Source of the DNA: Candidatus Pacearchaeota archaeon
GTDB lineage: Archaea > Nanobdellota > Nanobdellia > UBA10117 > JABICX01
DNA length: 64,000 nt
Direction: 5' to 3'
NCBI GenBank assembly: GCA_017608025.1
Contig: JAFCGM010000001.1
Span: 78,885 to 142,884, forward strand
This document shows, piece after piece, positions 1-64,000 of this stretch. The translations under genes were made by a program, and so were the position numbers. The notes under the pieces are model-generated. The model was not told the DNA's origin. It saw only the letters and a list, made by a program, of their open reading frames with translations, and searched no databases. Position 1 is the first letter of the stretch; every line of letters begins with the position of its first letter.

Positions 1-110
1 ACAGTTGCTCTTTCACCACAACTTGCTTATCTATTAGCAAGTCCACCTGGTTTGCCTCTGCAATAAAAAGAATAAGCAAGTCCTCAATAAATAGTTTTTG
101 GGGTTTAGAA

Positions 111-256
111 TTATTCTTTTGTTGCAATCCTTAAAGCGAAGAGATCCACGCTAAGCATAGCTTAGGCGCAAACTAAGTTTTTGCTTCTAGCGACAAATGT
201 TGGTTATGAAACGTCGCTTGTTAAAACAAGAAATTGATTTATTCTTTTGTTGCAAT
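111..256. repeat. Intergenic mini-element (129..238) flanked by an 18-bp perfect direct repeat ttattcttttgttgcaat (111..128 and 239..256). The second copy is the real 3' end plus stop of the Lrp-like gene. The insert carries hairpin gcttaggcgcaaactaag and hairpin agcgacaaatgttggttatgaaacgtcgct (189..218).
   Basis: Direct reading. The 18 nt encoding IATKE-stop occur twice, 110 bp apart. The insert modules resemble other copies (see findings). Confidence 0.6.
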
Positions 257-472
257 TAAAGTGGAAGTTTCTTTGATTTCTTTTATTCTGCGAACTTGCT
301 TTAAAATGAAATCTTCCAGTTTTTGAATGTTTTTGACTCTGAGTTTTGCAATCAAGTCATACTGGCCATAGACAATATGGGCTTCTTTGACTTCATCTGT
401 TTCAAGAAGTTTGTTCATAGCTATTTCATCTTTTCCTGATTCTATAATAAGAAGCAAGTATGCAGTTATCAT
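239..472 (-). CDS. Stand-alone Lrp/AsnC C-terminal (RAM) domain protein, 77 aa
   Basis: Sequence pattern EAHIVYGQYDLIAKLRVKNIQKLEDFI is typical of the AsnC-type ligand-binding domain. No HTH is present, so this is a small RAM-only protein. Confidence 0.45.
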   Translation of the reverse strand: MITAYLLLIIESGKDEIAMNKLLETDEVKEAHIVYGQYDLIAKLRVKNIQKLEDFILKQVRRIKEIKETSTLIATKE

Positions 473-550
473 AAAAATAAGTGGCGGTTATTGCTTATAA
501 AATTATCTGACATAAATTATATATATCTTGTTTTGGATTTTTATTGTAAA

Positions 551-1450
551 ATGCCGATTAATGCAAGTTACGAGTATCTTCAAGCAGAGCAGAAATATTT
601 GGAAGCGGGAAGCACTGCAGAGAAAATAAAAGCATTAAGGGAGATGATTGCCAAGGCTCCAAAGCACAAAGGGGCGGAAAAGCTTATGGCTAATTTGAAG
701 TTAAGGCTTGCAAAACTAAAAGACCTGGCTGAGACAGAAAAGAAGCAAAAGTCAGGCAAGAAATCTGAATTCACAGTTAAGAAAAACGGAGCTTCGCAAA
801 TTGCTATTATTGGATTTCCAAATGCAGGAAAATCAACTCTTCTTAAAAAGCTTTCAAAGACAGAAGTTGAAATAAAACCTTATGCCTTTTCAACAAAAAA
901 GCCTGTTGTGAGGATGATTTCATACGGAAACATAAAGCTTCAGGGTGTTGAAGTTCCTGCGCTTTATGAAGGAGCTTCTGAAAGCAAGGATTACAAGAAA
1001 ATTTTTTCCCTTATACGAAATGCTGATTTTATTTTAGTTGTTTGCAACAAATCAGACGAGTTTGGCAAAATAAAAAAAGAGCTTAGTGCAGAAGGAATCA
1101 TTCTTGAAAAAGAAGGTAGCAGAAAAGTTGCAGGCTTTGAAACAAAGATACCTTACCTTAAAGTTATGAGGGAGAATTTTGATGATTCAAATTTGCTTAA
1201 AAGAATATGGGAAAAGCAAGGTTTGATAAGAGTGATAACTGTTGTAAAGGGAAAGAAAAAGGACAACAAACCTTTAATTTTGGATAAGGGAAGCACAGTT
1301 GAGGATGCTGCGAGACATATCCATAAGGATTTTGTTAAGAAGTTTCGTTTTGCCAGAATCTGGGGAGCTTCAGCAGATTTTCCTGGGCAGCAAGTTGGAT
1401 TGGATTATGAATTGCATGATATGGATAAGATTGAATTTTTTCTTTCTTAA
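551..1450 (+). CDS. DRG/Obg-family GTPase with C-terminal TGS domain (developmentally regulated GTP-binding protein homolog)
   Basis: G1 motif GFPNAGKST, G4 motif NKSD, N-terminal helical region AKLKDL as in DRG, C-terminal TGS-like KGSTVEDAARHIHKDFVKKFRFARIWG. Start moved to the internal Met (MPINASYEY) because the first 20 codons of the ORF lie in the AT-rich promoter region. Confidence 0.6.
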   Translation: MPINASYEYLQAEQKYLEAGSTAEKIKALREMIAKAPKHKGAEKLMANLKLRLAKLKDLAETEKKQKSGKKSEFTVKKNGASQIAIIGFPNAGKSTLLKKLSKTEVEIKPYAFSTKKPVVRMISYGNIKLQGVEVPALYEGASESKDYKKIFSLIRNADFILVVCNKSDEFGKIKKELSAEGIILEKEGSRKVAGFETKIPYLKVMRENFDDSNLLKRIWEKQGLIRVITVVKGKKKDNKPLILDKGSTVEDAARHIHKDFVKKFRFARIWGASADFPGQQVGLDYELHDMDKIEFFLS

Positions 1451-1487
1451 TCAATAAATTTATTATTTTTAATTGTTAGATTAATGC

Positions 1488-1928
1488 ATGAAAATTTCTT
1501 TAAAAGTTGAAGGCATTCCTGTGGCAAAAGGCAGGCCCCGTTTTAGAAGATATGGCAAATTTGTAGGCACTTACACTCCAGCTAAGACTTTGGCAGCAGA
1601 AAAGAAATTGCTTTCAAATGTTAACAAATACAAGCCTTCAACTCCAATTTCAGAACCAATTCATTTGGACATTACTTTTTTTATGCCAATTCCAAAATCA
1701 ACTTCAAAACGAAAAGCAGAATTACTTTGCAAAGAACAGAAACCGCATATTAAAAGACCGGATTTGGATAACTTAGTTAAGCTAGTGAAAGATGCATTGA
1801 ACGGAATTTTCTGGAATGATGATAGTCAGATTTTCTCTATGAATGTTTCAAAAAAATACAGCGACTGCCCATCAACAGAAATAACTATTTCTACAATTAC
1901 AGATACTTCTGAGCAACAAAAATCGTGA
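1488..1928 (+). CDS. rusA: RusA-family Holliday junction resolvase
   Basis: Motifs GRPRF, RPDLDNLVKLVKDAL and WNDDSQI match the RusA catalytic Asp-containing signatures. RusA is usually phage- or prophage-borne. Confidence 0.6.
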   Translation: MKISLKVEGIPVAKGRPRFRRYGKFVGTYTPAKTLAAEKKLLSNVNKYKPSTPISEPIHLDITFFMPIPKSTSKRKAELLCKEQKPHIKRPDLDNLVKLVKDALNGIFWNDDSQIFSMNVSKKYSDCPSTEITISTITDTSEQQKS

Positions 1929-2077
1929 ATAAAGCAACAAGAATTGGCAAGAGCATTATTAGAGAGAAAAACCAAAGCCTTGTTCCAATTGAAAGTTTTA
2001 GAACATATATAAAGAGAGCAGAAAAAACTGCGATTATCAATATGCATATGATAATTAATACAGACCTTATTTTGAGA

Positions 2078-3028
2078 TTAAACTGTTTCATTTTTATAAT
2101 GCTTCATAAATTCTCTTATCAAGGTGAAGGAGATTGAGAGAATAACTGGACCAAGAATTACTCCTGGCAGACCCAATGCTTTTAATCCTCCGAAAATTCC
2201 TATGAAAGTAATTAAAGGGTGAATTCTTGTTCTTTTTCCAAATAAAATCGGCTTTATTATTAAGTCAAGAGTTCCAGATATTCCAATTCCATACACTAAA
2301 ATTCCAATGCCAAGCCAAATTTGGTTTGTTAATATAAAGAAAAGAGCGACACCAGTATAGAGAATAAATGAGCCCATCATCGGAAGTATTGAAAGGATTG
2401 CAGCAGCAATGGCTGCAAAAAGAATGTATTTTAACCCAAACATATAAAATGCAATTGCAGCTATAATTCCCTGCAAAATTCCAATTACTAGCTGAACATA
2501 AATAAATGAGTTAATGCTTTTTTTAATTTTTAAATTAATATCTTTTTTGTCTTTATTTTTTAGAGGTATAAGCTTATCAATGCTTTTATAGAACCTTTCG
2601 CCATCATAAAGAAAGTAGAACATTGCTATAAAGAAAATTATTATTCCTATAACAAGTTCAGGAAATGCTATTATTTGGTGCGAAAACCAGCTTGTCAGGT
2701 TTTCAAGAATTTTCCGCATAAGAGTTTCCAAATACGAGCTTGTTATGTTTATGCTGGTTATTAACTTGTATGCTGAGCCAATTTCCCTTAAGGCAAGATT
2801 TGTTCCAGTTTGAATTGCAAGTGCCAAAACAAAAATAACTGAAGAAGTTATTATTAAGGAAGACGGAAGGTTGTTGATTTTTTTCTTTAAAAGCTTGTGA
2901 AGAGGATAAAAAGCATAAGCAACAATTGCTGCCAACAAAAGGACCAAAATAAAAGGCTTTACTATGAGAATAATTAATGAAGCTGCTATTGCCAAGATAG
3001 CTATTTTTGTTATTGTTCCTTTTTCCAT
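2078..3028 (-). CDS. AI-2E (UPF0118/PerM) family membrane transporter
   Basis: About 8 predicted TM helices; Gly/Pro-rich TM pattern and 316 aa length typical of the AI-2E family. Confidence 0.5.
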   Translation of the reverse strand: MEKGTITKIAILAIAASLIILIVKPFILVLLLAAIVAYAFYPLHKLLKKKINNLPSSLIITSSVIFVLALAIQTGTNLALREIGSAYKLITSINITSSYLETLMRKILENLTSWFSHQIIAFPELVIGIIIFFIAMFYFLYDGERFYKSIDKLIPLKNKDKKDINLKIKKSINSFIYVQLVIGILQGIIAAIAFYMFGLKYILFAAIAAAILSILPMMGSFILYTGVALFFILTNQIWLGIGILVYGIGISGTLDLIIKPILFGKRTRIHPLITFIGIFGGLKALGLPGVILGPVILSISFTLIREFMKHYKNETV

Positions 3029-3029
3029 T

Positions 3030-3659
3030 TTATAATATAGAATCTAGTTCTGAAATTTTGTTTATTATTATTGATGGCTTTTCACTCCAGATTTTTTTTA
3101 TAGCATCTGCTCCAGAAACAATTGCTATTGTTTTCACTCCTGCTTTTTTGCCTGCGCGAATATCATAGATTGAATCTCCAATTAAATACTTAGCTTTGTT
3201 TTTTGATATTTTTTCAGCTTTAAACGCTTCATCAGATTTTCCTTTAATATTGTTTTCAGATCCAATGATTGCGTCAAAATGCTCAAAACCAATTCCTGAC
3301 TTTTCAAGAATTTCAATTATGTTTTTGCGAAATTCATTTGAAACAACAGCAAGAGAGTATCCTTTTTTCCTTAATTTTCTTAATGTGCTTTCTGTATGAG
3401 GTTTTGCTTTTATTTTTTCATAATGCTTTTTTATTATTTCCTGAAAATCAGCGAGGCAGCTTTCCATTTTTCGGGTTGTGATATTTGGAAAAAATTCTTT
3501 TATTATGTTTTCTGTTGTTTCTCCGAGAGCTTCGCTTATTTCATCTGCTGAAACTAAGGAAAGGTTGTTTTTCCTGAAAACTTCATTAAATGTTAGAACA
3601 AGTGCTTTTGTAGAGTCTACTAAGGTGCCATCTAAGTCAAAGCAGAGAAGATTTTTCAT
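3030..3659 (-). CDS. HAD-superfamily phosphatase (phosphoglycolate phosphatase-like)
   Basis: N-terminal DxD motif FDLDGTLVDS, later motif SN and C-terminal GDSIYDIRAGKKAG. Confidence 0.6.
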   Translation of the reverse strand: MKNLLCFDLDGTLVDSTKALVLTFNEVFRKNNLSLVSADEISEALGETTENIIKEFFPNITTRKMESCLADFQEIIKKHYEKIKAKPHTESTLRKLRKKGYSLAVVSNEFRKNIIEILEKSGIGFEHFDAIIGSENNIKGKSDEAFKAEKISKNKAKYLIGDSIYDIRAGKKAGVKTIAIVSGADAIKKIWSEKPSIIINKISELDSIL

Positions 3660-3696
3660 GTAAAGATTAAGCTGTGCTTATTTAAAATCTTTTTTG

Positions 3697-4740
3697 TTAA
3701 ATTTTGTAGCGCAGAATTGCAGCAATTCCTCCAAGCCCTTCAAGCTTTTTGCCAGCGTCTTTTTTCGGGTTGAGGATAAGAACTTCTGCTCCAGATTCTT
3801 CAGCGCGAGATATTATTTTAGATATTTTCTTGAACTGCGATTTAATAAGATGCTCTGAGATAAGAAGAGTTTTCACTGCTCCTGAGCTTACTACTTTTTC
3901 AACTTCATCAAATCCATATTCAGCTTTTCCAGAATTTTTTGATATTTCAGAAAGAAGGTTTTCAATTTCCCGTTCTTCTTTTATGTAATGAGACTCTTTT
4001 ACAATCTTGCTGAAACCCTGCTTTAAAATTAATTCGCGAAATGCTTTTTCAGAGCCAGTTGAAGTTGTTTCTGTTATGACTTTTTTGTTAAGGTCTGGCT
4101 TTATTTCAAGAATTTGCTTTTTCAGCTCGTCTTTCCAGAAAAGCGGGCTTGCAAGGAGAATTATTTCAATCTTTTTTTCAGAAATTTCCTTTATTATTTC
4201 TTTGGCAAGGTTTTTTAATGGGTCTTTCTTTTTTTCAGAATACCTTTTTTTGCTTAGTTCGAGTTTGATGTTTGAAACAGGCTTTATTCCTGAAGAAGTT
4301 ACTTTTCCAAGATTTGCTTCAGAGTCATCTAATGAACAGACAATTGCGCGCGGAATGTTTGTGTTTCTTTCTGCATCTTTTAAAATTTCTTTTTGGTATT
4401 TTTTCCACTGCTTTTGAATCCATAGGTCTGAGCCTTGTGAAACCTCAATTGAGTGGAATTCATCTGATGAAACTTGCTCAAGAGTTGTTTCAAGAATTTT
4501 TCCATGAAGCCGGAGATTGAAATTGTCAAAAGATATTTTTTCTATTTTTATTTTTGCAGTTATTGTTTTTCTTGTTGATTTCTGCCTTTCATTTTCAGAG
4601 CTGAGCTTTTGCTTGTAGGAGCTTTTTCCCTTTACAATATCTCCTGGCTCGAGGACTTTTTGTAAGTACCACAAGTCTTCTGGAGAGTCGATTTTGACAT
4701 GAGCAACGCCTGTTTTTTTGTTTAAGGAAAGCAGTTTCAT
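3697..4740 (-). CDS. pelA: Pelota/Dom34 mRNA surveillance factor
   Basis: N-terminus DLWYLQKVLEPGDIV matches the Pelota consensus DLWHLYNLI.GD. The 347 aa length and the eRF1-like C-terminal domain are consistent. Confidence 0.7.
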   Translation of the reverse strand: MKLLSLNKKTGVAHVKIDSPEDLWYLQKVLEPGDIVKGKSSYKQKLSSENERQKSTRKTITAKIKIEKISFDNFNLRLHGKILETTLEQVSSDEFHSIEVSQGSDLWIQKQWKKYQKEILKDAERNTNIPRAIVCSLDDSEANLGKVTSSGIKPVSNIKLELSKKRYSEKKKDPLKNLAKEIIKEISEKKIEIILLASPLFWKDELKKQILEIKPDLNKKVITETTSTGSEKAFRELILKQGFSKIVKESHYIKEEREIENLLSEISKNSGKAEYGFDEVEKVVSSGAVKTLLISEHLIKSQFKKISKIISRAEESGAEVLILNPKKDAGKKLEGLGGIAAILRYKI

Positions 4741-4774
4741 GGTTTATTTGAGGAATTTTTTATTTTTAAAAGTA

Positions 4775-4846
4775 CCTTTCTTTTAGAAAAAGAAAGCTGA
4801 TAGGCGCGAATTTATACAAAGGGTTCGCTTCTACGCAAAAGAAAAC
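4775..4846. repeat. Copy of the modular intergenic element: cctttcttttagaaaaagaaag + taggcgcgaatttatacaaagggttcgcttct + acgcaaaagaaaac
   Basis: Same GC-rich core ggcgcgaa ... ttcgcttct as the copies at 42251 and 48952. Located in the divergent region between pelota and the 4961 operon. Confidence 0.55.
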
Positions 4847-4930
4847 CATTTTAAATCCACTTAAAAAGAAAACTTGAATTGCGAGAGATTTAACAACCCT
4901 TTTTTTGCTTCCGTGCTATGTTCCAAAATG

Positions 4931-4938
4931 TATATAAA
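4931..4938 (+). promoter_or_regulatory. TATA box tatataaa, 23 bp upstream of the ATG at 4961 (leaderless transcript likely)
   Basis: Archaeal TATA-like octamer at the expected distance for a leaderless mRNA. Confidence 0.3.
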
Positions 4939-4960
4939 CAATTAAATAATAAATATATGT

Positions 4961-6157
4961 ATGCTATTGAATAAGAAAGCTAATGCTAATGCTATTATTC
5001 TTTTTACAATTCTCTTAATTGTCACTGTGATTATAATAACAGTTTTTTCGCCGACAGATTATCGAAGGGCTTTGCTAAATGAGTCTTATTCAAATGCAAA
5101 TGATTACGGCAATGTTGTTCTTTTTGAGGCAGCAGATGTTGTTATAAATGAGACAGACCTTGAAGAGGGAACTGAAAGCATTTACCTTCACGATGCAGAG
5201 CTTGACTATGCTGCGCATCGAAAAGAGGAGCAGATTTCAGGAAGCTTTGAAATAAGCAATTCCTTTATTGAAGACAATTCTGCCAAGTTTTACTTGAATG
5301 TGGATGACTCTTTCCAAGGAATGTACTTTACTTTTTATGTTATTTCAAAAGAGGGTAATGGCAAAATAAACATACTCTTAAATGGCCAAAGCATATACAC
5401 AGCATCTCCTGATGAAGGTGAGAAAGTTAATGTTTATGTTCCTAAAAACGCCCTTAAGAAAGGAGACAATGAAATAGTTATTCGAGCAACATATCCTCTG
5501 AACATTTTCAAAGAAAATTCCTTTTCAATTGTTGATTTAAGAGCTTTTTTAACAGAGAGAAATGAAGAGCAGAGAGTTGAGCACACGTTTATTGTTGAAG
5601 ATGCTTCAGAAATAAGAGAGCCTGCCCTTTATGCTTATGTTACAAAAATGCCTTATTCAATTGCAAACAGCAAAATAAAAATTACAATAAATGAGGTAGA
5701 GGTTTTTGAAGGAGTTCCAGCAACAATAAATGATTATGAAACTCCTCAGGTTTTTTACCTTCCTTTGGAGGAAATTTATTTGAAAGACGGAGTTAATGAA
5801 ATCATTTGGGAAGTTGACCTTGGAGGAGCATATTCTGTTGATTTTGTGAAAATTGAATATGAAACTTTGGAGGAGCCAGATGAAGAGGAAGAAAGTGTTT
5901 TTCGGTTTAATATTGATTCTGATGCTTACAAGAAAGTTCGGAGCAAAAGATATTCCTGTGTTTTGACTTTTGAGTCAGATGACATAAACAAGATGTTTGA
6001 ATACAATATAAATGGAAACAAATCTTCTGCTGCAGTTTCATCTTCTGAAATTTCCTTTGATGTTTGTGATTCTCTTAGAAAAGGTCTTAATTCATTGAAA
6101 GTGTCTTCAGGAGAAGACCTGCTTTTCAGCAGAATCAAATTAGAAATCAAAAGGTAA
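4961..6157 (+). CDS. N-terminally membrane-anchored extracellular protein with three G-NEI beta-rich repeats, function unknown
   Basis: Single N-terminal TM segment (ILFTILLIVTVIIITVF). Repeats around KKGDNEIVIRATYP, KDGVNEIIWEVDLG and RKGLNSLKVSS. First gene of a 4-gene same-strand cluster with a 6-bp spacer to the next gene. Confidence 0.4.
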   Translation: MLLNKKANANAIILFTILLIVTVIIITVFSPTDYRRALLNESYSNANDYGNVVLFEAADVVINETDLEEGTESIYLHDAELDYAAHRKEEQISGSFEISNSFIEDNSAKFYLNVDDSFQGMYFTFYVISKEGNGKINILLNGQSIYTASPDEGEKVNVYVPKNALKKGDNEIVIRATYPLNIFKENSFSIVDLRAFLTERNEEQRVEHTFIVEDASEIREPALYAYVTKMPYSIANSKIKITINEVEVFEGVPATINDYETPQVFYLPLEEIYLKDGVNEIIWEVDLGGAYSVDFVKIEYETLEEPDEEEESVFRFNIDSDAYKKVRSKRYSCVLTFESDDINKMFEYNINGNKSSAAVSSSEISFDVCDSLRKGLNSLKVSSGEDLLFSRIKLEIKR

Positions 6158-6162
6158 TTTTT

Positions 6163-8841
6163 ATGGCGAACTGGAGTAATGCTCTTAAAAAACTTGGTAA
6201 TAAAGCAAAGAAAATTAAGCCTAGCAAAATTAAGGAAGCTTCTGGCAAGGGCGTCAAAGCAGTTAAGGGCAAAGCTAAAAATATTGACTGGAAAAAGCTC
6301 CAAAGACAAGCAAAGGAACAAGCAAAGCAAATTGCAAAGGAACAAGGAAAGGAATTTGTAAAAAGTCAGGTTAAGGGTAAAACAGGCATTGATGTAGATG
6401 CTGTTCAGCAAGGAAACATTAGGTCATCTGCAGAAGGTGTTTTTCAGAAATTCAAAGAAAAAAGAGCCAGTTCTGAAGGAGATGATATTCATCAAATTCC
6501 TGGTTATAATCCATCCGCTCAGGAAGTTGTTGCCCCATCTGCGCAGCAACAAGGGATTCAGAGTGGAATTCCACAGCAGTTTTTGGGAAAATTTGGAAGC
6601 AGGAATAAAGGAAAGGCACCATGGATTGTTGTTTTAATTGCCCTTGCGATTGTTCTTGGCGGATTTTTGCTGATGTTTTCCCCTTTTGATTCAGAGTATT
6701 CAGTTCTGGTTATTCTTGTTGGAGGCGGGGCTCTTTTCGGAGGGCTTCTTTTTATTATTGCAACAAGAACACAGGTTTTTCAGGGAATTGGCATAGTCTT
6801 GAAAATAATTTTCATTGAAAAGCCAAAGCAGTTTTTCTTGTGGGTTAAGAAGAAGTTTGCTGTATGGCGGGAGAGGATTAGAAGAGAAAAAGAGCTTAGA
6901 AAAAAGTCCTGGGATGTTGTTCAGGCGCACAAAGATGAAATATCTCCTCTTTTAATGGAGAGTAAGGGATTTAAGGAGCAAGTAAAGGCAGTAAAGATTT
7001 TTGCTGGCATTGTAATTATTCCAATATTATCGTGCGTATATGCTCTGTACTTTTTTTTCTGGAAAGGCAGGAAAATCAAAAAGCTAATTAAAAAAGAGGA
7101 AAAAGAGCATGAAAAAGAGAGAAAGGCTGAAAAAAAAGCAGAGAAAGACAAACCAGAAGGGTTTTACTCTGGCGGAGCTGGAAGTGGCGGAGGTGCTACT
7201 GGAAAAATTCTTTTAGTTGTTGGAATAATTATTCTTATTCTCGGCGGAACTGCTGGATTCTGGTTTGGATATTACAAGAACACTCCACAAGGGCAGAAGA
7301 TTTCTGAGCAATATCTTTCATTTGGAACAAGTACTTATTCTGCTGAAAGAGGGAGCAGAGGTTTCTTCAATTCAGTTTTTCAGACAATAAAATTTGCATT
7401 TTCAGGAGATGTTGAGGAAATAATGAAGTCAAGAGAAGCAGAGTCAGAATATGCGCAGTTTGAGGAAATAAAAACCACAATGGAGGAAGTAAAGCCCTAT
7501 AAAAATCCAGTTTACAAAGATAGTGATATTTCAATTTACGGATACCTTTCTGTTGAGGACGGACCAGAAGAGGGAACTGCTTTTGAGTTTGAAGTTAGGC
7601 AGCTTATGAATGTTGTAATAAGAAATTACAGGAAAAATCAAGTCTGCGATTCAACTTTGCTGAGCTCTGCAGTTTCTAGCATAGACAGTGTTCTTGATGA
7701 AAATAATCACTGCAACAGCAATCCAGAATGTAAACATTTCTGCACCGACACTTCAGACTGGAAATGCTATATTCCTGGAGGAGATCCTGCAAAGGATTCC
7801 AATGGAAATATTATTCCAAATACATTTTTGTTTAAGAACAGATATAACCAACGAGTAATTTGCAGCCACAGCGGTATACAGGATCCAAAAAAGGATTTGC
7901 AGCTTTCAAAAATAACTCTTATTTGGAAATACTGGACACAGGCAATGCTTGAAAAGAGAGTTTATGTTTTTGATTCTGATTACGCAGCACTTCACAAAAA
8001 TCCACTAAAGTCAGCAAACATCTCAAGGTCTTCTTATGAATCTTTGAGCAAGGCAGAGAAGAACATAGGTTTCGGGGCTGGAATAAGCAAGGACAGGGAT
8101 TACATGGTTACAACTCCGCTAGATGCACTGAAATACGGAATGGATTATATTGAGATTTACAACATTATCTTCACTTTGAGGAACAAGGGTCTTGGTGACA
8201 TTGTGGATTTAAAAGACATTGAGGTATGGATTCCTGATTCTGTAAATGTTGTTGAGGAAGAAGGAGATTTTGAAGTCTGCGGAGAAAAGACTGACAGAGG
8301 AATAGTATTTAAGAAATACTGCCTAAAAAAGGATGTAATAGATTCTTTTGACTCAATTGGGCCAGCGCTGTTCAGGAACTTTTATCTGCCAGTGTATGTT
8401 GAAAGCAGCTTTATAGTTGGAAATGAGTGGTTTGATAGTTTTACTTTGACATCAAAAGTTTATTATAAATACAGAGATGAGGCAATGGTTGATGATGTCA
8501 TAAAAGTTGATGTTGGAAGTTCAGTTAAATTACATAAAACTCAGAACAACACTTCCAGCGCTTCAGAAGTTGTTAGCAAAGAAGAAACTGTTTCTGAATT
8601 AGAGACAATTATTTTTGAGGGTAGGGATGAAAATCATGTCTTTGAAATCACAGATGTAAATCCTGATAAAATTATTTACAATTTTGCTGTATCGCAAGAT
8701 AATGTTATTACAAGCCAGCTAATTATGCTTGGCGAAACAAAAGAATACAACTACAAAAGCGGGCAAGGGGAAATAAAAATATTGCTGAAGCACATTGAGG
8801 GCAATGATGCGCTAGTAAACATAACTGCTACTTATTTTTAA
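6163..8841 (+). CDS. Large polytopic membrane protein with a Lys-rich histone-H1-like cytoplasmic N-tail, 4 TM segments, a Gly-rich linker and a ~530-aa Cys-rich extracellular domain; function unknown
   Basis: N-terminus KKLGNKAKKIKPSKIKEASGKGVKAVKGKAKN; TM helices at ~150-200 and ~280-300; GGAGSGGGATG linker; ectodomain with several Cys (CDSTLL, HCNSNPECKHFCTDTSDWKC). Confidence 0.4.
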   Translation: MANWSNALKKLGNKAKKIKPSKIKEASGKGVKAVKGKAKNIDWKKLQRQAKEQAKQIAKEQGKEFVKSQVKGKTGIDVDAVQQGNIRSSAEGVFQKFKEKRASSEGDDIHQIPGYNPSAQEVVAPSAQQQGIQSGIPQQFLGKFGSRNKGKAPWIVVLIALAIVLGGFLLMFSPFDSEYSVLVILVGGGALFGGLLFIIATRTQVFQGIGIVLKIIFIEKPKQFFLWVKKKFAVWRERIRREKELRKKSWDVVQAHKDEISPLLMESKGFKEQVKAVKIFAGIVIIPILSCVYALYFFFWKGRKIKKLIKKEEKEHEKERKAEKKAEKDKPEGFYSGGAGSGGGATGKILLVVGIIILILGGTAGFWFGYYKNTPQGQKISEQYLSFGTSTYSAERGSRGFFNSVFQTIKFAFSGDVEEIMKSREAESEYAQFEEIKTTMEEVKPYKNPVYKDSDISIYGYLSVEDGPEEGTAFEFEVRQLMNVVIRNYRKNQVCDSTLLSSAVSSIDSVLDENNHCNSNPECKHFCTDTSDWKCYIPGGDPAKDSNGNIIPNTFLFKNRYNQRVICSHSGIQDPKKDLQLSKITLIWKYWTQAMLEKRVYVFDSDYAALHKNPLKSANISRSSYESLSKAEKNIGFGAGISKDRDYMVTTPLDALKYGMDYIEIYNIIFTLRNKGLGDIVDLKDIEVWIPDSVNVVEEEGDFEVCGEKTDRGIVFKKYCLKKDVIDSFDSIGPALFRNFYLPVYVESSFIVGNEWFDSFTLTSKVYYKYRDEAMVDDVIKVDVGSSVKLHKTQNNTSSASEVVSKEETVSELETIIFEGRDENHVFEITDVNPDKIIYNFAVSQDNVITSQLIMLGETKEYNYKSGQGEIKILLKHIEGNDALVNITATYF

Positions 8842-8905
8842 TTTAGAACAACCTTTAAAAATAAGCACTGACTATTAATAAGCATAATTATCAGGGTGAA
8901 AGAAC

Positions 8906-10144
8906 TTGGTTGACTGGAAAAAAATAATAATATCTTTCTTTGCTATTATGTTTATTGTTTTGTTTAGCGGATGCCTTGGAAGCGATGATACTGACTTTGA
9001 TACTAATTTAAATGCTCCAGACTCAGTTTCTATTGAGTTTATACCTGGAAATCCTCCTGACCAGATTTATGAAGGAACTCCATTTTCCCTTGCACTGAAG
9101 ATTGAGAATGAGGGAAATGATAAGATAAATTCAGGAGACATGTGGGTTCATGTGATTGGAGTAGACCCTAATTCAATTAAAGAGTTTTCAAATTATGACT
9201 GTAATTCATTCAGCATAAATGCTGGCTCTGGTTTGATTCCTTTTAAAGACTACTCTTTTTCCTTTTCAAGATATAATGAAGGAACTGGGGAATTGCTAGT
9301 TAATTACATTAAGGAAAGCGATACAAATACGAAAACAATTTCTCTTGGTGAGGAATTTATGCTAGAAGAAGATTTTTACTTGACTGTTAACAATGTTGCT
9401 CCTGACGGAACTATTGAGGGAACTGCTTGTAACGGACCATCTTCTGAAGCAACAGATGTAACTGCAGTAAATTTCTTTTCAAAGGAAATAACCACTAGTT
9501 TAATTCCTTCAGTTGAAGTTGACGGGAAGAAAATTCCAGGAGGAATAACTCAGGTTTCATGGGATGCTTTGAAATACAAGGAGAATATTTCATCTGACCA
9601 GCAGCTTGATTTCCTTGCAAAAGCATGCTATATTTACAGCAGCAAGGCAACTGGAAGAGCGTGCTTTAACATAAACCCTTATTCACAAGTTACTGGAACA
9701 CAGACATGCACAGTAAATGGCGAGAAGGAAGTTGGCAACGAAATTGGACCAATTAAAATTACAAAGATGAATGAGTACTACACTGGAAAAAATGAAGGAA
9801 AACAGAGATATACTTTCACTTTGACAATTGAAAATATAGATGACGGAGATGTTTTCTTAAGAAGCGCAGACCTTGAGAATTGTATGGACTTAAAACAGAA
9901 TGAGCTGAACAGGGTTGAAGTCACAAAATTCAAAATAGGTACAATTGATTATATTGCAAACGGACAGTGCGAAAACAATGAAGTTTATTTGACAAACGGA
10001 GTTGGTGAGTGGAACTGCATGATTTCAAAAGACCCAATTACAGGATATGACTTAGTTAACATTGAGATTGAATATGGGTACACGCAGCAAACAAGAAAAA
10101 CACTTACTTTGAAGAACTCGTTTGAAGATGCAGAGCTCTACTAG
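8906..10144 (+). CDS. Secreted lipobox protein (signal peptide ending LFSGC), paralog of the next gene
   Basis: N-terminus IISFFAIMFIVLFSGCLGSDD is a signal plus lipobox-like motif. Internal motif LALKIENEGNDKINSGD is shared with the 10214 paralog (WLEIENTGEKKIDAGE). Confidence 0.4.
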   Translation: MVDWKKIIISFFAIMFIVLFSGCLGSDDTDFDTNLNAPDSVSIEFIPGNPPDQIYEGTPFSLALKIENEGNDKINSGDMWVHVIGVDPNSIKEFSNYDCNSFSINAGSGLIPFKDYSFSFSRYNEGTGELLVNYIKESDTNTKTISLGEEFMLEEDFYLTVNNVAPDGTIEGTACNGPSSEATDVTAVNFFSKEITTSLIPSVEVDGKKIPGGITQVSWDALKYKENISSDQQLDFLAKACYIYSSKATGRACFNINPYSQVTGTQTCTVNGEKEVGNEIGPIKITKMNEYYTGKNEGKQRYTFTLTIENIDDGDVFLRSADLENCMDLKQNELNRVEVTKFKIGTIDYIANGQCENNEVYLTNGVGEWNCMISKDPITGYDLVNIEIEYGYTQQTRKTLTLKNSFEDAELY

Positions 10145-10213
10145 TTTCCCTTAATGGGAAGCTTTTCTTTTATTTTTAACAAAATTTAAATATATACAGA
10201 AGCAGATATTATC

Positions 10214-11467
10214 ATGAAGATTAAGCACTTGCTGATTTCATTTTTTATTGTTTTGATAGTTCTTTTCAGCGGATGTATTGGCAATCCCTTGAAAGAAGAA
10301 AGCACATTTCTTTCAACTTCGCAATCGCTTGATGCCAGGTTTCTTCAAAACGCTCCGCCAAAAAATATCTTTATTGGTGACAGATTTAATATTTGGCTTG
10401 AAATTGAGAATACAGGAGAAAAGAAAATTGATGCTGGCGAGGTAAGGGTTGATTTGAGCAATGCGAATTTGTTCAGGCATTATTATTCATACAATCTTGA
10501 AGGTCATGATGAGTATGGGAGAAAAAACAGGTATGCGGACTTTTTATGGTGGATGAAGGAGCTAACAAAATACACAAGCCACAAAGAGCCTTTTAACTAC
10601 AACGACAAGTTTGAGTGGGCTTCAGCTCTTGGATGCAAAGACAAAAGAGGTATTTTATGCTCAGAATCAACAGATAATACTTACAAGAATGAATGCATTA
10701 GAAACTGCGTATATGAATTTCAAGAGGATTTGAAAAAAGAGTTTTCACATGTTCCTGACTATAACGAATTCAATTCAACAAATAAGCAGTATATAGAGTT
10801 CAATCCAACAAGATACAATATAAATTATCTGCGACCAGCAAGGAAAGACCCGGAATCTGGAAATCGAATTCCTGGCGCAAATGAATTGATTATGTATGAT
10901 GACCTGACTTATGTTGCTGGAGAATCAATTACAGAGGAAAGGCCAATTGACATTTCTGCAAAGATTTGCTATCCTTACCAAACAGAAGGGATTTCAACAA
11001 TATGTGTTACAAAAAGCTCAATTGAATCAGAAATTTGCGACCCGATTGCTGAAAGAAAAGCAGAAACTTCATCTGGACCAATTCATCTTAAAGCAGTTGA
11101 GCAAAAGACAAATGGATATTCATCAGAGGGAGAAGCCCAAGTTGTGACTAGAATTGATTTTGTATTTGAAAAAGCCGACTATAAGAAAGACATATTTTCA
11201 AACACCCACTGCCTGGAAAGAGTTTCTCCGTACAATAAAGATTCATTTAATGTAACTTTTCTTAAAATCGGCTCTAAGGAGTATGACCCAGAACAGGTTT
11301 GCGGGACTTCTAAAATTGAACTTAGAGCGGATGGAACTGGAAGAATAAGCTGCAAGTTTCCAATTAATGGAGTGCATAATGATTATCTTGAGAGAGTTGT
11401 AATAAGAACAAATTATGTTGTGATTATGGAAACAAGCACAGACACGCATGTGATGCCTACATTGTAA
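10214..11467 (+). CDS. Secreted lipobox protein, paralog of 8906..10144
   Basis: N-terminus LLISFFIVLIVLFSGCIGN; shared IEN.G motif; multiple Cys. Confidence 0.4.
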   Translation: MKIKHLLISFFIVLIVLFSGCIGNPLKEESTFLSTSQSLDARFLQNAPPKNIFIGDRFNIWLEIENTGEKKIDAGEVRVDLSNANLFRHYYSYNLEGHDEYGRKNRYADFLWWMKELTKYTSHKEPFNYNDKFEWASALGCKDKRGILCSESTDNTYKNECIRNCVYEFQEDLKKEFSHVPDYNEFNSTNKQYIEFNPTRYNINYLRPARKDPESGNRIPGANELIMYDDLTYVAGESITEERPIDISAKICYPYQTEGISTICVTKSSIESEICDPIAERKAETSSGPIHLKAVEQKTNGYSSEGEAQVVTRIDFVFEKADYKKDIFSNTHCLERVSPYNKDSFNVTFLKIGSKEYDPEQVCGTSKIELRADGTGRISCKFPINGVHNDYLERVVIRTNYVVIMETSTDTHVMPTL

Positions 11468-11513
11468 GCAATTCCAATAATCTTTTTATATGTTATTTTT
11501 TATTTTTAGGCAG

Positions 11514-11549
11514 GAGCCTTTCTTAAAAAGAAACGCTCGCGAAATAAAT
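11514..11549. repeat. Copy of the intron-like module: gagcctttcttaaaaagaaacgctcgcgaaataaat
   Basis: Aligns with the tRNA-Arg intron gagcccttttctctaaaaagaaaagcgttcgcggaaaaaaac. Confidence 0.5.
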
Positions 11550-11580
11550 ATCTTCACTTGGAGATAAAAGGAATTCAAAA

Positions 11581-12840
11581 ATGAGAATCTACGCTGACCT
11601 TCACATTCATTCCCGGTTTTCAAGGGCAACTTCAAAGCAGCTTAATCTTGAAAATTTGGAGAAATATGGTCGAATTAAAGGATTAAACTTAATTGGAACT
11701 GGAGATTTTACTCATCCAGAGTGGATTAAAGAAATTAAGGAAACTCTTCGAGAAGATGGCACAGGAATTTTAAAATCAAAGTCAGGATTTAATTTTGTTT
11801 TGTCAAGTGAAGTTTCTTTGATGTATACGCAGGGAGGAAAAGCAAGAAAAGTTCATCTTGTTCTTTTGGCACCTTCTTTGGAAATTGTTGATAAGATAAC
11901 AGCTTATTTTAAAAGTTTGGGAAGAATTGATTATGACGGTAGACCTATTTTCGGAAAGTCAATTATTGAGGTTACAAGAAAATTAAAGGAAATTTCTGAC
12001 AAGATTGAGATTATTCCTGCTCACATCTGGACTCCTTGGTTTGGGGTTCTAGGAAGCAAGTCTGGTTTTGATTCAATTAAGGAGGCATTTGGAGATGAGG
12101 AAAAGCATATTTATGCAATTGAAATGGGTCTTAGTTCAAATCCAAAGATGAATTGGATGCTTTCTGAGTTAGACAAATACACTTTGATTGCAAATTCAGA
12201 TTCCCATAGCTTCTGGCCTTGGAGGTTAGGAAGGGAATGCAACATTTTTGATTTTGAGGAAATTACATATGATAATTTGATAAAAGCAATAAGAACGAGA
12301 GAAGGATATGTTGGGACAATTGGTGTTGACCCTAACTATGGAAAATACCACTATGACGGTCATAGAAATTGCGGATTTTCCTGCACTCCAGAGAAAGCAA
12401 AAGAGTTGAATTATCTTTGCCCTGTTTGTAAAAGACCTCTTACACTAGGAGTCATGCATCGCGTGAAAAAACTTGCTGATAGAAATTTCGGATTTGTTTT
12501 AAGAGAAAAAGAAGAGCATCACAATTTTCTTCCTCTTTCAGAAGTTGTCTGCAAGGTCTTTGGAAATGGAGTTGCAACAAGAAAAACAATGGAAGCTTAC
12601 AATAAGTTGGTTGAAGGAACAAATGAGTATTTTGTTTTGCTTGAAATGGAAAAAGCGGATATTGAAAAGAGAAGTAGTAAGGACATTGCTGAGATGGTAA
12701 TAAAAAACAGAAAAGAGGATTTTAAAATAAAACCTGGTTATGATGGTGAATATGGTGTTCTTGAATATGAAAATGCTGAAAAAGAAAAATCAAGAAATAT
12801 TTTTGAAGTGAAAAAGCAGCCTTCTCTGCTTGACTTTTGA
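11581..12840 (+). CDS. Endonuclease Q-like PHP-domain nuclease (EndoQ family)
   Basis: N-terminus ADLHIHSRFSRATSKQL...GLNLIGTGDFTHPEW matches the EndoQ/PHP start. C-terminal Zn-ribbon CPVCKRPLTLGVMHR. Length 419 aa. Confidence 0.55.
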   Translation: MRIYADLHIHSRFSRATSKQLNLENLEKYGRIKGLNLIGTGDFTHPEWIKEIKETLREDGTGILKSKSGFNFVLSSEVSLMYTQGGKARKVHLVLLAPSLEIVDKITAYFKSLGRIDYDGRPIFGKSIIEVTRKLKEISDKIEIIPAHIWTPWFGVLGSKSGFDSIKEAFGDEEKHIYAIEMGLSSNPKMNWMLSELDKYTLIANSDSHSFWPWRLGRECNIFDFEEITYDNLIKAIRTREGYVGTIGVDPNYGKYHYDGHRNCGFSCTPEKAKELNYLCPVCKRPLTLGVMHRVKKLADRNFGFVLREKEEHHNFLPLSEVVCKVFGNGVATRKTMEAYNKLVEGTNEYFVLLEMEKADIEKRSSKDIAEMVIKNRKEDFKIKPGYDGEYGVLEYENAEKEKSRNIFEVKKQPSLLDF

Positions 12841-13150
12841 AATGATAAGTTAGATTAAAGCTAGCAATTATAAGAAAACTCTGAAGTTTTTGAGAGAGAA
12901 TGGCTTTTGATTAAAAAAAGAATCTAGGCAAAATTGGTTATCTTATTTAATTTATTTAGATCCTATTCCAGAAGATTATCTGCTTTAGCCGTTTGATAAA
13001 AGACCGAGATATGAGTTAGCCAAGCTTTATGTAACTGAAGAAAAAACGGCCTTGTTGAGCTTTCATTTTGGGGTTTGCTAGAGTTAGTTCCTTATAAGAA
13101 GAAATTAGTGAAAACTCTTAGAGGAATTCAGCCATGTCTTGAGGACTTTT

Positions 13151-13927
13151 TTAACCTATGTAGCTTGTGTCTTTGTTTTCTGATGAAATTTTCTTTATTT
13201 TTTTCATTAGCTTTGAGTTTTCGATTTTTTCCTCTTTTTCGATTTTTTCCACTTCATTGCCAAGCTTTTTTAAGTCAATTCCAAGATTAAGTGTTTTTTC
13301 AAGGATTTTCATTAAATTTTTAGCTTCTTCAAGTCCAAGGCGATAAGGGTCAGCAAAAGTTTCAATAAGGAGAGAAATTCCTTTCCAGTTTTTCAGCTTT
13401 CCTATTCCAAGCAAAAGACCTGCAATTCCAAGAATTGTTGCTGCGCTATTTCCTTTTGTTTTTATTTCTTTTGAGCTTTTTTTGTATTTTTTTATTATTT
13501 TTTTGTCAGTTCCTGTAATGAATATTCTCTTTTTTTGCGGTGAGGAAGGAAGACCAATTCCGCCAAGAGTTATTGCTTCCTTGCATTTGAATTCACTACA
13601 CAAAGAGATTATTTTTTCTGCAAAATCATAACTTTCCTTTTCTTTTAGGGGCTGAATGTCTCCAGAGAGGACCAGTATGTCGCGAGGTTTTCTTTTTATG
13701 TAATGAAGCTCGACTTTTGGAAGATTAACTATGCCTTCTTCATTAATGAAAACAGAGTGAGGAAAGCTTGAGCTATATATTTCATAAAGTTTTTTTGAAT
13801 TCAGTTCTTCAACAATGAAATCAGTGCAAATCTTTCCAATGTTTCCTATTCCTGGAAGACCTGCAATTATGATTGGGTTTTTTAGTTTCGGCTTTTTTGA
13901 GAAGTTCTTTTTTACTATAAAATCCAT
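13151..13927 (-). CDS. PAC2-family proteasome assembly chaperone
   Basis: N-terminal motif IIAGLPGIGNIGKICTDFIVEEL is the PAC2 signature. Lies in the conserved L44e-S27e-aIF2a-PAC2 neighbourhood. Confidence 0.55.
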   Translation of the reverse strand: MDFIVKKNFSKKPKLKNPIIIAGLPGIGNIGKICTDFIVEELNSKKLYEIYSSSFPHSVFINEEGIVNLPKVELHYIKRKPRDILVLSGDIQPLKEKESYDFAEKIISLCSEFKCKEAITLGGIGLPSSPQKKRIFITGTDKKIIKKYKKSSKEIKTKGNSAATILGIAGLLLGIGKLKNWKGISLLIETFADPYRLGLEEAKNLMKILEKTLNLGIDLKKLGNEVEKIEKEEKIENSKLMKKIKKISSENKDTSYIG

Positions 13928-13928
13928 T

Positions 13929-14711
13929 TTACTTTAATTTGAATTTTCCCTTATTTTTTGATATATGCTTTTCAACTATGTCTAAAATTTCTTCAACGTG
14001 ATTATTTATTTCTTTTTTATTTTCTGTTTCAATCGTTATTTTGTAGTTTGGAGCACCAGCATAGAGCACTTTAAATTTTATGTTTTTCTTTTTTGCATGT
14101 TCTTCAGCAAGTTCAAATGCTTTTTTAATAACTTCAACTCCATTTTCGCAGTAGCAAGATATCTGAACAGTTTTTGTTATTTTTGAGGTAGGGATTGTTA
14201 TTCTTTTTGATATTAAATCCAGAGCTTTTTTCTTTATTTTTGAATCTATTTTTATGTTTTTCAGAATATTTTCATTTCCGCGAGCAATTTCTTCAAAAGC
14301 AGGATACAAAAGACCGTATTTTTCCAGAATTTTATCAGCAAACTTTTTGTAAACTTCTTCAATTTTTAATTTATTCATTTTTGCAAAAGCATGCAAGATT
14401 TCATCTGCTTTTTTCTCATTTTTCCATTCTTTTTCTTTTGTTCTTTTTTGAGATGAACCAACCCTTTTTAATGAAAGATTAATATGTTCTTTGCTGGGAT
14501 TAACATCTATTACAGTGCAGACAAGTTTTCTGCCTTCTTTGAAAAAAGATTTTAGGTTTCTTACAAGCCTTCTTTCAATTTCAGAGGTATGAATCATTCC
14601 TTCAAGATTTTTGTATTCATTGAGATTTACAAAAACTGAATGAGGCAGAACACGAGTTACTGTACCAATAATGATTTCTCTTTTCTTAGGATAACCTTTT
14701 TTTTGATACAT
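13929..14711 (-). CDS. eif2a: Translation initiation factor 2 alpha subunit (aIF2-alpha)
   Basis: N-terminal S1 domain GTVTRVLPHSVFVNL...EGMIHTSEI; 260 aa; conserved neighbourhood. Confidence 0.7.
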   Translation of the reverse strand: MYQKKGYPKKREIIIGTVTRVLPHSVFVNLNEYKNLEGMIHTSEIERRLVRNLKSFFKEGRKLVCTVIDVNPSKEHINLSLKRVGSSQKRTKEKEWKNEKKADEILHAFAKMNKLKIEEVYKKFADKILEKYGLLYPAFEEIARGNENILKNIKIDSKIKKKALDLISKRITIPTSKITKTVQISCYCENGVEVIKKAFELAEEHAKKKNIKFKVLYAGAPNYKITIETENKKEINNHVEEILDIVEKHISKNKGKFKLK

Positions 14712-14723
14712 AATTATGAAAAA

Positions 14724-14909
14724 TTAATTAAGTGTCTGGATTACTTTTCCTTGTATTTTTGCTTTTCCGCCAGTTGGAACTGCAAGAATTTCTCCGCAAA
14801 CAAGGCATTTGACTTTTGTAGATGCTTTGTCAAATATTATTTGCTCGTTCTTGCATTTTTCACATGCGACTTTTATAAACGCACTTGTTGGACCTTTTGC
14901 TGATATCAT
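14724..14909 (-). CDS. rps27e: Ribosomal protein S27e
   Basis: C4 zinc finger CEKCKNEQIIF...CLVCGEILAVPTGGKA. Confidence 0.75.
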   Translation of the reverse strand: MISAKGPTSAFIKVACEKCKNEQIIFDKASTKVKCLVCGEILAVPTGGKAKIQGKVIQTLN

Positions 14910-14913
14910 TTTA

Positions 14914-15204
14914 TTACACCTGCCTTACTTTTTTAGACCTGTTTTTGTAGGCCTTTATTTGAGAATGATTGCATTTTTTGCATGTCAGCTTGAAAACCGG
15001 ATGAGTGCTGACTTTGGATTTTGAACCTTTTGTCCTGGGAAAACCCCCGTAACCCTTAAGAACTCTTGCCATCTGCCGAATTCCCCACTTCAGTGCTTTC
15101 TTCCTTGTCTTTGGTCTCGGCTTGTTCTTTGTCGGAGATATTTTGTGCTCTGTGTGTTTCTTGCACTTCGGACAATACCTTTTTATTTGTTTTGGAACTT
15201 TCAT
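14914..15204 (-). CDS. rpl44e: Ribosomal protein L44e
   Basis: N-terminus MKVPKQIKRYCPKCKKHTEHK and Cys pairs typical of L44e; 96 aa. Confidence 0.75.
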   Translation of the reverse strand: MKVPKQIKRYCPKCKKHTEHKISPTKNKPRPKTRKKALKWGIRQMARVLKGYGGFPRTKGSKSKVSTHPVFKLTCKKCNHSQIKAYKNRSKKVRQV

Positions 15205-15847
15205 TTTCTAATATGCTTACTTTTTTTTGCTCTCTTAAAAGGTTTGCTATTTTTTCAGGCAATTCAGCTGTATCTCTTTTTGAATATGGACCATAAGTTT
15301 TTAAATCTTCCCCATAGAACTGCTCAGATTTTTCAAGGAATTCAACTTTAACTTTTTTCACATTTGCAGTTTTTTCTGCTAAGTCAAATTCGTTTTTCAT
15401 TTCTTCTGCTTCTTTCATCTCTTTTTCAAGGAAGTCAATGCTTTCTGTGGCAGAATGAAGAGTATTAAAAAACTTTTGCTTATTCTGCTGTAAGGTTTGA
15501 ATTAAGTTATTGTAAAGTTCAACTTCAAAATTAAGCATATTTGTGGTGTCTTTAAGTGCAGAACCGCTTCTTATTGTTACAATTGCGCGATTGATGACTT
15601 TACGCTCCCTTTTCTCATACAAGTCTGACAAGGTTCTTCTAGCATTTTCAATTTCATTTAGAATCTGAACTTTTTTTGAAGAGCTCATTATAGATGTATT
15701 CTCTTCTTGTGAAATTAATCTTTCTTTTACTTTGAGATATTCATTTATTTTTTGCAAGTCCTTATCTGTTATTTTTTGAAGCTCAGCAGAGAATTTCTCA
15801 GCACGCAGGAGCTCATATATATCCTCATAAGTAAAACTATCTGCCAT
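15056..15847 (-). CDS. GINS subunit (Gins51/Gins15-like) with a low-complexity C-terminal tail
   Basis: N-terminal A-domain-like YEDIYELLRAEKFSAELQ. B-domain-like VKVEFLEKSEQFYGEDLKTYGPYSKRDTAELPEKIANLL. Adjacent to the primase gene, a conserved archaeal neighbourhood. The last ~40 codons overlap rpl44e in another frame. Confidence 0.4.
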   Translation of the reverse strand: MADSFTYEDIYELLRAEKFSAELQKITDKDLQKINEYLKVKERLISQEENTSIMSSSKKVQILNEIENARRTLSDLYEKRERKVINRAIVTIRSGSALKDTTNMLNFEVELYNNLIQTLQQNKQKFFNTLHSATESIDFLEKEMKEAEEMKNEFDLAEKTANVKKVKVEFLEKSEQFYGEDLKTYGPYSKRDTAELPEKIANLLREQKKVSILENESSKTNKKVLSEVQETHRAQNISDKEQAETKDKEESTEVGNSADGKSS

Positions 15848-15901
15848 TATATCTTATCTACAAAAATTTAATTTAAAAGATTTAGTTTGTTTTAGAAGCG
15901 A

Positions 15902-16114
15902 TTAGGAAAGTAACTCTTCGCGGTCATTCATATTCTCTACTAAAACCGCCATTTCATCTCTTGCAATATCTCCTGTAACTCTTGGCTTATAATTGTCCCA
16001 TTTTTGATCATACCTAATCTTTTTAACTGTTTTAGCAAAACTTTTGTTTAAAATTAATTCATCAAGATACTTTTCTAGACACCCAATACTTTCCTCAGGC
16101 GAACTTGCAACCAC
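15902..16114 (-). CDS. Small hypothetical protein; possibly the C-terminal part of a frameshifted gene
   Basis: A second 49-codon ORF (MKYSGNFADGCFDILLHEKKKGN...) reads into this one in another frame just upstream (approx 16119..16265). Confidence 0.2.
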   Translation of the reverse strand: MVASSPEESIGCLEKYLDELILNKSFAKTVKKIRYDQKWDNYKPRVTGDIARDEMAVLVENMNDREELLS

Positions 16115-16275
16115 GCGATCAGATTTGTTATACCATACAATCTAATTTCAATAATGTTCCCCTTTTTCTTTTCATGGAGTAAAATATCAAAACATCCATC
16201 TGCAAAATTTCCGCTATATTTCATTCCTGAAGAAAACCACTTTCTGAAACGAGAGCCATGTTGTTTAATTTAGAA

Positions 16276-17547
16276 TTACTTTCCATTTCTTCGCCGTTTC
16301 CGTTTAGGATATGATAATGGATTTCTAATGCCTTTGCACAGTTCATCAGGGACGCATACACCAATGTCTTTGTAATACTGCTCAAGACTGCAGTTTGGAG
16401 GCGGAGAGGTTTTAGTTTGAGCCTTGTGCCAGTTTATCTGGCTTTGTATGTATCCTGTTTTAAGCGCTTCAGCATTTCTTGAATTCCATTCAGTAATTTT
16501 AGCTTCAATTTCCGGCCAGGTCCACTTTGCCTTTTGAAGGAAATTAAGCAATATAAACAAGGCGCGCTTTTTTCCATCAGCAAGGCCTTTGAGAATGTTC
16601 TTTATGCAGGGAGGGAAGAATTCTTCTGGAACTCGGTCCTTAAACTCAACAAATTTTCGGTCAGTCGGTACTGAAACTTTCTCGCTTTTCTTTTTTCTAA
16701 ATCTTAGGTCTTTTGCTTCTGTTATTATGAGGCTCATTTCTGTTCCAGAATAGTTTCCTGGAGTCATGAAGTTTTCATTAACTTTTGTTATGTTTTCCGG
16801 TTTTGCCTGTTCTTTTTTGAAATTTTTCAAGTCCTTTGAATTAATTACAACTGATGCAAGGCCAGATTTTTCATGCAGAGAATATGGAGCGCGAATTAAG
16901 TGGCGAGGAGATGCTAGTTGAATGTCAAGGCCGAGCAATTTCGGGACATCAGTTATGTCTTGTTTTGAATATAATTCTCTTTTTTGATTGTGTTTTTTAA
17001 GGAAATCTTTCAAATCAAAATTGATTTCTCTTAATTTTCTTTCAAAAATATTTTTGCTTTCTTTTATTATATAATACATAAGAGCATCAGAAAGTTCTGG
17101 AAACTCTTTTGCTGCTGATTCTGGAAAAGCTTCAAAAGGAACGCAAATGTGCCAACCTTTATTTCCTGAAAATTTTATTTGCGCAATTACACCATATTCT
17201 TTAAGGACTTCAAGAACAGATTCTGCTGCAAGAGTTGAAATTTTAAAGTCTGGGCAGTCAATGTCAATTATAAAATCCCATCCAATTCTTAAATTGTTCA
17301 TTTCCTGAGGAGTGATTTCAGGTGAGAGTTTCATAGCGTCCTGCCATCTTTCTTGGGAAATGTGAAAAGATGTTGCACCTTCTTTTGCAAAGGAAGATAT
17401 GTCTGAGGGAAACTGGATTATTTGCGGTCTTTTGCTGTAATGGCCCCCCTGAAATTGAACAGCTACTTCTCTGTCTTGCGAAACTTTTGCTATAAATGCT
17501 TTGATTTCTGATTTTGAATAATATTTAATTGCTTCTGACTGTCGCAT
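16276..17547 (-). CDS. priS: Archaeo-eukaryotic DNA primase catalytic subunit PriS with a C-terminal Cys-containing helical extension (fused PriS-PriL-CTD-like)
   Basis: Catalytic motifs WDFIIDIDCPDF (DhD) and KFSGNKGWHICVP (SGxRGxH). 423 aa, about 80 aa longer than stand-alone PriS, with 4 Cys in the tail (PPCIKN, NCSLEQ, GVCVPDELC). Confidence 0.6.
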   Translation of the reverse strand: MRQSEAIKYYSKSEIKAFIAKVSQDREVAVQFQGGHYSKRPQIIQFPSDISSFAKEGATSFHISQERWQDAMKLSPEITPQEMNNLRIGWDFIIDIDCPDFKISTLAAESVLEVLKEYGVIAQIKFSGNKGWHICVPFEAFPESAAKEFPELSDALMYYIIKESKNIFERKLREINFDLKDFLKKHNQKRELYSKQDITDVPKLLGLDIQLASPRHLIRAPYSLHEKSGLASVVINSKDLKNFKKEQAKPENITKVNENFMTPGNYSGTEMSLIITEAKDLRFRKKKSEKVSVPTDRKFVEFKDRVPEEFFPPCIKNILKGLADGKKRALFILLNFLQKAKWTWPEIEAKITEWNSRNAEALKTGYIQSQINWHKAQTKTSPPPNCSLEQYYKDIGVCVPDELCKGIRNPLSYPKRKRRRNGK

Positions 17548-18006
17548 GAAGAAACAATTCTTGTTAAATTTTATATAGTTTTGTAAGATTAAGGGATGTA
17601 TAAAATAGGAGCCAATTGGATGTTTGGATTTTTTAGATTTTGCACTTTATGCAATTCATAAAATTGTTGAAGACAACTGAATTCAAGTAGTATAATTAGT
17701 TTAAATTGTCTAGTTTATTTACCTGATTCTGGAGGACTGAATAAAGAAAATTAGGAAATAGAAATGCTTTTTTAATGAAATTTTTTATATATTTATATTT
17801 ATTATTTAGGTATGGAAAAATTATACGATTCTACAAAAGAGCTGTATTCTTTATTGCCAGAAAAAACAGAAAAAGACAGTCTGAAGTTGTTCTTGAGGTT
17901 TTATTAGATGCCTGTAAAAATTAATTAATTTTGTGCGTGCTATACTTTAATAAGTTTAGAAACCTTTTTAAACAACACAACGAACTATCTTTTACAATGA
18001 CAAACG

Positions 18007-18129
18007 GTGATTACCCCACAGCCCTTTTAAAAAAAGCGCTATTTCATAGGCACGAACTATGTTCGTTTCTGGCGGAAAAATCACTGACACGATAAAAATG
18101 GAAACTGGTGATTACCCCCATCAAGGCTA
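18007..18129. repeat. Modular element (18019..18117) flanked by direct repeats ggtgattacccc (18007..18018 and 18118..18129)
   Basis: The insert cagcccttttaaaaaaagcgctatttcataggcacgaactatgttcgtttctggcggaaaaatc combines the cccttttNaaaaagcg module and the ggcRcgaac-loop-gttcgtttct hairpin seen at 48985. Confidence 0.55.
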
Positions 18130-18201
18130 GAATTTATTTAACTAGCAGGAGGTATTTTCACTGTTTTGAGTCTTTTTTTAATTTTAGACATAGAAATTAA
18201 T

Positions 18202-18277
18202 GGCTGGGATAGGGTAGCCTGGTTTATCCTCTGTGGCTGTGGCCCGCAGGACCCGAGTTCGAATCTCGGTCCCGGCC
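18202..18277 (+). tRNA. tRNA-His (anticodon GTG) with genome-encoded G-1 opposite C73
   Basis: Manual fold. Acceptor GCTGGGA/TCCCGGC; anticodon stem TGTGG/CCGCA; loop CTGTGGC; T arm CCGAG-TTCGAAT-CTCGG; extra 5' G pairing with discriminator C. One T-T mismatch in the D stem. No CCA encoded. Lies 66 bp upstream of hisS. Confidence 0.7.
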
Positions 18278-18343
18278 CGAACTTTTCTTTCAAAAAAAAG
18301 CTTACAAAACAATTCTTACTACTGCTCGAAAAGAGGTGCTGTG

Positions 18344-19618
18344 ATGTTAGAAACAAATATAAACAAAGAAAGTGTAGGTAGCATTATGTTATCTACTCCA
18401 AAAGGAATGTCAGATTATCTTCCAGAACAACAGATTGTTATTGAGGATATCAAGAAAGTTGTTAGAGAGATTTTTGAAAGATATGGCTTTGTTCCGCTGG
18501 ACACTCCTGGATTAGAAAACATTGATGTTCTTACTTCAAAAGGTTCTGGAGGTGAAGAGATTGGAAAAGAGATTTTCACTCTTAAAGACCGAGCAGGAAG
18601 AAGACTTGGATTGAGATTTGACCTTACTGTTCCATTGGCCAGGGTTTTTGCTTCAAATTCAAATTTAAATAAGCCATTTAAAAGATATCAGGAAGGGAAA
18701 GTCTGGAGGCAGGAGTTCGGAACAAGGACTCGTGAGTTCCTGCAGTTTGATGCTGATACTCTTGGAGCAAAGCCCGGGATTGCTGATGCTGAAATTTTAG
18801 CTGCTTGTCAGGATATATTTAATTCCCTAAAAATTGATGTTGTAATAAAAGTGAATAATCGGAAATTGCTTTCAGATGTTATTGAAAAGGCGGGAATTGA
18901 AAAAGCAAAAGTTATGGATGCAATAATGTGCATTGACAAGCTTGAGAAAATTGGTAAAAAGGGTGTTTTGAAGGAGGCGAAAATAAGAGGAATTTCTGAG
19001 AAAATCATGAGTAATGTCTTGAAGACACTTTCTGGTGGTTTAAACTGCTTTAAGAGTTACAAAGGATATGATGAGCTTTTGTCAATTATTAATTATTCAA
19101 AAGCCCTTGGAGCGAATGTTAAATTTGTACCTAATTTAGCAAGAGGCCTTGACTATTACACTGGGATGGTTTTTGAGGTTTTCTGGAAAGAAAGACCTAA
19201 CAAGCTTTCTCTTGCTGCTGGCGGAAGATATGATGATCTTATTGCAAGGTTTTCAAGAAAAGATGAAAAAGTTCTTGCTGTTGGAGGCAGTATAGGTGTT
19301 ACAAGAATTTATGAAATACTTAAAGATAAAGAAGGAAGAAAAACAAACACTAAGGTTTTCATTGCCCCAATTGGAACAGAAGAGTACTGCTTAAAATTAG
19401 CAACACAATTAAGAAAGAAAGGAATAAATTCTGAAATTGACTTGATGGAGCGAGGCCTTTCTGCAAACTTTAGATATGCTGACAAGAAGGGAATTTTATA
19501 CTCTTTGGTTGTTGGAGAAAAGGAATTGAAAGACAAGAAATTCACTTTGAAGAGCATGAAGACAGGAGAGCAGGAAAAACTCACTTTGAAGCAAATTATT
19601 AATAAATTAAACAATTAA
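18344..19618 (+). CDS. hisS: Histidyl-tRNA synthetase
   Basis: Class II motifs FTLKDRAGRRLGLRFDLTVPLAR, REFLQFDADTLG and GGRYDDL; C-terminal anticodon-binding domain. Start set at the ATG at 18344; the longer ORF runs back through the tRNA. Confidence 0.8.
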   Translation: MLETNINKESVGSIMLSTPKGMSDYLPEQQIVIEDIKKVVREIFERYGFVPLDTPGLENIDVLTSKGSGGEEIGKEIFTLKDRAGRRLGLRFDLTVPLARVFASNSNLNKPFKRYQEGKVWRQEFGTRTREFLQFDADTLGAKPGIADAEILAACQDIFNSLKIDVVIKVNNRKLLSDVIEKAGIEKAKVMDAIMCIDKLEKIGKKGVLKEAKIRGISEKIMSNVLKTLSGGLNCFKSYKGYDELLSIINYSKALGANVKFVPNLARGLDYYTGMVFEVFWKERPNKLSLAAGGRYDDLIARFSRKDEKVLAVGGSIGVTRIYEILKDKEGRKTNTKVFIAPIGTEEYCLKLATQLRKKGINSEIDLMERGLSANFRYADKKGILYSLVVGEKELKDKKFTLKSMKTGEQEKLTLKQIINKLNN

Positions 19619-19631
19619 TAAGCAAGAAAAT

Positions 19632-22106
19632 TTATTCCAGATAAATGGCAGGTCTGCCTGGCTTTGCCTTTTTTGCTTTGTTTTCAGGGTCATATTTCTT
19701 TTTGTCATTTACTGCAAACACTTTTACTTTCTTTCCAGTTTTTTTTGACAATTTTTCTTCATTGAATATCTCAAGGTCTTTTGGAATTGCATAAATGAAA
19801 ACTTTTTTTGGCTCTTTTTTCTTTTTGTCTTTTATTATTTTTGAGATTTCAGCAATGTCTGAAATTGTGTTTTCGAATATTTTGTCTTGCTGCTCGAATT
19901 TTTCATTTATTTTTTTAGTGTCTGCTTCTGGCCAGTTTTGGATTGTAATGAATTTTTTGTTTCCGAGTTTCTCCCAAAGCTCTTCAGTTATGTGCGGGCA
20001 GAAAGGATGCAATAGCTTAAGGAAAATTTCTGCATGTTTTTTGCTTAAATTCTTTTCATCTTCAATTGCTTCAAAAAGCTCGCGAATTTTTATTGCTGAA
20101 ATATTATATTTGAAATTTTCAATGCTTTCTGAGACTTCCAAAATTGTTTTGTTTATTTTGCTTTCCAACCGTGGGCTTGTTTTTGATGGGTTGAATTCTG
20201 AATAGAAATCTATTATTCTGTTAATCAGTTTTTTGCTTCCTTGAATTCCTTTATCACTCCATTCTATATCTTTGTCTAGAGAAGCAAGAGATATAAGGAA
20301 CAGCCGTGCAGTGTCCATTCCGTATTTTTTTGAAACTGTTTCTGGCAGTATAACATTTCCCCAGGACTTTGACATTTTTCTTTTATCTGGACCGTGCAAC
20401 ATTCCCTGATTGAACAGTTTTATTGCGGGTTCGCTGAATTTCAAAAGACCCTGGTCGCGAAGGAATTTTGTGTAGAATCTGAAATAAATAAGATGCATGC
20501 AAGCGTGTTCGCGTCCGCCAATGTAAAGGTCAACAGGACACCAGTAGTTTGCCTTTTTTGAGTCAAATATTTTCTTGGAATTTTTCGGGTCAGTGTATCT
20601 GAGAAAGTACCATGAGGAGTTTACAAAAGTGTCCATTGTGTCTGTTTCCCTTTTCGCAGGTCCTTTGCATTTAGGACATTTTACATTTGCAAAAGACTTG
20701 CTTGTTTCAAGAGGATTTCCTTTTCCGAACTTAATATCTTTTGGTAGCTTTATTGGAAGTTCTTTTTCTGGAACTGGCACAGCTCCGCATTTTTCGCAAT
20801 GAATTATTGGTATTGGTGTTCCCCAATATCTCTGCCTTGATATAAGCCAGTCCCGGAGCTTGAATTGGATAACTCTTCTTCCTATTTTCCTTTTTTCAAG
20901 GTATTCTGCAATTTCATCTATTGCGTCACGATTCCAAGTTGCATTGAATTCTTTTGAGTTAACAAGATTTCCGTCGCCAGTATATGCTCGGGACATTCTT
21001 TCAGCATTAAGCTCATACATTTCAGGCTGGATTACAACTTTAATTGGAATATTATATTTTTTTGCAAACTCAAAATCCCGCTGATCATGAGCAGGAACTG
21101 CCATAACCATTCCGCAGCCATAGTCAGCAACAACAAAATTTCCAGCATAAACTGGAATTCGGTCTCCTGTTACAGGATTTTCAGCATAGCTTCCAGTGAA
21201 GACTCCTTCTTTTTCAAGCTCTTCTTTTTGTTTTTCTGAAACTGAATGAATTTTCTTCAGGAACTTTTCAACATTTTTTTTATGCTTTTCAGTTACAATA
21301 TCCATTAAGTCTGGGTGCTGTGCAGAAATCACCATGAAAGTTACACCGTAAATTGTGTCTGGTCTTGTTGTGAAAATCGGCCAAGTTTTTTCCTTTATCT
21401 TAAAGTCGATTTCAACTCCGTGGCTTTTTCCAATCCAGTGGCGCTGCATTGCTTTTATGTCTTCTGGCCATTTTTTTAATTTTTCAATGTCATTGTAAAG
21501 CTCATTAGCGTATTTTGTTATCTTGAAAAACCACTGCTTCAATGGCTTTATTTCAACATTTGTGTTTTCATGGCGCCAGCATTTTCCATTATAGACCTGT
21601 TCATTTGCAAGCACTGTTTGGCATTTTGGGCACCAATTCACGCTTGACTTTTTTTGATAAGCGAGGCCTTTTTTGAACATCTGCAAGAAAATCCATTGGT
21701 CCCATTTATAATATTCTGGATCAGAAGTTACAATCATTCTTTCCCAGTCATAGCTCAAGCCAATTGACTTGTGCTGTTTTATGAAATTCTTAATTGACTT
21801 TTTAGTGTAGTCTTCTGGATGAATTTTTGCCTTGATTGCTGCGTTTTCAGCAGGAAGTCCGAGGGCATCATAACCCATTGGATACATAACATTAAATCCT
21901 TTCATTCTTTTGTATCTGGCGAAAATGTCTCCGATTGTGTAATTGAAAGCATGTCCCATGTGAAGACCGTAAGCAGAAGGGTAAGGGAACATTTCAAGAA
22001 CATAGAATTTTTTCTTTTTTGGATTGGCTTTTGCTTGAAAGACTTTTTTGTCTTCCCATTTCTTTTGCCACTTTTCCTCGATTTTCTTAAAATTGACTGC
22101 AGTCAT
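19632..22106 (-). CDS. leuS: Leucyl-tRNA synthetase, bacterial-type
   Basis: MFPYPSAYGLHMGHAFNYTIGDIFARYKRMKGFNVMYPMGYDALGLPAEN matches the bacterial LeuRS consensus (HMGH ... NYTIGD ... DAFGLPAE). KMSKS present. 824 aa. Confidence 0.75.
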   Translation of the reverse strand: MTAVNFKKIEEKWQKKWEDKKVFQAKANPKKKKFYVLEMFPYPSAYGLHMGHAFNYTIGDIFARYKRMKGFNVMYPMGYDALGLPAENAAIKAKIHPEDYTKKSIKNFIKQHKSIGLSYDWERMIVTSDPEYYKWDQWIFLQMFKKGLAYQKKSSVNWCPKCQTVLANEQVYNGKCWRHENTNVEIKPLKQWFFKITKYANELYNDIEKLKKWPEDIKAMQRHWIGKSHGVEIDFKIKEKTWPIFTTRPDTIYGVTFMVISAQHPDLMDIVTEKHKKNVEKFLKKIHSVSEKQKEELEKEGVFTGSYAENPVTGDRIPVYAGNFVVADYGCGMVMAVPAHDQRDFEFAKKYNIPIKVVIQPEMYELNAERMSRAYTGDGNLVNSKEFNATWNRDAIDEIAEYLEKRKIGRRVIQFKLRDWLISRQRYWGTPIPIIHCEKCGAVPVPEKELPIKLPKDIKFGKGNPLETSKSFANVKCPKCKGPAKRETDTMDTFVNSSWYFLRYTDPKNSKKIFDSKKANYWCPVDLYIGGREHACMHLIYFRFYTKFLRDQGLLKFSEPAIKLFNQGMLHGPDKRKMSKSWGNVILPETVSKKYGMDTARLFLISLASLDKDIEWSDKGIQGSKKLINRIIDFYSEFNPSKTSPRLESKINKTILEVSESIENFKYNISAIKIRELFEAIEDEKNLSKKHAEIFLKLLHPFCPHITEELWEKLGNKKFITIQNWPEADTKKINEKFEQQDKIFENTISDIAEISKIIKDKKKKEPKKVFIYAIPKDLEIFNEEKLSKKTGKKVKVFAVNDKKKYDPENKAKKAKPGRPAIYLE

Positions 22107-22181
22107 GATTAAGATATATATTTACTTAGTTTTAAAAGTTTTATTAAATCCCGTGTTCAAGTGCTTTTTCAAGTGCAGATT

Positions 22182-22442
22182 TTAATTTAATGTTTTTCTT
22201 TCTTCTAAGTCATATTTTAGGTCAATCATCCATGCATCTCGTTTGTATTCATTAATGTATCTGAAAGCATATACTTTATTGAAAAAATCCAAAAAGTAAA
22301 CTGCTTCATTTACTTCTGCTTGAAATCTTGGAAGTTCTTTAATGTCTTTTAGTATTACTAATCCCATTTCTTTTAAATAAAGCATTGTTTTGTTAGATAT
22401 TTGTTCTGGAAATTCCATTATGCTTTTTTGAAATGTTTGCAT
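22182..22442 (-). CDS. Hypothetical small protein (about 86 aa from the internal Met)
   Basis: The longer ORF 22182..22595 reads through the tRNA-Arg gene (GFESLRA is the translated T-arm), so it is trimmed to the Met after the tRNA. Confidence 0.25.
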   Translation of the reverse strand: MQTFQKSIMEFPEQISNKTMLYLKEMGLVILKDIKELPRFQAEVNEAVYFLDFFNKVYAFRYINEYKRDAWMIDLKYDLEERKTLN

Positions 22443-22488
22443 TTCCAAATGCTTTTTTCGAGCGAAGCGAGAATTTTTGGCAACTTGC

Positions 22489-22523
22489 AGAACCTTTCTT
22501 AAAAAGAAATGTTCATGAAAGAA
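22489..22523. repeat. Copy of the intron-like module gaacctttcttaaaaagaaatgttcatgaaag, ~20 bp downstream of the tRNA-Arg 3' end
   Basis: Aligns with 27110 gaacccttttagaaaaagcgttcacggaaaaac and with the intron. Confidence 0.45.
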
Positions 22524-22541
22524 GAACTTTAGTTTTTTGAA

Positions 22542-22679
22542 AAAGGCAGAGCGAGCCCGGAGGGATTCGAACCCACGATCTACAGCTTCCTTCAACCTGT
22601 CGCAGAAGTTTTTTTCCGCGAACGCTTTTCTTTTTAGAGAAAAGGGCTCTTAGAAGGCTGTCGCCCTATCCAGACTAGG
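22542..22679 (-). tRNA. tRNA-Arg (anticodon TCT) interrupted by a ~63-nt intron at the canonical 37/38 position (intron approx 22578..22640)
   Basis: Manual fold of the reverse complement. Acceptor GGGCCCG/CGGGCTC; D arm GCCT-AGTCTGGATA-GGGC; anticodon stem ACAGC ... GCTGT with loop CTTCTA|intron|A; T arm GTGGG-TTCGAAT-CCCTC (one T-T mismatch). Exon CTTC pairs with the intron 3' end GAAG, giving a BHB-like central helix. Confidence 0.7.
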
Positions 22680-22839
22680 CTACGGGCCCAGAAATAAGAA
22701 CTTTGACTAATTTATAAAAGTTTTCAATATTTTTTCCAACAAAAATTTAGGAATAAAGCATATTTAATTGTTTAACTCTAGTAGCAAAATATTTAAAAAC
22801 ATCATTTTTGAGTAACAACATAACACACTTGGAGAATTA

Positions 22840-25137
22840 ATGATGAAAAAAATACTTTTATTAACTATACTAGCAGTAACTTTACTTGTCAGTTTTTCAG
22901 CTGTGAATGCAGCAGTTGTTATAAATGAATTTGAGCCGAATCCAGATGATGGATGTCTTGATTGTGCTGAGTGGGTTGAGATAAGAAGAACAACTTCAAG
23001 TGACCCAACATCTTTTGTTTTGGATGCTGGCGGACAAAATACAAGCTTTTCTTTTAATTCTGAAGGCTATTTAGTTGTGACGGGCAACTTGTCTGTTTTT
23101 TCAACAATGTATCCAAATGCTTCTGGAACAATTATTGAAGGGAATATAAGCTTAAATAATGACAAAGATACAATAATAATATACAATTCTTCAAATAATG
23201 CTGTTTTGGATAATGTAACATATGGTGATTTTTCATCAAAAGAAGGACAATCTTTAGGATTATATTATGATAATCTGAATGACCATTACTATTCATATGC
23301 AAACCCAACACCAACACAACAAAACCCTGATGTATTACCTCCAGGTAAACCAACTAACATCAATTCAGAAGTAGGTTTGTCCTCTATTAAATGGACCTGG
23401 ACAAACCCTTCTGATGAAACAGATGGCTCTGGATTCAAGCATGTTGAAGTCTACTTGAATGGCGTATTTCAGGAAAACTCCACTTTAGGAGAATTTACTG
23501 CAACAGGACTTACAAGAGATACAATTTACACTATAAAATTAATTGCTGTTGATAATGCAGGGAACAAGGCTGGTGAAGTTACAAGCCAGACAAAAACTCT
23601 TGCACAAGGAGTTTACATTAAATCAGTTGATTTGAGCAGAGAAGTTGATTCAGAAAGGCAGACTGTTGTTGAGACTTCAATAATAAACAATACTGCGCTT
23701 GAAGATTATTCTGCGCTTTCTTATGAGATTTCAAACTTGAAATGGGAAGGGAAAGATTCTTATTCATTTGAAAGTCCTGAGTTCATATCAATAAGGCAAT
23801 CACCAATAAGCCTTGCAAGTGGCTCTTCAGCAACTCTTGTTTTTGATGTTACAATTCCTTCAAGAAGTGAGGTTGAAGGATATGGTTATTATAAGGCAAC
23901 ATATAGAGTTCTTGAAGGCACAACAGAACTTGCCACAGAGTCATTCAACTTGAGGCTTTTGCCAGAAGATTATGATAATGACTTAGAGATTTCAGACATT
24001 GACTTAGATGATGATGAGCTTTTCCCTGGAGATGAGACAACTCTTGAAATTGAAGTTGATAATAACTTTGATGATGACATTGATGATGTTGAAGTTATTG
24101 TGCTAAATGAGAATCTTGATATTGATGAATCTTTTGACATTGGAAGCATTGATGAGGGAGATGATGCAACAGTATCAGCTGATTTACAAATTCCTTATGA
24201 TTCTGAAGAAGGAGATTATACTCTTTTAATTTTGGTTACTGGGGAAGACCCAGATGGAAATGATATCTCAACTTATGATTTAATTGATTTGAGTGTTGAG
24301 AAAGATAGCCATGATTTGGTCATTTCTGAAATAGATGTTTCAGATGAGGAAATAAGCTGCGGGTCAATACTTTATGTTGATGTGGAAGTTACAAACATTG
24401 GAACAAGTGATGAAGATGACCTTGTTATAAGGCTTAAAAACAGTGAGCTTAACTATGAGGAAATTGAAACTCTTGATGAGCTTGAGGAAAATGAGGACGA
24501 GACATTCACTTTTGAAGTAAGGCTTCCTGTCGACATTGACTCTGGAGCTTATATTTTTAATGCTGAGATTGAATATGATGACGATGAGGATCAGGACAAT
24601 GACAATCATTTGAGAAGTTCTGTAGGAGTGACAATTAACTGCGGGGAAAGTAACGCAAGAGGAGAAACTGGCGAAGCAACGCTTTCCGGAGACATGGAAA
24701 AGACAATAACTCAAGGAACAAATGCAGTGTTTTCATTTGAGCTTGAGAATATTGGTGATAAAGATGCAGAGTATGAGTTGAAAGTTTCTGGATATTCTGG
24801 ATGGGCTTCTGAAGTTGTAACTGAACCAGAAGGAGTTTTCATAATCTCGCCTGGTGAGACAGTTCCAGTTAAAATATATGTTTATCCAGAATCAGACGCA
24901 GCTGGAAGCGCAAGCTTGTTTTTGAAAGTTTACTCAAATGATGAAGTTGTTATTTCAGAAACAATTTCTCTGAACATTGTTTCTTTAAGAGAACGAGCAG
25001 AAACTGGTGGAGAAATTGACTATTCAACAATTTTCCTTGTTGGCGCAATTGTTGTCGGAATTGCTGCCCTAGCAGGAATTTATATATTTGCAAACAAAAA
25101 TTCATTGCTTAATGGCAGGAAAAAGAGGGAAAAATAG
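22840..25137 (+). CDS. Secreted cell-surface protein with a fibronectin type III domain, acidic Asp/Glu-rich repeats, CARDB-like domains and a C-terminal TM anchor
   Basis: Signal peptide; FN3 signature SSIKWTWTNPSDETDGSGFKHVEVYLNG...TIYTIKLIAVDNAGN; repeats ending V.V.N.G; C-terminal IFLVGAIVVGIAALAGIYIF followed by KKREK. Confidence 0.5.
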   Translation: MMKKILLLTILAVTLLVSFSAVNAAVVINEFEPNPDDGCLDCAEWVEIRRTTSSDPTSFVLDAGGQNTSFSFNSEGYLVVTGNLSVFSTMYPNASGTIIEGNISLNNDKDTIIIYNSSNNAVLDNVTYGDFSSKEGQSLGLYYDNLNDHYYSYANPTPTQQNPDVLPPGKPTNINSEVGLSSIKWTWTNPSDETDGSGFKHVEVYLNGVFQENSTLGEFTATGLTRDTIYTIKLIAVDNAGNKAGEVTSQTKTLAQGVYIKSVDLSREVDSERQTVVETSIINNTALEDYSALSYEISNLKWEGKDSYSFESPEFISIRQSPISLASGSSATLVFDVTIPSRSEVEGYGYYKATYRVLEGTTELATESFNLRLLPEDYDNDLEISDIDLDDDELFPGDETTLEIEVDNNFDDDIDDVEVIVLNENLDIDESFDIGSIDEGDDATVSADLQIPYDSEEGDYTLLILVTGEDPDGNDISTYDLIDLSVEKDSHDLVISEIDVSDEEISCGSILYVDVEVTNIGTSDEDDLVIRLKNSELNYEEIETLDELEENEDETFTFEVRLPVDIDSGAYIFNAEIEYDDDEDQDNDNHLRSSVGVTINCGESNARGETGEATLSGDMEKTITQGTNAVFSFELENIGDKDAEYELKVSGYSGWASEVVTEPEGVFIISPGETVPVKIYVYPESDAAGSASLFLKVYSNDEVVISETISLNIVSLRERAETGGEIDYSTIFLVGAIVVGIAALAGIYIFANKNSLLNGRKKREK

Positions 25138-25303
25138 TGAAAAAATTATGTTCACTTGAGCCCCTTTTAGAAAAAGCGGCTGCGGAAAACACAGCAGGCA
25201 AGCAAAAAATGATGCCTGCAAGCCCCGTTTGGAAAAAGCGGCTAAGACTGCGTCTAAGGCGGCTACGCCTTCTGCGGAAAAGTGAAAAAATAATGTTCAC
25301 TTG
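25136..25303. repeat. Two copies of the cccttttNgaaaaagcggct module (25159..25280) flanked by the 23-bp direct repeat agtgaaaaaat(t/a)atgttcacttg (25136..25158 and 25281..25303)
   Basis: Direct reading. The first repeat copy starts at the stop codon of the upstream gene. Confidence 0.55.
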
Positions 25304-25377
25304 GCAAAGCAAAGCCTTATAAAGGCAATTCTTTGCTGAGTATAATATTCCAAATCTGATTTGGAGGTGCAAATTAA

Positions 25378-26982
25378 ATGAAAAACCTATGGAAAAAAGG
25401 AATACTTGGAATTTTAGGAATTATTGTATGTTTAGCCATGACAACAGCTGTTTCAGCTTATAGCATGGTGAATGTGCAAGATACAAATATAGAGTTGACA
25501 ACAGATGACGCAGTTATTCCTATACCAATAACTTACACAAATGATGGCAGTGATGTTGATATAACTGTTATAATGGACGCAAGTCCAGTTAATGACTACA
25601 CTGAACAGCAGTTTTCTATTGGAGGAAGTGTTACACCTGTTTCAGATGTAATTAACTTTCCTGTATCTGGAGAGCTTCCAATGGGAGAAATTACTGTTTC
25701 TGTGAATATTTCAGGACCAGATGCAGTTTATATTGGTAGTTCAACAGACAATAAGAACGGAGAGTTCTTTGATATAACTCTTACTGTAACAGAAGCAATT
25801 CCAGACAAAGACACAGAAATTGCTCCTGGTTTGATAACAGAAATTGACATTGAGGAAGATGAAGTTGCTCCTGGAGTAGATGTTGAGTTTGAAGTAGTTC
25901 TTGAAGCTGCTGAAGACGAGCGTTTTGAGGATGTAACAATAACTGCTTGGCTAGAGGATGTTTACGGTGAAAGACTTACAGACAAATACGAGACTGGAGA
26001 ATTCAATCTTGGAAGAACAGATGACGACGATGAAGAGTCTAGATTCATGACAATTGAAGTTCCAGAAGATGCTGATGAGGAAGAATATTTCCTTGTTGTA
26101 AGAGTTGAAGGAACAGAGATTGAAAATGGAGTCGGAATTGAAGGACTTTTGGACATGTCAAGAAATGACATAATCGATGTTGTGAGAAACGAGCACTCAT
26201 TGGAAATTCAGTCAGTTGAAACAAGAGGAACAGCAGCAGCTGGCTCAACACTTGACTTCGTAGTTACTGTTTTGAACAACGGAAACAATGATGAAGACGA
26301 TGTTGTAATTCGAGTTGCAGTTCCAGAACTGGGAATTTCACAAGCTTCAATGCCAATGACAATTGAAGAAAGTGAGGAAATTACAAATTACTTCACAATT
26401 TCAATTCCACAGAACGCTGAAGCAAATGAGTATTCAGTTCTTGTAAGTGCTTTCAACTCAAAGTATACTGATGTCTCTCAGTTTAGTCTGGATGTTTCAG
26501 GAACAGAAGCTAAAGAGGATTCACAAATAGTTGTAAACACTGGCGATTCAATAAAGTCAGTTGGTGAATCTGGAGCAGTTTTTACTGTATCCTTAACAAA
26601 CACTGGTTCAAATGCAAGAACTCTTTCATTAGAAGCTAGCGGAGTCAGAAACTGGGGAGAAATTAGCATCAACCCAGCAACTGTTGTTGTACCAGCAGGT
26701 TCAACAAAAATTGTTTCTGTTTTTGTTACAGCTGACGAAGGAGTTAAAGGAGACCAGCAATTTAGTCTTTTTGTAAGAGAAGACTCAAAAATTGTTGACA
26801 GTATTTCCTTTACTGCAGAAATTGACTCAGATAATGTGGACACTGTTTCTTTGACAACAGCACTTAAGTGGGGAATTGGAATTTTGATTCTGGTTCTTGT
26901 TGTAGCTTTTGTTGTTTGGTCATGGAGACGTGAAGTTTCTGAGACAAGCGGAAAAAAGAAGTCTGGTAGAAAATACTACTAG
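25378..26982 (+). CDS. Secreted acidic cell-surface protein with CARDB-like domains and a C-terminal TM anchor
   Basis: Signal peptide; repeated motifs V.VLNNGN.DEDDVVIRV and SLTNTGSNARTLSLEASG; C-terminal GIGILILVLVVAFVVWSW then basic tail. Confidence 0.5.
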   Translation: MKNLWKKGILGILGIIVCLAMTTAVSAYSMVNVQDTNIELTTDDAVIPIPITYTNDGSDVDITVIMDASPVNDYTEQQFSIGGSVTPVSDVINFPVSGELPMGEITVSVNISGPDAVYIGSSTDNKNGEFFDITLTVTEAIPDKDTEIAPGLITEIDIEEDEVAPGVDVEFEVVLEAAEDERFEDVTITAWLEDVYGERLTDKYETGEFNLGRTDDDDEESRFMTIEVPEDADEEEYFLVVRVEGTEIENGVGIEGLLDMSRNDIIDVVRNEHSLEIQSVETRGTAAAGSTLDFVVTVLNNGNNDEDDVVIRVAVPELGISQASMPMTIEESEEITNYFTISIPQNAEANEYSVLVSAFNSKYTDVSQFSLDVSGTEAKEDSQIVVNTGDSIKSVGESGAVFTVSLTNTGSNARTLSLEASGVRNWGEISINPATVVVPAGSTKIVSVFVTADEGVKGDQQFSLFVREDSKIVDSISFTAEIDSDNVDTVSLTTALKWGIGILILVLVVAFVVWSWRREVSETSGKKKSGRKYY

Positions 26983-27063
26983 ATTTTTCTTTCTTTTTTT
27001 ATTTATCTTTTTCTTTTTTGAAAAAAGAAAACCAATGCTAAAAAAACTATTTAATTTTTAATA

Positions 27064-27239
27064 TCTTCTGCAAAAGAACTTTTTATTTCTTATATTATAA
27101 CTATTGAACCCTTTTAGAAAAAGCGTTCACGGAAAAACTTTTAGAAAAAGTTTCATCAAAAAAAGAATATAAGATAAGAGCTTTTCTTAGAAAGAACATC
27201 TTCTGCAAAAGAACTTTTTATTTCTTATATTATAACTAT
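27064..27239. repeat. Element (27105..27198, containing gaacccttttagaaaaagcgttcacggaaaaac) flanked by the 41-bp perfect direct repeat tcttctgcaaaagaactttttatttcttatattataactat (27064..27104 and 27199..27239)
   Basis: Direct reading. Confidence 0.6.
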
Positions 27240-27287
27240 CAGAGTGAATAAAAGTATATATACTAATTTTTAAAATTAATTACTATA

Positions 27288-29495
27288 ATGTTAAAGCTTA
27301 ATATTAAACTAATAATCATTGTTTTAGCAGTATTGATTGTTCTTCCAAGTGCATTTGCTGCATCTGATTTTGATGTATTTTCATCGCAGGATTCAAAAGA
27401 AACTTGCCCAAGTTATTTTGTTGTTTATGAATATACTATTAAAAACACAGGAGATGAGGTCGACAGCTACACTGTTTCAAAAAGCGGGCTTGCTGCTGAC
27501 TGGGCTATTGCTTCTCCGTCTGGTTTTGTTTTGCAGCCAGGCCAAAGCCAAGATATTTATGTTTATGTTACTCCAAGCAAAAATGCCTTAACTGGAGAAT
27601 ATTCTCTTGAAATAAAATTTAGTTCAGAAAATGCAGGTTCAGAAAAGATTTTAAATTCTTTAATTGTAAAGGACTGCAATGCAGTTGAATTAAGTGCAGA
27701 AGACAAAAGCATTGATATTTGTTCAGGAGAGCTTGCAGAGCTTTCATTTCAGATTGCAAATGAAGGGATTTGGACAGAGACTTTTGACCTTTTTTTAAGT
27801 GGCAAGATTGCTGAGCATGCTTCATTGAATAAGGAGGTTTTGAGACTTGAGCCAGAGCAAACAGATGAAGTTGTGATTCAGGTTGACACTTCTCAACTTT
27901 TAAAAGGAGAGTATTATCTTTCTGCAACTGCAGAATCAAGAGAAAGCGAAGCTGCAGACATTTTGGATTATGTTCTTAATATTGAGGGATGCTACGGCTT
28001 TTTGGTTTCAGCAGAGTCCTATTATGAGCAGTGCGAGAATTCAAAAGAAGAGGCTTCTATTTTAATTGAAAACATTGGAAAGTCAACAGACACATTTGAA
28101 CTTGAGGTTTCAGGTCCAGACTGGGCTTCTCTTGGAAGAAGAAGAATTATTATTCCTGGAGGAAGTTCAGAAGAAATTACGCTTTTCCTTTCTCCAGATT
28201 ATAAAGATATAGGCACACAAGACATAAAGGTTTCTGTTAGAGCAGTTAATGGCGGAGAAACAAAAGAGCTTGAAATAAAGTCAAAAGTTAATGAATGCTA
28301 CGGTGTTCGGGCAGACATTTCAAGAGAATCTGACATTGTTTGTTCAGGAAATTCTGTTGTTTATCCTGTTAGCATTAAAAATGTGGGAGAATTTAAAGAG
28401 GATTTTGTAGTTAGTTTAGATGGACCAGAATGGGCTAAAATTGACGAAGATTTTTTATCTTTGGATGCAGGTGAATCTCGTGAGTTTAATTTGAAGATTT
28501 CAGTTCCAAAAGATGCAGAAGCTGGCGATTATGATATTAAGCTGATTGCAGAGCTTCAGAATAACAAAGGAATTTCAAATTCAGATGAGATTTCAATAAA
28601 TGTTCCTACAAAAACAGACTGCTTTGGAATACTTGTTGAGGCGGAATTAGATAAAATCGATGTTCCTTATGGTGAAGCTGCTTTGATTCCAATTCTTATT
28701 GAAAATGTAGGTCGCGAGACAGCAACATATGTTCTTGATATAAGCGGAACAGGTGTGAGTTATGTTAATTTAAATCCTTCAGCAATTGAAGTGAAAAGCG
28801 GAACATCAGAGATAGCTTATTTATATATTTCAGTTCCAGAAGATGCAGACAAGGAAATTTATGAAGTTGTTATTTCTGCAAGAGATGAAAATGGAGTTGT
28901 TTCAAGTTCCACAAAAGTGAAGTTTTCCCCATATGAACGATCTGAGGAGGAGACAATTATTTTAGTGAACAAGACAGAAGAAGAGTCCTTTTTTTTGAGG
29001 ATTTTTTCAAAAATAAGATTGTGGTTTACTCCTACAGAAGAGCCTGCTGAGAGTTTTACAGAGGAAGCTTTTGAAGAGAAGACTGAAGCAGGTGCTGAGG
29101 GGGAAGAGCAAGCAGAAGTTTCTGAGGAGCTGAAGGAACAGGAAAAAGAAGCTGAGAAGCAGGCAAATGAAACTCAGGAAGGCATTGAGGAACATAAAGA
29201 AACAGAAGGAAAGGGTTTTGGATATTATTGGAATCTTGCTAAAAGCAACTGGCACTTAGTTTTAATTGGCACCTTTATATTTATTCTTTCAGTAGCAATA
29301 ATTAAAGTTGCTTTTACTGAGGAAGATGAAGAGCTTAAAAATCTTATATTTGAAAGAGAAAATGGCAAAGGCACTAAAAAGAAAATTGAAAAGAAGATGC
29401 CATCAAAATCCAGGAAAAGGAAATCAAAAGAAGGATTGAAAAACAAAGCCAGGGTCTATTGGGAAAAGTTCAAAAAATGGCTTGAAGAAGAGTGA
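27288..29495 (+). CDS. Secreted cell-surface protein with 6 or more repeated ~100-aa CARDB-like domains, a coiled-coil Glu/Lys-rich stalk, a TM segment and a basic cytoplasmic tail
   Basis: Repeats YTIKNTGDEVDSYTVSKSG..DWA, FQIANEGIWTETFDLFLSG, LIENIGKSTDTFELEVSGPDWA, SIKNVGEFKEDFVVSLDGPEWA, LIENVGRETATYVLDISG. TM segment LVLIGTFIFILSVAII. Confidence 0.5.
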   Translation: MLKLNIKLIIIVLAVLIVLPSAFAASDFDVFSSQDSKETCPSYFVVYEYTIKNTGDEVDSYTVSKSGLAADWAIASPSGFVLQPGQSQDIYVYVTPSKNALTGEYSLEIKFSSENAGSEKILNSLIVKDCNAVELSAEDKSIDICSGELAELSFQIANEGIWTETFDLFLSGKIAEHASLNKEVLRLEPEQTDEVVIQVDTSQLLKGEYYLSATAESRESEAADILDYVLNIEGCYGFLVSAESYYEQCENSKEEASILIENIGKSTDTFELEVSGPDWASLGRRRIIIPGGSSEEITLFLSPDYKDIGTQDIKVSVRAVNGGETKELEIKSKVNECYGVRADISRESDIVCSGNSVVYPVSIKNVGEFKEDFVVSLDGPEWAKIDEDFLSLDAGESREFNLKISVPKDAEAGDYDIKLIAELQNNKGISNSDEISINVPTKTDCFGILVEAELDKIDVPYGEAALIPILIENVGRETATYVLDISGTGVSYVNLNPSAIEVKSGTSEIAYLYISVPEDADKEIYEVVISARDENGVVSSSTKVKFSPYERSEEETIILVNKTEEESFFLRIFSKIRLWFTPTEEPAESFTEEAFEEKTEAGAEGEEQAEVSEELKEQEKEAEKQANETQEGIEEHKETEGKGFGYYWNLAKSNWHLVLIGTFIFILSVAIIKVAFTEEDEELKNLIFERENGKGTKKKIEKKMPSKSRKRKSKEGLKNKARVYWEKFKKWLEEE

Positions 29496-29496
29496 T

Positions 29497-29583
29497 TTAT
29501 CTTCTTTTTTTGTAAAAGTAGTATGCTGCAGCTATAATTGCAATAATTGCAACAGCGCCTACAACAAGGTATGTTGTTGCCAT
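29497..29583 (-). CDS. Tiny hydrophobic peptide MATTYLVVGAVAIIAIIAAAYYFYKKRR (28 aa), paralog of 42098..42175
   Basis: Hand-translated, below the ORF-track cutoff. Shares the G.VAAII...YYF pattern with a second peptide in a similar convergent position. Confidence 0.25.
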   Translation of the reverse strand: MATTYLVVGAVAIIAIIAAAYYFYKKRR

Positions 29584-29635
29584 GTTTTGGAGAAGAGATT
29601 ATTATTTATTTAGTTATGTAATTATTTTTAAGTAA

Positions 29636-30538
29636 TTATATGCTTATTTTGTCAAAATCCTTTGCAAACTTTGAGTTTTTGAATACAGATATGGCTTCCT
29701 TTTCAAGTTCTTTTGTGTTTTTGTACCTTTGGCTGAAGTGAAGTATGTAGAGTTCTTTTGATTTGGATTTCTTTGCAAGCTTTGCTGCATCCTTGACTGT
29801 CATGTGCCCGCCTTTTTCCCTTGCCTTTTCTCTGAGCTTGTTTGAGAATGTGCCTTCTGAAATCAAAATGTTTGAGTCCTTTACAAATTCAGTAAGGTCT
29901 GGAAAGAATTCTGTGTCGAGGACTACTGAGATTTTCTTTCCTTTTTCAATATAAACAGCGTCCTTTGGTTTTATTTCCTTTCCTTCAACATTAATTGATT
30001 TTCCTTCAAGCAAAGGCTTCACTTTAGGGGTGTCTTGCAGCCCGTATTTGGTAAGAACTTTTTTGTTAAGCTTTTTTCTGTCTTTTTCCTTAAAGAAGTA
30101 AGCTACAGTAGGGATTGAGTGATTTACATTCATTCCATATATTTCATATGTTTTTTCGTCAACCACCTTGACTGGCTTTTTTGATGAAAATTCTTTTATT
30201 TTGACTTTAAATGGCAAGCCTATTTTGAATGCTTCCATTATTTCTTTGAATTTTTTCTTTGTTCCTGTTGGTCCATAGATTTCAAGAGAAGGAATTCGGT
30301 TTGATGTTGCAAGAGATTGTATTAGACCTGGAAGACCAAAAACATGGTCCCCATGCCAGTGAGTGATGAATATTTTACTGATTTTCATTGGATTTTCTTT
30401 TGCTATTCTAAACTGACGCTGAGTTCCTTCTCCACAGTCAAAGAGCAAGGACTCACCATTGTACTTGAGAAGCACTGCTACGTGATTTCTTTTTTCTGTT
30501 GGATATGCTGAGCTTGTGCCCAGAAAAACGACTTTCAT
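29636..30538 (-). CDS. rnz: Ribonuclease Z (tRNA 3' endonuclease, metallo-beta-lactamase fold)
   Basis: MKVVFLGTSSAYPT...FDCGEGTQRQ ... ITHWHGDHVFGLPGL (HxHxDH motif). Confidence 0.7.
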   Translation of the reverse strand: MKVVFLGTSSAYPTEKRNHVAVLLKYNGESLLFDCGEGTQRQFRIAKENPMKISKIFITHWHGDHVFGLPGLIQSLATSNRIPSLEIYGPTGTKKKFKEIMEAFKIGLPFKVKIKEFSSKKPVKVVDEKTYEIYGMNVNHSIPTVAYFFKEKDRKKLNKKVLTKYGLQDTPKVKPLLEGKSINVEGKEIKPKDAVYIEKGKKISVVLDTEFFPDLTEFVKDSNILISEGTFSNKLREKAREKGGHMTVKDAAKLAKKSKSKELYILHFSQRYKNTKELEKEAISVFKNSKFAKDFDKISI

Positions 30539-30591
30539 TATAGTGTAGAGTAAACAGCAATTCTTTTAAAACTTGTTCTTTATTTTAATTC

Positions 30592-31131
30592 ATGAAAAAA
30601 CAAGAAGTTTCTGGGGACATTGTAAGGGGAAAGGTTATTATTGAGGATGATTTTCAAAAAGCGCAGTATCTGAACAGTAGGAGTTTTTTCGGCGAAGTAA
30701 AGGGTGGCAAAAATCCAAGATTGGAATTGTCGCTTTTTGAAGCACTTTATCTTAAGGAAGACGAAAAGTTGAGTGTCAAGAAAAATTCGAAGAAGATTTC
30801 TGTTAAGGCATTTATTGAAAAAGCAGAGAAAGTTATTGATGATTTTTATTCTAAATATTGCGTTTTCAAAGATTTAAGAACTCGCGGATACATTCTTAAG
30901 ACTGCTTTGAAATTTGGAGCAGATTTTAGGGTTTATGACAAAGGAGTCAAGCCAGGAAAGAAGCACGCTCGCTGGCTGCTTTATTGCGCTGATGAAAATG
31001 AAAAAATGACCTGGAAGCAGTTTTCTGCAATGAATCGCGTTTCACACTCAACAAAAAAAGCCCTTTTGGTCGGAATTGTTGATTCTGAAGGCGATGTTAC
31101 CTATTATGAGATTAATTGGATTCGGCCTTAA
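30592..31131 (+). CDS. endA: tRNA-splicing endonuclease catalytic subunit (EndA, homotetramer type)
   Basis: N-terminal domain SFFGEVKGG...ELSLFEALYL. Catalytic C-terminus VFKDLRTRGYILKTALKFGADFRVYDKG...HARWLLY with conserved Tyr/His/Lys positions. Confidence 0.65.
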   Translation: MKKQEVSGDIVRGKVIIEDDFQKAQYLNSRSFFGEVKGGKNPRLELSLFEALYLKEDEKLSVKKNSKKISVKAFIEKAEKVIDDFYSKYCVFKDLRTRGYILKTALKFGADFRVYDKGVKPGKKHARWLLYCADENEKMTWKQFSAMNRVSHSTKKALLVGIVDSEGDVTYYEINWIRP

Positions 31132-31233
31132 TTTCTTTTAGTGGAGGTTTTCTTTTTAAGAAAAAGTCCTATGAGATTAATTGGATTCGGCCTTAATTTC
31201 TTTTAGTGGAGGTTTTCTTTTTAAGAAAAGTCT
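31107..31233. repeat. Perfect ~64-bp tandem duplication (31107..31170 and 31171..31233) of the last 8 codons plus stop of endA and 40 bp of downstream sequence
   Basis: Direct reading: atgagattaattggattcggccttaatttcttttagtggaggttttctttttaagaaaa(a)gtc occurs twice head-to-tail. Confidence 0.7.
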
Positions 31234-31246
31234 TAGTTTTGTAAAC

Positions 31247-31513
31247 TTAATTAATATCTTCTTTTTCTAAGTAATTGCTAAGGTCATAGTCATCAACAGG
31301 TTCTTCTGGGGTGTAAACAATTTCAACTTCCTCATCTTTGGTTTTAAGATGAACTGGCAGAGTTCCATTTATGTAATTAAGAACTTCAGAACTTGCATTA
31401 TAATTAGGCGTGTTGGAAGAAGTTTTTTCTAGTTGTAATTGTTCTCCCCGAGACCTTATTTCATTTCTTATGTCGAAAAGTTTCTCAAGTTCAAGTTTTT
31501 CCTTGTTTTTCAT
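31247..31513 (-). CDS. Hypothetical protein (88 aa)
   Basis: ORF only. No recognisable motif. Confidence 0.3.
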   Translation of the reverse strand: MKNKEKLELEKLFDIRNEIRSRGEQLQLEKTSSNTPNYNASSEVLNYINGTLPVHLKTKDEEVEIVYTPEEPVDDYDLSNYLEKEDIN

Positions 31514-31572
31514 AAAATACTAATCCAAAGAATTTCTTTAAATAAAAAGATTATTAAAATAAAGAAAAGGAA

Positions 31573-31920
31573 TTATCCCCAGAACTCATGTGTTACTTTT
31601 ATAGGTTTTCCGTCTGTGGAATAAATTTCTATTGGATACATCAAACCAAGATCTTCAAGCTCTTTTGCTGTTCTATTTATCTTTGATATATTTTCTTGAT
31701 TTAATCTTTTTTGTGTGAGATTATGAATTTTGTTTATTAAACTCACATTTTTAGAATCATATTTAATTGTTGCAATATCTCCGATTGTTAGTTCAGAGCA
31801 AGCAGGGCAAGAATACTCTTCTGTTTCTGCTTTACATTCTGCTGGCTTTTCTTTTGTTATGTTGCTGTTTTTTATATATCTAAATTCTTTTTTTGGTGTT
31901 AGTGCGCCTTCAAATAACAT
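31573..31920 (-). CDS. Hypothetical protein with an N-terminal Cys cluster (C..x9..CPAC)
   Basis: ORF. Possible small metal-binding motif. Confidence 0.3.
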   Translation of the reverse strand: MLFEGALTPKKEFRYIKNSNITKEKPAECKAETEEYSCPACSELTIGDIATIKYDSKNVSLINKIHNLTQKRLNQENISKINRTAKELEDLGLMYPIEIYSTDGKPIKVTHEFWG

Positions 31921-32029
31921 TTTTTTCTCCCATTAACTTTAAGGTAGTTAATACAGGATTTTCTATTTTATTTTGTGTTTATAAATATTTTGTTTTATGA
32001 TACTTTGTGATATGTATTTCAGAAAGAGA

Positions 32030-32911
32030 TTATTGTTCTATTTTTTCCCGAGCTCTTGAGAATACACTTTCTATTCTATCAGATAAATCTGTGTTTTCCT
32101 TTTCTTTTTGATAAGACAGAATTTGCATATATTCTGAATTAGCGCGCATAGAGTAGAAATCATTTCCTGTTTCCTTAGCAATTATTGATAGAGCGTTTGC
32201 ACCACTTAATCTTTCCTCAAGCGCCAAAACTTTTGAACCTACAACTTCGTATGCAATGGAAGATATTTTTTTATTTTTGCGCCATCTTTCAAGCCAGAGA
32301 AGTCTTTTTTCTTTTTTTGTTTCTTCAGGCAGAGAATTGTCTCTGCTGATTTCTATAGCTATTTTCCTAGCGTATTTTCCAGCGTAGCTTATTATATCTG
32401 CACAGACTTTTTCAGAAAATCCGTATTTTTCTCCAAATTCAAGAGCCATTGAATAAAATCGCATGCTAATATTATATGCATTAACTAAGTTCTTAGTGTT
32501 GCCTGTTTTTTTGAATTTATCCCTATACTTTAAAATTTCTTTCTTGTATTTTCTTTTACAGCTTTCTACCAATGCTTTGCTTATTAAATCCCATAGTTCA
32601 GCTGTTTCGCTGTCTTCTGCTACCAAAGCCATGTATCTTGCTGCTTTTGCAGCATTTCTCTTGGAGTAATTCTCAGAAATTCGCGCTTCAAATGTCCTGT
32701 ATGATTTTAGCAAAGATATATTTTCTTTAAAAGCATTATATACTCGCTCGATTGTTTTTTGAGAAATTTCTTCCTTGTTGTCTTTGCAGAAAAACGGCCA
32801 AGTTGATTTGTTGAATTCTATTATGCTTTCTAAATCCTTTTCTTTCTTTTCAAATTTATCTAACAAAAGAATTAGTTTTTTTTCAGTTTCATTCATTATG
32901 AATTTAATCAT
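32030..32911 (-). CDS. Hypothetical all-helical protein (293 aa)
   Basis: ORF. No recognisable catalytic motif. Confidence 0.35.
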   Translation of the reverse strand: MIKFIMNETEKKLILLLDKFEKKEKDLESIIEFNKSTWPFFCKDNKEEISQKTIERVYNAFKENISLLKSYRTFEARISENYSKRNAAKAARYMALVAEDSETAELWDLISKALVESCKRKYKKEILKYRDKFKKTGNTKNLVNAYNISMRFYSMALEFGEKYGFSEKVCADIISYAGKYARKIAIEISRDNSLPEETKKEKRLLWLERWRKNKKISSIAYEVVGSKVLALEERLSGANALSIIAKETGNDFYSMRANSEYMQILSYQKEKENTDLSDRIESVFSRAREKIEQ

Positions 32912-32980
32912 GCAGTAGTAGATTTTTAACTTTTTATATATGCCAGAAATCTTTTTAATCTAACATTTCTTAAAAAGAAC

Positions 32981-34438
32981 ATGAAAGATGAGGATTTTGC
33001 TTCATTTGCAAAGAAGAATCATTTTATTTGGGGTCCTGAGCCAGAAATTTACGGAGGTTCTGCAGGACTTTACTCTTACGGCCTTAATGGAAAGCTTTTG
33101 AAGAACAAAATTGAGAATCGTTTTCGGGAAATTTTCATTTTAAATGATTTTTGGGAAATTGAAACTCCTTTGATTACACCAGAGGCGGTTTGGAATGCTT
33201 CGGGACATTTGGAGAAATTTGTTGACAAGATTTTAGTTTGTTCAAAATGCAATTCAATGGTTCGGGCAGACAATTTTATTGAGAAGCAGCTCAAAATTGA
33301 TGCTTCATCTTTTACTGACAAAAAAATTCTTGAAACTGTGACAAAGAAAAACCTTAAGTGCCCTCGATGCAATGGGAGGTTTCTAGAGGAAGTTCGGCAT
33401 TTTAATTTGATGATGAAAACAAATCTTGGATTTGAGGATGCTTATATAAGGCCTGAGACAGCAACAACAACTTATCTTCCATTTAAGAATTTTTATGATT
33501 TTTTTAGGAAAAAGCTTCCTTTTGGTGTTTTCCAGATCGGAAAGGCTTTCCGTAATGAGGTTTCTCCGAGGCAGAACATTTTGAGAATGAGAGAATTCAC
33601 TCAAGCAGAGGCGCAGTTGTTTATTTTTGAAAACGAGAAAAACAAGTTTTCCAAAATTAAAAACATTCTTGAAGAATCTCTGCCTTTAATTCCAGTAAAA
33701 GCAAGAAAAAAGAGGAATGCAACAATAAAGCAGGCGTTAAAAGAGAAATGGATACTGAACAAGGCTTTAGCATGGGCAATCTGGCTTTCTTATGAATATG
33801 CGCTTTCTCTTGGGATTCCAAAGAATAGAATTAGGTTTCGGCAGCATGCAAAAGAGGAAATGGCTCATTATGCAGAAGATGCATGGGACTTGGAAGTGAG
33901 GACAGAAAATTATGGCTGGATTGAGGTAATTGGAAATCATGATCGAGGAAATTTTGACCTGAAGCAGCACGGAAAGTTTTCGGGTCAGAATATGAGTGCA
34001 GAAGGCAAGGTTCCTGGAATTGTTGAAATAGCAGCAGGAATTGACAGGCTTTTTTTCTGCCTTATTGAGAATTCATATGTTTCTGAAAATGTTAATGGAA
34101 GAAAGAGAGCTGTTTTGAAGTTCAAACCCAAGGTTGCGCCGATTCAGGCAGCTGTTTTTCCACTTCAATTAAAGGACAAACTGCCAGAACTTGCAAGAAA
34201 GATTTATTTAGATTTGAAAAATTTTTTTCCAGGATTTACAATTATTTATGATGAAGCAGGAAGCATTGGAAAGAGATACAGGAGAATGGATGAAGTTGGA
34301 ACTCCGTTCTGCATTACAATTGACTATGATTCTTTGAAAGATAAGGATGTTACGATTCGAGATAGAGATTCAATGAAGCAGAAACGAGTTAAAATTATAG
34401 ACTTGCCTGCGGTCTTGAGTGTTGGTTTGAGTAAATAA
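32981..34438 (+). CDS. glyS: Glycyl-tRNA synthetase (archaeal/eukaryal alpha2 type)
   Basis: FIWGPEPEIYGGSAGLYSYGLNGKLLKNKIENRF...IETPLITPEAVWNASGHLEKF matches the GlyRS N-terminus. Class II motifs and a C-terminal anticodon-binding domain. Confidence 0.75.
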   Translation: MKDEDFASFAKKNHFIWGPEPEIYGGSAGLYSYGLNGKLLKNKIENRFREIFILNDFWEIETPLITPEAVWNASGHLEKFVDKILVCSKCNSMVRADNFIEKQLKIDASSFTDKKILETVTKKNLKCPRCNGRFLEEVRHFNLMMKTNLGFEDAYIRPETATTTYLPFKNFYDFFRKKLPFGVFQIGKAFRNEVSPRQNILRMREFTQAEAQLFIFENEKNKFSKIKNILEESLPLIPVKARKKRNATIKQALKEKWILNKALAWAIWLSYEYALSLGIPKNRIRFRQHAKEEMAHYAEDAWDLEVRTENYGWIEVIGNHDRGNFDLKQHGKFSGQNMSAEGKVPGIVEIAAGIDRLFFCLIENSYVSENVNGRKRAVLKFKPKVAPIQAAVFPLQLKDKLPELARKIYLDLKNFFPGFTIIYDEAGSIGKRYRRMDEVGTPFCITIDYDSLKDKDVTIRDRDSMKQKRVKIIDLPAVLSVGLSK

Positions 34439-34507
34439 GGCCTTTATAAATTTGTTTTTAGCAGTCCGCAAATTTTTATAAGTGCGAATTTCAAAGAAAA
34501 AATTAAG

Positions 34508-34705
34508 ATGAAAAACCAAATTTCTATTGAAGATTTTTTAAGAGCAAAAGAGATTGCACAAAAACAGAAGACTTTGAAAGATGAGATGCCAGACGTTGAT
34601 AAAATTGCTGAATACATAAACAGCGAAAATTATACTCCTTTTGAAAGAAATAGAAAACTGCTTCTTCCAAAAATTAGTAGAAATTACAAATTAGATGAAT
34701 TTTAA
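34508..34705 (+). CDS. Hypothetical small protein (65 aa)
   Basis: ORF. Its last 5 codons lie within repeat copy R1. Confidence 0.25.
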   Translation: MKNQISIEDFLRAKEIAQKQKTLKDEMPDVDKIAEYINSENYTPFERNRKLLLPKISRNYKLDEF

Positions 34706-34974
34706 CTCATATAATATTTTATGGTGCAGTCTGTCTCGCCCAGACTGTGCGGCAGCGACCAAATTCTGGTTGAAGGTCACTTTTATATGAATTTTAACTC
34801 ATATAATATTTTTTGATGCTCTGAAAGTTTTGTGGTCCTCCTAGCCGAGAGACCCAGGCTGGCGACGAATGTTGGTAATGAAAAGTCGCTTAAATATACA
34901 ATTTCATTAAGATTATTCAAATTCAGTTAGATGAATTTTAACTCATATAATATTTTTTGATGCTCTGAAAGTTT
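34693..34974. repeat. Three direct copies (34693..34719 partial; 34787..34830; 34929..34974) of gatgaattttaactcatataatatttt(ttgatgctctgaaagtttt), the 3' end plus stop of gene 34927..35208. They are separated by two inserts that each carry a gcgacNaaTNtTGGTNaNgaa..gtcRc hairpin (34754..34779; 34860..34889).
   Basis: Direct reading. The third copy encodes KLSEHQKILYELKFI-stop of the minus-strand ORF. Confidence 0.6.
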
Positions 34975-35208
34975 TATGTTGAGAAGCTTTTTTGCAAACA
35001 AGACAATGTCCTCTTCATCTTTTTCAACATAGCCGTCTTTGTAGACTGTTTTTAATATTGTTTTGTATATGTCCAGGCGGTTGGCATTTTCAGGTAGCTT
35101 TGCAAGCTCTGACAGAATTTCATCTTCCTGATCTGAGATTTTCCTGTCATTGTCTTTTGCTTCCTTTTCAATTAGGTTCATTATTTCAATTACATTAGGC
35201 AGTTTCAT
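34927..35208 (-). CDS. Hypothetical small protein (93 aa)
   Basis: ORF; overlaps the start of the downstream M50-like gene by 4 bp. Confidence 0.3.
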   Translation of the reverse strand: MKLPNVIEIMNLIEKEAKDNDRKISDQEDEILSELAKLPENANRLDIYKTILKTVYKDGYVEKDEEDIVLFAKKLLNIKLSEHQKILYELKFI

Positions 35209-35810
35209 AAAATCCCTCCGATTAGATTAAAGAGCGAGATAATAACTTTTGAACCGTCCAGAGGAGGAATTGGCAACATATTTAGTATGAAAAGCCAGAT
35301 GTTTATTCTTTTTGTAAGGTAGAGAATTCTTTTCCATTTTGATGAAAGCTTTGCATATTTTAGGGTGAGGATTGCGCCAGTGAAGAGAAGAAGGTTTGCA
35401 AAAGGGCCTGCAAATGAGATAATGAATGTTTGCCAAGGAGTTGTGTTTGCTGCGACGATTTGGACATAGCCAGGAATAAAAAAGATTATTCCAGAGCCAA
35501 TTGCTCGGAGAACAATTCCGATAGCAAGACCAAACAAGCTCATATTGTAGAAAGCAGGAATGCCTAAGGCAAGTGAAGCGAATTTATGGAAAAGTTCATG
35601 CAGGATTATTGCAGGTATGCCTATCATTGCAGCCATTTTAAATTCTTCAACATCAAACAATGAAAGGCTTGGTTTGAAAACTCCAGGCCGGATTTGTTTG
35701 AAGAACTGCTTTTTCGGGACAAAGGCAGTGAAGATATAGCTTATTGCTAAAGCAGTTATAGCAATAGCAAATATTTCTGCAAAGCTTGTTATCTGGTTCA
35801 AAGGAAGCAT
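35205..35810 (-). CDS. Membrane-embedded zinc metalloprotease, M50/S2P-like (HExxH)
   Basis: ILHELFHKFASLAL HExxH motif inside a TM helix; about 6 TM segments. Confidence 0.45.
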   Translation of the reverse strand: MLPLNQITSFAEIFAIAITALAISYIFTAFVPKKQFFKQIRPGVFKPSLSLFDVEEFKMAAMIGIPAIILHELFHKFASLALGIPAFYNMSLFGLAIGIVLRAIGSGIIFFIPGYVQIVAANTTPWQTFIISFAGPFANLLLFTGAILTLKYAKLSSKWKRILYLTKRINIWLFILNMLPIPPLDGSKVIISLFNLIGGIL

Positions 35811-35915
35811 GCTTAAGATTAGGCGTACTTCTTTTTAATAGTTTTTCTTATTAATCAGTAACTACTATATTAGAGTGATGCAAATTTTTTAAATAACGTA
35901 ATACTAATTAATTGT

Positions 35916-36212
35916 ATGAGACTTGCTAAAAACAAACTGCTTTTGTCTGTTACAGCTATTGCTGTTCTGGGAATTGTTGCAACAACGATTTTTGTTTTCT
36001 CCAATTCAGAGTCTGGAGAATGTATTTTAGATTCAGATTGTGTTTCTGCTTCCTGCTGCCATGCAACAAGCTGTGTTCCAAAAGCAGAGGCGCCTGACTG
36101 CAGCACTGTTTTTTGCACCCAGGAATGCGTTCAAGGAACCCTTGACTGCGGACAGGCAGAGTGCAAGTGCGTAAGAGGAGAATGTGTAATAGAGCAGGAG
36201 ACTGAATTATGA
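35916..36212 (+). CDS. Small secreted Cys-rich protein (98 aa, 14 Cys)
   Basis: Signal peptide, then CILDSDCVSASCCHATSCVPKAEAPDCSTVFCTQECVQGTLDCGQAECKCVRGEC. Immediately upstream of the subtilase gene. Confidence 0.4.
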   Translation: MRLAKNKLLLSVTAIAVLGIVATTIFVFSNSESGECILDSDCVSASCCHATSCVPKAEAPDCSTVFCTQECVQGTLDCGQAECKCVRGECVIEQETEL

Positions 36213-36263
36213 ACAATGAAATAATTTCCAAAAATAAAATTAATATTTTAATAGGAGTGTTTA

Positions 36264-39200
36264 ATGGCTGACAAAAAAATTCAAATAAGTGTATCAATAG
36301 CTCTTGTATTAAGTATTTTATTCGTATTTAGCCCTTCTTTTACTGGTTTTCTTATATTGGAAGGAGAATCTGAAGATATGCAGGAAAACCTAGTGCAGGA
36401 TATGCTTAAGATTTCATTTTCAGACTCTAAAATTATTGATTGGCAGCCAACTCTTTCTGAAAACCAGTACATATCTGCTGTAGGTGTAAGTGGAGAATAT
36501 TCTGGTAGCGGTAATTTTCAAGTTTATCTTGTTGACAGAAATGAAGAATATCTTTTATTTAAAAGCTCTGACTTAAAGGTATCACCAATAACTGGATTCT
36601 TAGTAAAGGATAATCACCCAGTAAATAAGAATAAAGAAAAAACTAAAGAAAAGTTAATTTTTGAATCAGAGAAAAAAGAAGTTGAATCAGTTTATGAAAA
36701 TAGCTCTGAAGAAAAATCTGAAACTTCTGAGTCAGAAATTATAATTGAAAACAAAATAAATGAATCAACAATTATTCCCGAGGAAAACCAAACAATTAAA
36801 GAACCAGAAGAAAACATAACAACTAAAATTAATGAAAGTTATTCAGCAAATCAAACAATTGTAAACGAAGAACAAAATCAAACTATTGAAGAACCAAAAT
36901 CTATTGAACTTGAAAATCAAACAATTGAACATCCAGAAAATGAAACAATTGAAGAAGAGTTTGCATTTTCATTTAAAGAATTATATTTTGTTGAAATATC
37001 AAACACAAATCTAAAATTAAGAATAGAAACAGATGGAGATGTTAATGGAGTCATTTCTTCAATAACATATAATGTGAAAGATTTACCTGAGCAGATTAAA
37101 AATGAAACAATAGAGCAGTTACTAGTTCCTGAAAATCAAACCATCCAAAACAAAGAGATGTTTGAAGTTATTATTGTTCCAAAATCTAAAGAATTTGTTT
37201 TAGAACCAGTATCTGCGCATAAATCTGATTTTGCAATACAGGAAAATAATACTAAATTCTCAAAGCATGATTTTGTTAAGCTGGACAAGGAAGTTATTAA
37301 AGAACTTGAAAATAAAGGTGTTGAAGTTGATAGTGTTTTAAAAGAAAAAAAAGTTGCTAAAAATGTAAGCATGAAAGCAGCAGAGTTTAAGGATTCAGTT
37401 AAGATTATTGGAAAATACAGAAACACAAAAGCAGTAATTGCAGAAGTTACTGCAGATGAGCTTTTGGCACTTGAAGATAATCTTGATATTGAAAAAGTTT
37501 ACACAACATCACAGACACTTTATCATGCGCTTTTGCAGGATTCAGTTGGAATAATAAATGCAACGCAAACATATGCAATTCAAGTTAATGAAACGAATAT
37601 AACTGGAGCAGGACAGGTTGTCTGCGTAATTGATTCTGGAATTGATTATACGCATCCAGACTTTTGGGGAAACTATTCAGCAATAAATATATCAGAAACA
37701 TTTAATGTTACATCTGGCTATGTTTATTACAACAGCACAAATGTTTCACACACGATTTTTTTAATTAACTCTTCAGCACTTTCAATAACAGAAAACTACA
37801 CTATAGAATTTTCATTTGATAATTCAACATGGTTTAATGACACTGAAAAATGGCAACCACCTTATTATAATAATACAACTCTTTACTATAAAATAAACAC
37901 TACATTATTTTCAGCAAATAACTCTATTGTAACAATCTCAGGAATTTCTGTTTTTATTGCAGTTGAACCGAAAATTATTGGCGGATATGATTTCTCAAAT
38001 TCAGATAATGATGTTTTAGATGACCACGGACATGGAACTCATGTTGCCGGAATAATTGCTGCAAACGGCGGAATCAAAGGAGTTGCACCTGATGCAAAAC
38101 TTGTTATTGTCAAAGTTCTGGATTCTGCAGGAGGAACATCTAGCTCTGTTTTCAGGGACGGATTTTATTACTGCGCAAATTACTCAAACACGCACAGTGA
38201 AAATATATCAGTAATTAGTGTAAGCATTGGAAGCGATAGCACTTATTCCAGCTACTGCGATAATTCAGATACAACAATTTTTCCTGCAATTGATTATACT
38301 GTAACAACAAAGCAAATTCCTTTAATTATTGCAACAGGAAATACGAATGGAGCAGAGACAAATGCAACAAGCGGAATATCTTCACCATCTTGTTTTGAGA
38401 ATGTGTCGCGCGTATCTGCAACAGACAAGAGTTTGTATATGGCAGGTTATGCTTTTAGGCATAAAATATTTACAGACATAATTCTTGCTCCAGGAAGCTC
38501 AATAAATTCAACATGCATGAATGGGGAATATTGTTTTAAATCAGGAACCTCAATGGCAACACCGCATGTTGCAGGCGTAATTGCTCTTATGTCGCAGAGC
38601 TATGAACTGAGTGAATCTTCAAAAACTCCTGCAGAAATTGAGCAGGTTCTTCTTGACTCTGGATTTTCAATTTATGATTCAGCTTCTGGGTCAAACTACA
38701 CTTTTGTTGATGCTTATGCTGCTGTGAATTCGGCTCCGACAATCGATTTCTGGCAGATAAGGACAATGAACGGCTCAAGACAGATTTCAATTTACAACAA
38801 TTCACTAGGAGTTCAGCAGATTGATGCTTATATTAACAATGAGACAAATTCTTGGTTTGATGTAAATGCTTCAGATGTTAATTCAGACACCTTAAGTTAT
38901 TACTGGATTCTTGATGGAACAGCCATAAACAGCAATCTAGCAAACTTTTCTGGATGTTTTGAAGCCAGCGACGAGGGAAACCACACTTTGAATCTGACTG
39001 TTTCAGACAGCATAGTTAACACAACAATTGAATTCAATCTGACAGTTCATCCAGATATTGCAAGTTCAGTTGAGAGGTATTTTGAAACAGGAGATCTGAT
39101 TAATTTCACTTTCACTGGCTCTGGAAGGAATTCAACTGCTGCTTGGTATGACAACTCAACAGCAAATATTTCTTTGACAGAGATTAACGATACTGATATT

Positions 39201-40913
39201 TTTTATCTTAACACATCTTCGTGGACTTTAGAGGAATACAATATTTCAGTTTACATAAATGTTACTGACAAGGAGACTTTTGAAAATTCAACTTACATGA
39301 ATGAATTCTTTTTTGAGAAGAATAATATTCCACAAATTGATTTCTGGCAAATTATCTCCACAAATAAGTCAGGCCAGACTTCAACTTACAATAATTCTAA
39401 TTATAATACAAGAATTTATGTTTATGAGAATATCAGCCGAGCAAATTACACAGACAATGCAATTGTTAATTTCTCAGTTTCAGCAAGCGATTTGGATGGA
39501 GATATTTTAACGTATTACTGGATAAAAGACAGTGAGATGCTTAATTACAATGGAACTGATTATCTTCAGAACTTTACTTACTGGTTTAATTCATCCTCAG
39601 CAGGAAACTACACACTTTCAATAATTGCGTCTGACTTGAAGGTAAATTCCACGATAGTTTTGAATCTGAGTGTTGTTGACGAGTATCCTCCAAGCTTTAC
39701 TCAGGAGCTTCCTGATGCAGATGCTGTTTCTGAAAATGGCGGCGAACTTTCGTATAATGTAAGCCAGTATGTAAATAATTTGGATGGAGATATTCTTGAG
39801 TATGATTATGCTATGACAAACGGAGAAGATATTGGATTTAGCATTGGAAGCGACGGAATTCTTGAAGCTACATTCAGTTGCGATGATGCTGGAGATTATG
39901 ATTTGAATATTTCTGTTTCTGATGGCTGGACAAGGATTGTTGACAACATTGACCTTGATGTTGAATCATCAGCTTCATGTGATGAAGGAACAGAAGAAAC
40001 AACTGAAGAACAGCAACAAGAAACAACTCAGCAGACAGATGTGGATTCCGGAGTTTCTTATTCGAGAGCTTATTCCTCTTTAGCTTCTGGTGAAGTGCAG
40101 TCATTTACTGTGAGCAAAACCGGAATTCCTGTGACAAATTTTGTTTTCAAGCCAAGTGCAGATTTGGAAAATGAGAAAATCACTTTCAAAGGTTATGATT
40201 CAAAACCAAGCGCAGTTTCATCTGTTCCAGGCACTGCTTATAAATACTTTAGCATAACTTCGACAGCTTTGGGAGATTATCTTACATATGCGAAAGTTAC
40301 TGTTAAAGTTCCTAAGTCCTGGATTTCAAGCAATAATATTATTGAAGACAGCATTTCAGTTCTTCACAATGCCGGATCTGGATGGGAAAAATTAGATATT
40401 AAGAAAACAAATGAAAATACTGCTAGCATATATTATGAATTTACAGTAGGCTCCTTCTCTTATTTTGCGATTACTGGAAACAAGAAATCTTTAGAATCTG
40501 AAGTTGTAAATGAAACTCTTTCAGCAACACAGGAGACTGAAACTTCAAACATTCCAACAGGAAATTTAACAAAGAATGTTTTAAACTTTTTTGAAGATTA
40601 TATCTTTGTTATTTCTGTTGTTGCAGCGACAATTACAGTTATTGTTGTAATTGCTTTAATTAAAACAGGAGCGATTGGTTTTCTCTTTAAGAAAAAAACA
40701 CAATTAAAACAACCTAAGAAAAAGTCCAATTCAATTCAGATCTTTTTCAAAAGAACAGCAAATTCGCTAAGAGCTTTTTTAGGAAACTTGTTTATTAGTC
40801 TTGCTGTTAAATTTAAGAAAAATCCAGAACGCCTTTCAAGCAGAGACCTAGTTTCAAAAAGAATTATCAACATGCAGAAACAACTAGAGGACCTTAAGAA
40901 AAGGCTTAAATAA
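36264..40913 (+). CDS. Giant secreted subtilisin-like serine protease (S8) with I9 propeptide, PKD-like repeats and a C-terminal TM anchor
   Basis: Catalytic triad motifs VCVIDSGIDYTHPDF, HGHGTHVAGIIAANGG and GTSMATPHVAGVIALM. I9-like propeptide. Repeated IDFWQI..N.S modules. C-terminal TM plus basic tail. Confidence 0.8.
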   Translation: MADKKIQISVSIALVLSILFVFSPSFTGFLILEGESEDMQENLVQDMLKISFSDSKIIDWQPTLSENQYISAVGVSGEYSGSGNFQVYLVDRNEEYLLFKSSDLKVSPITGFLVKDNHPVNKNKEKTKEKLIFESEKKEVESVYENSSEEKSETSESEIIIENKINESTIIPEENQTIKEPEENITTKINESYSANQTIVNEEQNQTIEEPKSIELENQTIEHPENETIEEEFAFSFKELYFVEISNTNLKLRIETDGDVNGVISSITYNVKDLPEQIKNETIEQLLVPENQTIQNKEMFEVIIVPKSKEFVLEPVSAHKSDFAIQENNTKFSKHDFVKLDKEVIKELENKGVEVDSVLKEKKVAKNVSMKAAEFKDSVKIIGKYRNTKAVIAEVTADELLALEDNLDIEKVYTTSQTLYHALLQDSVGIINATQTYAIQVNETNITGAGQVVCVIDSGIDYTHPDFWGNYSAINISETFNVTSGYVYYNSTNVSHTIFLINSSALSITENYTIEFSFDNSTWFNDTEKWQPPYYNNTTLYYKINTTLFSANNSIVTISGISVFIAVEPKIIGGYDFSNSDNDVLDDHGHGTHVAGIIAANGGIKGVAPDAKLVIVKVLDSAGGTSSSVFRDGFYYCANYSNTHSENISVISVSIGSDSTYSSYCDNSDTTIFPAIDYTVTTKQIPLIIATGNTNGAETNATSGISSPSCFENVSRVSATDKSLYMAGYAFRHKIFTDIILAPGSSINSTCMNGEYCFKSGTSMATPHVAGVIALMSQSYELSESSKTPAEIEQVLLDSGFSIYDSASGSNYTFVDAYAAVNSAPTIDFWQIRTMNGSRQISIYNNSLGVQQIDAYINNETNSWFDVNASDVNSDTLSYYWILDGTAINSNLANFSGCFEASDEGNHTLNLTVSDSIVNTTIEFNLTVHPDIASSVERYFETGDLINFTFTGSGRNSTAAWYDNSTANISLTEINDTDIFYLNTSSWTLEEYNISVYINVTDKETFENSTYMNEFFFEKNNIPQIDFWQIISTNKSGQTSTYNNSNYNTRIYVYENISRANYTDNAIVNFSVSASDLDGDILTYYWIKDSEMLNYNGTDYLQNFTYWFNSSSAGNYTLSIIASDLKVNSTIVLNLSVVDEYPPSFTQELPDADAVSENGGELSYNVSQYVNNLDGDILEYDYAMTNGEDIGFSIGSDGILEATFSCDDAGDYDLNISVSDGWTRIVDNIDLDVESSASCDEGTEETTEEQQQETTQQTDVDSGVSYSRAYSSLASGEVQSFTVSKTGIPVTNFVFKPSADLENEKITFKGYDSKPSAVSSVPGTAYKYFSITSTALGDYLTYAKVTVKVPKSWISSNNIIEDSISVLHNAGSGWEKLDIKKTNENTASIYYEFTVGSFSYFAITGNKKSLESEVVNETLSATQETETSNIPTGNLTKNVLNFFEDYIFVISVVAATITVIVVIALIKTGAIGFLFKKKTQLKQPKKKSNSIQIFFKRTANSLRAFLGNLFISLAVKFKKNPERLSSRDLVSKRIINMQKQLEDLKKRLK

Positions 40914-41003
40914 ACAAAACCCTTTTAAATCCTTGAAATTAACCAATTATACCCCTGTTAGCTGGAATGTGGGTTTTATACCTGAACCAGAGAAGGTGAT
41001 ATC

Positions 41004-41507
41004 ATGAAAGGACTTTATCAGTATGTAAGAGAGCTTTGGAAAAATCCAAAGAAAAATTTAGGAAAAAAATTTGTAAACAGCAGACTAATTGAATGGCGAA
41101 AACAGCCAGCAATAATTAGAATTGAACGGCCCACAAGAATTGACAGAGCACGCGCTCTTGGATACAAGGCAAAGCAAGGTTATGTTATTGCAAGAGTTAG
41201 GATTAAGAAAGGAACAACAAAAAGACCTGCGGCAAGGAGAAGAGGAAGGCGGCCAAAAAGATATGGTTTAAACAAACTTCCTTTGAAAATCGGAAAGCAA
41301 CAGATTTCTGAGAAAAGAGCTGCAAGAAAGTTTCCAAACCTTGAAGTTCTTAATTCATATTGGGTTGGAGAAGACGGAAAGCAGGAATGGTTTGAGGTAA
41401 TTCTTGTTGACCCTGAGCATCCTGTTATAAAGAATGACAAGAAAATAAATTGGATTTGCGAGCCTCAGCATAGAAAAAGAGTTTTTCGAGGCCTAACAAA
41501 GAAATAA
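41004..41507 (+). CDS. rpl15e: Ribosomal protein L15e
   Basis: [17 protein letters not shown] ... typical L15e N-terminus and basic composition. Confidence 0.8.
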
Positions 41508-41509
41508 TT

Positions 41510-42097
41510 ATGCAACTGGATATTGTAATTCCGAAGAACAATGAAGAAGAGCTTTACAAAGAGGCTCTTTCAAAAAGCAAGATTCCAGTTTTTCTTTATT
41601 CTTCATTAAAATATGATGATTTGCTTTTGAAATTAAAGAGGCTTGAAACTTTTGAAAAGCACAAAACAGCATATCTTTTTGCTCCGAAAAATCCCTCAAA
41701 TCTTAATTTGGACAAGAGAATACGTAAAAAAGTTGATTATGTTATAGGAACTGCACAGGAATTGAAAACTGTTAGAGCTCTTGCAGAAAAAGGCAAAATT
41801 GATTTTTTAGTTAACATTGAAACTGCTGGTGGAAGAGACCACACACATTATCGGCAAAGTAATTTTAACCAGGTTATTGCACGGATTTGCAAGGAAAACC
41901 AGATTTTTTATGCAATTGACTTTTCAAGAATTCGAAAGGTGGAGGGATTTAAACGAGCTATTCTTCTTGGAAGGATTATGCAGAATGCGAAAATATGTAA
42001 GAAGGAAAAAGTCAAAATTAATGTTTTCAGCTTTGCTGTGAAAGAGCAAGAGCTTTTTAATTCAGATATACTAAGTGCCTTTCAATGTATTCTCTAA
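41510..42097 (+). CDS. Probable RNase P protein subunit Rpp30 (Rnp3)
   Basis: Size (195 aa), position directly after rpl15e in the exosome/RNase P superoperon, and an alternating hydrophobic/Asp pattern compatible with a TIM-barrel. Call by context, no diagnostic motif. Confidence 0.35.
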   Translation: MQLDIVIPKNNEEELYKEALSKSKIPVFLYSSLKYDDLLLKLKRLETFEKHKTAYLFAPKNPSNLNLDKRIRKKVDYVIGTAQELKTVRALAEKGKIDFLVNIETAGGRDHTHYRQSNFNQVIARICKENQIFYAIDFSRIRKVEGFKRAILLGRIMQNAKICKKEKVKINVFSFAVKEQELFNSDILSAFQCIL

Positions 42098-42175
42098 TTA
42101 AAGTAAAAAGTAATAAACAACAAGTACGACTACAATAATTGCTGCAACAATTCCAGCAATAACTTTTGCATCCAT
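42098..42175 (-). CDS. Tiny hydrophobic peptide MDAKVIAGIVAAIIVVVLVVYYFLL (25 aa)
   Basis: Hand-translated; paralog of 29497..29583. Confidence 0.25.
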   Translation of the reverse strand: MDAKVIAGIVAAIIVVVLVVYYFLL

Positions 42176-42218
42176 GTAAAAAAATAAAAAATAATTATTT
42201 AAATATTTATCTTAAATT

Positions 42219-42380
42219 AAATGTTTATAACTTCTCCGTTTTTAGGCGCAGCACTTTTTCTTAAAAAGAAAACCTGAATTAAATTCAGGCGCGAATTGAA
42301 ACAAAAGTTCGCTTCTGCACTAAAAGAAATTGTTTTTCAATAAAACTCAAATGTTTATAACTTCTCCGTTTTTAGGCGCA
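42219..42380. repeat. Element (42251..42348: gcactttttcttaaaaagaaaa-cctgaattaaattcagg-cgcgaattgaaacaaaagttcgc-ttctgcactaaaagaaa...) flanked by the 32-bp perfect direct repeat aaatgtttataacttctccgtttttaggcgca (42219..42250 and 42349..42380). The second copy is the last 10 codons plus stop of the beta-CASP gene.
   Basis: Direct reading. The outer copy even keeps a stop codon (TAA instead of TGA). Confidence 0.65.
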
Positions 42381-43588
42381 ATTGCGTCAATTCCAAACCG
42401 AGACTTCATTTCAACTGCAAATTTCTGAGGATATTCTCCGTGCATGCATATAAGCTTTTTAGGTCTTATTTTTTTTACTAAATTTATTAAGTCTTTTCTT
42501 CCTGCATGGCCTGAAAAGTCAATCTGATGTATTTGCATTTTAAGTTTTAAGTTCATGTTCTCATTTACATAATATCCTGTGTCAACAAGGTAACGTCCAG
42601 CTGTTTTAGGAATCTGAAATCCTGTTAATATAAGAGAAGAGCTTTCATCTGTGTACAGGTGCTTTAGCAAGCTTACAACAGGTCCGCCATCGAGGCAACC
42701 TCCTGTTGTTATTATTGCGCAACCTTTGCTTATTGCTTCCTTCATGTTGTTTTTTGTCATAAGTTCTGCATACTCAAAAGCAGCTTTTAAATCATCAGGG
42801 TTTTTCAAATATTCCTTGTTTTTGAGCATAATTTTAATTGCCTTTACACCCATTCCAGCTATGTATACTGGAAAGGGAAATTTGTATTTTTTAAGAATAA
42901 GTATTAATTCAGGCATTCTAAGAGCAAAAGCAGGTATTACTGCAACACCGCCTCTTTGAATTGTTTCTTTTGCTACTTTTACAAGTTTTTTCTCGTTTTC
43001 AATTCTTGGAGAATGGTCTCTGCTTGAGTATGTTGTTTCCATGAACATTATGTCAATCTTTTCTTTTGGCATATCCAAGCCATTAATTAATTCCCGGTCT
43101 ATTGTGTTTATATCTCCAGTATATAGAATATTCTTTCCTTGTGTTTTTATTAAGTACATTGCGCTTCCAGGTAAGTGTCCTGAATCAATAACTTTCACTA
43201 TTGATTCTTTTAGTTTTATTTTGTCATTGTATTTTATTTTCTTACAATTTCTTGAAAAGGCCTTAATTTGATTTTCATTAAACAATGGCCGAATGTTTCG
43301 GAGTTTTGCAACCTTAAGACTGTCTTTTAAAATAAGCATCCCAAGATCTTTAGTCATTGATGTGAGAAATGTTTTTGGATTTGATCTTTTGTAAAAAGAA
43401 GGCACTACACCAATATGGTCAAGGTGAGCGTGGGTTACGAAGATGTTTTTTGGAGCTGATGTTGGCTTCAAAGGCGGCAAATGTTCCTCAACATTAAGAC
43501 CATATTCAAGTAGAATTTTGTCCTTGTTGTTGATGAAAACTGCGTTTCTTCCTACTTCTCTAAATCCACCTAAGCATTCTATTTTCAT
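42347..43588 (-). CDS. Beta-CASP family metallo-beta-lactamase RNase (aCPSF2-like, no KH domains)
   Basis: IFVTHAHLDHIG (HxHxDH) plus downstream beta-CASP motifs; 413 aa. Confidence 0.65.
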   Translation of the reverse strand: MKIECLGGFREVGRNAVFINNKDKILLEYGLNVEEHLPPLKPTSAPKNIFVTHAHLDHIGVVPSFYKRSNPKTFLTSMTKDLGMLILKDSLKVAKLRNIRPLFNENQIKAFSRNCKKIKYNDKIKLKESIVKVIDSGHLPGSAMYLIKTQGKNILYTGDINTIDRELINGLDMPKEKIDIMFMETTYSSRDHSPRIENEKKLVKVAKETIQRGGVAVIPAFALRMPELILILKKYKFPFPVYIAGMGVKAIKIMLKNKEYLKNPDDLKAAFEYAELMTKNNMKEAISKGCAIITTGGCLDGGPVVSLLKHLYTDESSSLILTGFQIPKTAGRYLVDTGYYVNENMNLKLKMQIHQIDFSGHAGRKDLINLVKKIRPKKLICMHGEYPQKFAVEMKSRFGIDAIAPKNGEVINI

Positions 43589-43752
43589 TTTTTCTTCTTT
43601 AGTTCCACGCCAAGTTTTTTAAGTTCTTCAGAATGTGCACTTATTAAGTTGTCAATAATTTGAATAATCTTAACCATTTCTTCTCTTTCCTTAAGAAGAG
43701 TTGAAATAGAACCTTTGTGAAATCCTATTTTTTCATGTTTATTTATATCCAT
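43585..43752 (-). CDS. Unannotated small ORF (~55 aa) MDINKHEKIGFHKGSISTLLKEREEMVKIIQIIDNLISAHSEELKKLGVELKKKK
   Basis: Hand-translated. Its stop overlaps the start codon of the beta-CASP gene. No motif recognised. Confidence 0.2.
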   Translation of the reverse strand: MDINKHEKIGFHKGSISTLLKEREEMVKIIQIIDNLISAHSEELKKLGVELKKKK

Positions 43753-43800
43753 AATAACAATATCTTTTGCGTTTGCTTGTATTTAAAGATTTTGAGAAAG

Positions 43801-44391
43801 CTATTCAAAATCCTCTACTTTTAGGGAAGTTCCTTTTGTTGATTTCTTGTTGATCTTTAAATATTCATTTGTCAAAATCCAGAAAATTAAGGCAAGTGAT
43901 TTTGAACCTTTGTTGTTGCAAGGAATTGCCAAATCAACATTATTCAAAGTATTATTTGAGTCGCACAGAGCTACAACAGTTATTCCTTTTTTTACAGCGT
44001 CAGTTATTGCGTTTTTGTCAATCCACGGGTCTGAAACAATTACAAGTTTTGGTTCTATGAAGTTCTTCAGTTCTGGATTGGTCATAACTCCGGCAGGATA
44101 TCTTCCTGAATAATATTTTGCTCCAATTGTCTCTGCAAAGGCTTTTACAGCTTTCCAAGAATTTTCCCTTCTGCCGATAACCAGAATGTCTTTAGGATTA
44201 TATTTTGAGATGAACTTTGATGCATATGCAAGGCGTTCATCAATTTTCTGAACATTAAGAATTGAAAGTCCTTTTGGGTTTACTTTGTAGATAAAAGGTT
44301 TCATGTCCTTTGTTTTGAATTTTGTTCCAATGTGCACTCCTGCAGACAAATAATCTTCTGCTGGTACAAGTGTTTTATTTTTTGAAGCCAT
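43801..44391 (-). CDS. rps2: Ribosomal protein S2
   Basis: MASKNKTLVPAEDYLSAGVHIGTKFKT matches the S2 N-terminus. Confidence 0.8.
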   Translation of the reverse strand: MASKNKTLVPAEDYLSAGVHIGTKFKTKDMKPFIYKVNPKGLSILNVQKIDERLAYASKFISKYNPKDILVIGRRENSWKAVKAFAETIGAKYYSGRYPAGVMTNPELKNFIEPKLVIVSDPWIDKNAITDAVKKGITVVALCDSNNTLNNVDLAIPCNNKGSKSLALIFWILTNEYLKINKKSTKGTSLKVEDFE

Positions 44392-44392
44392 T

Positions 44393-44572
44393 TTACTTTA
44401 ATGAAGGCGTTGGCCTTTTTATTGTAATTGGAAGAACTCCTTTTTCAAGTTCTTGTTCAGATATTTTTACAGTATCTTTTTCCTTTGTCTTTATGAGCAA
44501 AGGTGCTCCCATTGCAAGTTGCAGTGCTCTTGCACCGATGATTCTTGCGAGTTCAAACTTTGTGTATTTCAT
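44393..44572 (-). CDS. rpoK: DNA-directed RNA polymerase subunit K (Rpo6), 59 aa, missed by the ORF track
   Basis: Hand-translated MKYTKFELARIIGARALQLAMGAPLLIKTKEKD... The E.ARIIGARALQ..MGAP motif is the RpoK/Rpb6 signature. The rpoK-rps2 pairing is conserved. Confidence 0.65.
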   Translation of the reverse strand: MKYTKFELARIIGARALQLAMGAPLLIKTKEKDTVKISEQELEKGVLPITIKRPTPSLK

Positions 44573-44673
44573 TTTGAATACTCTTTAGTGTCCCTATTTA
44601 AATGTTTCGCTGCCTTTTTCGAAAAAAGGCAAGTTGCCAAAGAGCTTGGTTTTGGGATGAGGTAAAGCCCCAT

Positions 44674-45471
44674 CTAATTCTTTTTTATTATTTTCAATTT
44701 TTCTTTCTCCAGCTTTATTGCTGAGTCAATAATGTTGTAAATTTCTTCTTCTTTGAAAAATCCTTCTTTGCTTTTTTGAATTGCACAGATTTCGCCATTT
44801 GCTATTGCAATATGCATTTCTGCGTCAGCAACAGTTTCCTCTTCTTTTGTCGGATCTAATATTATTTCATTTCCAATTTTTGCAAAAGTAGTCATAATTG
44901 GCGTAACTTTGTCATTCAATGCTATTTTGTTTTTTGTTTTTTCCTTATGATTTACTTTATCTTCTTTTTTGTCGTATTTTGGAAACAATGCTGTCCTTAG
45001 TGCTGTAACTGCTCCGAGTTGGCAAGCATCAAATAAGTTTCCGTCATTGTTTAATATTACTGCGTCAATGAAAACCATCCAAACTTTCTCGTCTTTTTTA
45101 ATACAAAGCTTTTTTGTGTCTAAGAATTTTGACTCGCGGATTGCGCGGTCAACAACCCTTGAAAGTTCTATTGCATCTTCTCTTGGAGGACCTGGCTCAA
45201 ATTCATAGTCGGCAATAGGAGTCATTTCAGCGCTTACAATAAGCGTGCCTTCTTCTCCAGAATCTGGGAAAGGCTCTCCTACATCAAGCTTTACTCCAAC
45301 AATAACTTCAGTTTCACCGATTCTGATTCTTGCAGAGCCGTTTGCTGCGGAAATATAGTCTGTTTCAATTTTTATTTCCCGAATTTCATCTTTTTTTCTG
45401 CCATCAATTCTTATATTTTTCTTTAAAAGCTCTTCAATATGCTTTCTTAATGCAGTATATTCTTTTTCCAT
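44674..45471 (-). CDS. rrp42: Exosome subunit Rrp42 (RNase PH-like)
   Basis: RIDGRKKDEIREIKIETDYISAANGSARIRIGETEVIVGVK; position after rrp41. Confidence 0.7.
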   Translation of the reverse strand: MEKEYTALRKHIEELLKKNIRIDGRKKDEIREIKIETDYISAANGSARIRIGETEVIVGVKLDVGEPFPDSGEEGTLIVSAEMTPIADYEFEPGPPREDAIELSRVVDRAIRESKFLDTKKLCIKKDEKVWMVFIDAVILNNDGNLFDACQLGAVTALRTALFPKYDKKEDKVNHKEKTKNKIALNDKVTPIMTTFAKIGNEIILDPTKEEETVADAEMHIAIANGEICAIQKSKEGFFKEEEIYNIIDSAIKLEKEKLKIIKKN

Positions 45472-46202
45472 TATTCTGCACCCCCTTGCTCTTTAAATCT
45501 TTTTACAATCGCTTTTTTCTGCATTTTGTAAAGTTCCTTACATCCTTTTTTGCAAAGTTCCATTGCTTCTTTAAATTCCTTTTTGGTAAGATTTCCGTCA
45601 AATTGCATTAGAGTTATTTTTTCGTTTCGAGGCATTATTGCTATTGGCAAATCTCCCTCTCCGAAATTGTCTTCTGGCTGAAACAAATCCAAAGCGATTT
45701 TTCCGTTTATTTTTCCTGCTGCAATTGAAGTTACTAAATCCTTCATTTCAATTCCAGCATCAGCCAAAGCAATAGATGCAGCGTTTATTGCAGCTGTTCT
45801 TGTTCCTGCGTTTGCATTTATAACTTCAACAAAAACATCAATCTTTGCATTCGGGTATTTTTCAAGGATTATTGCTTCTGAAAGGGCGTTTTTCATAACC
45901 ATTGAAATTTCCTTGCTTCTTCTTGATGGTCCTGGTCTGTTTCTTTCAGTTGTTGCAAATGAATCCATAGTGTAAATTACATTCAAATACGCTTTTGTGC
46001 TGTCCTGCAATCTCCTAGGATGCATTTTTCTAGGTCCATAAACTCCTGCAATTGCTATTGTATCTCCGATTTTGAATTCAGCAGAACCATCTGCAGAAGG
46101 AATTACTCCAGATTTTATGGAAATTGGCCGCATTTCATTTAGTTTTCTTCCATCAAGCCTTTTTCCATTTACAATTAGTTTTTCATTTCCTGAACCTGCC
46201 AT
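45471..46202 (-). CDS. rrp41: Exosome catalytic subunit Rrp41 (RNase PH)
   Basis: NGKRLDGRKLNEMRPISIKSGVIPSADGSAEFKIGDTIAIAGVYGPR. Confidence 0.7.
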   Translation of the reverse strand: MAGSGNEKLIVNGKRLDGRKLNEMRPISIKSGVIPSADGSAEFKIGDTIAIAGVYGPRKMHPRRLQDSTKAYLNVIYTMDSFATTERNRPGPSRRSKEISMVMKNALSEAIILEKYPNAKIDVFVEVINANAGTRTAAINAASIALADAGIEMKDLVTSIAAGKINGKIALDLFQPEDNFGEGDLPIAIMPRNEKITLMQFDGNLTKKEFKEAMELCKKGCKELYKMQKKAIVKRFKEQGGAE

Positions 46203-46323
46203 TATTCCTTCACCGTCCTTCCACTAAAGGGACCTATAAAAGTGCTATTTTCGGAAACAAAGTTTCCTCGATAACACATAACTTCTTTTGAGTTTATCTT
46301 TTTAGATGTGTTTTTTGTGTATA

Positions 46324-47046
46324 TCATTTTTTCACCTCTGTCAGCAATTCTTTTACTTTGTCAGTCAAGCCGTGTGTGTGTGATTTTTCTTCAATAAGCT
46401 TTATGGCTTTTGACAAGGCAACTATTTTTTCTGCGTCGCCCTTAACCCATACCCAGCCGTTCTGGCCTACAATTATCTGACATTTTGAGTATTCTTTAAG
46501 CACTTTTATCATGCTTCCCTGCTTTCCAATTATTCTTGGAATTTTTGAAGGGGAAACTTCAATTGTTATTCCGCCAGAAAGTTTCTGGTAAGGTCGGTTT
46601 TTCATGCTCAGTTTAACATATCCCTGCTTGCTTACATCGTAGATTTCTGCGAAAACATACTCTCCGACATCAATCATTTTTGTAAGAGGAACTCTTTTGT
46701 CAACTCTTCTAGCAAATGCGTCAAGCACATTTAGCTCTGCTTCAAACGGACTTTTTATTTCAACATTCCATCCGTATTTTGAGACATCTGTTACTTTTCC
46801 AATTACAGCATCTCTTTGTTTTGGCACATATCTTCCAGATAAGGGAATTACTTTTATTACATGCCCTTTGACATTAATTAGTCCCAAGCTTGTGGAAATA
46901 ATTTTATTGTCTTCTCTTATAGCATTTCCAGAAGGGAGAAAATCCATTCCTTCAGCTAGTATATCTCCAGGAACCACAATGTCTCCGTGCTTTACATTTA
47001 TTTTTTCTGTCATTTTATTTTCACTCCTTTTGAATATTAGTTTCAA
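46324..47046 (-). CDS. rrp4: Exosome RNA-binding subunit Rrp4 (S1 + KH)
   Basis: N-terminal domain VVPGDILAEG, S1 and KH-like regions. True start may be the internal MTEKINV. Confidence 0.7.
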   Translation of the reverse strand: MKLIFKRSENKMTEKINVKHGDIVVPGDILAEGMDFLPSGNAIREDNKIISTSLGLINVKGHVIKVIPLSGRYVPKQRDAVIGKVTDVSKYGWNVEIKSPFEAELNVLDAFARRVDKRVPLTKMIDVGEYVFAEIYDVSKQGYVKLSMKNRPYQKLSGGITIEVSPSKIPRIIGKQGSMIKVLKEYSKCQIIVGQNGWVWVKGDAEKIVALSKAIKLIEEKSHTHGLTDKVKELLTEVKK

Positions 47047-47086
47047 TTTCTGCTTTGTAAGATATTGTTTTTCTATTTTTCTTCTT

Positions 47087-47803
47087 CTATTCTTCTATTT
47101 GTGCTGTTCCATTAGTGAGTTTGTTTACTAATGAAAACAAGTCCTGCTTTTCACCACTAACAATATCCAGCTCAAAATATACAGAACCGTCATTTTTCCA
47201 CGATTCTGAGGACAAAGAATATTTTCTTTTTACTGCACTATATGTTTTTGCAGCGTGCTCCTGAGGTATTGTGATTTTTAAATGGAGCTTCTCAAAAGAT
47301 ATTGGGAGAACTGTTTTTATTTTTTCAATAACTCTTTTGAGAATATAATCAAAGTTCTCTTCTGGATTTATGCTGATTTTAGCTTCTTCAAGCGCATTTT
47401 CTATCCTCTGAACTGGATGAGGTAGCTTTGTCTTTGGGTCAAAGCCGTTTCGATGGATATAAGCGATTATTTTTCTTTTCTTTGCTTCATTTATTTTATC
47501 TCTTTGTTCTGAAGTAAGGTTGATTTCACCTTCCTTGATAATTGTTTCTGCGACTTTTAGAGGGTTGCTTGTTTCAAAAACTTTTTCTAAATCATCTTCA
47601 GAAGCTAAATTTCCTTTTTTTGCATCAAAGAATATATGTTCTGAGCGAATAATTTCATCTATTTTCTCTTCCTTTCCCTGCCTTAAATTAAAGGCTTTTT
47701 CAACATCTTTTAAGACAACTTCAAATGTTTCTCCATGCTTTTTCAGCCGAGCAAGGTTCATATGAAGTTTTTCTTTTGGAAATATGTTTTGCTGAATATT
47801 CAT
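47087..47803 (-). CDS. sdo1: SBDS/Sdo1 ribosome maturation protein
   Basis: NLARLKKHGETFEVVL matches the SBDS N-terminal FYSH motif; conserved superoperon position. Confidence 0.7.
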   Translation of the reverse strand: MNIQQNIFPKEKLHMNLARLKKHGETFEVVLKDVEKAFNLRQGKEEKIDEIIRSEHIFFDAKKGNLASEDDLEKVFETSNPLKVAETIIKEGEINLTSEQRDKINEAKKRKIIAYIHRNGFDPKTKLPHPVQRIENALEEAKISINPEENFDYILKRVIEKIKTVLPISFEKLHLKITIPQEHAAKTYSAVKRKYSLSSESWKNDGSVYFELDIVSGEKQDLFSLVNKLTNGTAQIEE

Positions 47804-48510
47804 TTTGCCAGTTTTCTTTTAATTTCACCTTCAGAAAGAGTATTAGTTCCTGCTTTTGAGGAAGTTACTACTTCTAGTTTTTTCATGCTGAAATTCTTTG
47901 ACTGGATTCTCTTAAAAATTTTGACTCCAAGAGTTATTGCTTCCTCTTCAGTCATATTTTCTTTCCAGTCTTTCTCAAGCATTTTGTTAGCTTCATCGCT
48001 TTTTTGGCCAATTGCCTTGGCTTTGTATTCAAAGTAGCTTCCGCTTGGTTCAGTCAGGAAAATTGAAGGTTTTTTTCCTACTCCTGCGATTATGAATGAT
48101 ATTCCGAACGGCCTTGCGCCGCCGTACTGAGTGTAAGCCTGCTTAATGTCTGCAATGTATTTTACAATGCTTTCAACTTCAATATCTTCTCCGTAAGTTA
48201 CTTTGTGCTGCTGAGCACGAACTCTTGCTTTTTTAACAAGAATTCTTGCGTCGCTCATGAAACCAGACGATGCTGCAATGATGCAATCATCTATTTTGAA
48301 AACTTTGCTTACAGAATCCTGCATAAGAAGCTTGTCTGTTCTATATCTATCAGCAATAATGACAACACAGTCTTTTGCTGCGATTCCGATTACAGTTGCG
48401 CCTAGAGAAACTGCTTTTTTAGCATATTCAACTTGAAGAAGTCGTCCATCTGGACTGAACATAGTAATTGCTCGGTCATATCCCATTGCTTGGTTTGGCA
48501 TAAATTGCAT
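47800..48510 (-). CDS. psmA: Proteasome alpha subunit
   Basis: GYDRAITMFSPDGRLLQVEYAKKAV is the 20S alpha-subunit signature. Confidence 0.8.
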   Translation of the reverse strand: MQFMPNQAMGYDRAITMFSPDGRLLQVEYAKKAVSLGATVIGIAAKDCVVIIADRYRTDKLLMQDSVSKVFKIDDCIIAASSGFMSDARILVKKARVRAQQHKVTYGEDIEVESIVKYIADIKQAYTQYGGARPFGISFIIAGVGKKPSIFLTEPSGSYFEYKAKAIGQKSDEANKMLEKDWKENMTEEEAITLGVKIFKRIQSKNFSMKKLEVVTSSKAGTNTLSEGEIKRKLAK

Positions 48511-48630
48511 TTTAATTTCACTCCTTTTTTGCAGAAGCTTTTTCTAAAAGCTTCATTTTACTTTGACCTTATTTAGAAGGCCTGAAGTTTTTAATGGAAT
48601 CCCTTTCAAAAAGGTCTTCCAACCCCAAAC

Positions 48631-48942
48631 TTATTTTAATTTATTAATAACGCCCGAGGTTTTTAATGTTTCGATTTTCACTTTTTTTACTAAAGAGAGA
48701 GCAATTTTTACATGGTTAACCCATTTTGAATTTACAGCAACAACTCCTTGTTGCTTGGTTTTGTTCCATGTTTCCTTTAGGAATGTTACTCCGGCTTTCG
48801 CGTAGCCGAACTCGCCTAGAAATGACAGACATGCTTTCATGACAATGTCTGAGATTTCATTTTTGTCTCTTTTATTTTTAGATTTCACTTCAAAGAGTAT
48901 ATAATGCTTTCGTTCTTTCAAAGTCGGCAGTAATGGTTTCAT
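48631..48942 (-). CDS. RNase P protein subunit Pop5 (Rnp2)
   Basis: HYILFEV ... GVVAVNSKWVNHVKIALSL pattern and superoperon position upstream of psmA. Start moved to the internal Met (MKPLL) because the upstream codons lie in a repeat element. Confidence 0.5.
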   Translation of the reverse strand: MKPLLPTLKERKHYILFEVKSKNKRDKNEISDIVMKACLSFLGEFGYAKAGVTFLKETWNKTKQQGVVAVNSKWVNHVKIALSLVKKVKIETLKTSGVINKLK

Positions 48943-48951
48943 TGCTAATCC

Positions 48952-49035
48952 TTTTCTTTCCCGAAAGAAAGGTCTGAACAAGTTCAGGCGCGAACTCTGT
49001 TCGTTTCTAAGCCTTACCCTAAAGAAAGGGTTCTT
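48952..49035. repeat. Copy of the modular element: ccttttctttcccgaaagaaagg-tctgaacaagttcagg-cgcgaactctgttcg-tttctaagccttaccctaaagaaaggg
   Basis: Same arrangement as 42251..42348, with a compensatory base-pair change in hairpin 1 (ctgaaT..Attcag versus ctgaaC..Gttcag). Confidence 0.55.
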
Positions 49036-49119
49036 CCGAGAATATTACTTAAAATGAAAAAATCAGGGTTTTTAAAGGTTATTTGTACTTTTGTTCAAGC
49101 TTAGAATTGCTTATTTTAA

Positions 49120-49428
49120 TCATTTCCAGGAAAGATGGTCTGCGAGGTATTCTCCAGTAAAGTGTCCGCCAGTAAAACCACTTATCATTGAAATGTCTCC
49201 ATCAACAACTTCGTAAGCCGGAGTGTTGTATATAATTCTTTCTAGAATATCACTAACTGCTGTTACAGAAGTTCCTATTCCGATTTTTGCGAAAACTGCT
49301 GGGGCTGTTTTTTCAGAGAACACTGAACGTGCTTTCTTGCTTACAAATCCTACACCTATTCCTGTAAGATATCCAAGTCCGCCTTCCCATATAAATCGTC
49401 CAAAGAACTTTAAAGTTTCGTCATCCAT
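49120..49428 (-). CDS. Hypothetical Gly-rich small membrane-associated protein
   Basis: ORF only. Confidence 0.3.
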   Translation of the reverse strand: MDDETLKFFGRFIWEGGLGYLTGIGVGFVSKKARSVFSEKTAPAVFAKIGIGTSVTAVSDILERIIYNTPAYEVVDGDISMISGFTGGHFTGEYLADHLSWK

Positions 49429-49540
49429 TTCAATTAAATTATGTTAAAATTCCTTTAAAAATCTTATTGTTTTGTAATTACTAATTGGAAACGACTGATT
49501 TAAGCAGGATTTATATTTTAAAACAGGCATATAAATAATT

Positions 49541-49864
49541 ATGAAACTAAGACTGCCTACTTTCAGCGAAAGGATTGCAGGGATTTCTGTTCTGACAATG
49601 CTTGGAATTATTTTCTTTTCATGGCAAGAACTTTCACTTGTTGTTAATGTTATTTTCGTATTTTATGTCAGTGGAATGGTAAGCATGTTGATTTCAACAG
49701 GATTAATTTTGTTTTTTGAAAAAGAGTTTCCAGAATTCAAGGAATTTCTGTTTGTTGACAATTTAGGACCAATGAACTTTTCCCTTAGCCTTTTCACTGT
49801 GCTTTTGTTTGTAATTGGATTTATTTTAAGATACTGGATAATTAATTACTATTTGATTCCCTGA
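49541..49864 (+). CDS. Hypothetical membrane protein (3 TM)
   Basis: ORF; hydrophobic segments. Confidence 0.3.
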   Translation: MKLRLPTFSERIAGISVLTMLGIIFFSWQELSLVVNVIFVFYVSGMVSMLISTGLILFFEKEFPEFKEFLFVDNLGPMNFSLSLFTVLLFVIGFILRYWIINYYLIP

Positions 49865-49948
49865 GCCCTTTTGAAAAAAGCGTGAGCAGAAAAAACTATC
49901 TTATAATTATTTTCATATCAGAGCTCTTTTGGAAAAAGCGTTGGGAAA
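49863..49948. repeat. Two copies of the module gagcccttttgaaaaaagcgtgagcagaaaaaac (49863..49895) and ctcttttggaaaaagcgttgggaaac (49921..49946), between the convergent gene ends
   Basis: Alignment with the tRNA-Arg intron and with the 25159/27110 copies. Confidence 0.5.
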
Positions 49949-49949
49949 C

Positions 49950-50120
49950 TTATTGTTCTTTTTTTGAAGCCCACTTTCTTTTTGCAGGGTTTCTCTTGAG
50001 TTTGAGAAGGTTTTTTTCGCATTTTGATGAGCAAAACCACAATATCTTACCGTTTTTCTTTATGAGCATTTTTCCAGTTCCTCTTGGAATCTCTTTTTTG
50101 CAAAAACTGCAGAATTCCAT
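49950..50120 (-). CDS. rpl24e: Ribosomal protein L24e, 56 aa, missed by the ORF track
   Basis: Hand-translated MEFCSFCKKEIPRGTGKMLIKKNGKILWFCSSKCEKNLLKLKRNPAKRKWASKKEQ. The C.FC...I..G.G ... FCS.KC pattern is the L24e signature. The start overlaps the S28e stop (TAATG). Confidence 0.7.
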   Translation of the reverse strand: MEFCSFCKKEIPRGTGKMLIKKNGKILWFCSSKCEKNLLKLKRNPAKRKWASKKEQ

Positions 50121-50374
50121 TATCTTCTGCCTCCTTTTAATGGAGATGCTTCAATTTCTGTTTGCGTTAAAAGCAAGTAATCTCCGACCTGAATCGGACC
50201 GAGAACATTCCTTCTCATAACTTTTCCAGAATCCTTTCCTTCCAAAACCTTGCACCGGACTTGGTATCCGCCTTTATGTCCAAGAGAACCGAGAACTTCA
50301 ATTACTTTGGCAGAAGACACGCTCTCTTGATGTTCCTCAAGTGTTTTTTTCTTTTTTTCTGCTCCTCGTGCCAT
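50120..50374 (-). CDS. rps28e: Ribosomal protein S28e
   Basis: AKVIEVLGSLGHKGGYQVRCKVLEGKDSGKVMRRNVLGPIQVGDYLLL matches the S28e consensus. Confidence 0.75.
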   Translation of the reverse strand: MARGAEKKKKTLEEHQESVSSAKVIEVLGSLGHKGGYQVRCKVLEGKDSGKVMRRNVLGPIQVGDYLLLTQTEIEASPLKGGRR

Positions 50375-50512
50375 AGTTTTCTTCTAAATTTTTTGAAGAG
50401 ACCCACTCAACCGCGAAATCAGCTAGGGCTAAAGCCCAAGGCGGAACTATGTTCCTTCTGGCGCTTTCATCAGGCAGGTGTTAGTTTGATGCCTGATAAT
50501 GTTAAAGGTTTC

Positions 50513-51043
50513 TTATTTTTTGTCCTCCTCTTTCTCTTCAGGTTTCTTTTCCTCTGAAGCTTCTTCTTTGGATTCAGATTTTTCCTGTTTTTCTGTTTCA
50601 GATTCTTCAGGAGTTTTTTCTTGTTTTTTTGTTTCCTGTTTTTCTGAATCAGATTTTTCCTTTGGCTTTTCTTCTTTCTTTTCTTCAGGTGCAGAACCCT
50701 TCTTTAAAGTTTCAATTGACTTTAATACAGATATTAGTTGCTTTTTAGAGTCTCCTGCGTTTACAATTGAAACAGCAGCAGTTCCAACCGGAAGTCCGGC
50801 AGCAGTACCAAGCTCTGTTTTTGAAGGAACGATTACCAAAGGAATTTCCTTTTCCTTAGATAGAAGTGGAAAATGCATTGTGATTTCCTGGGGCTGAACA
50901 TCACTAGCTATTATAACAAGCTTTGCTTCAGCTTTTTCAATGCTTTTGGTAACTTCATTGGCACCTTTCCGTAGTTTGCCGTCTACCTTCACGCTCTCAA
51001 TGAGCTTGTAGACTTTTTCAGCTAATTCTTGTGGTATTTCCAT
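50513..51043 (-). CDS. rpl7ae: Ribosomal protein L7Ae (K-turn binding) with a ~55-aa Lys/Glu/Ser-rich C-terminal tail
   Basis: KLRKGANEVTKSIEKAEAKLVIIASDVQPQEITMHFPLLSKEKEIPLVIVPSKTELGTAAG matches the L7Ae core; low-complexity EEKKEEKPKEK tail. Confidence 0.75.
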   Translation of the reverse strand: MEIPQELAEKVYKLIESVKVDGKLRKGANEVTKSIEKAEAKLVIIASDVQPQEITMHFPLLSKEKEIPLVIVPSKTELGTAAGLPVGTAAVSIVNAGDSKKQLISVLKSIETLKKGSAPEEKKEEKPKEKSDSEKQETKKQEKTPEESETEKQEKSESKEEASEEKKPEEKEEDKK

Positions 51044-51486
51044 CCTTGGTCACCTTTGTTATGATTAAGTTAGTGAGTTTAAAAAGATTTCGCTGGCTTT
51101 TTCTAAAAGGGCTTATTTGTGCATAAATATGATTTTATTTATTATATAAAGATACTAAGGTAACTCGTTGAATTGTATTGTTCTGTAAGCAATGCTGGTT
51201 CAATTCCAATGCTTTCAAGAGAAGATATTATTGAACTAATTTTTGTGTCATTTCCGCGTATTGATATATTACATATGTCTGTTGGAGAATTTGTAGTTTT
51301 ATAATAACTGAGCTTAAAATCACTTATTGGATAATTAAGTGATTCTTCATCTTTTAATAATGCTACTTTACTTAAAGAAAGAAGTTCTGTTAATCCAATG
51401 ATTCCTCTTTCATCGTGAAAAATACAACGGCCGCAGTTTGTTGCTTCTTGAAGTTTTTTACCAGTATAAAAAATTATTGTGTTTGA

Positions 51487-53142
51487 TTATTTATGAGTAA
51501 AAATAAATTCCAGTTTGTCCTTTGATTTTTTCTCCAATCTGCAGAAGCCGAACCTTTCAAACTGGATAACTTCACCGACTTTTATATCTGAGCAGTTCTT
51601 CTCGCAAAGGCCTTTGGTCTTTGTGCCGTCTGTCATTAATATTTCTGCTTTGAGATTTGAATCTGGAACCCAATGTATTTTCTGAGTTGAATGTTTTACT
51701 TGATTATCAGTTATTTTTGCTTTTTTATTTAGAATTACATTTGTCAGGTCTTTTAATCGAGTTTCTTTGCCTTTGTTTTTAATGAAATCTTTTTTATTTA
51801 CATAGACAATGTCATTCACTTTTATTTTTCTTTTTGCTTTTTTGTCTGGGTGAAGTGGGATTTCCGCAGTTTTTTTGTGCTTTCCAACAAGCTCTATTTT
51901 TACTGGATTTTTTACAAAGAAATAACGGTTGCATTCTTTGTCAAGGAACTTTCGGTTAATTGATGACAAAAGAGTTTCATCAATTGGAGTAGGGGTTTTT
52001 GAAAGCCCGACTTTTTTCGCAAGCTCGTAAAAGGTTTCTTTTACAAATCCCCGCCTTTCAAGTGCTGAGAGTGTTGGGAGTGTAGGATGATTCCAAGGAA
52101 GTCCTTTTTCTTCAACAAGCTTTCGAAGATATCTGCCAGAGGATTTTTCAAGACCTACAACATCAAATCTTCCATATTGAATATAGGTTTTTTCCCTAAA
52201 TCCAAGGAGTTTTGACAGGTATTTTTGGAGTTCTATTCTTTCATTTCCAAATTCTATGCTTCTCATAACATGAGTCACTTTAGTGTACTCTTCCTCGCAG
52301 ACAGATTCAAAATCATAAAGAGGCCAGACATTAAATTTGTTGCCTTGGCGATAGTGTTTTGAATAGTTTATTCTGAATAAAGAAGGGTCTCTTAATACGT
52401 AATTTTTTGATTTAATATTTCCTTTTAACCTAAGAGAGCATTCACCTTCTTTGTATTTTCCTGAAAGCATTTTTTTCCACAAATTTTCTGTTTCTTTTAC
52501 AGATGTTTTTGAGCAAGCGCAGGATTTTCCTTGTTTTCTAAAGTTTGAAATTGTCTCTCGGTTGCAGAAGCAGACATACGCCTTGTTCTTTTTAATGAGT
52601 TTTTCAGCATCTTTATACATTTTTTCAATATCGTCTGAAGCAAATATTGTTTTGCTAGGCTTTATTTTTAGATAATCAATAATTCCGTGCTTAAATGAAT
52701 TGACAAACTCTTGCTTATCTTTGTCTGGATTTGTGTCATCAAATCGAAGAACGCATTTTCCATTGTATTCCTTTGCATAAATATAATTTATTAAGAAAGA
52801 TATTGCATGTCCTGCTGTCATGAATTTGCTTGGTCCTGGCGGAATTCTGGTTACAACTTTTCCCTTTTCAGCATTAGGTATTTTTGCAAGGCCTTTCTCC
52901 TTTTTTTTCTGAACTAGAATTTCTGGAAATTTTGACTTTATTCTACTTTTTTGTTTTGAAAATGAAAGAGAATTGATCTTTTTTACAGTACTGATAATTT
53001 TTGGCATTACACTTTTTATTTTTTCTTTGGAAATTATTTTGTTTCCAAGGAGCTTTCCCAAAACTGCCTTTTCATTTGCTTTTCCATTATGCGCGAATGC
53101 ATTTTCCAAAGCAAATTTTTCAATAGAATCTTTAAATTTCAT
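51487..53142 (-). CDS. gltX: Glutamyl-tRNA synthetase (archaeal type)
   Basis: RIPPGPSKFMTAGHAISF ... CVLRFDDTNPDKDK matches the class I Glu/GlnRS signature; 551 aa. Confidence 0.7.
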   Translation of the reverse strand: MKFKDSIEKFALENAFAHNGKANEKAVLGKLLGNKIISKEKIKSVMPKIISTVKKINSLSFSKQKSRIKSKFPEILVQKKKEKGLAKIPNAEKGKVVTRIPPGPSKFMTAGHAISFLINYIYAKEYNGKCVLRFDDTNPDKDKQEFVNSFKHGIIDYLKIKPSKTIFASDDIEKMYKDAEKLIKKNKAYVCFCNRETISNFRKQGKSCACSKTSVKETENLWKKMLSGKYKEGECSLRLKGNIKSKNYVLRDPSLFRINYSKHYRQGNKFNVWPLYDFESVCEEEYTKVTHVMRSIEFGNERIELQKYLSKLLGFREKTYIQYGRFDVVGLEKSSGRYLRKLVEEKGLPWNHPTLPTLSALERRGFVKETFYELAKKVGLSKTPTPIDETLLSSINRKFLDKECNRYFFVKNPVKIELVGKHKKTAEIPLHPDKKAKRKIKVNDIVYVNKKDFIKNKGKETRLKDLTNVILNKKAKITDNQVKHSTQKIHWVPDSNLKAEILMTDGTKTKGLCEKNCSDIKVGEVIQFERFGFCRLEKKSKDKLEFIFTHK

Positions 53143-54182
53143 GCTAATTCAGGGTATGCTTTTTTCAGCAGAAGTTTGTTTTTGTTTAGCCTATTTCTGA
53201 CTTTAGATATTATGGCTTCAAGTTCTTCTGCAAGGGAGTTTTTCAGGTCCATTGGATGTATTTTTCCCTGAGAAAATGACTTTTGCAATTCTGAAAATGT
53301 TTTGAAAGTTACATTTCCTCCGAATTTTTCTGGCCGTTTTATTAGCAAGTTTCTTTTTTGATATTCCAGCATTGGGAAAACAACGAGCTCGAAAATATCA
53401 AGAACTGGATTATTTTTGGTTTCTCCTGCCTTGCAGAAAGCGTTTTTCACTTTTTTATATATTTCCTTTTTCGAATCAATTAAGGATATTTTTTTTCCAG
53501 AAGAGGAAGACATTTTTCCACCCATTTTATTTCCTTCAAGGTTTCCAATTAAAGGAGTGAAAATGCAAACCGGCTTTTGATGGCCAATTTGAGGCAATAG
53601 TTCGCGGCCGAGCATGTAAATTCCTCTTTGGTCAACTCCAGAGAAGGCAATGTCTGCCTTTAGTGCAATTATGTCTTCGATTTGCATGAATGGATAAAAG
53701 AAGCCACCCATTTTCGGGGCGTTTCCAAATCGAACAACTTCAGAGGTTGCTCTTTTTGTTCTTTTTAGAGTTACGAGATTGCTCATTTGCAGAATGTCAA
53801 GCCAATATTGCTTGCTGAATTCAAAATCAGAACCCTTGACCATTTTAATTTTTGACTCGTTTATTCCAAGGACTGAGAGAACTGCTTTTATGATTTCAAT
53901 ATATATTTTTGCGCGTGCGTCGAGAAGGTTCCACGGAGCCTTTTTATCATCAAGATATGCGTGAAGGTTTGCAGCCATAAATGTGAAGTCAATTCCAGAA
54001 GAAATTAAATCTCCTATTTTAAAGATAGGAACCAAATGACCGATGTGGAGCATTCCTGAAGTGGCATATCCCATGTATGCTTTTGGCTTTTTGTTTGATT
54101 TCAGAAGAGCCTGGAGTTCAGCTTCCTCAACAATTTCAAGAGTGTTTCTTTTTATTTTTTCAAGCTTTTCTTTTAGATTCAT
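53139..54182 (-). CDS. tyrS: Tyrosyl-tRNA synthetase
   Basis: High similarity in pattern to archaeal TyrRS: MGYATSGMLHIGH, LHAYL, GGKMSSSSGKK (KMSKS variant), and C-terminal RPEKFGGNVTFKTFSELQKSFSQGKIHPMDLKN. Confidence 0.8.
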   Translation of the reverse strand: MNLKEKLEKIKRNTLEIVEEAELQALLKSNKKPKAYMGYATSGMLHIGHLVPIFKIGDLISSGIDFTFMAANLHAYLDDKKAPWNLLDARAKIYIEIIKAVLSVLGINESKIKMVKGSDFEFSKQYWLDILQMSNLVTLKRTKRATSEVVRFGNAPKMGGFFYPFMQIEDIIALKADIAFSGVDQRGIYMLGRELLPQIGHQKPVCIFTPLIGNLEGNKMGGKMSSSSGKKISLIDSKKEIYKKVKNAFCKAGETKNNPVLDIFELVVFPMLEYQKRNLLIKRPEKFGGNVTFKTFSELQKSFSQGKIHPMDLKNSLAEELEAIISKVRNRLNKNKLLLKKAYPELA

Positions 54183-54378
54183 ATTATTAAAAACAAAGCA
54201 GAGAAATAAAAAGTTTTGCTATCAATTGAATTTTTCCAAAAAATTAACTACTGCAAAGAAATTAATATTTTATTTTTTATAACTAATATTAATCACAAAA
54301 GATTGTAGGATGTAAAAGTGTAAAGATACTCGCGCGAGTCGCCCATCATCAAGTTGAAGGTAACCTAAATAATAAATA

Positions 54379-55083
54379 TTACCTGCAATCCACTGCTTTT
54401 ACATATTTTCTGGCAATTTGGGCAAGCTCTTCTGCTTCTTCCTCTGAAAAGCTTTTTTCGCTGTTGTAAGTAGGATTTAAGCAGTTTCCTGGCTTGAATC
54501 TTTGAAGAAAGTATTTTTTACTGCCTTTTATCCACTTTGCAATTTTTTCAATGTCTTTTTTTGAATGATGCTTTGGAAGAATTGTTGTTCTAAATTCATA
54601 TTCTTGAGCCAGTTTTTTTATTACTTCAATGCTTGCTTCTATTTTGGAAATATCAACTGGAATTCCTGCGGTTTTAAAGTATTTTTCTTTGCAGTTTTTG
54701 ATATCCATTGCTACATAATCAACCAGTTTTTTACTTAAGATTTTTTCAAGAATTTTAGGAGCTGAGCCATTTGAGTCAAGCTTTACTAAAAAACCTTCTT
54801 TTTTCAGAAGTTTAAGCATTGGAATTAATTTAGGGAACATTGTGGGTTCCCCGCCAGTTATTTCAACTGCATCAATCCATTTTTTTCTTTTCTTTAAGTC
54901 AGAAAGGATTTCATAAAAATCAAGGTCATTATATTCTTCTGGATGCATTACAATGTGGCTGTTGTGGCAGTAAGGGCATTTGAAATTGCAGCCAGGAGTG
55001 AATATTATTGAAACAATTTTGCCTGGCCATTCAACCATGCTGCTTCGTTCATATCCTTTTACAAGAATCTCTTTATATTTCAT
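54379..55083 (-). CDS. nrdG: Anaerobic ribonucleotide reductase activating enzyme (radical SAM)
   Basis: CNFKCPYCHNS radical-SAM Cys triad; last gene of the nrdD operon. Confidence 0.75.
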   Translation of the reverse strand: MKYKEILVKGYERSSMVEWPGKIVSIIFTPGCNFKCPYCHNSHIVMHPEEYNDLDFYEILSDLKKRKKWIDAVEITGGEPTMFPKLIPMLKLLKKEGFLVKLDSNGSAPKILEKILSKKLVDYVAMDIKNCKEKYFKTAGIPVDISKIEASIEVIKKLAQEYEFRTTILPKHHSKKDIEKIAKWIKGSKKYFLQRFKPGNCLNPTYNSEKSFSEEEAEELAQIARKYVKAVDCR

Positions 55084-55093
55084 ATTAACATGA

Positions 55094-55390
55094 TTAGTTT
55101 GTGAGATTGTTAATTGTTTTTTCAGATTTTTCAGCTGAATGGCTGTTTGGTTTAAGGAGATTGTGCAGCTGCTTTGATGTTATATTGTAAAACACGCTGT
55201 ATTCATCAGGTTTCTGCTTGAATTTTAAGCTGCTAACTCCGTATTTTTTTAATTCTATTTGGAATTCTCTTGCTTTTAAGTCCGAGTCTGTGTTTATTCC
55301 GCACATGTATTCTCCATTGACATTTGCTGGAGAATGCACTATATATCCTTTTTCTTCAAGTTTGTGCATGTATTCTTGTAGTTCTTTCAT
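55094..55390 (-). CDS. Hypothetical small protein between nrdD and nrdG
   Basis: ORF; operonic position. Confidence 0.3.
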   Translation of the reverse strand: MKELQEYMHKLEEKGYIVHSPANVNGEYMCGINTDSDLKAREFQIELKKYGVSSLKFKQKPDEYSVFYNITSKQLHNLLKPNSHSAEKSEKTINNLTN

Positions 55391-55409
55391 TTAACAATAA
55401 AGTAAAAAA

Positions 55410-58013
55410 CTAGTCACTAAATGAAGTTAGCTTACTTTTGTCTGGTTCATTTCCTGTTTTTTCATTTTTGAATTTTGAGACAAAAGCTTTTTCTTCGCTA
55501 AAGGTTTTTCTGTCCTTCCATTCTTCCCTTTTTCCTTTGTTCCAACGCTGAACTGGCCTGAAATATCCAACAATTCTACTGTAAACTTCACATTCTTTTC
55601 CACAAGTAGGACATTCCCAGTGCTCTCCAGGTATGTATTTGTGTTCTTTGCATACACTGAATGTGGGTGTTATTGAAAAATAAGGGATTTTTGTGTTGTA
55701 AGCAATTTTCTTTATTAATGCCTTGCAAGATTCCCCTGATTTTAGCTTTTCTCCTACAAATGTGTGGAAAATTGTTCCTCCAGTGTAAAGAACCTGAAGG
55801 TCGTTTTGGTGTTCAAGAGCAGCTACAACATCGTCTGAAAAGTCAACTGGAAGCTGGCTCGAGTTTGTTAAATAAGGCTCTTCTGTTCCAGCAGTTATTA
55901 TATTTGGATAGTGCTTCTTGTCAAGTCTTGCTAATCTATATGAAGCACCTTCTGCTGGAGTTGCTTCTAAATTATAAAGGTTGTTTGTTTCCCTTTGGAA
56001 CTTAATCAAGACTTCTCTCATGAAATTCAAAGTTCTTATTGCAAGAGCTTTACCTTTTTCAGTTGTTATGTCCTCTTCAATTAAGTTTTTGCAAGCTTCA
56101 TTCATTCCAATAAGACCTATTGTTGAGAAATGGTTGTTAAAATGGCCAAGATATCTTTTTGCAAAAGGCATAAGTCCATTTTTCATGTTTTGATTAACAA
56201 TTCTTCTTTTTATTTCAAGAGATTCCTTTGCTAAATGCATATAATGCTCTATTTTCTCAAAAAATTCTGCTTCAGTTTTTGACTCATAAGCAAGCCGATT
56301 TAAATTTATAGTTACAACACCGATTGAACCAGTGTTGTCTCCCATTGCAAATGTGTGTCCTGGCCGATTTATCAGTTCAAGCATGTTCAGGTTGAGACGG
56401 CAGCACATTGCTCTAATTGATTTTGGGTCAAGGTCAGAGCCAATATAGTTCTGAAAATAAGGAATTCCATATTTTGCAGTAACTTCGAAAATTTTTTCTG
56501 CAACTTCTGAGTTCCAGTTAAAGTCTTTTGTTAAATTGTATGTTGGAATTGGAAAAGTGAATATTGCTCCAGAAGCATCACCTTCAACCATTACTTCAAG
56601 GAAAGCTTTGTTTATAATGTTCATTTCCTTTTGGCAGTCTCCATAGGTAAATTCCTGCTCTTTTCCACCAACAATAGCTTTTTCGTTTCTAAGGTCTTCT
56701 GGGCAAATCAAGTCAAAAGTAAAATTTGAAAAGGGATATTGCGAACCCCATCGAGATGGTATGTTTAAGGAGAATATCAGTTCTTGCATGCACTGCTTAA
56801 CTTCTTTGAATGTTAAGTTATCTATTTTTACAAAAGGAGCAAGGAAAGTGTCTACAGATGAAAATGCCTGAGCTCCAGCAAATTCCATTTGCAAGCAGCC
56901 AATGTAATTAACAATATGGTTTACCAGCGTTCTGAGATGCTTTGCTGGTTTTGAATTGACTTTGTTCGGAACTCCGCCAAAGCCCCATAAAATCAAGTTT
57001 TTAAGTGACCAGCCAGAGCAGTATCCAACAACACCCTCACCAAGGTCATGAATATGTATATACCCCTTTTTATGGGCATCTGAAACTGCCTGAGGGTAGA
57101 TTTCATTCAAAATGTAGTTTGAGATGATTGTACTTCCTGCATAATGCATAAGTCCTGAAAAAGAGTAGGCTTCATTTGCATTTTCCTTGACTTTCCAGTC
57201 TTTTTGATGAAGATAAGAGCCAATTGTATTTGATACATCTAAAAAAACAGAACGAGTTGTTGAAAGCTTTGTTTCCTGCTGCCTTTTCAAAATAAATGTT
57301 TTTGCAAGCTGGGGATGGTTGTTGTCTAGCAAGACTTTTTCAATTGCATCTTCAATTTCATTTGTTGTTACAATTGAAGCTTCTTTTAACTTGCTTTCAA
57401 GAAGAAAAATCACTTCTATAGTAAGTGCTTCTGCAAGCTCAAAATCCTCTTTTTCAATTTCTTGCTGGCAATGGAGAATTGTTTCCATTATTTTGTTTTT
57501 GTCAAACAATGAAACTTCGCTATTTTTTCTTTTTACTTGAGTTATTGAATTTCGTATTCTTGTTTTTGTTCTTTTTTTCAAAAGCTTGAGTTCTTTTTCA
57601 AATGAAGAATAATCTTCAAATCCACGATATATTGAAGCAAATCTTAAATATGCTACTGGATCTAGCATGCGGAGATTTTTCAGAACAATTTTTCCAATTT
57701 CTGATGAAGAAATTTCTTGTTTTTTACTGCTTAGGATTTCTTGTTCAATTTTATCTGTAAAAAACTCAATTTGGTTTTCATCTGCCCGTTTTTTGCAAGC
57801 CAGTTTTAAGCCATTTTTTATTTTTTCTCTTGAATATTCTTGTTTTGTTTTGTCTTTTTTTATTACATATATATTTGGCTTTTCTATTTTTTCATAAGTT
57901 GTGAATCTATGTCCGCAATTAAGACATTTTCTTCGTCGTCTAATGTCTTTTGTTGGTGATTCTCGAGTATCTAAAACTTTTATATTATCTGAAGCACAAG
58001 AAGGGCATCTCAT
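55410..58013 (-). CDS. nrdD: Class III anaerobic ribonucleoside-triphosphate reductase NrdD with an N-terminal NrdR-like zinc-ribbon plus ATP-cone
   Basis: N-terminus MRCPSCASDNIKVLDTRESPTKDIRRRRKCLNCGHRFTTYE resembles NrdR. ATP-cone follows. C-terminal CPTCG and the glycyl-radical motif RIVGYFRPV. Confidence 0.75.
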   Translation of the reverse strand: MRCPSCASDNIKVLDTRESPTKDIRRRRKCLNCGHRFTTYEKIEKPNIYVIKKDKTKQEYSREKIKNGLKLACKKRADENQIEFFTDKIEQEILSSKKQEISSSEIGKIVLKNLRMLDPVAYLRFASIYRGFEDYSSFEKELKLLKKRTKTRIRNSITQVKRKNSEVSLFDKNKIMETILHCQQEIEKEDFELAEALTIEVIFLLESKLKEASIVTTNEIEDAIEKVLLDNNHPQLAKTFILKRQQETKLSTTRSVFLDVSNTIGSYLHQKDWKVKENANEAYSFSGLMHYAGSTIISNYILNEIYPQAVSDAHKKGYIHIHDLGEGVVGYCSGWSLKNLILWGFGGVPNKVNSKPAKHLRTLVNHIVNYIGCLQMEFAGAQAFSSVDTFLAPFVKIDNLTFKEVKQCMQELIFSLNIPSRWGSQYPFSNFTFDLICPEDLRNEKAIVGGKEQEFTYGDCQKEMNIINKAFLEVMVEGDASGAIFTFPIPTYNLTKDFNWNSEVAEKIFEVTAKYGIPYFQNYIGSDLDPKSIRAMCCRLNLNMLELINRPGHTFAMGDNTGSIGVVTINLNRLAYESKTEAEFFEKIEHYMHLAKESLEIKRRIVNQNMKNGLMPFAKRYLGHFNNHFSTIGLIGMNEACKNLIEEDITTEKGKALAIRTLNFMREVLIKFQRETNNLYNLEATPAEGASYRLARLDKKHYPNIITAGTEEPYLTNSSQLPVDFSDDVVAALEHQNDLQVLYTGGTIFHTFVGEKLKSGESCKALIKKIAYNTKIPYFSITPTFSVCKEHKYIPGEHWECPTCGKECEVYSRIVGYFRPVQRWNKGKREEWKDRKTFSEEKAFVSKFKNEKTGNEPDKSKLTSFSD

Positions 58014-58188
58014 TTTAAACTATTTCCATATTTTGTGTTTTTGTTTTTTTCAAAACACAATATTTAGTATATATATAATTAGAAGTATATAATAATATTG
58101 TGACACTTATGTAAAAGTAATAGTTATTAATTACTGTAACAAAATACTAAATATAGTATATAAATATATTAACAATAACTAATTATAG

Positions 58189-58392
58189 TTATTTTATTTT
58201 GTTTTTAATTTCTTTTATTATTTCATCAATTGCTTTGTCATTTAGTCCATGAGCTTTGCATCCTTGCTCAATTGTTTCAAACTGTGCCATTACACATCCT
58301 ATGCATCCAAAACCTTTTTTCGAAAAAATTTCAGCTATTTCTGGGTTCTCTGAAACTACGTCTTTTATATTTGTTTTTCTTGTTATTTTCAT
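58189..58392 (-). CDS. DUF1858-like small redox protein
   Basis: FGCIGC ... CKAHG pattern. Confidence 0.4.
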   Translation of the reverse strand: MKITRKTNIKDVVSENPEIAEIFSKKGFGCIGCVMAQFETIEQGCKAHGLNDKAIDEIIKEIKNKIK

Positions 58393-58464
58393 GATTTTAT
58401 TTTTTGTTTTTAGTTTATAATATTATAGGATAGGTTTTTATTTTTTAAATGCTTATTTTTTCTT

Positions 58465-58839
58465 ATGAGTAGATTAACAAATTTCTTGAAAACAGAGGAA
58501 GTCCAAGGATTTTTCAAATGGCTTCCAAGAATTTTGGCAATACTTTTTATTTTATTCATACAAATGTTTGCTTTAGATGTTTTTGGTCAAGGATATGGAT
58601 TTTGGGGGACTGTTATTGCCTTTACAATCCACACAATTCCGTCTGCAGTTTTGCTTGTAATGCTTATAGTTTCATGGAAATTTGATATTGTTGGGGGATG
58701 GATTCATATAATTGTCTCGCTCATTTTTATGGCATTTTTCTGTTCAGTTCTTTTGGGACTTCCCTTAGCATTAATCGGCCTTTTGTTTTTGTTTTATGAG
58801 TATGTTATAAAGAAATATGAAAAAAAGAAATTAGACTAA
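58465..58839 (+). CDS. Hypothetical membrane protein (3-4 TM)
   Basis: ORF; hydrophobicity. Confidence 0.3.
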   Translation: MSRLTNFLKTEEVQGFFKWLPRILAILFILFIQMFALDVFGQGYGFWGTVIAFTIHTIPSAVLLVMLIVSWKFDIVGGWIHIIVSLIFMAFFCSVLLGLPLALIGLLFLFYEYVIKKYEKKKLD

Positions 58840-58841
58840 TT

Positions 58842-59030
58842 TTACTTTTTAAGATGAATGCAGTTTACTGGGCAAGCTTCTTCTGCTTGCTTGTTGCAAC
58901 TTTCTTCTTTTGGATGAGTGTTTTTGCATTTTGATTTTCCATCATTAGCCATTTCCCAGTTTGAAGGGCAGATTGCTGCGCAAGCTCCGCATCCAATGCA
59001 TTTGCTTCTCTCATGAATTATTTCTACCAT
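58842..59030 (-). CDS. 4Fe-4S ferredoxin
   Basis: CIGCGACAAICP and CNKQAEEACPVNC cluster motifs. Confidence 0.6.
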   Translation of the reverse strand: MVEIIHERSKCIGCGACAAICPSNWEMANDGKSKCKNTHPKEESCNKQAEEACPVNCIHLKK

Positions 59031-59065
59031 AAAGAAAATAAAAAAAGGATATATAAAAGAGTTGC

Positions 59066-59299
59066 TTAAATTCCAATTAAGTGCTTTAGCTTTTCCTCGT
59101 CAAAGCCAATTACAAAGTTTTCGCCTTTTTCTGTTACTGGAACTTTCATCTGCCCGGTTTTTTTAACCATTTCAATTGCTTTTTGCCTATCTTCAGCAAC
59201 ATTTATTTCTTCAAATTCAATTTCATGCTCTTTCAGAAAATTCTTCACTTTTTCGCAATAAGGGCATGCTGGTGTTGAATAAACTTTAATTTCTGCCAT
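59066..59299 (-). CDS. Glutaredoxin-like protein (CPYC active site, NrdH-like)
   Basis: VYSTPACPYCEKVKNFL. Confidence 0.6.
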   Translation of the reverse strand: MAEIKVYSTPACPYCEKVKNFLKEHEIEFEEINVAEDRQKAIEMVKKTGQMKVPVTEKGENFVIGFDEEKLKHLIGI

Positions 59300-59316
59300 G
59301 AAAGTGAAAACCTGTT

Positions 59317-60576
59317 TTAGTTATTAAGATTTTCTAGTATTATGTCAACAGCTTCATTAAGGTTTTCTGCTGTAAAATCTGGTTTTATATCTATTTCAGT
59401 GCTTCCTCCTTTTCCGTTTTCTCCGGTTTTGACAAGAATTGTTCTTGCCCCAACCATTTGTCCAGCTTTGATGTCGCTTCTTTTGTCTCCAACCATCCAG
59501 GATTTTTTGAAGTTTATTGGAAAATCTTCTGCAGCTTGAAGAAGCATTCCAGGTTTTGGCTTTCTACAGTAGCAGAATTTTTTGTATTTTCCTTTTCCTT
59601 TATAGGGATGGTGAAAGCAATGATATGCTCTGTCAATTTTTCCTCCAATTTCTCGGAGATAGTTGATATATTTGTAATGGAAAATTCTGAATTCATCTTC
59701 TGTGCAAATTCCTCTTCCAACAACAGGAGCATTGCTTACAATTATTGTTCTTTTGTTTGCTTTTGCAAGTTTTCTTAGTGCTTCCTTTACTTTAGGATAA
59801 AGTTCAAAGTCCTTAAATTTGTGTGTAAATCCCTTGTCTTTATTTATTACTCCGTCTCTGTCAAGAAAAATCGCACCCTCTGCGTTCATGTATTTTTCAG
59901 TTTTTAAGAGTCTTTCAAATGTTCCAATGTCGCGAGTATATTCTTCTGAAACATAACCATGAACAAATTTATCTGAATTAATTAATTTAGGATACAAATA
60001 AGTTTCAAATGTAAAAACATCTTCTTTCATATAATCAAAAACTTCTGGCTCCATTATTGCAAGACCTGCATTTCCCATCTCACCTGCGCCAGTATGGTCG
60101 TCATGCTTGCTTATAAATTTCACAACTTCTTCATTATCATTTATTTGAAGAATGTCGGAATCCTGTGGGTGGTTGGACTTGTGGAGCAAAACAGACATAA
60201 TTGCGTTTTTGTTTTTATGGCTTTGAATCATTTTTTTAAGATTAACTTCAGTGTAAAGGTCTCCAGAAATATAAGCAAAAGTTCCATTTACAAACTTTCG
60301 AGCGTTTTTAATTGCTCCTCCGCTTCCAAGAGGCATGTCTTCATTTGAATATTCAATTTTAATTCCAAATTTTGAGCCATCTCCAAAATGGTTTTTAATT
60401 TTGTCTGCCAGATGGCCAGTTAGAAATACAACTTCAGTAATTCCGCTTTCTTTTGCCCATTCAACCAAATGCTCAAGAACTGGTTTTCCATTTAATTTTA
60501 CCAGTGGTTTTGGAATATTTTTAGTTAAAGGCATGAGTCTTTTGCCTTTTCCGCCTACATTAATCATTAGTTTCAT
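59317..60576 (-). CDS. Bifunctional sugar-phosphate nucleotidyltransferase / HAD-type (GmhB-like) phosphatase
   Basis: N-terminal GGKGKRLMPLTKNIPKPLV NTP-transferase motif. C-terminal AIFLDRDGVINKD HAD motif. Confidence 0.55.
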   Translation of the reverse strand: MKLMINVGGKGKRLMPLTKNIPKPLVKLNGKPVLEHLVEWAKESGITEVVFLTGHLADKIKNHFGDGSKFGIKIEYSNEDMPLGSGGAIKNARKFVNGTFAYISGDLYTEVNLKKMIQSHKNKNAIMSVLLHKSNHPQDSDILQINDNEEVVKFISKHDDHTGAGEMGNAGLAIMEPEVFDYMKEDVFTFETYLYPKLINSDKFVHGYVSEEYTRDIGTFERLLKTEKYMNAEGAIFLDRDGVINKDKGFTHKFKDFELYPKVKEALRKLAKANKRTIIVSNAPVVGRGICTEDEFRIFHYKYINYLREIGGKIDRAYHCFHHPYKGKGKYKKFCYCRKPKPGMLLQAAEDFPINFKKSWMVGDKRSDIKAGQMVGARTILVKTGENGKGGSTEIDIKPDFTAENLNEAVDIILENLNN

Positions 60577-60622
60577 GATTTTTTTATCAAAAAAGAGCTT
60601 ATAAGTGTTTTTATATAGAAAT

Positions 60623-61963
60623 TTACAATGCTTTTTTGATTTTAGAATTTATGCCAAACATTTCCCTTGCTTCCTCAGAGAGTGCGAAGAGGTTTTTTCT
60701 CTTGAATTTTAGTTTTTTAACTTTCTGAACTTTTTGGGTTGCGCAGACCATTTGAATTTCCTGCTCAAGAGCTTGAATATATTTTTCTATACCTTCTTTT
60801 CCTGTTATTTTTATTTTGCTTTCAATTACTGGGCAGTGCTTTTGGCAGTTTGCGGCGATTAGGAAGCTTCTGCCCATTGCAACTCCAGATGCTCCGAGCA
60901 TTATTGCCTTTGAAATATCAACTCCGTCAGTATATCCGCCAGCAAGTATTATGTCAAAAGGATATTTCTTTTTTATGCAAAGAACTGATGCTGATGGCAG
61001 GGAAGTTTCATTCATAATTAGCCAAGGACTCATTCCAGTTCCTCCTCCATGGCCGTCAATTGTAACTGCTTTGACTGGGAAGTGATATTTTTTAACAAGT
61101 TTTTTTACAAGAGTTAGGAATCTTATAATTCCAGAGCCTACTGCTATTTTTATCCAAATAGGCAGACCTGCTTTTTCTGCCTCAAGAAGCAATTGCTTTA
61201 CTTTTTCTGAACTGATTTCGCAAACAGGAGTGTGTCTTTGAAAAGTTCCATCAGGATTTTCAACTATATGATAACCAAGAGCTTTGTATTTCCTAGCTTC
61301 GGTTCTGCTTTTGAACTTGATTTCACCGCCAAGATTCAGCTTTGCACCTTGCCCAAGTTTTATTTCAATTCCATGAGCTTTGAATTTTTTAGCTAACTGG
61401 AATATTCCAGATTTTATTTCAATTGCATTTCCCTGAACAAGAACTGCTCCATGCTTTCCATTGAATTCACTTAAGTAAAAATCAATTCTTTTTTTTAAGC
61501 CTTTTTCACCAAAAGTTGAGAGAACATTTTCACCAATAACTAAAGGAATTCCTGCTTTTGCAGCCCCTTTTACAAGCTCCTCAGCGTGGTCTGAAGCAAC
61601 TTTTGTAGAGCCCATAGCTGCAACGCAGACAGGTATTCTTGATTTGAATCCACCTATTTTGGATTCAGTTTCAACTTCATGGAAATTCACTGCTTTTCCA
61701 AAAATTTCTGGCAAAATCTGAATGTCATCTAGATTTGGAAGGATTTTTTCTGCTCCGAATTGAGAAGTTCCAAAAGGTTCTGGAAACATTGTCTGTCCAG
61801 TTCTTGACTTTTTTCCGATTTCACAGAGACCGTCTTTTATGCAGACTGCGCAGATTCCTCCTGCTGAGCTTTGGTGCTCTGGATTAGTAAGACTGGTTCT
61901 AGTTACCTTGCTAGCATTTTTGTGTCTTCTTGCGCCGTCTTTTGAACCCCACATATTTTCCAT
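60623..61963 (-). CDS. Archaeal glutamate synthase FMN-binding domain protein (GltB domain 2)
   Basis: IKLGQGAKLNLGGE and DGHGGGTGMSP motifs. Confidence 0.5.
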   Translation of the reverse strand: MENMWGSKDGARRHKNASKVTRTSLTNPEHQSSAGGICAVCIKDGLCEIGKKSRTGQTMFPEPFGTSQFGAEKILPNLDDIQILPEIFGKAVNFHEVETESKIGGFKSRIPVCVAAMGSTKVASDHAEELVKGAAKAGIPLVIGENVLSTFGEKGLKKRIDFYLSEFNGKHGAVLVQGNAIEIKSGIFQLAKKFKAHGIEIKLGQGAKLNLGGEIKFKSRTEARKYKALGYHIVENPDGTFQRHTPVCEISSEKVKQLLLEAEKAGLPIWIKIAVGSGIIRFLTLVKKLVKKYHFPVKAVTIDGHGGGTGMSPWLIMNETSLPSASVLCIKKKYPFDIILAGGYTDGVDISKAIMLGASGVAMGRSFLIAANCQKHCPVIESKIKITGKEGIEKYIQALEQEIQMVCATQKVQKVKKLKFKRKNLFALSEEAREMFGINSKIKKAL

Positions 61964-61964
61964 T

Positions 61965-62903
61965 TCAGTAGAATTCTGTTGTCCAGATTCCTCCTTTTTT
62001 TATTTTTTCCCACTCAGTGTTTATTATTTTTTGAATTTCTTTAATTTGCTTTGAATCAAGATGCTGAAATCTTTTTTGATTTTTCATAGCTTCTTTTACA
62101 GGAATCATTTTAGGTTTGTGAGTTAGGATGAATTCTCCTTTTTTATTGATTTCATACAAAGGCCACATTCCAGATTCAACTAGTTTTTCTCCAATTCTGC
62201 TTCCTTGACTTTCTTCAATTCCCCAGCCAGGTATGCACGGGCACAGAAGATCTATAAAAGCAGGACCTCCTGATTTTGCTGCCCGACGAAGCTTGTTTAT
62301 GTAGTCAACGGGATGCGAAGTTGAGGCTGTTGCAGAGTAAGCAGCTCCATTTATGTGCATCATCTTTACTATATTTTTTCTTTTGAATATGTTTCCAATT
62401 TCTGACTTTTTTCCTGGCGGAGTAGTTGTTGTATTAGCTCCATAAGGTGTGGCAGCAGATTTTTGAAATCCAGTGTTTCCGAAAGTTCCATTGTTATAAC
62501 AGATGTAAATTATTTTTTCGTTTCTTGAAACCATTCCAGAAAGTGCTTGGAGTCCGATATCATAGGTTGCACCGTCCCCAGCATAAACAACAATATTTGT
62601 GTTTTTGTCTTTTTTCAGGGCTTTGAGACCCATTAATATTCCTGATGCAGTTGATGCTCCATTTTCAATTGCATTGTGCACCCAGGGAACTTTGTAAGGC
62701 GTGAAAGGATAGATTGCAGTAAGAGTCATGCATCCAGAAGTATTAACCATTATTGTGTTTTTTCCAAGAGCTTTTAGCGTGAGACGCGTGCCATAGATTG
62801 CATTGCAGCCTCCACAGGCAAAAGTTCCTCCAGTGACTAACTCTTCTTCTGGAATTTCCTTAATTGTTTTGATTTCTTTCAAATTATTTTTTACATTACC
62901 CAT
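61965..62903 (-). CDS. porB: 2-oxoacid:ferredoxin oxidoreductase beta subunit (TPP-binding)
   Basis: GCMT ... VYAGDGATYDIGLQALSG TPP motif. Confidence 0.7.
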   Translation of the reverse strand: MGNVKNNLKEIKTIKEIPEEELVTGGTFACGGCNAIYGTRLTLKALGKNTIMVNTSGCMTLTAIYPFTPYKVPWVHNAIENGASTASGILMGLKALKKDKNTNIVVYAGDGATYDIGLQALSGMVSRNEKIIYICYNNGTFGNTGFQKSAATPYGANTTTTPPGKKSEIGNIFKRKNIVKMMHINGAAYSATASTSHPVDYINKLRRAAKSGGPAFIDLLCPCIPGWGIEESQGSRIGEKLVESGMWPLYEINKKGEFILTHKPKMIPVKEAMKNQKRFQHLDSKQIKEIQKIINTEWEKIKKGGIWTTEFY

Positions 62904-64000
62904 TTTCTCATTTCTTTTTTTTCTCGAAGCAAGGTTTTGAAGATTTCTTCAAAATCTTTTTCAGACACAGGTTTTCCGCCAAGACCGCCGATAAATGAGG
63001 AGACATTTTTGTTTTTTTTAAGACAAGCCTTAACTTCTGAATAAAGAATTCCTCCAAGTCCAGGCGACAGATTTTGGTCAAACACTCCGATTTCATTAAC
63101 ATGCCCCAGAGCAGACCTGATTTCGTCACTTGGAAACGGTCGAATTAACCTTAATCTTACTATTCCGACATTTATTCCTTTGCTTTTTAGATTGTCAACT
63201 GCAGATTTTGCAATTGTTGAATAAGAGCCCATTATAACCAATGCTGCCTTGGCATTTTTCATTCCATACTCTTCAACAACATAGTATCTTCTTTTGAATT
63301 TGTCCTTCCATTTTTTCTGAACATTTTTTATAACATTAATTGCTTCAAGGTGGGCTGAGTGAAGCTGAGAGCGATATTTTATATATTCCTCTTCAAGAAC
63401 TGCCCCACCTAGAGTCATGGGCTTTTTGACATCGAGGCGGTTTTTTTGCTTTGTTTTCATAAGGAATTTTGAAACCTTTTTCTGGTCTGGAATTTCAACT
63501 TCAGTTCTTGTGTAAGAATGAATAAAGCCATCCATATTAATTAGAACAGGAAGCATAACTTTTTTGTTTTCAGCTATTTTGTAAGCCATTATTATTGTGT
63601 CAAGAACTTCTTGATTTGTTTCGCAGCAAAACATAATCCATCCAGCATCACGCATGGCAAGAAAATCATTGTGGTCTGGCCAGAGAGTTATTGGTGCTGA
63701 CAATGCACGAGATACATTAACCATTACAAGAGGCATTCTTGTTCCTGAAATAATTGGAAGAATTTCATGCATTAGCATAATTCCTTGAGAAGAAGTTGCT
63801 GTGAATGTTCTTGCTCCAGTCATCTGGGAGCCCAGAGCTGCTGAAATGACTGAATGCTCTGACTCAAGTTCATTGAAGACAAGGTTCTTGAGTTTTCCAT
63901 CTGCTTTCCATTTTGCTATTGTTTCAATTATTTCTGTTTGAGGAGTAATTGGAAAGCAAGGAAATGACTGCACATTAGCAAGTTTTACTGCCCATGCTGC
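62891..64000 (-). CDS. porA: 2-oxoacid:ferredoxin oxidoreductase alpha subunit (N-terminus lies beyond the window end)
   Basis: FPITPQTEI ... GTRMPLVMVNVSRAL; the reading frame continues past position 64000. Confidence 0.7.
   Translation of the reverse strand, partial: AAWAVKLANVQSFPCFPITPQTEIIETIAKWKADGKLKNLVFNELESEHSVISAALGSQMTGARTFTATSSQGIMLMHEILPIISGTRMPLVMVNVSRALSAPITLWPDHNDFLAMRDAGWIMFCCETNQEVLDTIIMAYKIAENKKVMLPVLINMDGFIHSYTRTEVEIPDQKKVSKFLMKTKQKNRLDVKKPMTLGGAVLEEEYIKYRSQLHSAHLEAINVIKNVQKKWKDKFKRRYYVVEEYGMKNAKAALVIMGSYSTIAKSAVDNLKSKGINVGIVRLRLIRPFPSDEIRSALGHVNEIGVFDQNLSPGLGGILYSEVKACLKKNKNVSSFIGGLGGKPVSEKDFEEIFKTLLREKKEMRKWVM

Follow-up and report, generated by a model that had tools for sequence, protein, structure and literature searches.

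How does the intron of a tRNA gene come to be built from the same sequence modules as copies scattered between genes? The question is raised by a tRNA-Arg(UCU) gene on contig JAFCGM010000001.1 of Candidatus Pacearchaeota archaeon, where a stretch of 64,000 nucleotides, referred to here as the window, was analysed. A sequence-only reading of this DNA had left two alternatives: either the intron originates from a family of mobile or selfish elements, or the family spreads from intron-like RNA. Between these, a mobile or selfish origin is the better explanation, and spread from intron-like RNA is not borne out by the data described in the following.

The tRNA-Arg(UCU) gene and its intron

The tRNA-Arg(UCU) gene occupies 22551..22689 on the minus strand. 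The Rfam tRNA model matches 22689..22552 (minus) with 49.2 bits and a 65-nt insert within the anticodon loop. ARAGORN misses the gene at default settings and, with introns allowed, reports tRNA-Arg(tct) at c[22551,22689], i(39,63), corresponding to a 63-nt intron. The intron lies at the canonical 37/38 site (22650..22588, minus), between exon 1 (22689..22651, minus) and exon 2 (22587..22551, minus). The existence of this intron of about 63 nt and its sequence had been read correctly from the DNA, and the box drawn around it (22542-22679) was about 10 nt off. The exact register of the intron can be shifted by one or two A residues, with the mature tRNA being identical either way.

A BHB motif was built by hand. 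It comprises a central 4-bp helix C32UUC35 / GAAG (22593..22590), a 5' bulge of U36, A37 and, across the splice site, A, and a 3' bulge of G, A and, across the splice site, A38. The cloverleaf-plus-BHB fold has -47.9 kcal/mol, 1.2 kcal/mol apart from the unconstrained MFE fold (-49.1 kcal/mol), which is devoid of the BHB. In the former, the anticodon stem, the central helix and both bulges are present, and the intron-side helix is the hairpin of the element described below. As this hairpin begins at intron nucleotide +2, just after the 5' splice-site bulge, it can provide the splicing motif with its intron-side helix. This motif is a relaxed one, since a 26-nt linker separates the hairpin from the strand of the central helix. 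Boxes of a C/D or H/ACA guide RNA are absent from the intron.

As stated before by the sequence-only reading, the window also encodes EndA and RNase Z, for which Pfam provides support. The tRNA-splicing endonuclease EndA (30592..31131, plus; tRNA_int_endo 1e-28, tRNA_int_endo_N 5e-12) has 179 aa, the size of an alpha4-type subunit. The RNase Z-like metallo-beta-lactamase (29636..30538, minus; Lactamase_B_2) reaches 25.6 bits with Lactamase_B_4 (tRNase Z), just under the curated cut-off of 27 bits. The tRNA-Arg intron would presumably be cut by this EndA, encoded 8 kb away, with subsequent ligation.

Architecture of the element and its copies in the window

The dispersed family accounts for no more than the 5' two thirds of the intron, i.e. 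a hairpin and its tail (22649..22609); what follows at the 3' end is tRNA-specific and not part of the family. The element has a consensus of ~31 nt, NNN-C-C-CUUUU-RRA-AAAAG-C-G-N'N'N', then RCGGAAAA. In its hairpin, a 4-bp outer stem (three variable pairs and C-G) is followed by a C.C mismatch, which is conserved, and by an inner stem CUUUU/AAAAG that closes a loop of 3 nt, and the 8-nt tail RCGGAAAA is single-stranded and located 3' of the hairpin. The edges are sharp, with the information content at background beyond -3..+28 in 40 unrelated contexts. The three outer pairs covary (CG14/AU9/GC8/UA5; AU33/GC5/CG2; AU30/GC8/CG1/GU1), and 98.9% of the cells are paired, a value reached by 0 of 500 shuffles, with a single G.U pair seen. 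In the intron copy (22609..22649, minus) the predicted hairpin combines an outer stem GAGC (22649-22646) / GUUC (22623-22620), the C.C mismatch 22645/22624, an inner stem CUUUUCU (22644-22638) / AGAAAAG (22631-22625) and the loop CUAAAA, followed by the tail GCGGAAAAAAA (22619-22609).

Two covariance models were used, R1, trained on seven intergenic window copies with the intron left out, and R2, trained on 40 metagenome copies, none of them from the window. With R1, the tRNA-Arg intron is the top non-training match (26.1 bits, E 8e-5), and with R2 it scores 40.9 bits (E 2.8e-10), which confirms that the intron shares its modules with a dispersed family. The core CCCTTTTRRAAAAAGCG, with up to two mismatches, occurs seven times in the window versus a shuffle mean of 0.2, and 0 of 100 shuffles reach seven.

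The resemblance could in principle reflect chance AT-rich low complexity or a generic T-run terminator palindrome, given that the genome is rich in looser CTTTT-N-AAAAG palindromes and that two of the eight copies originally listed (22489 and 11514) are weak. However, the seven cores against 0.2 in shuffles, the covarying flanks and the score of the intron with the independent model (E 3e-10) argue strongly against a random AT-rich terminator, as do the matches on viral contigs, which lack flanks and tail. Moreover, the sense strand shows no U-run after the hairpin, as opposed to a terminator. Chance or a terminator is hence a most improbable explanation, and the element instead looks like an undescribed small selfish DNA. 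No element copy in the window or in 15 element-bearing loci matches a curated Rfam family at E<=1, and the element is absent from Rfam 15 as well as, in a limited full-text search including a search by sequence, from the literature.

In total, the window holds five strong and about six decayed copies, all in sense orientation and graded in their decay, with R2 scores between 58 and about 12 bits. The best-preserved intergenic copy, GAACCCTTTTAGAAAAAGCGTTCACGGAAAAA, is located at 27106..27137 (plus; R2 58.2 bits and fold), and another intergenic copy is found just past the stop codon of the gene at 22840..25137 (25159..25189, plus; R2 48.1 bits). A composite copy at 18019..18080 (plus; R2 27.8 bits, hairpin) carries its tail after an insertion of ~30 nt, with the hairpin at 18019-18041, a nested GGCACGAAC..GTTCGTTTCT module at 18049-18070 and the tail GGCGGAAAAA at 18071-18080. 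The outer stem is decayed in the intergenic copy at 49863..49894 (plus; R2 27.6 bits), and the decayed copy at 49921..49950 (plus; R2 17.6 bits, E 0.004) shows a U.C mismatch and a shortened tail. The decayed, composite copy at 25221..25281 (plus; R2 11.8 bits, E 0.22), read from the sequence, consists of a hairpin (25221-25243, CCCGTTT...), a 30-nt insertion and the tail GCGGAAAA (25274-25281). This copy, previously placed at 25230, is clear by eye, with a T-to-G stem change and the insertion ahead of the tail; its R1 score of 36 bits carries no independent weight because it was an R1 training sequence. A diverged subtype, GAGC-C-TTTCTT-AAA-AAGAAA-C-GCTC plus GCGAAATAAA, is present at 11514..11548 (plus; R1 21.1 bits, E 0.002; R2 E 0.19; fold) and also in the tRNA-Arg intron of locus L141.

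Among the eight copies listed by the sequence-only reading, those at 27110, 25159, 18020, 49863, 49921 and, by eye, 25230 are retained, 11514 is kept as the weak diverged subtype, and 22489 is dropped as being below significance (R1 E 0.36). Copies absent from that list lie on the minus strand. The one at 51084..51114 (R2 19.4 bits, hairpin core), an R1 training sequence, is decayed and flanked by the genes for GluRS and L7Ae, to both of which it is in sense. A weak copy at 48521..48558 has the hairpin CUUUUAGAAAAAG, GAAG/CUUC flanks and the tail UGCAAAAAA (R1 24.5 bits, E 2e-4; R2 17.4 bits, hairpin alone), and a further copy is found at 44634..44599. All eight of the window copies located between co-directional genes are sense-oriented, and direct repeats bracketing window copies form pairs of 12, 23 and 45 nt. 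In the coding sequences of the window, runs of T>=5 on the sense strand number 95 versus 476 runs of A>=5. The exclusive sense orientation would, we infer, result from selection against the T5 run that an oppositely oriented copy would introduce.

Distribution in environmental archaeal contigs

Far from being confined to this window, the family is widespread. It is present in at least 120 environmental, DPANN-type archaeal metagenome contigs with a GC content of 26-55%. The distribution is patchy, as 1.27 Mb of LeuRS loci, those of 20 related DPANN included, yielded no copy. Copies are located between genes and after tRNA 3' ends, many of them beginning 0-5 nt past a stop codon or the tRNA discriminator base and ending 5-25 nt before the next ATG, and also within archaeal RNase P RNA and a 23S rRNA hairpin loop. 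In IS200/IS605 tnpA genes, filled and empty alleles exist at three sites, with 2-3 target bases replaced at the insertion sites. Deletions occur between element copies. Direct repeats that bracket the element show an enrichment, being present at 9 of 102 copies versus 47 of 2000 control positions, and vary in length from 11 to 45 nt; flanking k-mers around the copies show no excess, and an adjacent duplication is seen at 1 of 106 copies.

In coding sequences, every copy reads in the sense direction, keeps the frame and is stop-free, and no credible antisense copy was found there; copies with stop-containing frames are confined to gene ends or decayed IS copies. The coding copies amount to 39-54 nt net, i.e. 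13-18 extra residues in the predicted proteins. In a Dph2 homologue with conserved flanks (E 4e-87), for example, an 18-aa insert coincides exactly with the element. A radical-SAM gene also holds a copy, and the predicted read-through peptides include NPF[RK]KSVYGK... and TLLEKAFTE.... Being in frame and stop-free, these copies appear to be translated and not excised, and since the reading frame stays open through them, the simplest interpretation is that ribosomes plainly read through them. For coding copies, both splicing and ribosomal bypass were rejected, as out-of-frame or stop-containing interruptions occur only in decayed IS copies.

Several further candidates were discarded. A viral origin was considered on account of 19 IMG/VR matches to the 17-nt core, all of which lack flanks and tail and are thus random. 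A promoter (BRE/TATA-like TTTTAGAA) would make no sense for copies in coding sequences, introns and rRNA, the distance to the next ATG has no sharp peak, and classical TATA boxes are located elsewhere. The tandem G.A pairs of a K-turn/L7Ae site are absent from the element. Derivation from IS200/IS605 ends was dismissed because the end hairpins of element-carrying IS copies are unrelated, and the element shows neither the terminal inverted repeats nor the fixed-length target-site duplication of a MITE. As the copies are single or irregularly clustered (in L129, for instance, three copies are spaced irregularly by 50-74 nt), they do not constitute a CRISPR array.

The position of the copies could alternatively point to a functional RNA motif that is bound or cut by a host protein, punctuates polycistronic transcripts or aids splicing, and is spread by selection; it would mark 3' ends after stop codons or tRNAs and protect the 5' end of the next mRNA. 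Such a role, which we consider unlikely, would agree with the orientation strictly in sense to neighbouring window genes and within coding sequences, the covarying stem and invariant single-stranded tail, the many copies 0-5 nt past a stop codon or discriminator base and 5-25 nt ahead of the next ATG, the likeness of the layout (hairpin plus 8-nt tail ending GAAAA) to a Cas6-processed CRISPR repeat, and the hairpin kept in the orthologous L141 intron. However, cleavage would be destructive for copies in conserved proteins, RNase P RNA and 23S rRNA, many window copies are decayed, 20 related DPANN loci lack the element, and tnpA alleles occur with and without it. Furthermore, G.U pairs are nearly absent, sense-strand T5 avoidance explains the orientation bias more simply, and short gene distances are to be expected in compact genomes anyway.

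Copies in tRNA introns and the question of intron gain

On the selfish-DNA reading favoured below, the element would persist in tRNA genes only within introns, because there splicing would remove it. At least seven tRNA introns carry it, and the hairpin always starts at intron nucleotide +2. This register holds for tRNA-Arg (window and L141), Gly(GCC), Met, Glu(CUC), the tRNA at L140 and the D-loop introns at L177 and L151. What the tRNA-Arg, Gly, Met, Glu and D-loop introns share is the 5' hairpin-plus-tail module only; their 3' parts are unrelated. With about 7 of 120, tRNA-intron copies represent a small minority.

The element could be seen as a vehicle of tRNA intron gain or turnover that inserts into transcribed DNA or RNA and contributes the helix beside the 5' splice-site bulge, with new BHB introns forming around it, or the family as descending from an intron hairpin that spreads via intron RNA, both of which appear quite unlikely to us. 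We regard it as similarly doubtful that the element acts as an agent of intron gain and turnover in DPANN archaea, where it would land in sense in transcribed DNA, its hairpin would supply the helix at the 5' bulge, and new EndA-cleavable introns at canonical or D-loop positions would result. The idea gains from the coincidence of the 5' boundary with +2 in all of the introns named above, including the D-loop introns, which are non-canonical and young, yet element-bearing. Moreover, how introns transpose in archaea is still unsolved (PMC4090602), and an association exists between disrupted tRNA genes and DPANN EndAs of the alpha4 type that possess an L3 loop (PMC5829648). However, the inner helix of any BHB intron starts at +2, so that the register may only mean that a hairpin was co-opted. 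Orthologous tRNA-Arg(UCU) genes of the more distant relatives L007 and L012 contain an element-free intron at this same site; the orthologous tRNA-Arg is intronless at L006, and its intron at L141 has a hairpin that is diverged but keeps the register. In the dispersed copies, the 3' end (GGAAAA) is never found at a 3' splice site, only about 7 of 120 copies reside in tRNA introns, and no reverse transcriptase was seen.

The same evidence bears on the proposal of the sequence-only reading that the family represents intron-like RNA with BHB-like cleavage sites. BHB geometry is not in excess at non-tRNA copies, the counts around all copies being equal in the expected and the control registers. 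Likewise, a self-contained minimal BHB intron, in which the tail GGAA pairs with upstream UUYY, was rejected, as such complementarity is not enriched in the upstream flanks. Together with the partial coverage of the intron by the family, the open frames of the coding copies and the element-free intron of distant relatives, this argues against intron-like RNA. Transposed introns of Thermoproteales are similar over their whole length and occur among tRNA genes only (Fujishima et al. 2010, reviewed in PMC4090602), whereas here just the 31-nt 5' module is common and most copies lie outside tRNA genes.

A probable selfish palindromic repeat in an ordinary intron

The explanation we favour as reasonably probable is that an ordinary EndA-spliced BHB intron carries a selfish palindromic repeat that acts at the DNA level, the hairpin of which constitutes the intron-side helix. 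The element would spread and decay as DNA, like Rickettsia palindromic elements or REP-type repeats, and would persist where it is harmless, i.e. in the short gaps that separate co-directional genes, in the loops that structured RNAs offer and, in frame, in tolerant parts of proteins. Within the intron, the hairpin would occupy the only place where a stable helix is allowed. Spread may be driven in trans by an enzyme, with an HUH/Y1-like protein as candidate, that recognises the single-stranded DNA hairpin with its asymmetric mismatch. On the other side, no transposase or other mobilising gene was found, tblastn with IS200-type Y1 TnpA finds nothing in the window, and regular target-site duplication is absent at element copies. 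The same 28-nt core is found across contigs of very different GC, for which either constraint would have to be strong or horizontal spread frequent. An RNA-level role would likewise be compatible with the strict sense orientation and the covarying stem, and random insertion predicts less regularity than the fixed +2 register in at least seven tRNA introns, D-loop introns included, that is kept at L141.

Rickettsia palindromic elements reside in intergenic DNA, in RNA genes and, very often in frame, in unrelated protein genes of a reduced genome, where the resulting peptide is tolerated (PMC10969869). The present element behaves alike, being palindromic and found in frame in unrelated protein genes, in noncoding DNA and in RNA genes; this likeness is one of behaviour, with no sequence relationship. 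In contrast to the Rickettsia elements, which have about 100-150 bp and are known from one bacterial genus, it is ~31 nt long, archaeal, distributed over contigs of 26-55% GC, strictly sense-oriented and also present in tRNA introns.

REP/BIME repeats (RAYT) and the end hairpins of IS200/IS605 are short imperfect palindromes with an asymmetric mismatch and a conserved single-stranded motif alongside; to our knowledge, REP/BIME and IS200/IS605 miniatures have neither terminal inverted repeats nor regular target duplications. REP-type repeats are extragenic, reach high copy numbers in transcribed spacers and carry GTAG 5' of the hairpin. Our element resembles them as an imperfect palindrome of 20-40 nt with high copy number. 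It differs in that it lacks the 5' GTAG, has its conserved single-stranded motif RCGGAAAA 3' of the hairpin and enters coding sequences and RNA genes; also, no RAYT or Y1 gene was found in the window (tblastn with IS200-type TnpA). The GC clusters of yeast mitochondria and the 'byp' elements of Magnusiomyces are mobile palindromic insertions of about 30-50 nt in AT-rich compact genomes, located in spacers, rRNA variable regions and coding sequence. Unlike the present element, they are organellar and eukaryotic, and byps are bypassed by the ribosome. CRISPR repeats are of similar size (28-37 nt) and possess a hairpin followed by an 8-nt tail ending GAAA(A), but in the present case regular repeat-spacer arrays are absent, cas genes were not seen, and copies lie inside genes.

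If the favoured explanation is true, a very small and apparently undescribed palindromic repeat is abundant in DPANN archaea, and selfish DNA persists even in extremely reduced archaeal genomes, where recombination between copies causes deletions. For annotation, the element matters since models of tRNA, RNase P and rRNA are interrupted by it and predicted proteins gain 13-18 residues. Finally, a module in fixed register at the 5' end of varied tRNA introns offers a testable handle on intron gain and remodelling; should the element turn out to be an agent of intron gain, it would provide the first concrete mechanism for archaeal 'intron transposition'.

The intron of tRNA-Arg(UCU) and its splicing motif

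A tRNA-Arg gene with anticodon UCU lies on the minus strand at 22689..22551, where the Rfam tRNA model gives 49.2 bits and places a 65-nt insert in the anticodon loop. ARAGORN missed this gene in its default run and, with introns enabled, reports tRNA-Arg(tct) at c[22551,22689] with an intron of 63 nt. Read from the sequence, the intron spans 22650..22588 (minus strand), with exon 1 ending in ...ACAGC-CUUCUA (A37) and exon 2 starting with A38-GCUGU. A bulge-helix-bulge (BHB) splicing motif, the target of EndA, can be written by hand for this precursor. Hereby, the anticodon stem forms the outer helix, the intron stretch GAAG (22593..22590) pairs with C32UUC35 to give a central helix of 4 bp, and the bulges are U36-A37/A on the 5' side and G-A/A38 on the 3' side (slash, splice site). 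The motif is absent from the unconstrained precursor fold; cloverleaf, splicing motif and two intron hairpins together amount to -47.9 kcal/mol, compared to -49.1 kcal/mol for the unconstrained minimum.

As the sequence-only reading had stated, the window also encodes EndA (30592..31131, both Pfam domains matched) and an RNase Z-like protein (29636..30538, minus strand). That reading had allowed that the segment might turn out to be exon; the tRNA matches with their insert, the writable splicing motif and the presence of EndA together identify it as an intron. Cutting of the proposed relaxed motif by EndA is plausible, because a link with disrupted tRNA genes has been described for those DPANN alpha4 EndAs that carry an additional L3 loop (PMC5829648).

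A dispersed hairpin family and its hosts

One nucleotide past the 5' splice site the intron forms the hairpin GAGC-C-CUUUUCU(cuaaaa)AGAAAAG-C-GUUC, followed on its 3' side by the tail GCGGAAAAAAA. The eight intergenic sites previously aligned with the intron are predicted to fold alike, with a 4-bp outer stem, a 1x1 C.C mismatch and an inner U/A stem closed by C-G with a small loop. The core CCCTTTTRRAAAAAGCG occurs seven times in the window with at most two mismatches, compared to a mean of 0.2 in shuffles. A first covariance model, built from the seven intergenic window copies with the intron left out, returned the intron as its top non-training match (26.1 bits, E 8e-5). A second model, built from 40 non-redundant metagenome copies only, scored it at 40.9 bits (E 2.8e-10), third-best in the window behind the copies at 27103-27142 (58.2 bits) and 25156-25195 (48.1 bits). 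The resemblance of intron and family is thus real, and five of the eight sites are significant with the second model, while 22489 is not and 25230 and 11514 are diverged or composite. The model searches added three minus-strand copies, at 51114..51084, 48558..48521 and 44634..44599. The 12-mer TTGGCAACTTGC adjoins two weak hairpin copies on opposite strands (22477-22488; 44629-44640, minus), which hints at a further flank module common to copies.

The pattern CCCTTTTRRAAAAAGCGNNNNCRGAAAA, in which the three outer pairs were left free, was matched in at least 120 metagenome contigs from sediments, groundwater and other environments with a GC content of 26 to 55%. Matches of the bare 17-nt core in viral contigs were random only. 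In 40 unrelated contexts the information content is at background beyond positions -3..+28, and the unit is therefore about 31 nt long: NNN-CCCUUUU-RR-AAAAAGCG-N'N'N'-R-CGGAAAA. All three outer pairs covary (pair one: CG 14, AU 9, GC 8, UA 5; pair two: AU 33, GC 5, CG 2; pair three: AU 30, GC 8, CG 1, GU 1). In this outer stem 98.9% of cells are paired, a value reached by 0/500 shuffles, slid controls collapse, and G.U pairs are nearly absent. At a threshold as loose as E<=1, none of the copies matches an Rfam family, and a full-text literature search with the element sequence gave no match.

The window derives from a DPANN archaeon; its archaeal genes include exosome, proteasome, L7Ae and aIF2, and its LeuRS shares no more than 66% identity with those of Pacearchaeota and Woesearchaeota MAGs. 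This LeuRS (19632-22106, minus) is bacterial-type; the best non-DPANN matches, at 47-50% identity, come from Clostridia and Syntrophales and suggest that the host archaeal group acquired the gene by an old horizontal transfer. A fused PriS-PriL primase (16276-17547, minus) is encoded as one 423-aa protein with Pfam matches to both subunits. Archaeal 23S rRNA and archaeal RNase P RNA are encoded on element-bearing contigs, as are an archaeal-type AspRS, a family B polymerase and a Dph2 homologue; by eye, one more open frame is a candidate Topo VI B subunit. A model search of 1.27 Mb of LeuRS loci, of which about 300 kb belong to 20 related DPANN genomes, found no element, and the distribution is therefore patchy.

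Insertion sites and orientation

Spacer copies sit in short gaps separating co-directional genes, often starting 0-5 nt past a stop codon or tRNA discriminator base and ending a few nt ahead of the next ATG. RNA genes are hosts as well: in contig L154 the archaeal RNase P RNA (5398-5824) holds two copies, and a third accounts for 50 inserted nt in a hairpin loop within domain V of the 23S rRNA (8100-11914). The sub-region alignment of this 23S gene stops at model position 2573, base 8100, and another, downstream interruption of the gene seems likely. Contig L129 carries three irregularly spaced tandem copies (1079-1240 on the minus strand); copies two and three have the next 28 nt in common, which indicates a local duplication, and copy three has a 16-nt loop insertion comparable to the loop enlargement in the intron copy of the window.

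In about 20 of the contigs listed the host is an IS200/IS605 tnpA gene, whose protein, with the element removed, matches Y1_Tnp (E 8e-32). The alignment reveals three different element sites in tnpA, each with filled and empty alleles and a net gain of 39 nt. In some tnpA-bearing IS copies (L111, L131, L197) the tnpA stretch between two element sites is gone, the expected outcome of recombination between elements; these can therefore cause deletions. The Dph2 homologue (E 4e-87 to PDB 6bxm) has an 18-residue insert exactly at the element, and further candidate coding hosts, assigned by eye, are a radical-SAM protein, a glycosyltransferase, a CbiZ-like protein and a membrane protein. All copies with at least 60 open codons on both sides are in frame, in 12 contigs that represent at least 5-8 independent events, the element's single stop-containing frame is confined to gene ends and decayed IS copies, and antisense frames spanning the element all look non-coding. 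Because of these three regularities, coding-sequence copies appear to be translated through and not excised.

The element also lies in introns of tRNA-Gly(GCC) (L123), tRNA-Met (L181), tRNA-Glu(CUC) (L183) and a tRNA in L140, and in D-loop introns (L177, L151). In all of these and in the window's tRNA-Arg the outer stem begins at intron nucleotide +2. Over all copies, BHB geometry is found at the expected register in 24/123, compared to 14-24 at control registers. Since these counts are no higher than in the controls, participation in a splicing motif is limited to the tRNA copies, and the earlier description of an intron-like family fails for the non-tRNA copies.

All window copies are sense relative to a neighbouring gene, including 8/8 between co-directional genes. 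The element carries A5 on its sense strand and T5 on the opposite strand, and T-runs act as archaeal termination signals. The sense strand of window coding sequences has 95 runs of five or more T, compared to 476 of five or more A, which fits that role. An RNA-level role of the element may account for the sense-only orientation; given the scarcity of T-runs, however, selection against the antisense orientation suffices to explain it.

Spread and history of the intron copy

No regular target duplication was found at element copies; 2-3 bases of the target are replaced at the sites in tnpA. Direct repeats of 10 nt or more bracket element copies more often than control positions (9/102 compared to 47/2000). 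In the window, the 12-nt repeat GGTGATTACCCC (18006-18017 / 18107-18118) brackets a composite copy upstream of tRNA-His. The 23-nt repeat AGTGAAAAAATWATGTTCACTTG (25136-25158 / 25281-25303), itself a GUGAA/UUCAC hairpin overlapping the upstream gene's stop codon, brackets exactly 25159-25280 with two copies. A 45-nt repeat, 98% identical (27060-27104 / 27195-27239), brackets a 90-nt segment with the best element copy and two more hairpins, an A-X-A layout as after insertion with long target duplication or partial tandem duplication.

A second conserved hairpin-plus-tail module, (A)ACTTTTNAGAAAAGTT + TCATCAAAAA, adjoins the main element at 27138-27161 and in the metagenome contigs L168, L185, L130 and L188; it shares the architecture of the main element and may be a sister family. 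A third, GGCRCGAA(C)-loop-(G)TTCGYTTCT, occurs four times, all plus (4803-4832, 18049-18070, 42288-42316, 48987-49008), the second nested between an element copy's hairpin and tail. The tRNA-His(GUG) (18203-18278, ARAGORN; apparent 5' G-1), without an Rfam tRNA match even at E<=1, is immediately upstream of HisRS, overlaps the longest ORF call for that gene and is followed without a gap by a degenerate hairpin of the element class (18279-18312). A perfect 60-nt tandem duplication with a 65-nt period (31105-31164 / 31170-31229) runs across the EndA stop codon, and both units close with a CTTTTTAAGAAAAAG hairpin of this same general class. A 52-nt repeat is present three times with 69-96% identity (34691-34742, 34783-34834, 34927-34978), its copies separated by GC-rich hairpins and the last one overlapping the 3' end of the minus-strand ORF 34927..35208; duplication of gene ends or a small RNA could account for it.

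The element resembles IS200/IS605 TnpA and RAYT substrates in its asymmetric mismatch, conserved single-stranded tail, scarce G.U pairs and lack of inverted termini. From this likeness we infer that it might spread via an enzyme recognising single-stranded DNA hairpins; no TnpA- or RAYT-type gene was found in the 64-kb window. An origin from the hosting IS ends was rejected, the end hairpins of element-bearing IS copies being unrelated to the element.

Among more distant relatives, tRNA-Arg(UCU) is intronless in L006 and has an intron at 37/38 in L007 (49 nt) and L012 (43 nt), unrelated in sequence save for the 3' strand pairing with the anticodon loop. The tRNA-Arg(UCU) of metagenome contig L141 has exons very similar to the window's and, in the same register, a diverged hairpin (GAGC-C-U-rich arm/A-rich arm-C-GCUC, then GCGAGAAAG) of a subtype also present at window 11514. 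In the simplest history the intron at 37/38 would predate the element, a copy of which would have taken the intron-side helix position in the window organism's lineage and since drifted, its loop growing larger and its outer stem gaining a G.U pair. A link of the element to tRNA intron gain is a minority reading. The earlier observation is confirmed and reaches well beyond what the sequence-only reading could show. The earlier interpretation stands in that the intron contains a selfish-looking member of a dispersed family, but this family is not itself intron-like.

There is a likeness to the 'transposed' tRNA introns of Thermoproteales, for which a mechanism has yet to be established (PMC4090602), but here only the 5' module is common and the majority of copies are found outside tRNA genes. 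REP-type repeats are similar, too. A review of prokaryotic MITEs gives archaeal cases only for Sulfolobus, haloarchaea and Desulfurococcus. Closest in behaviour are the Rickettsia palindromic elements, which integrate in frame into many unrelated genes and into non-coding DNA (PMC10969869), whereas the present element is far smaller, archaeal and also found in introns.
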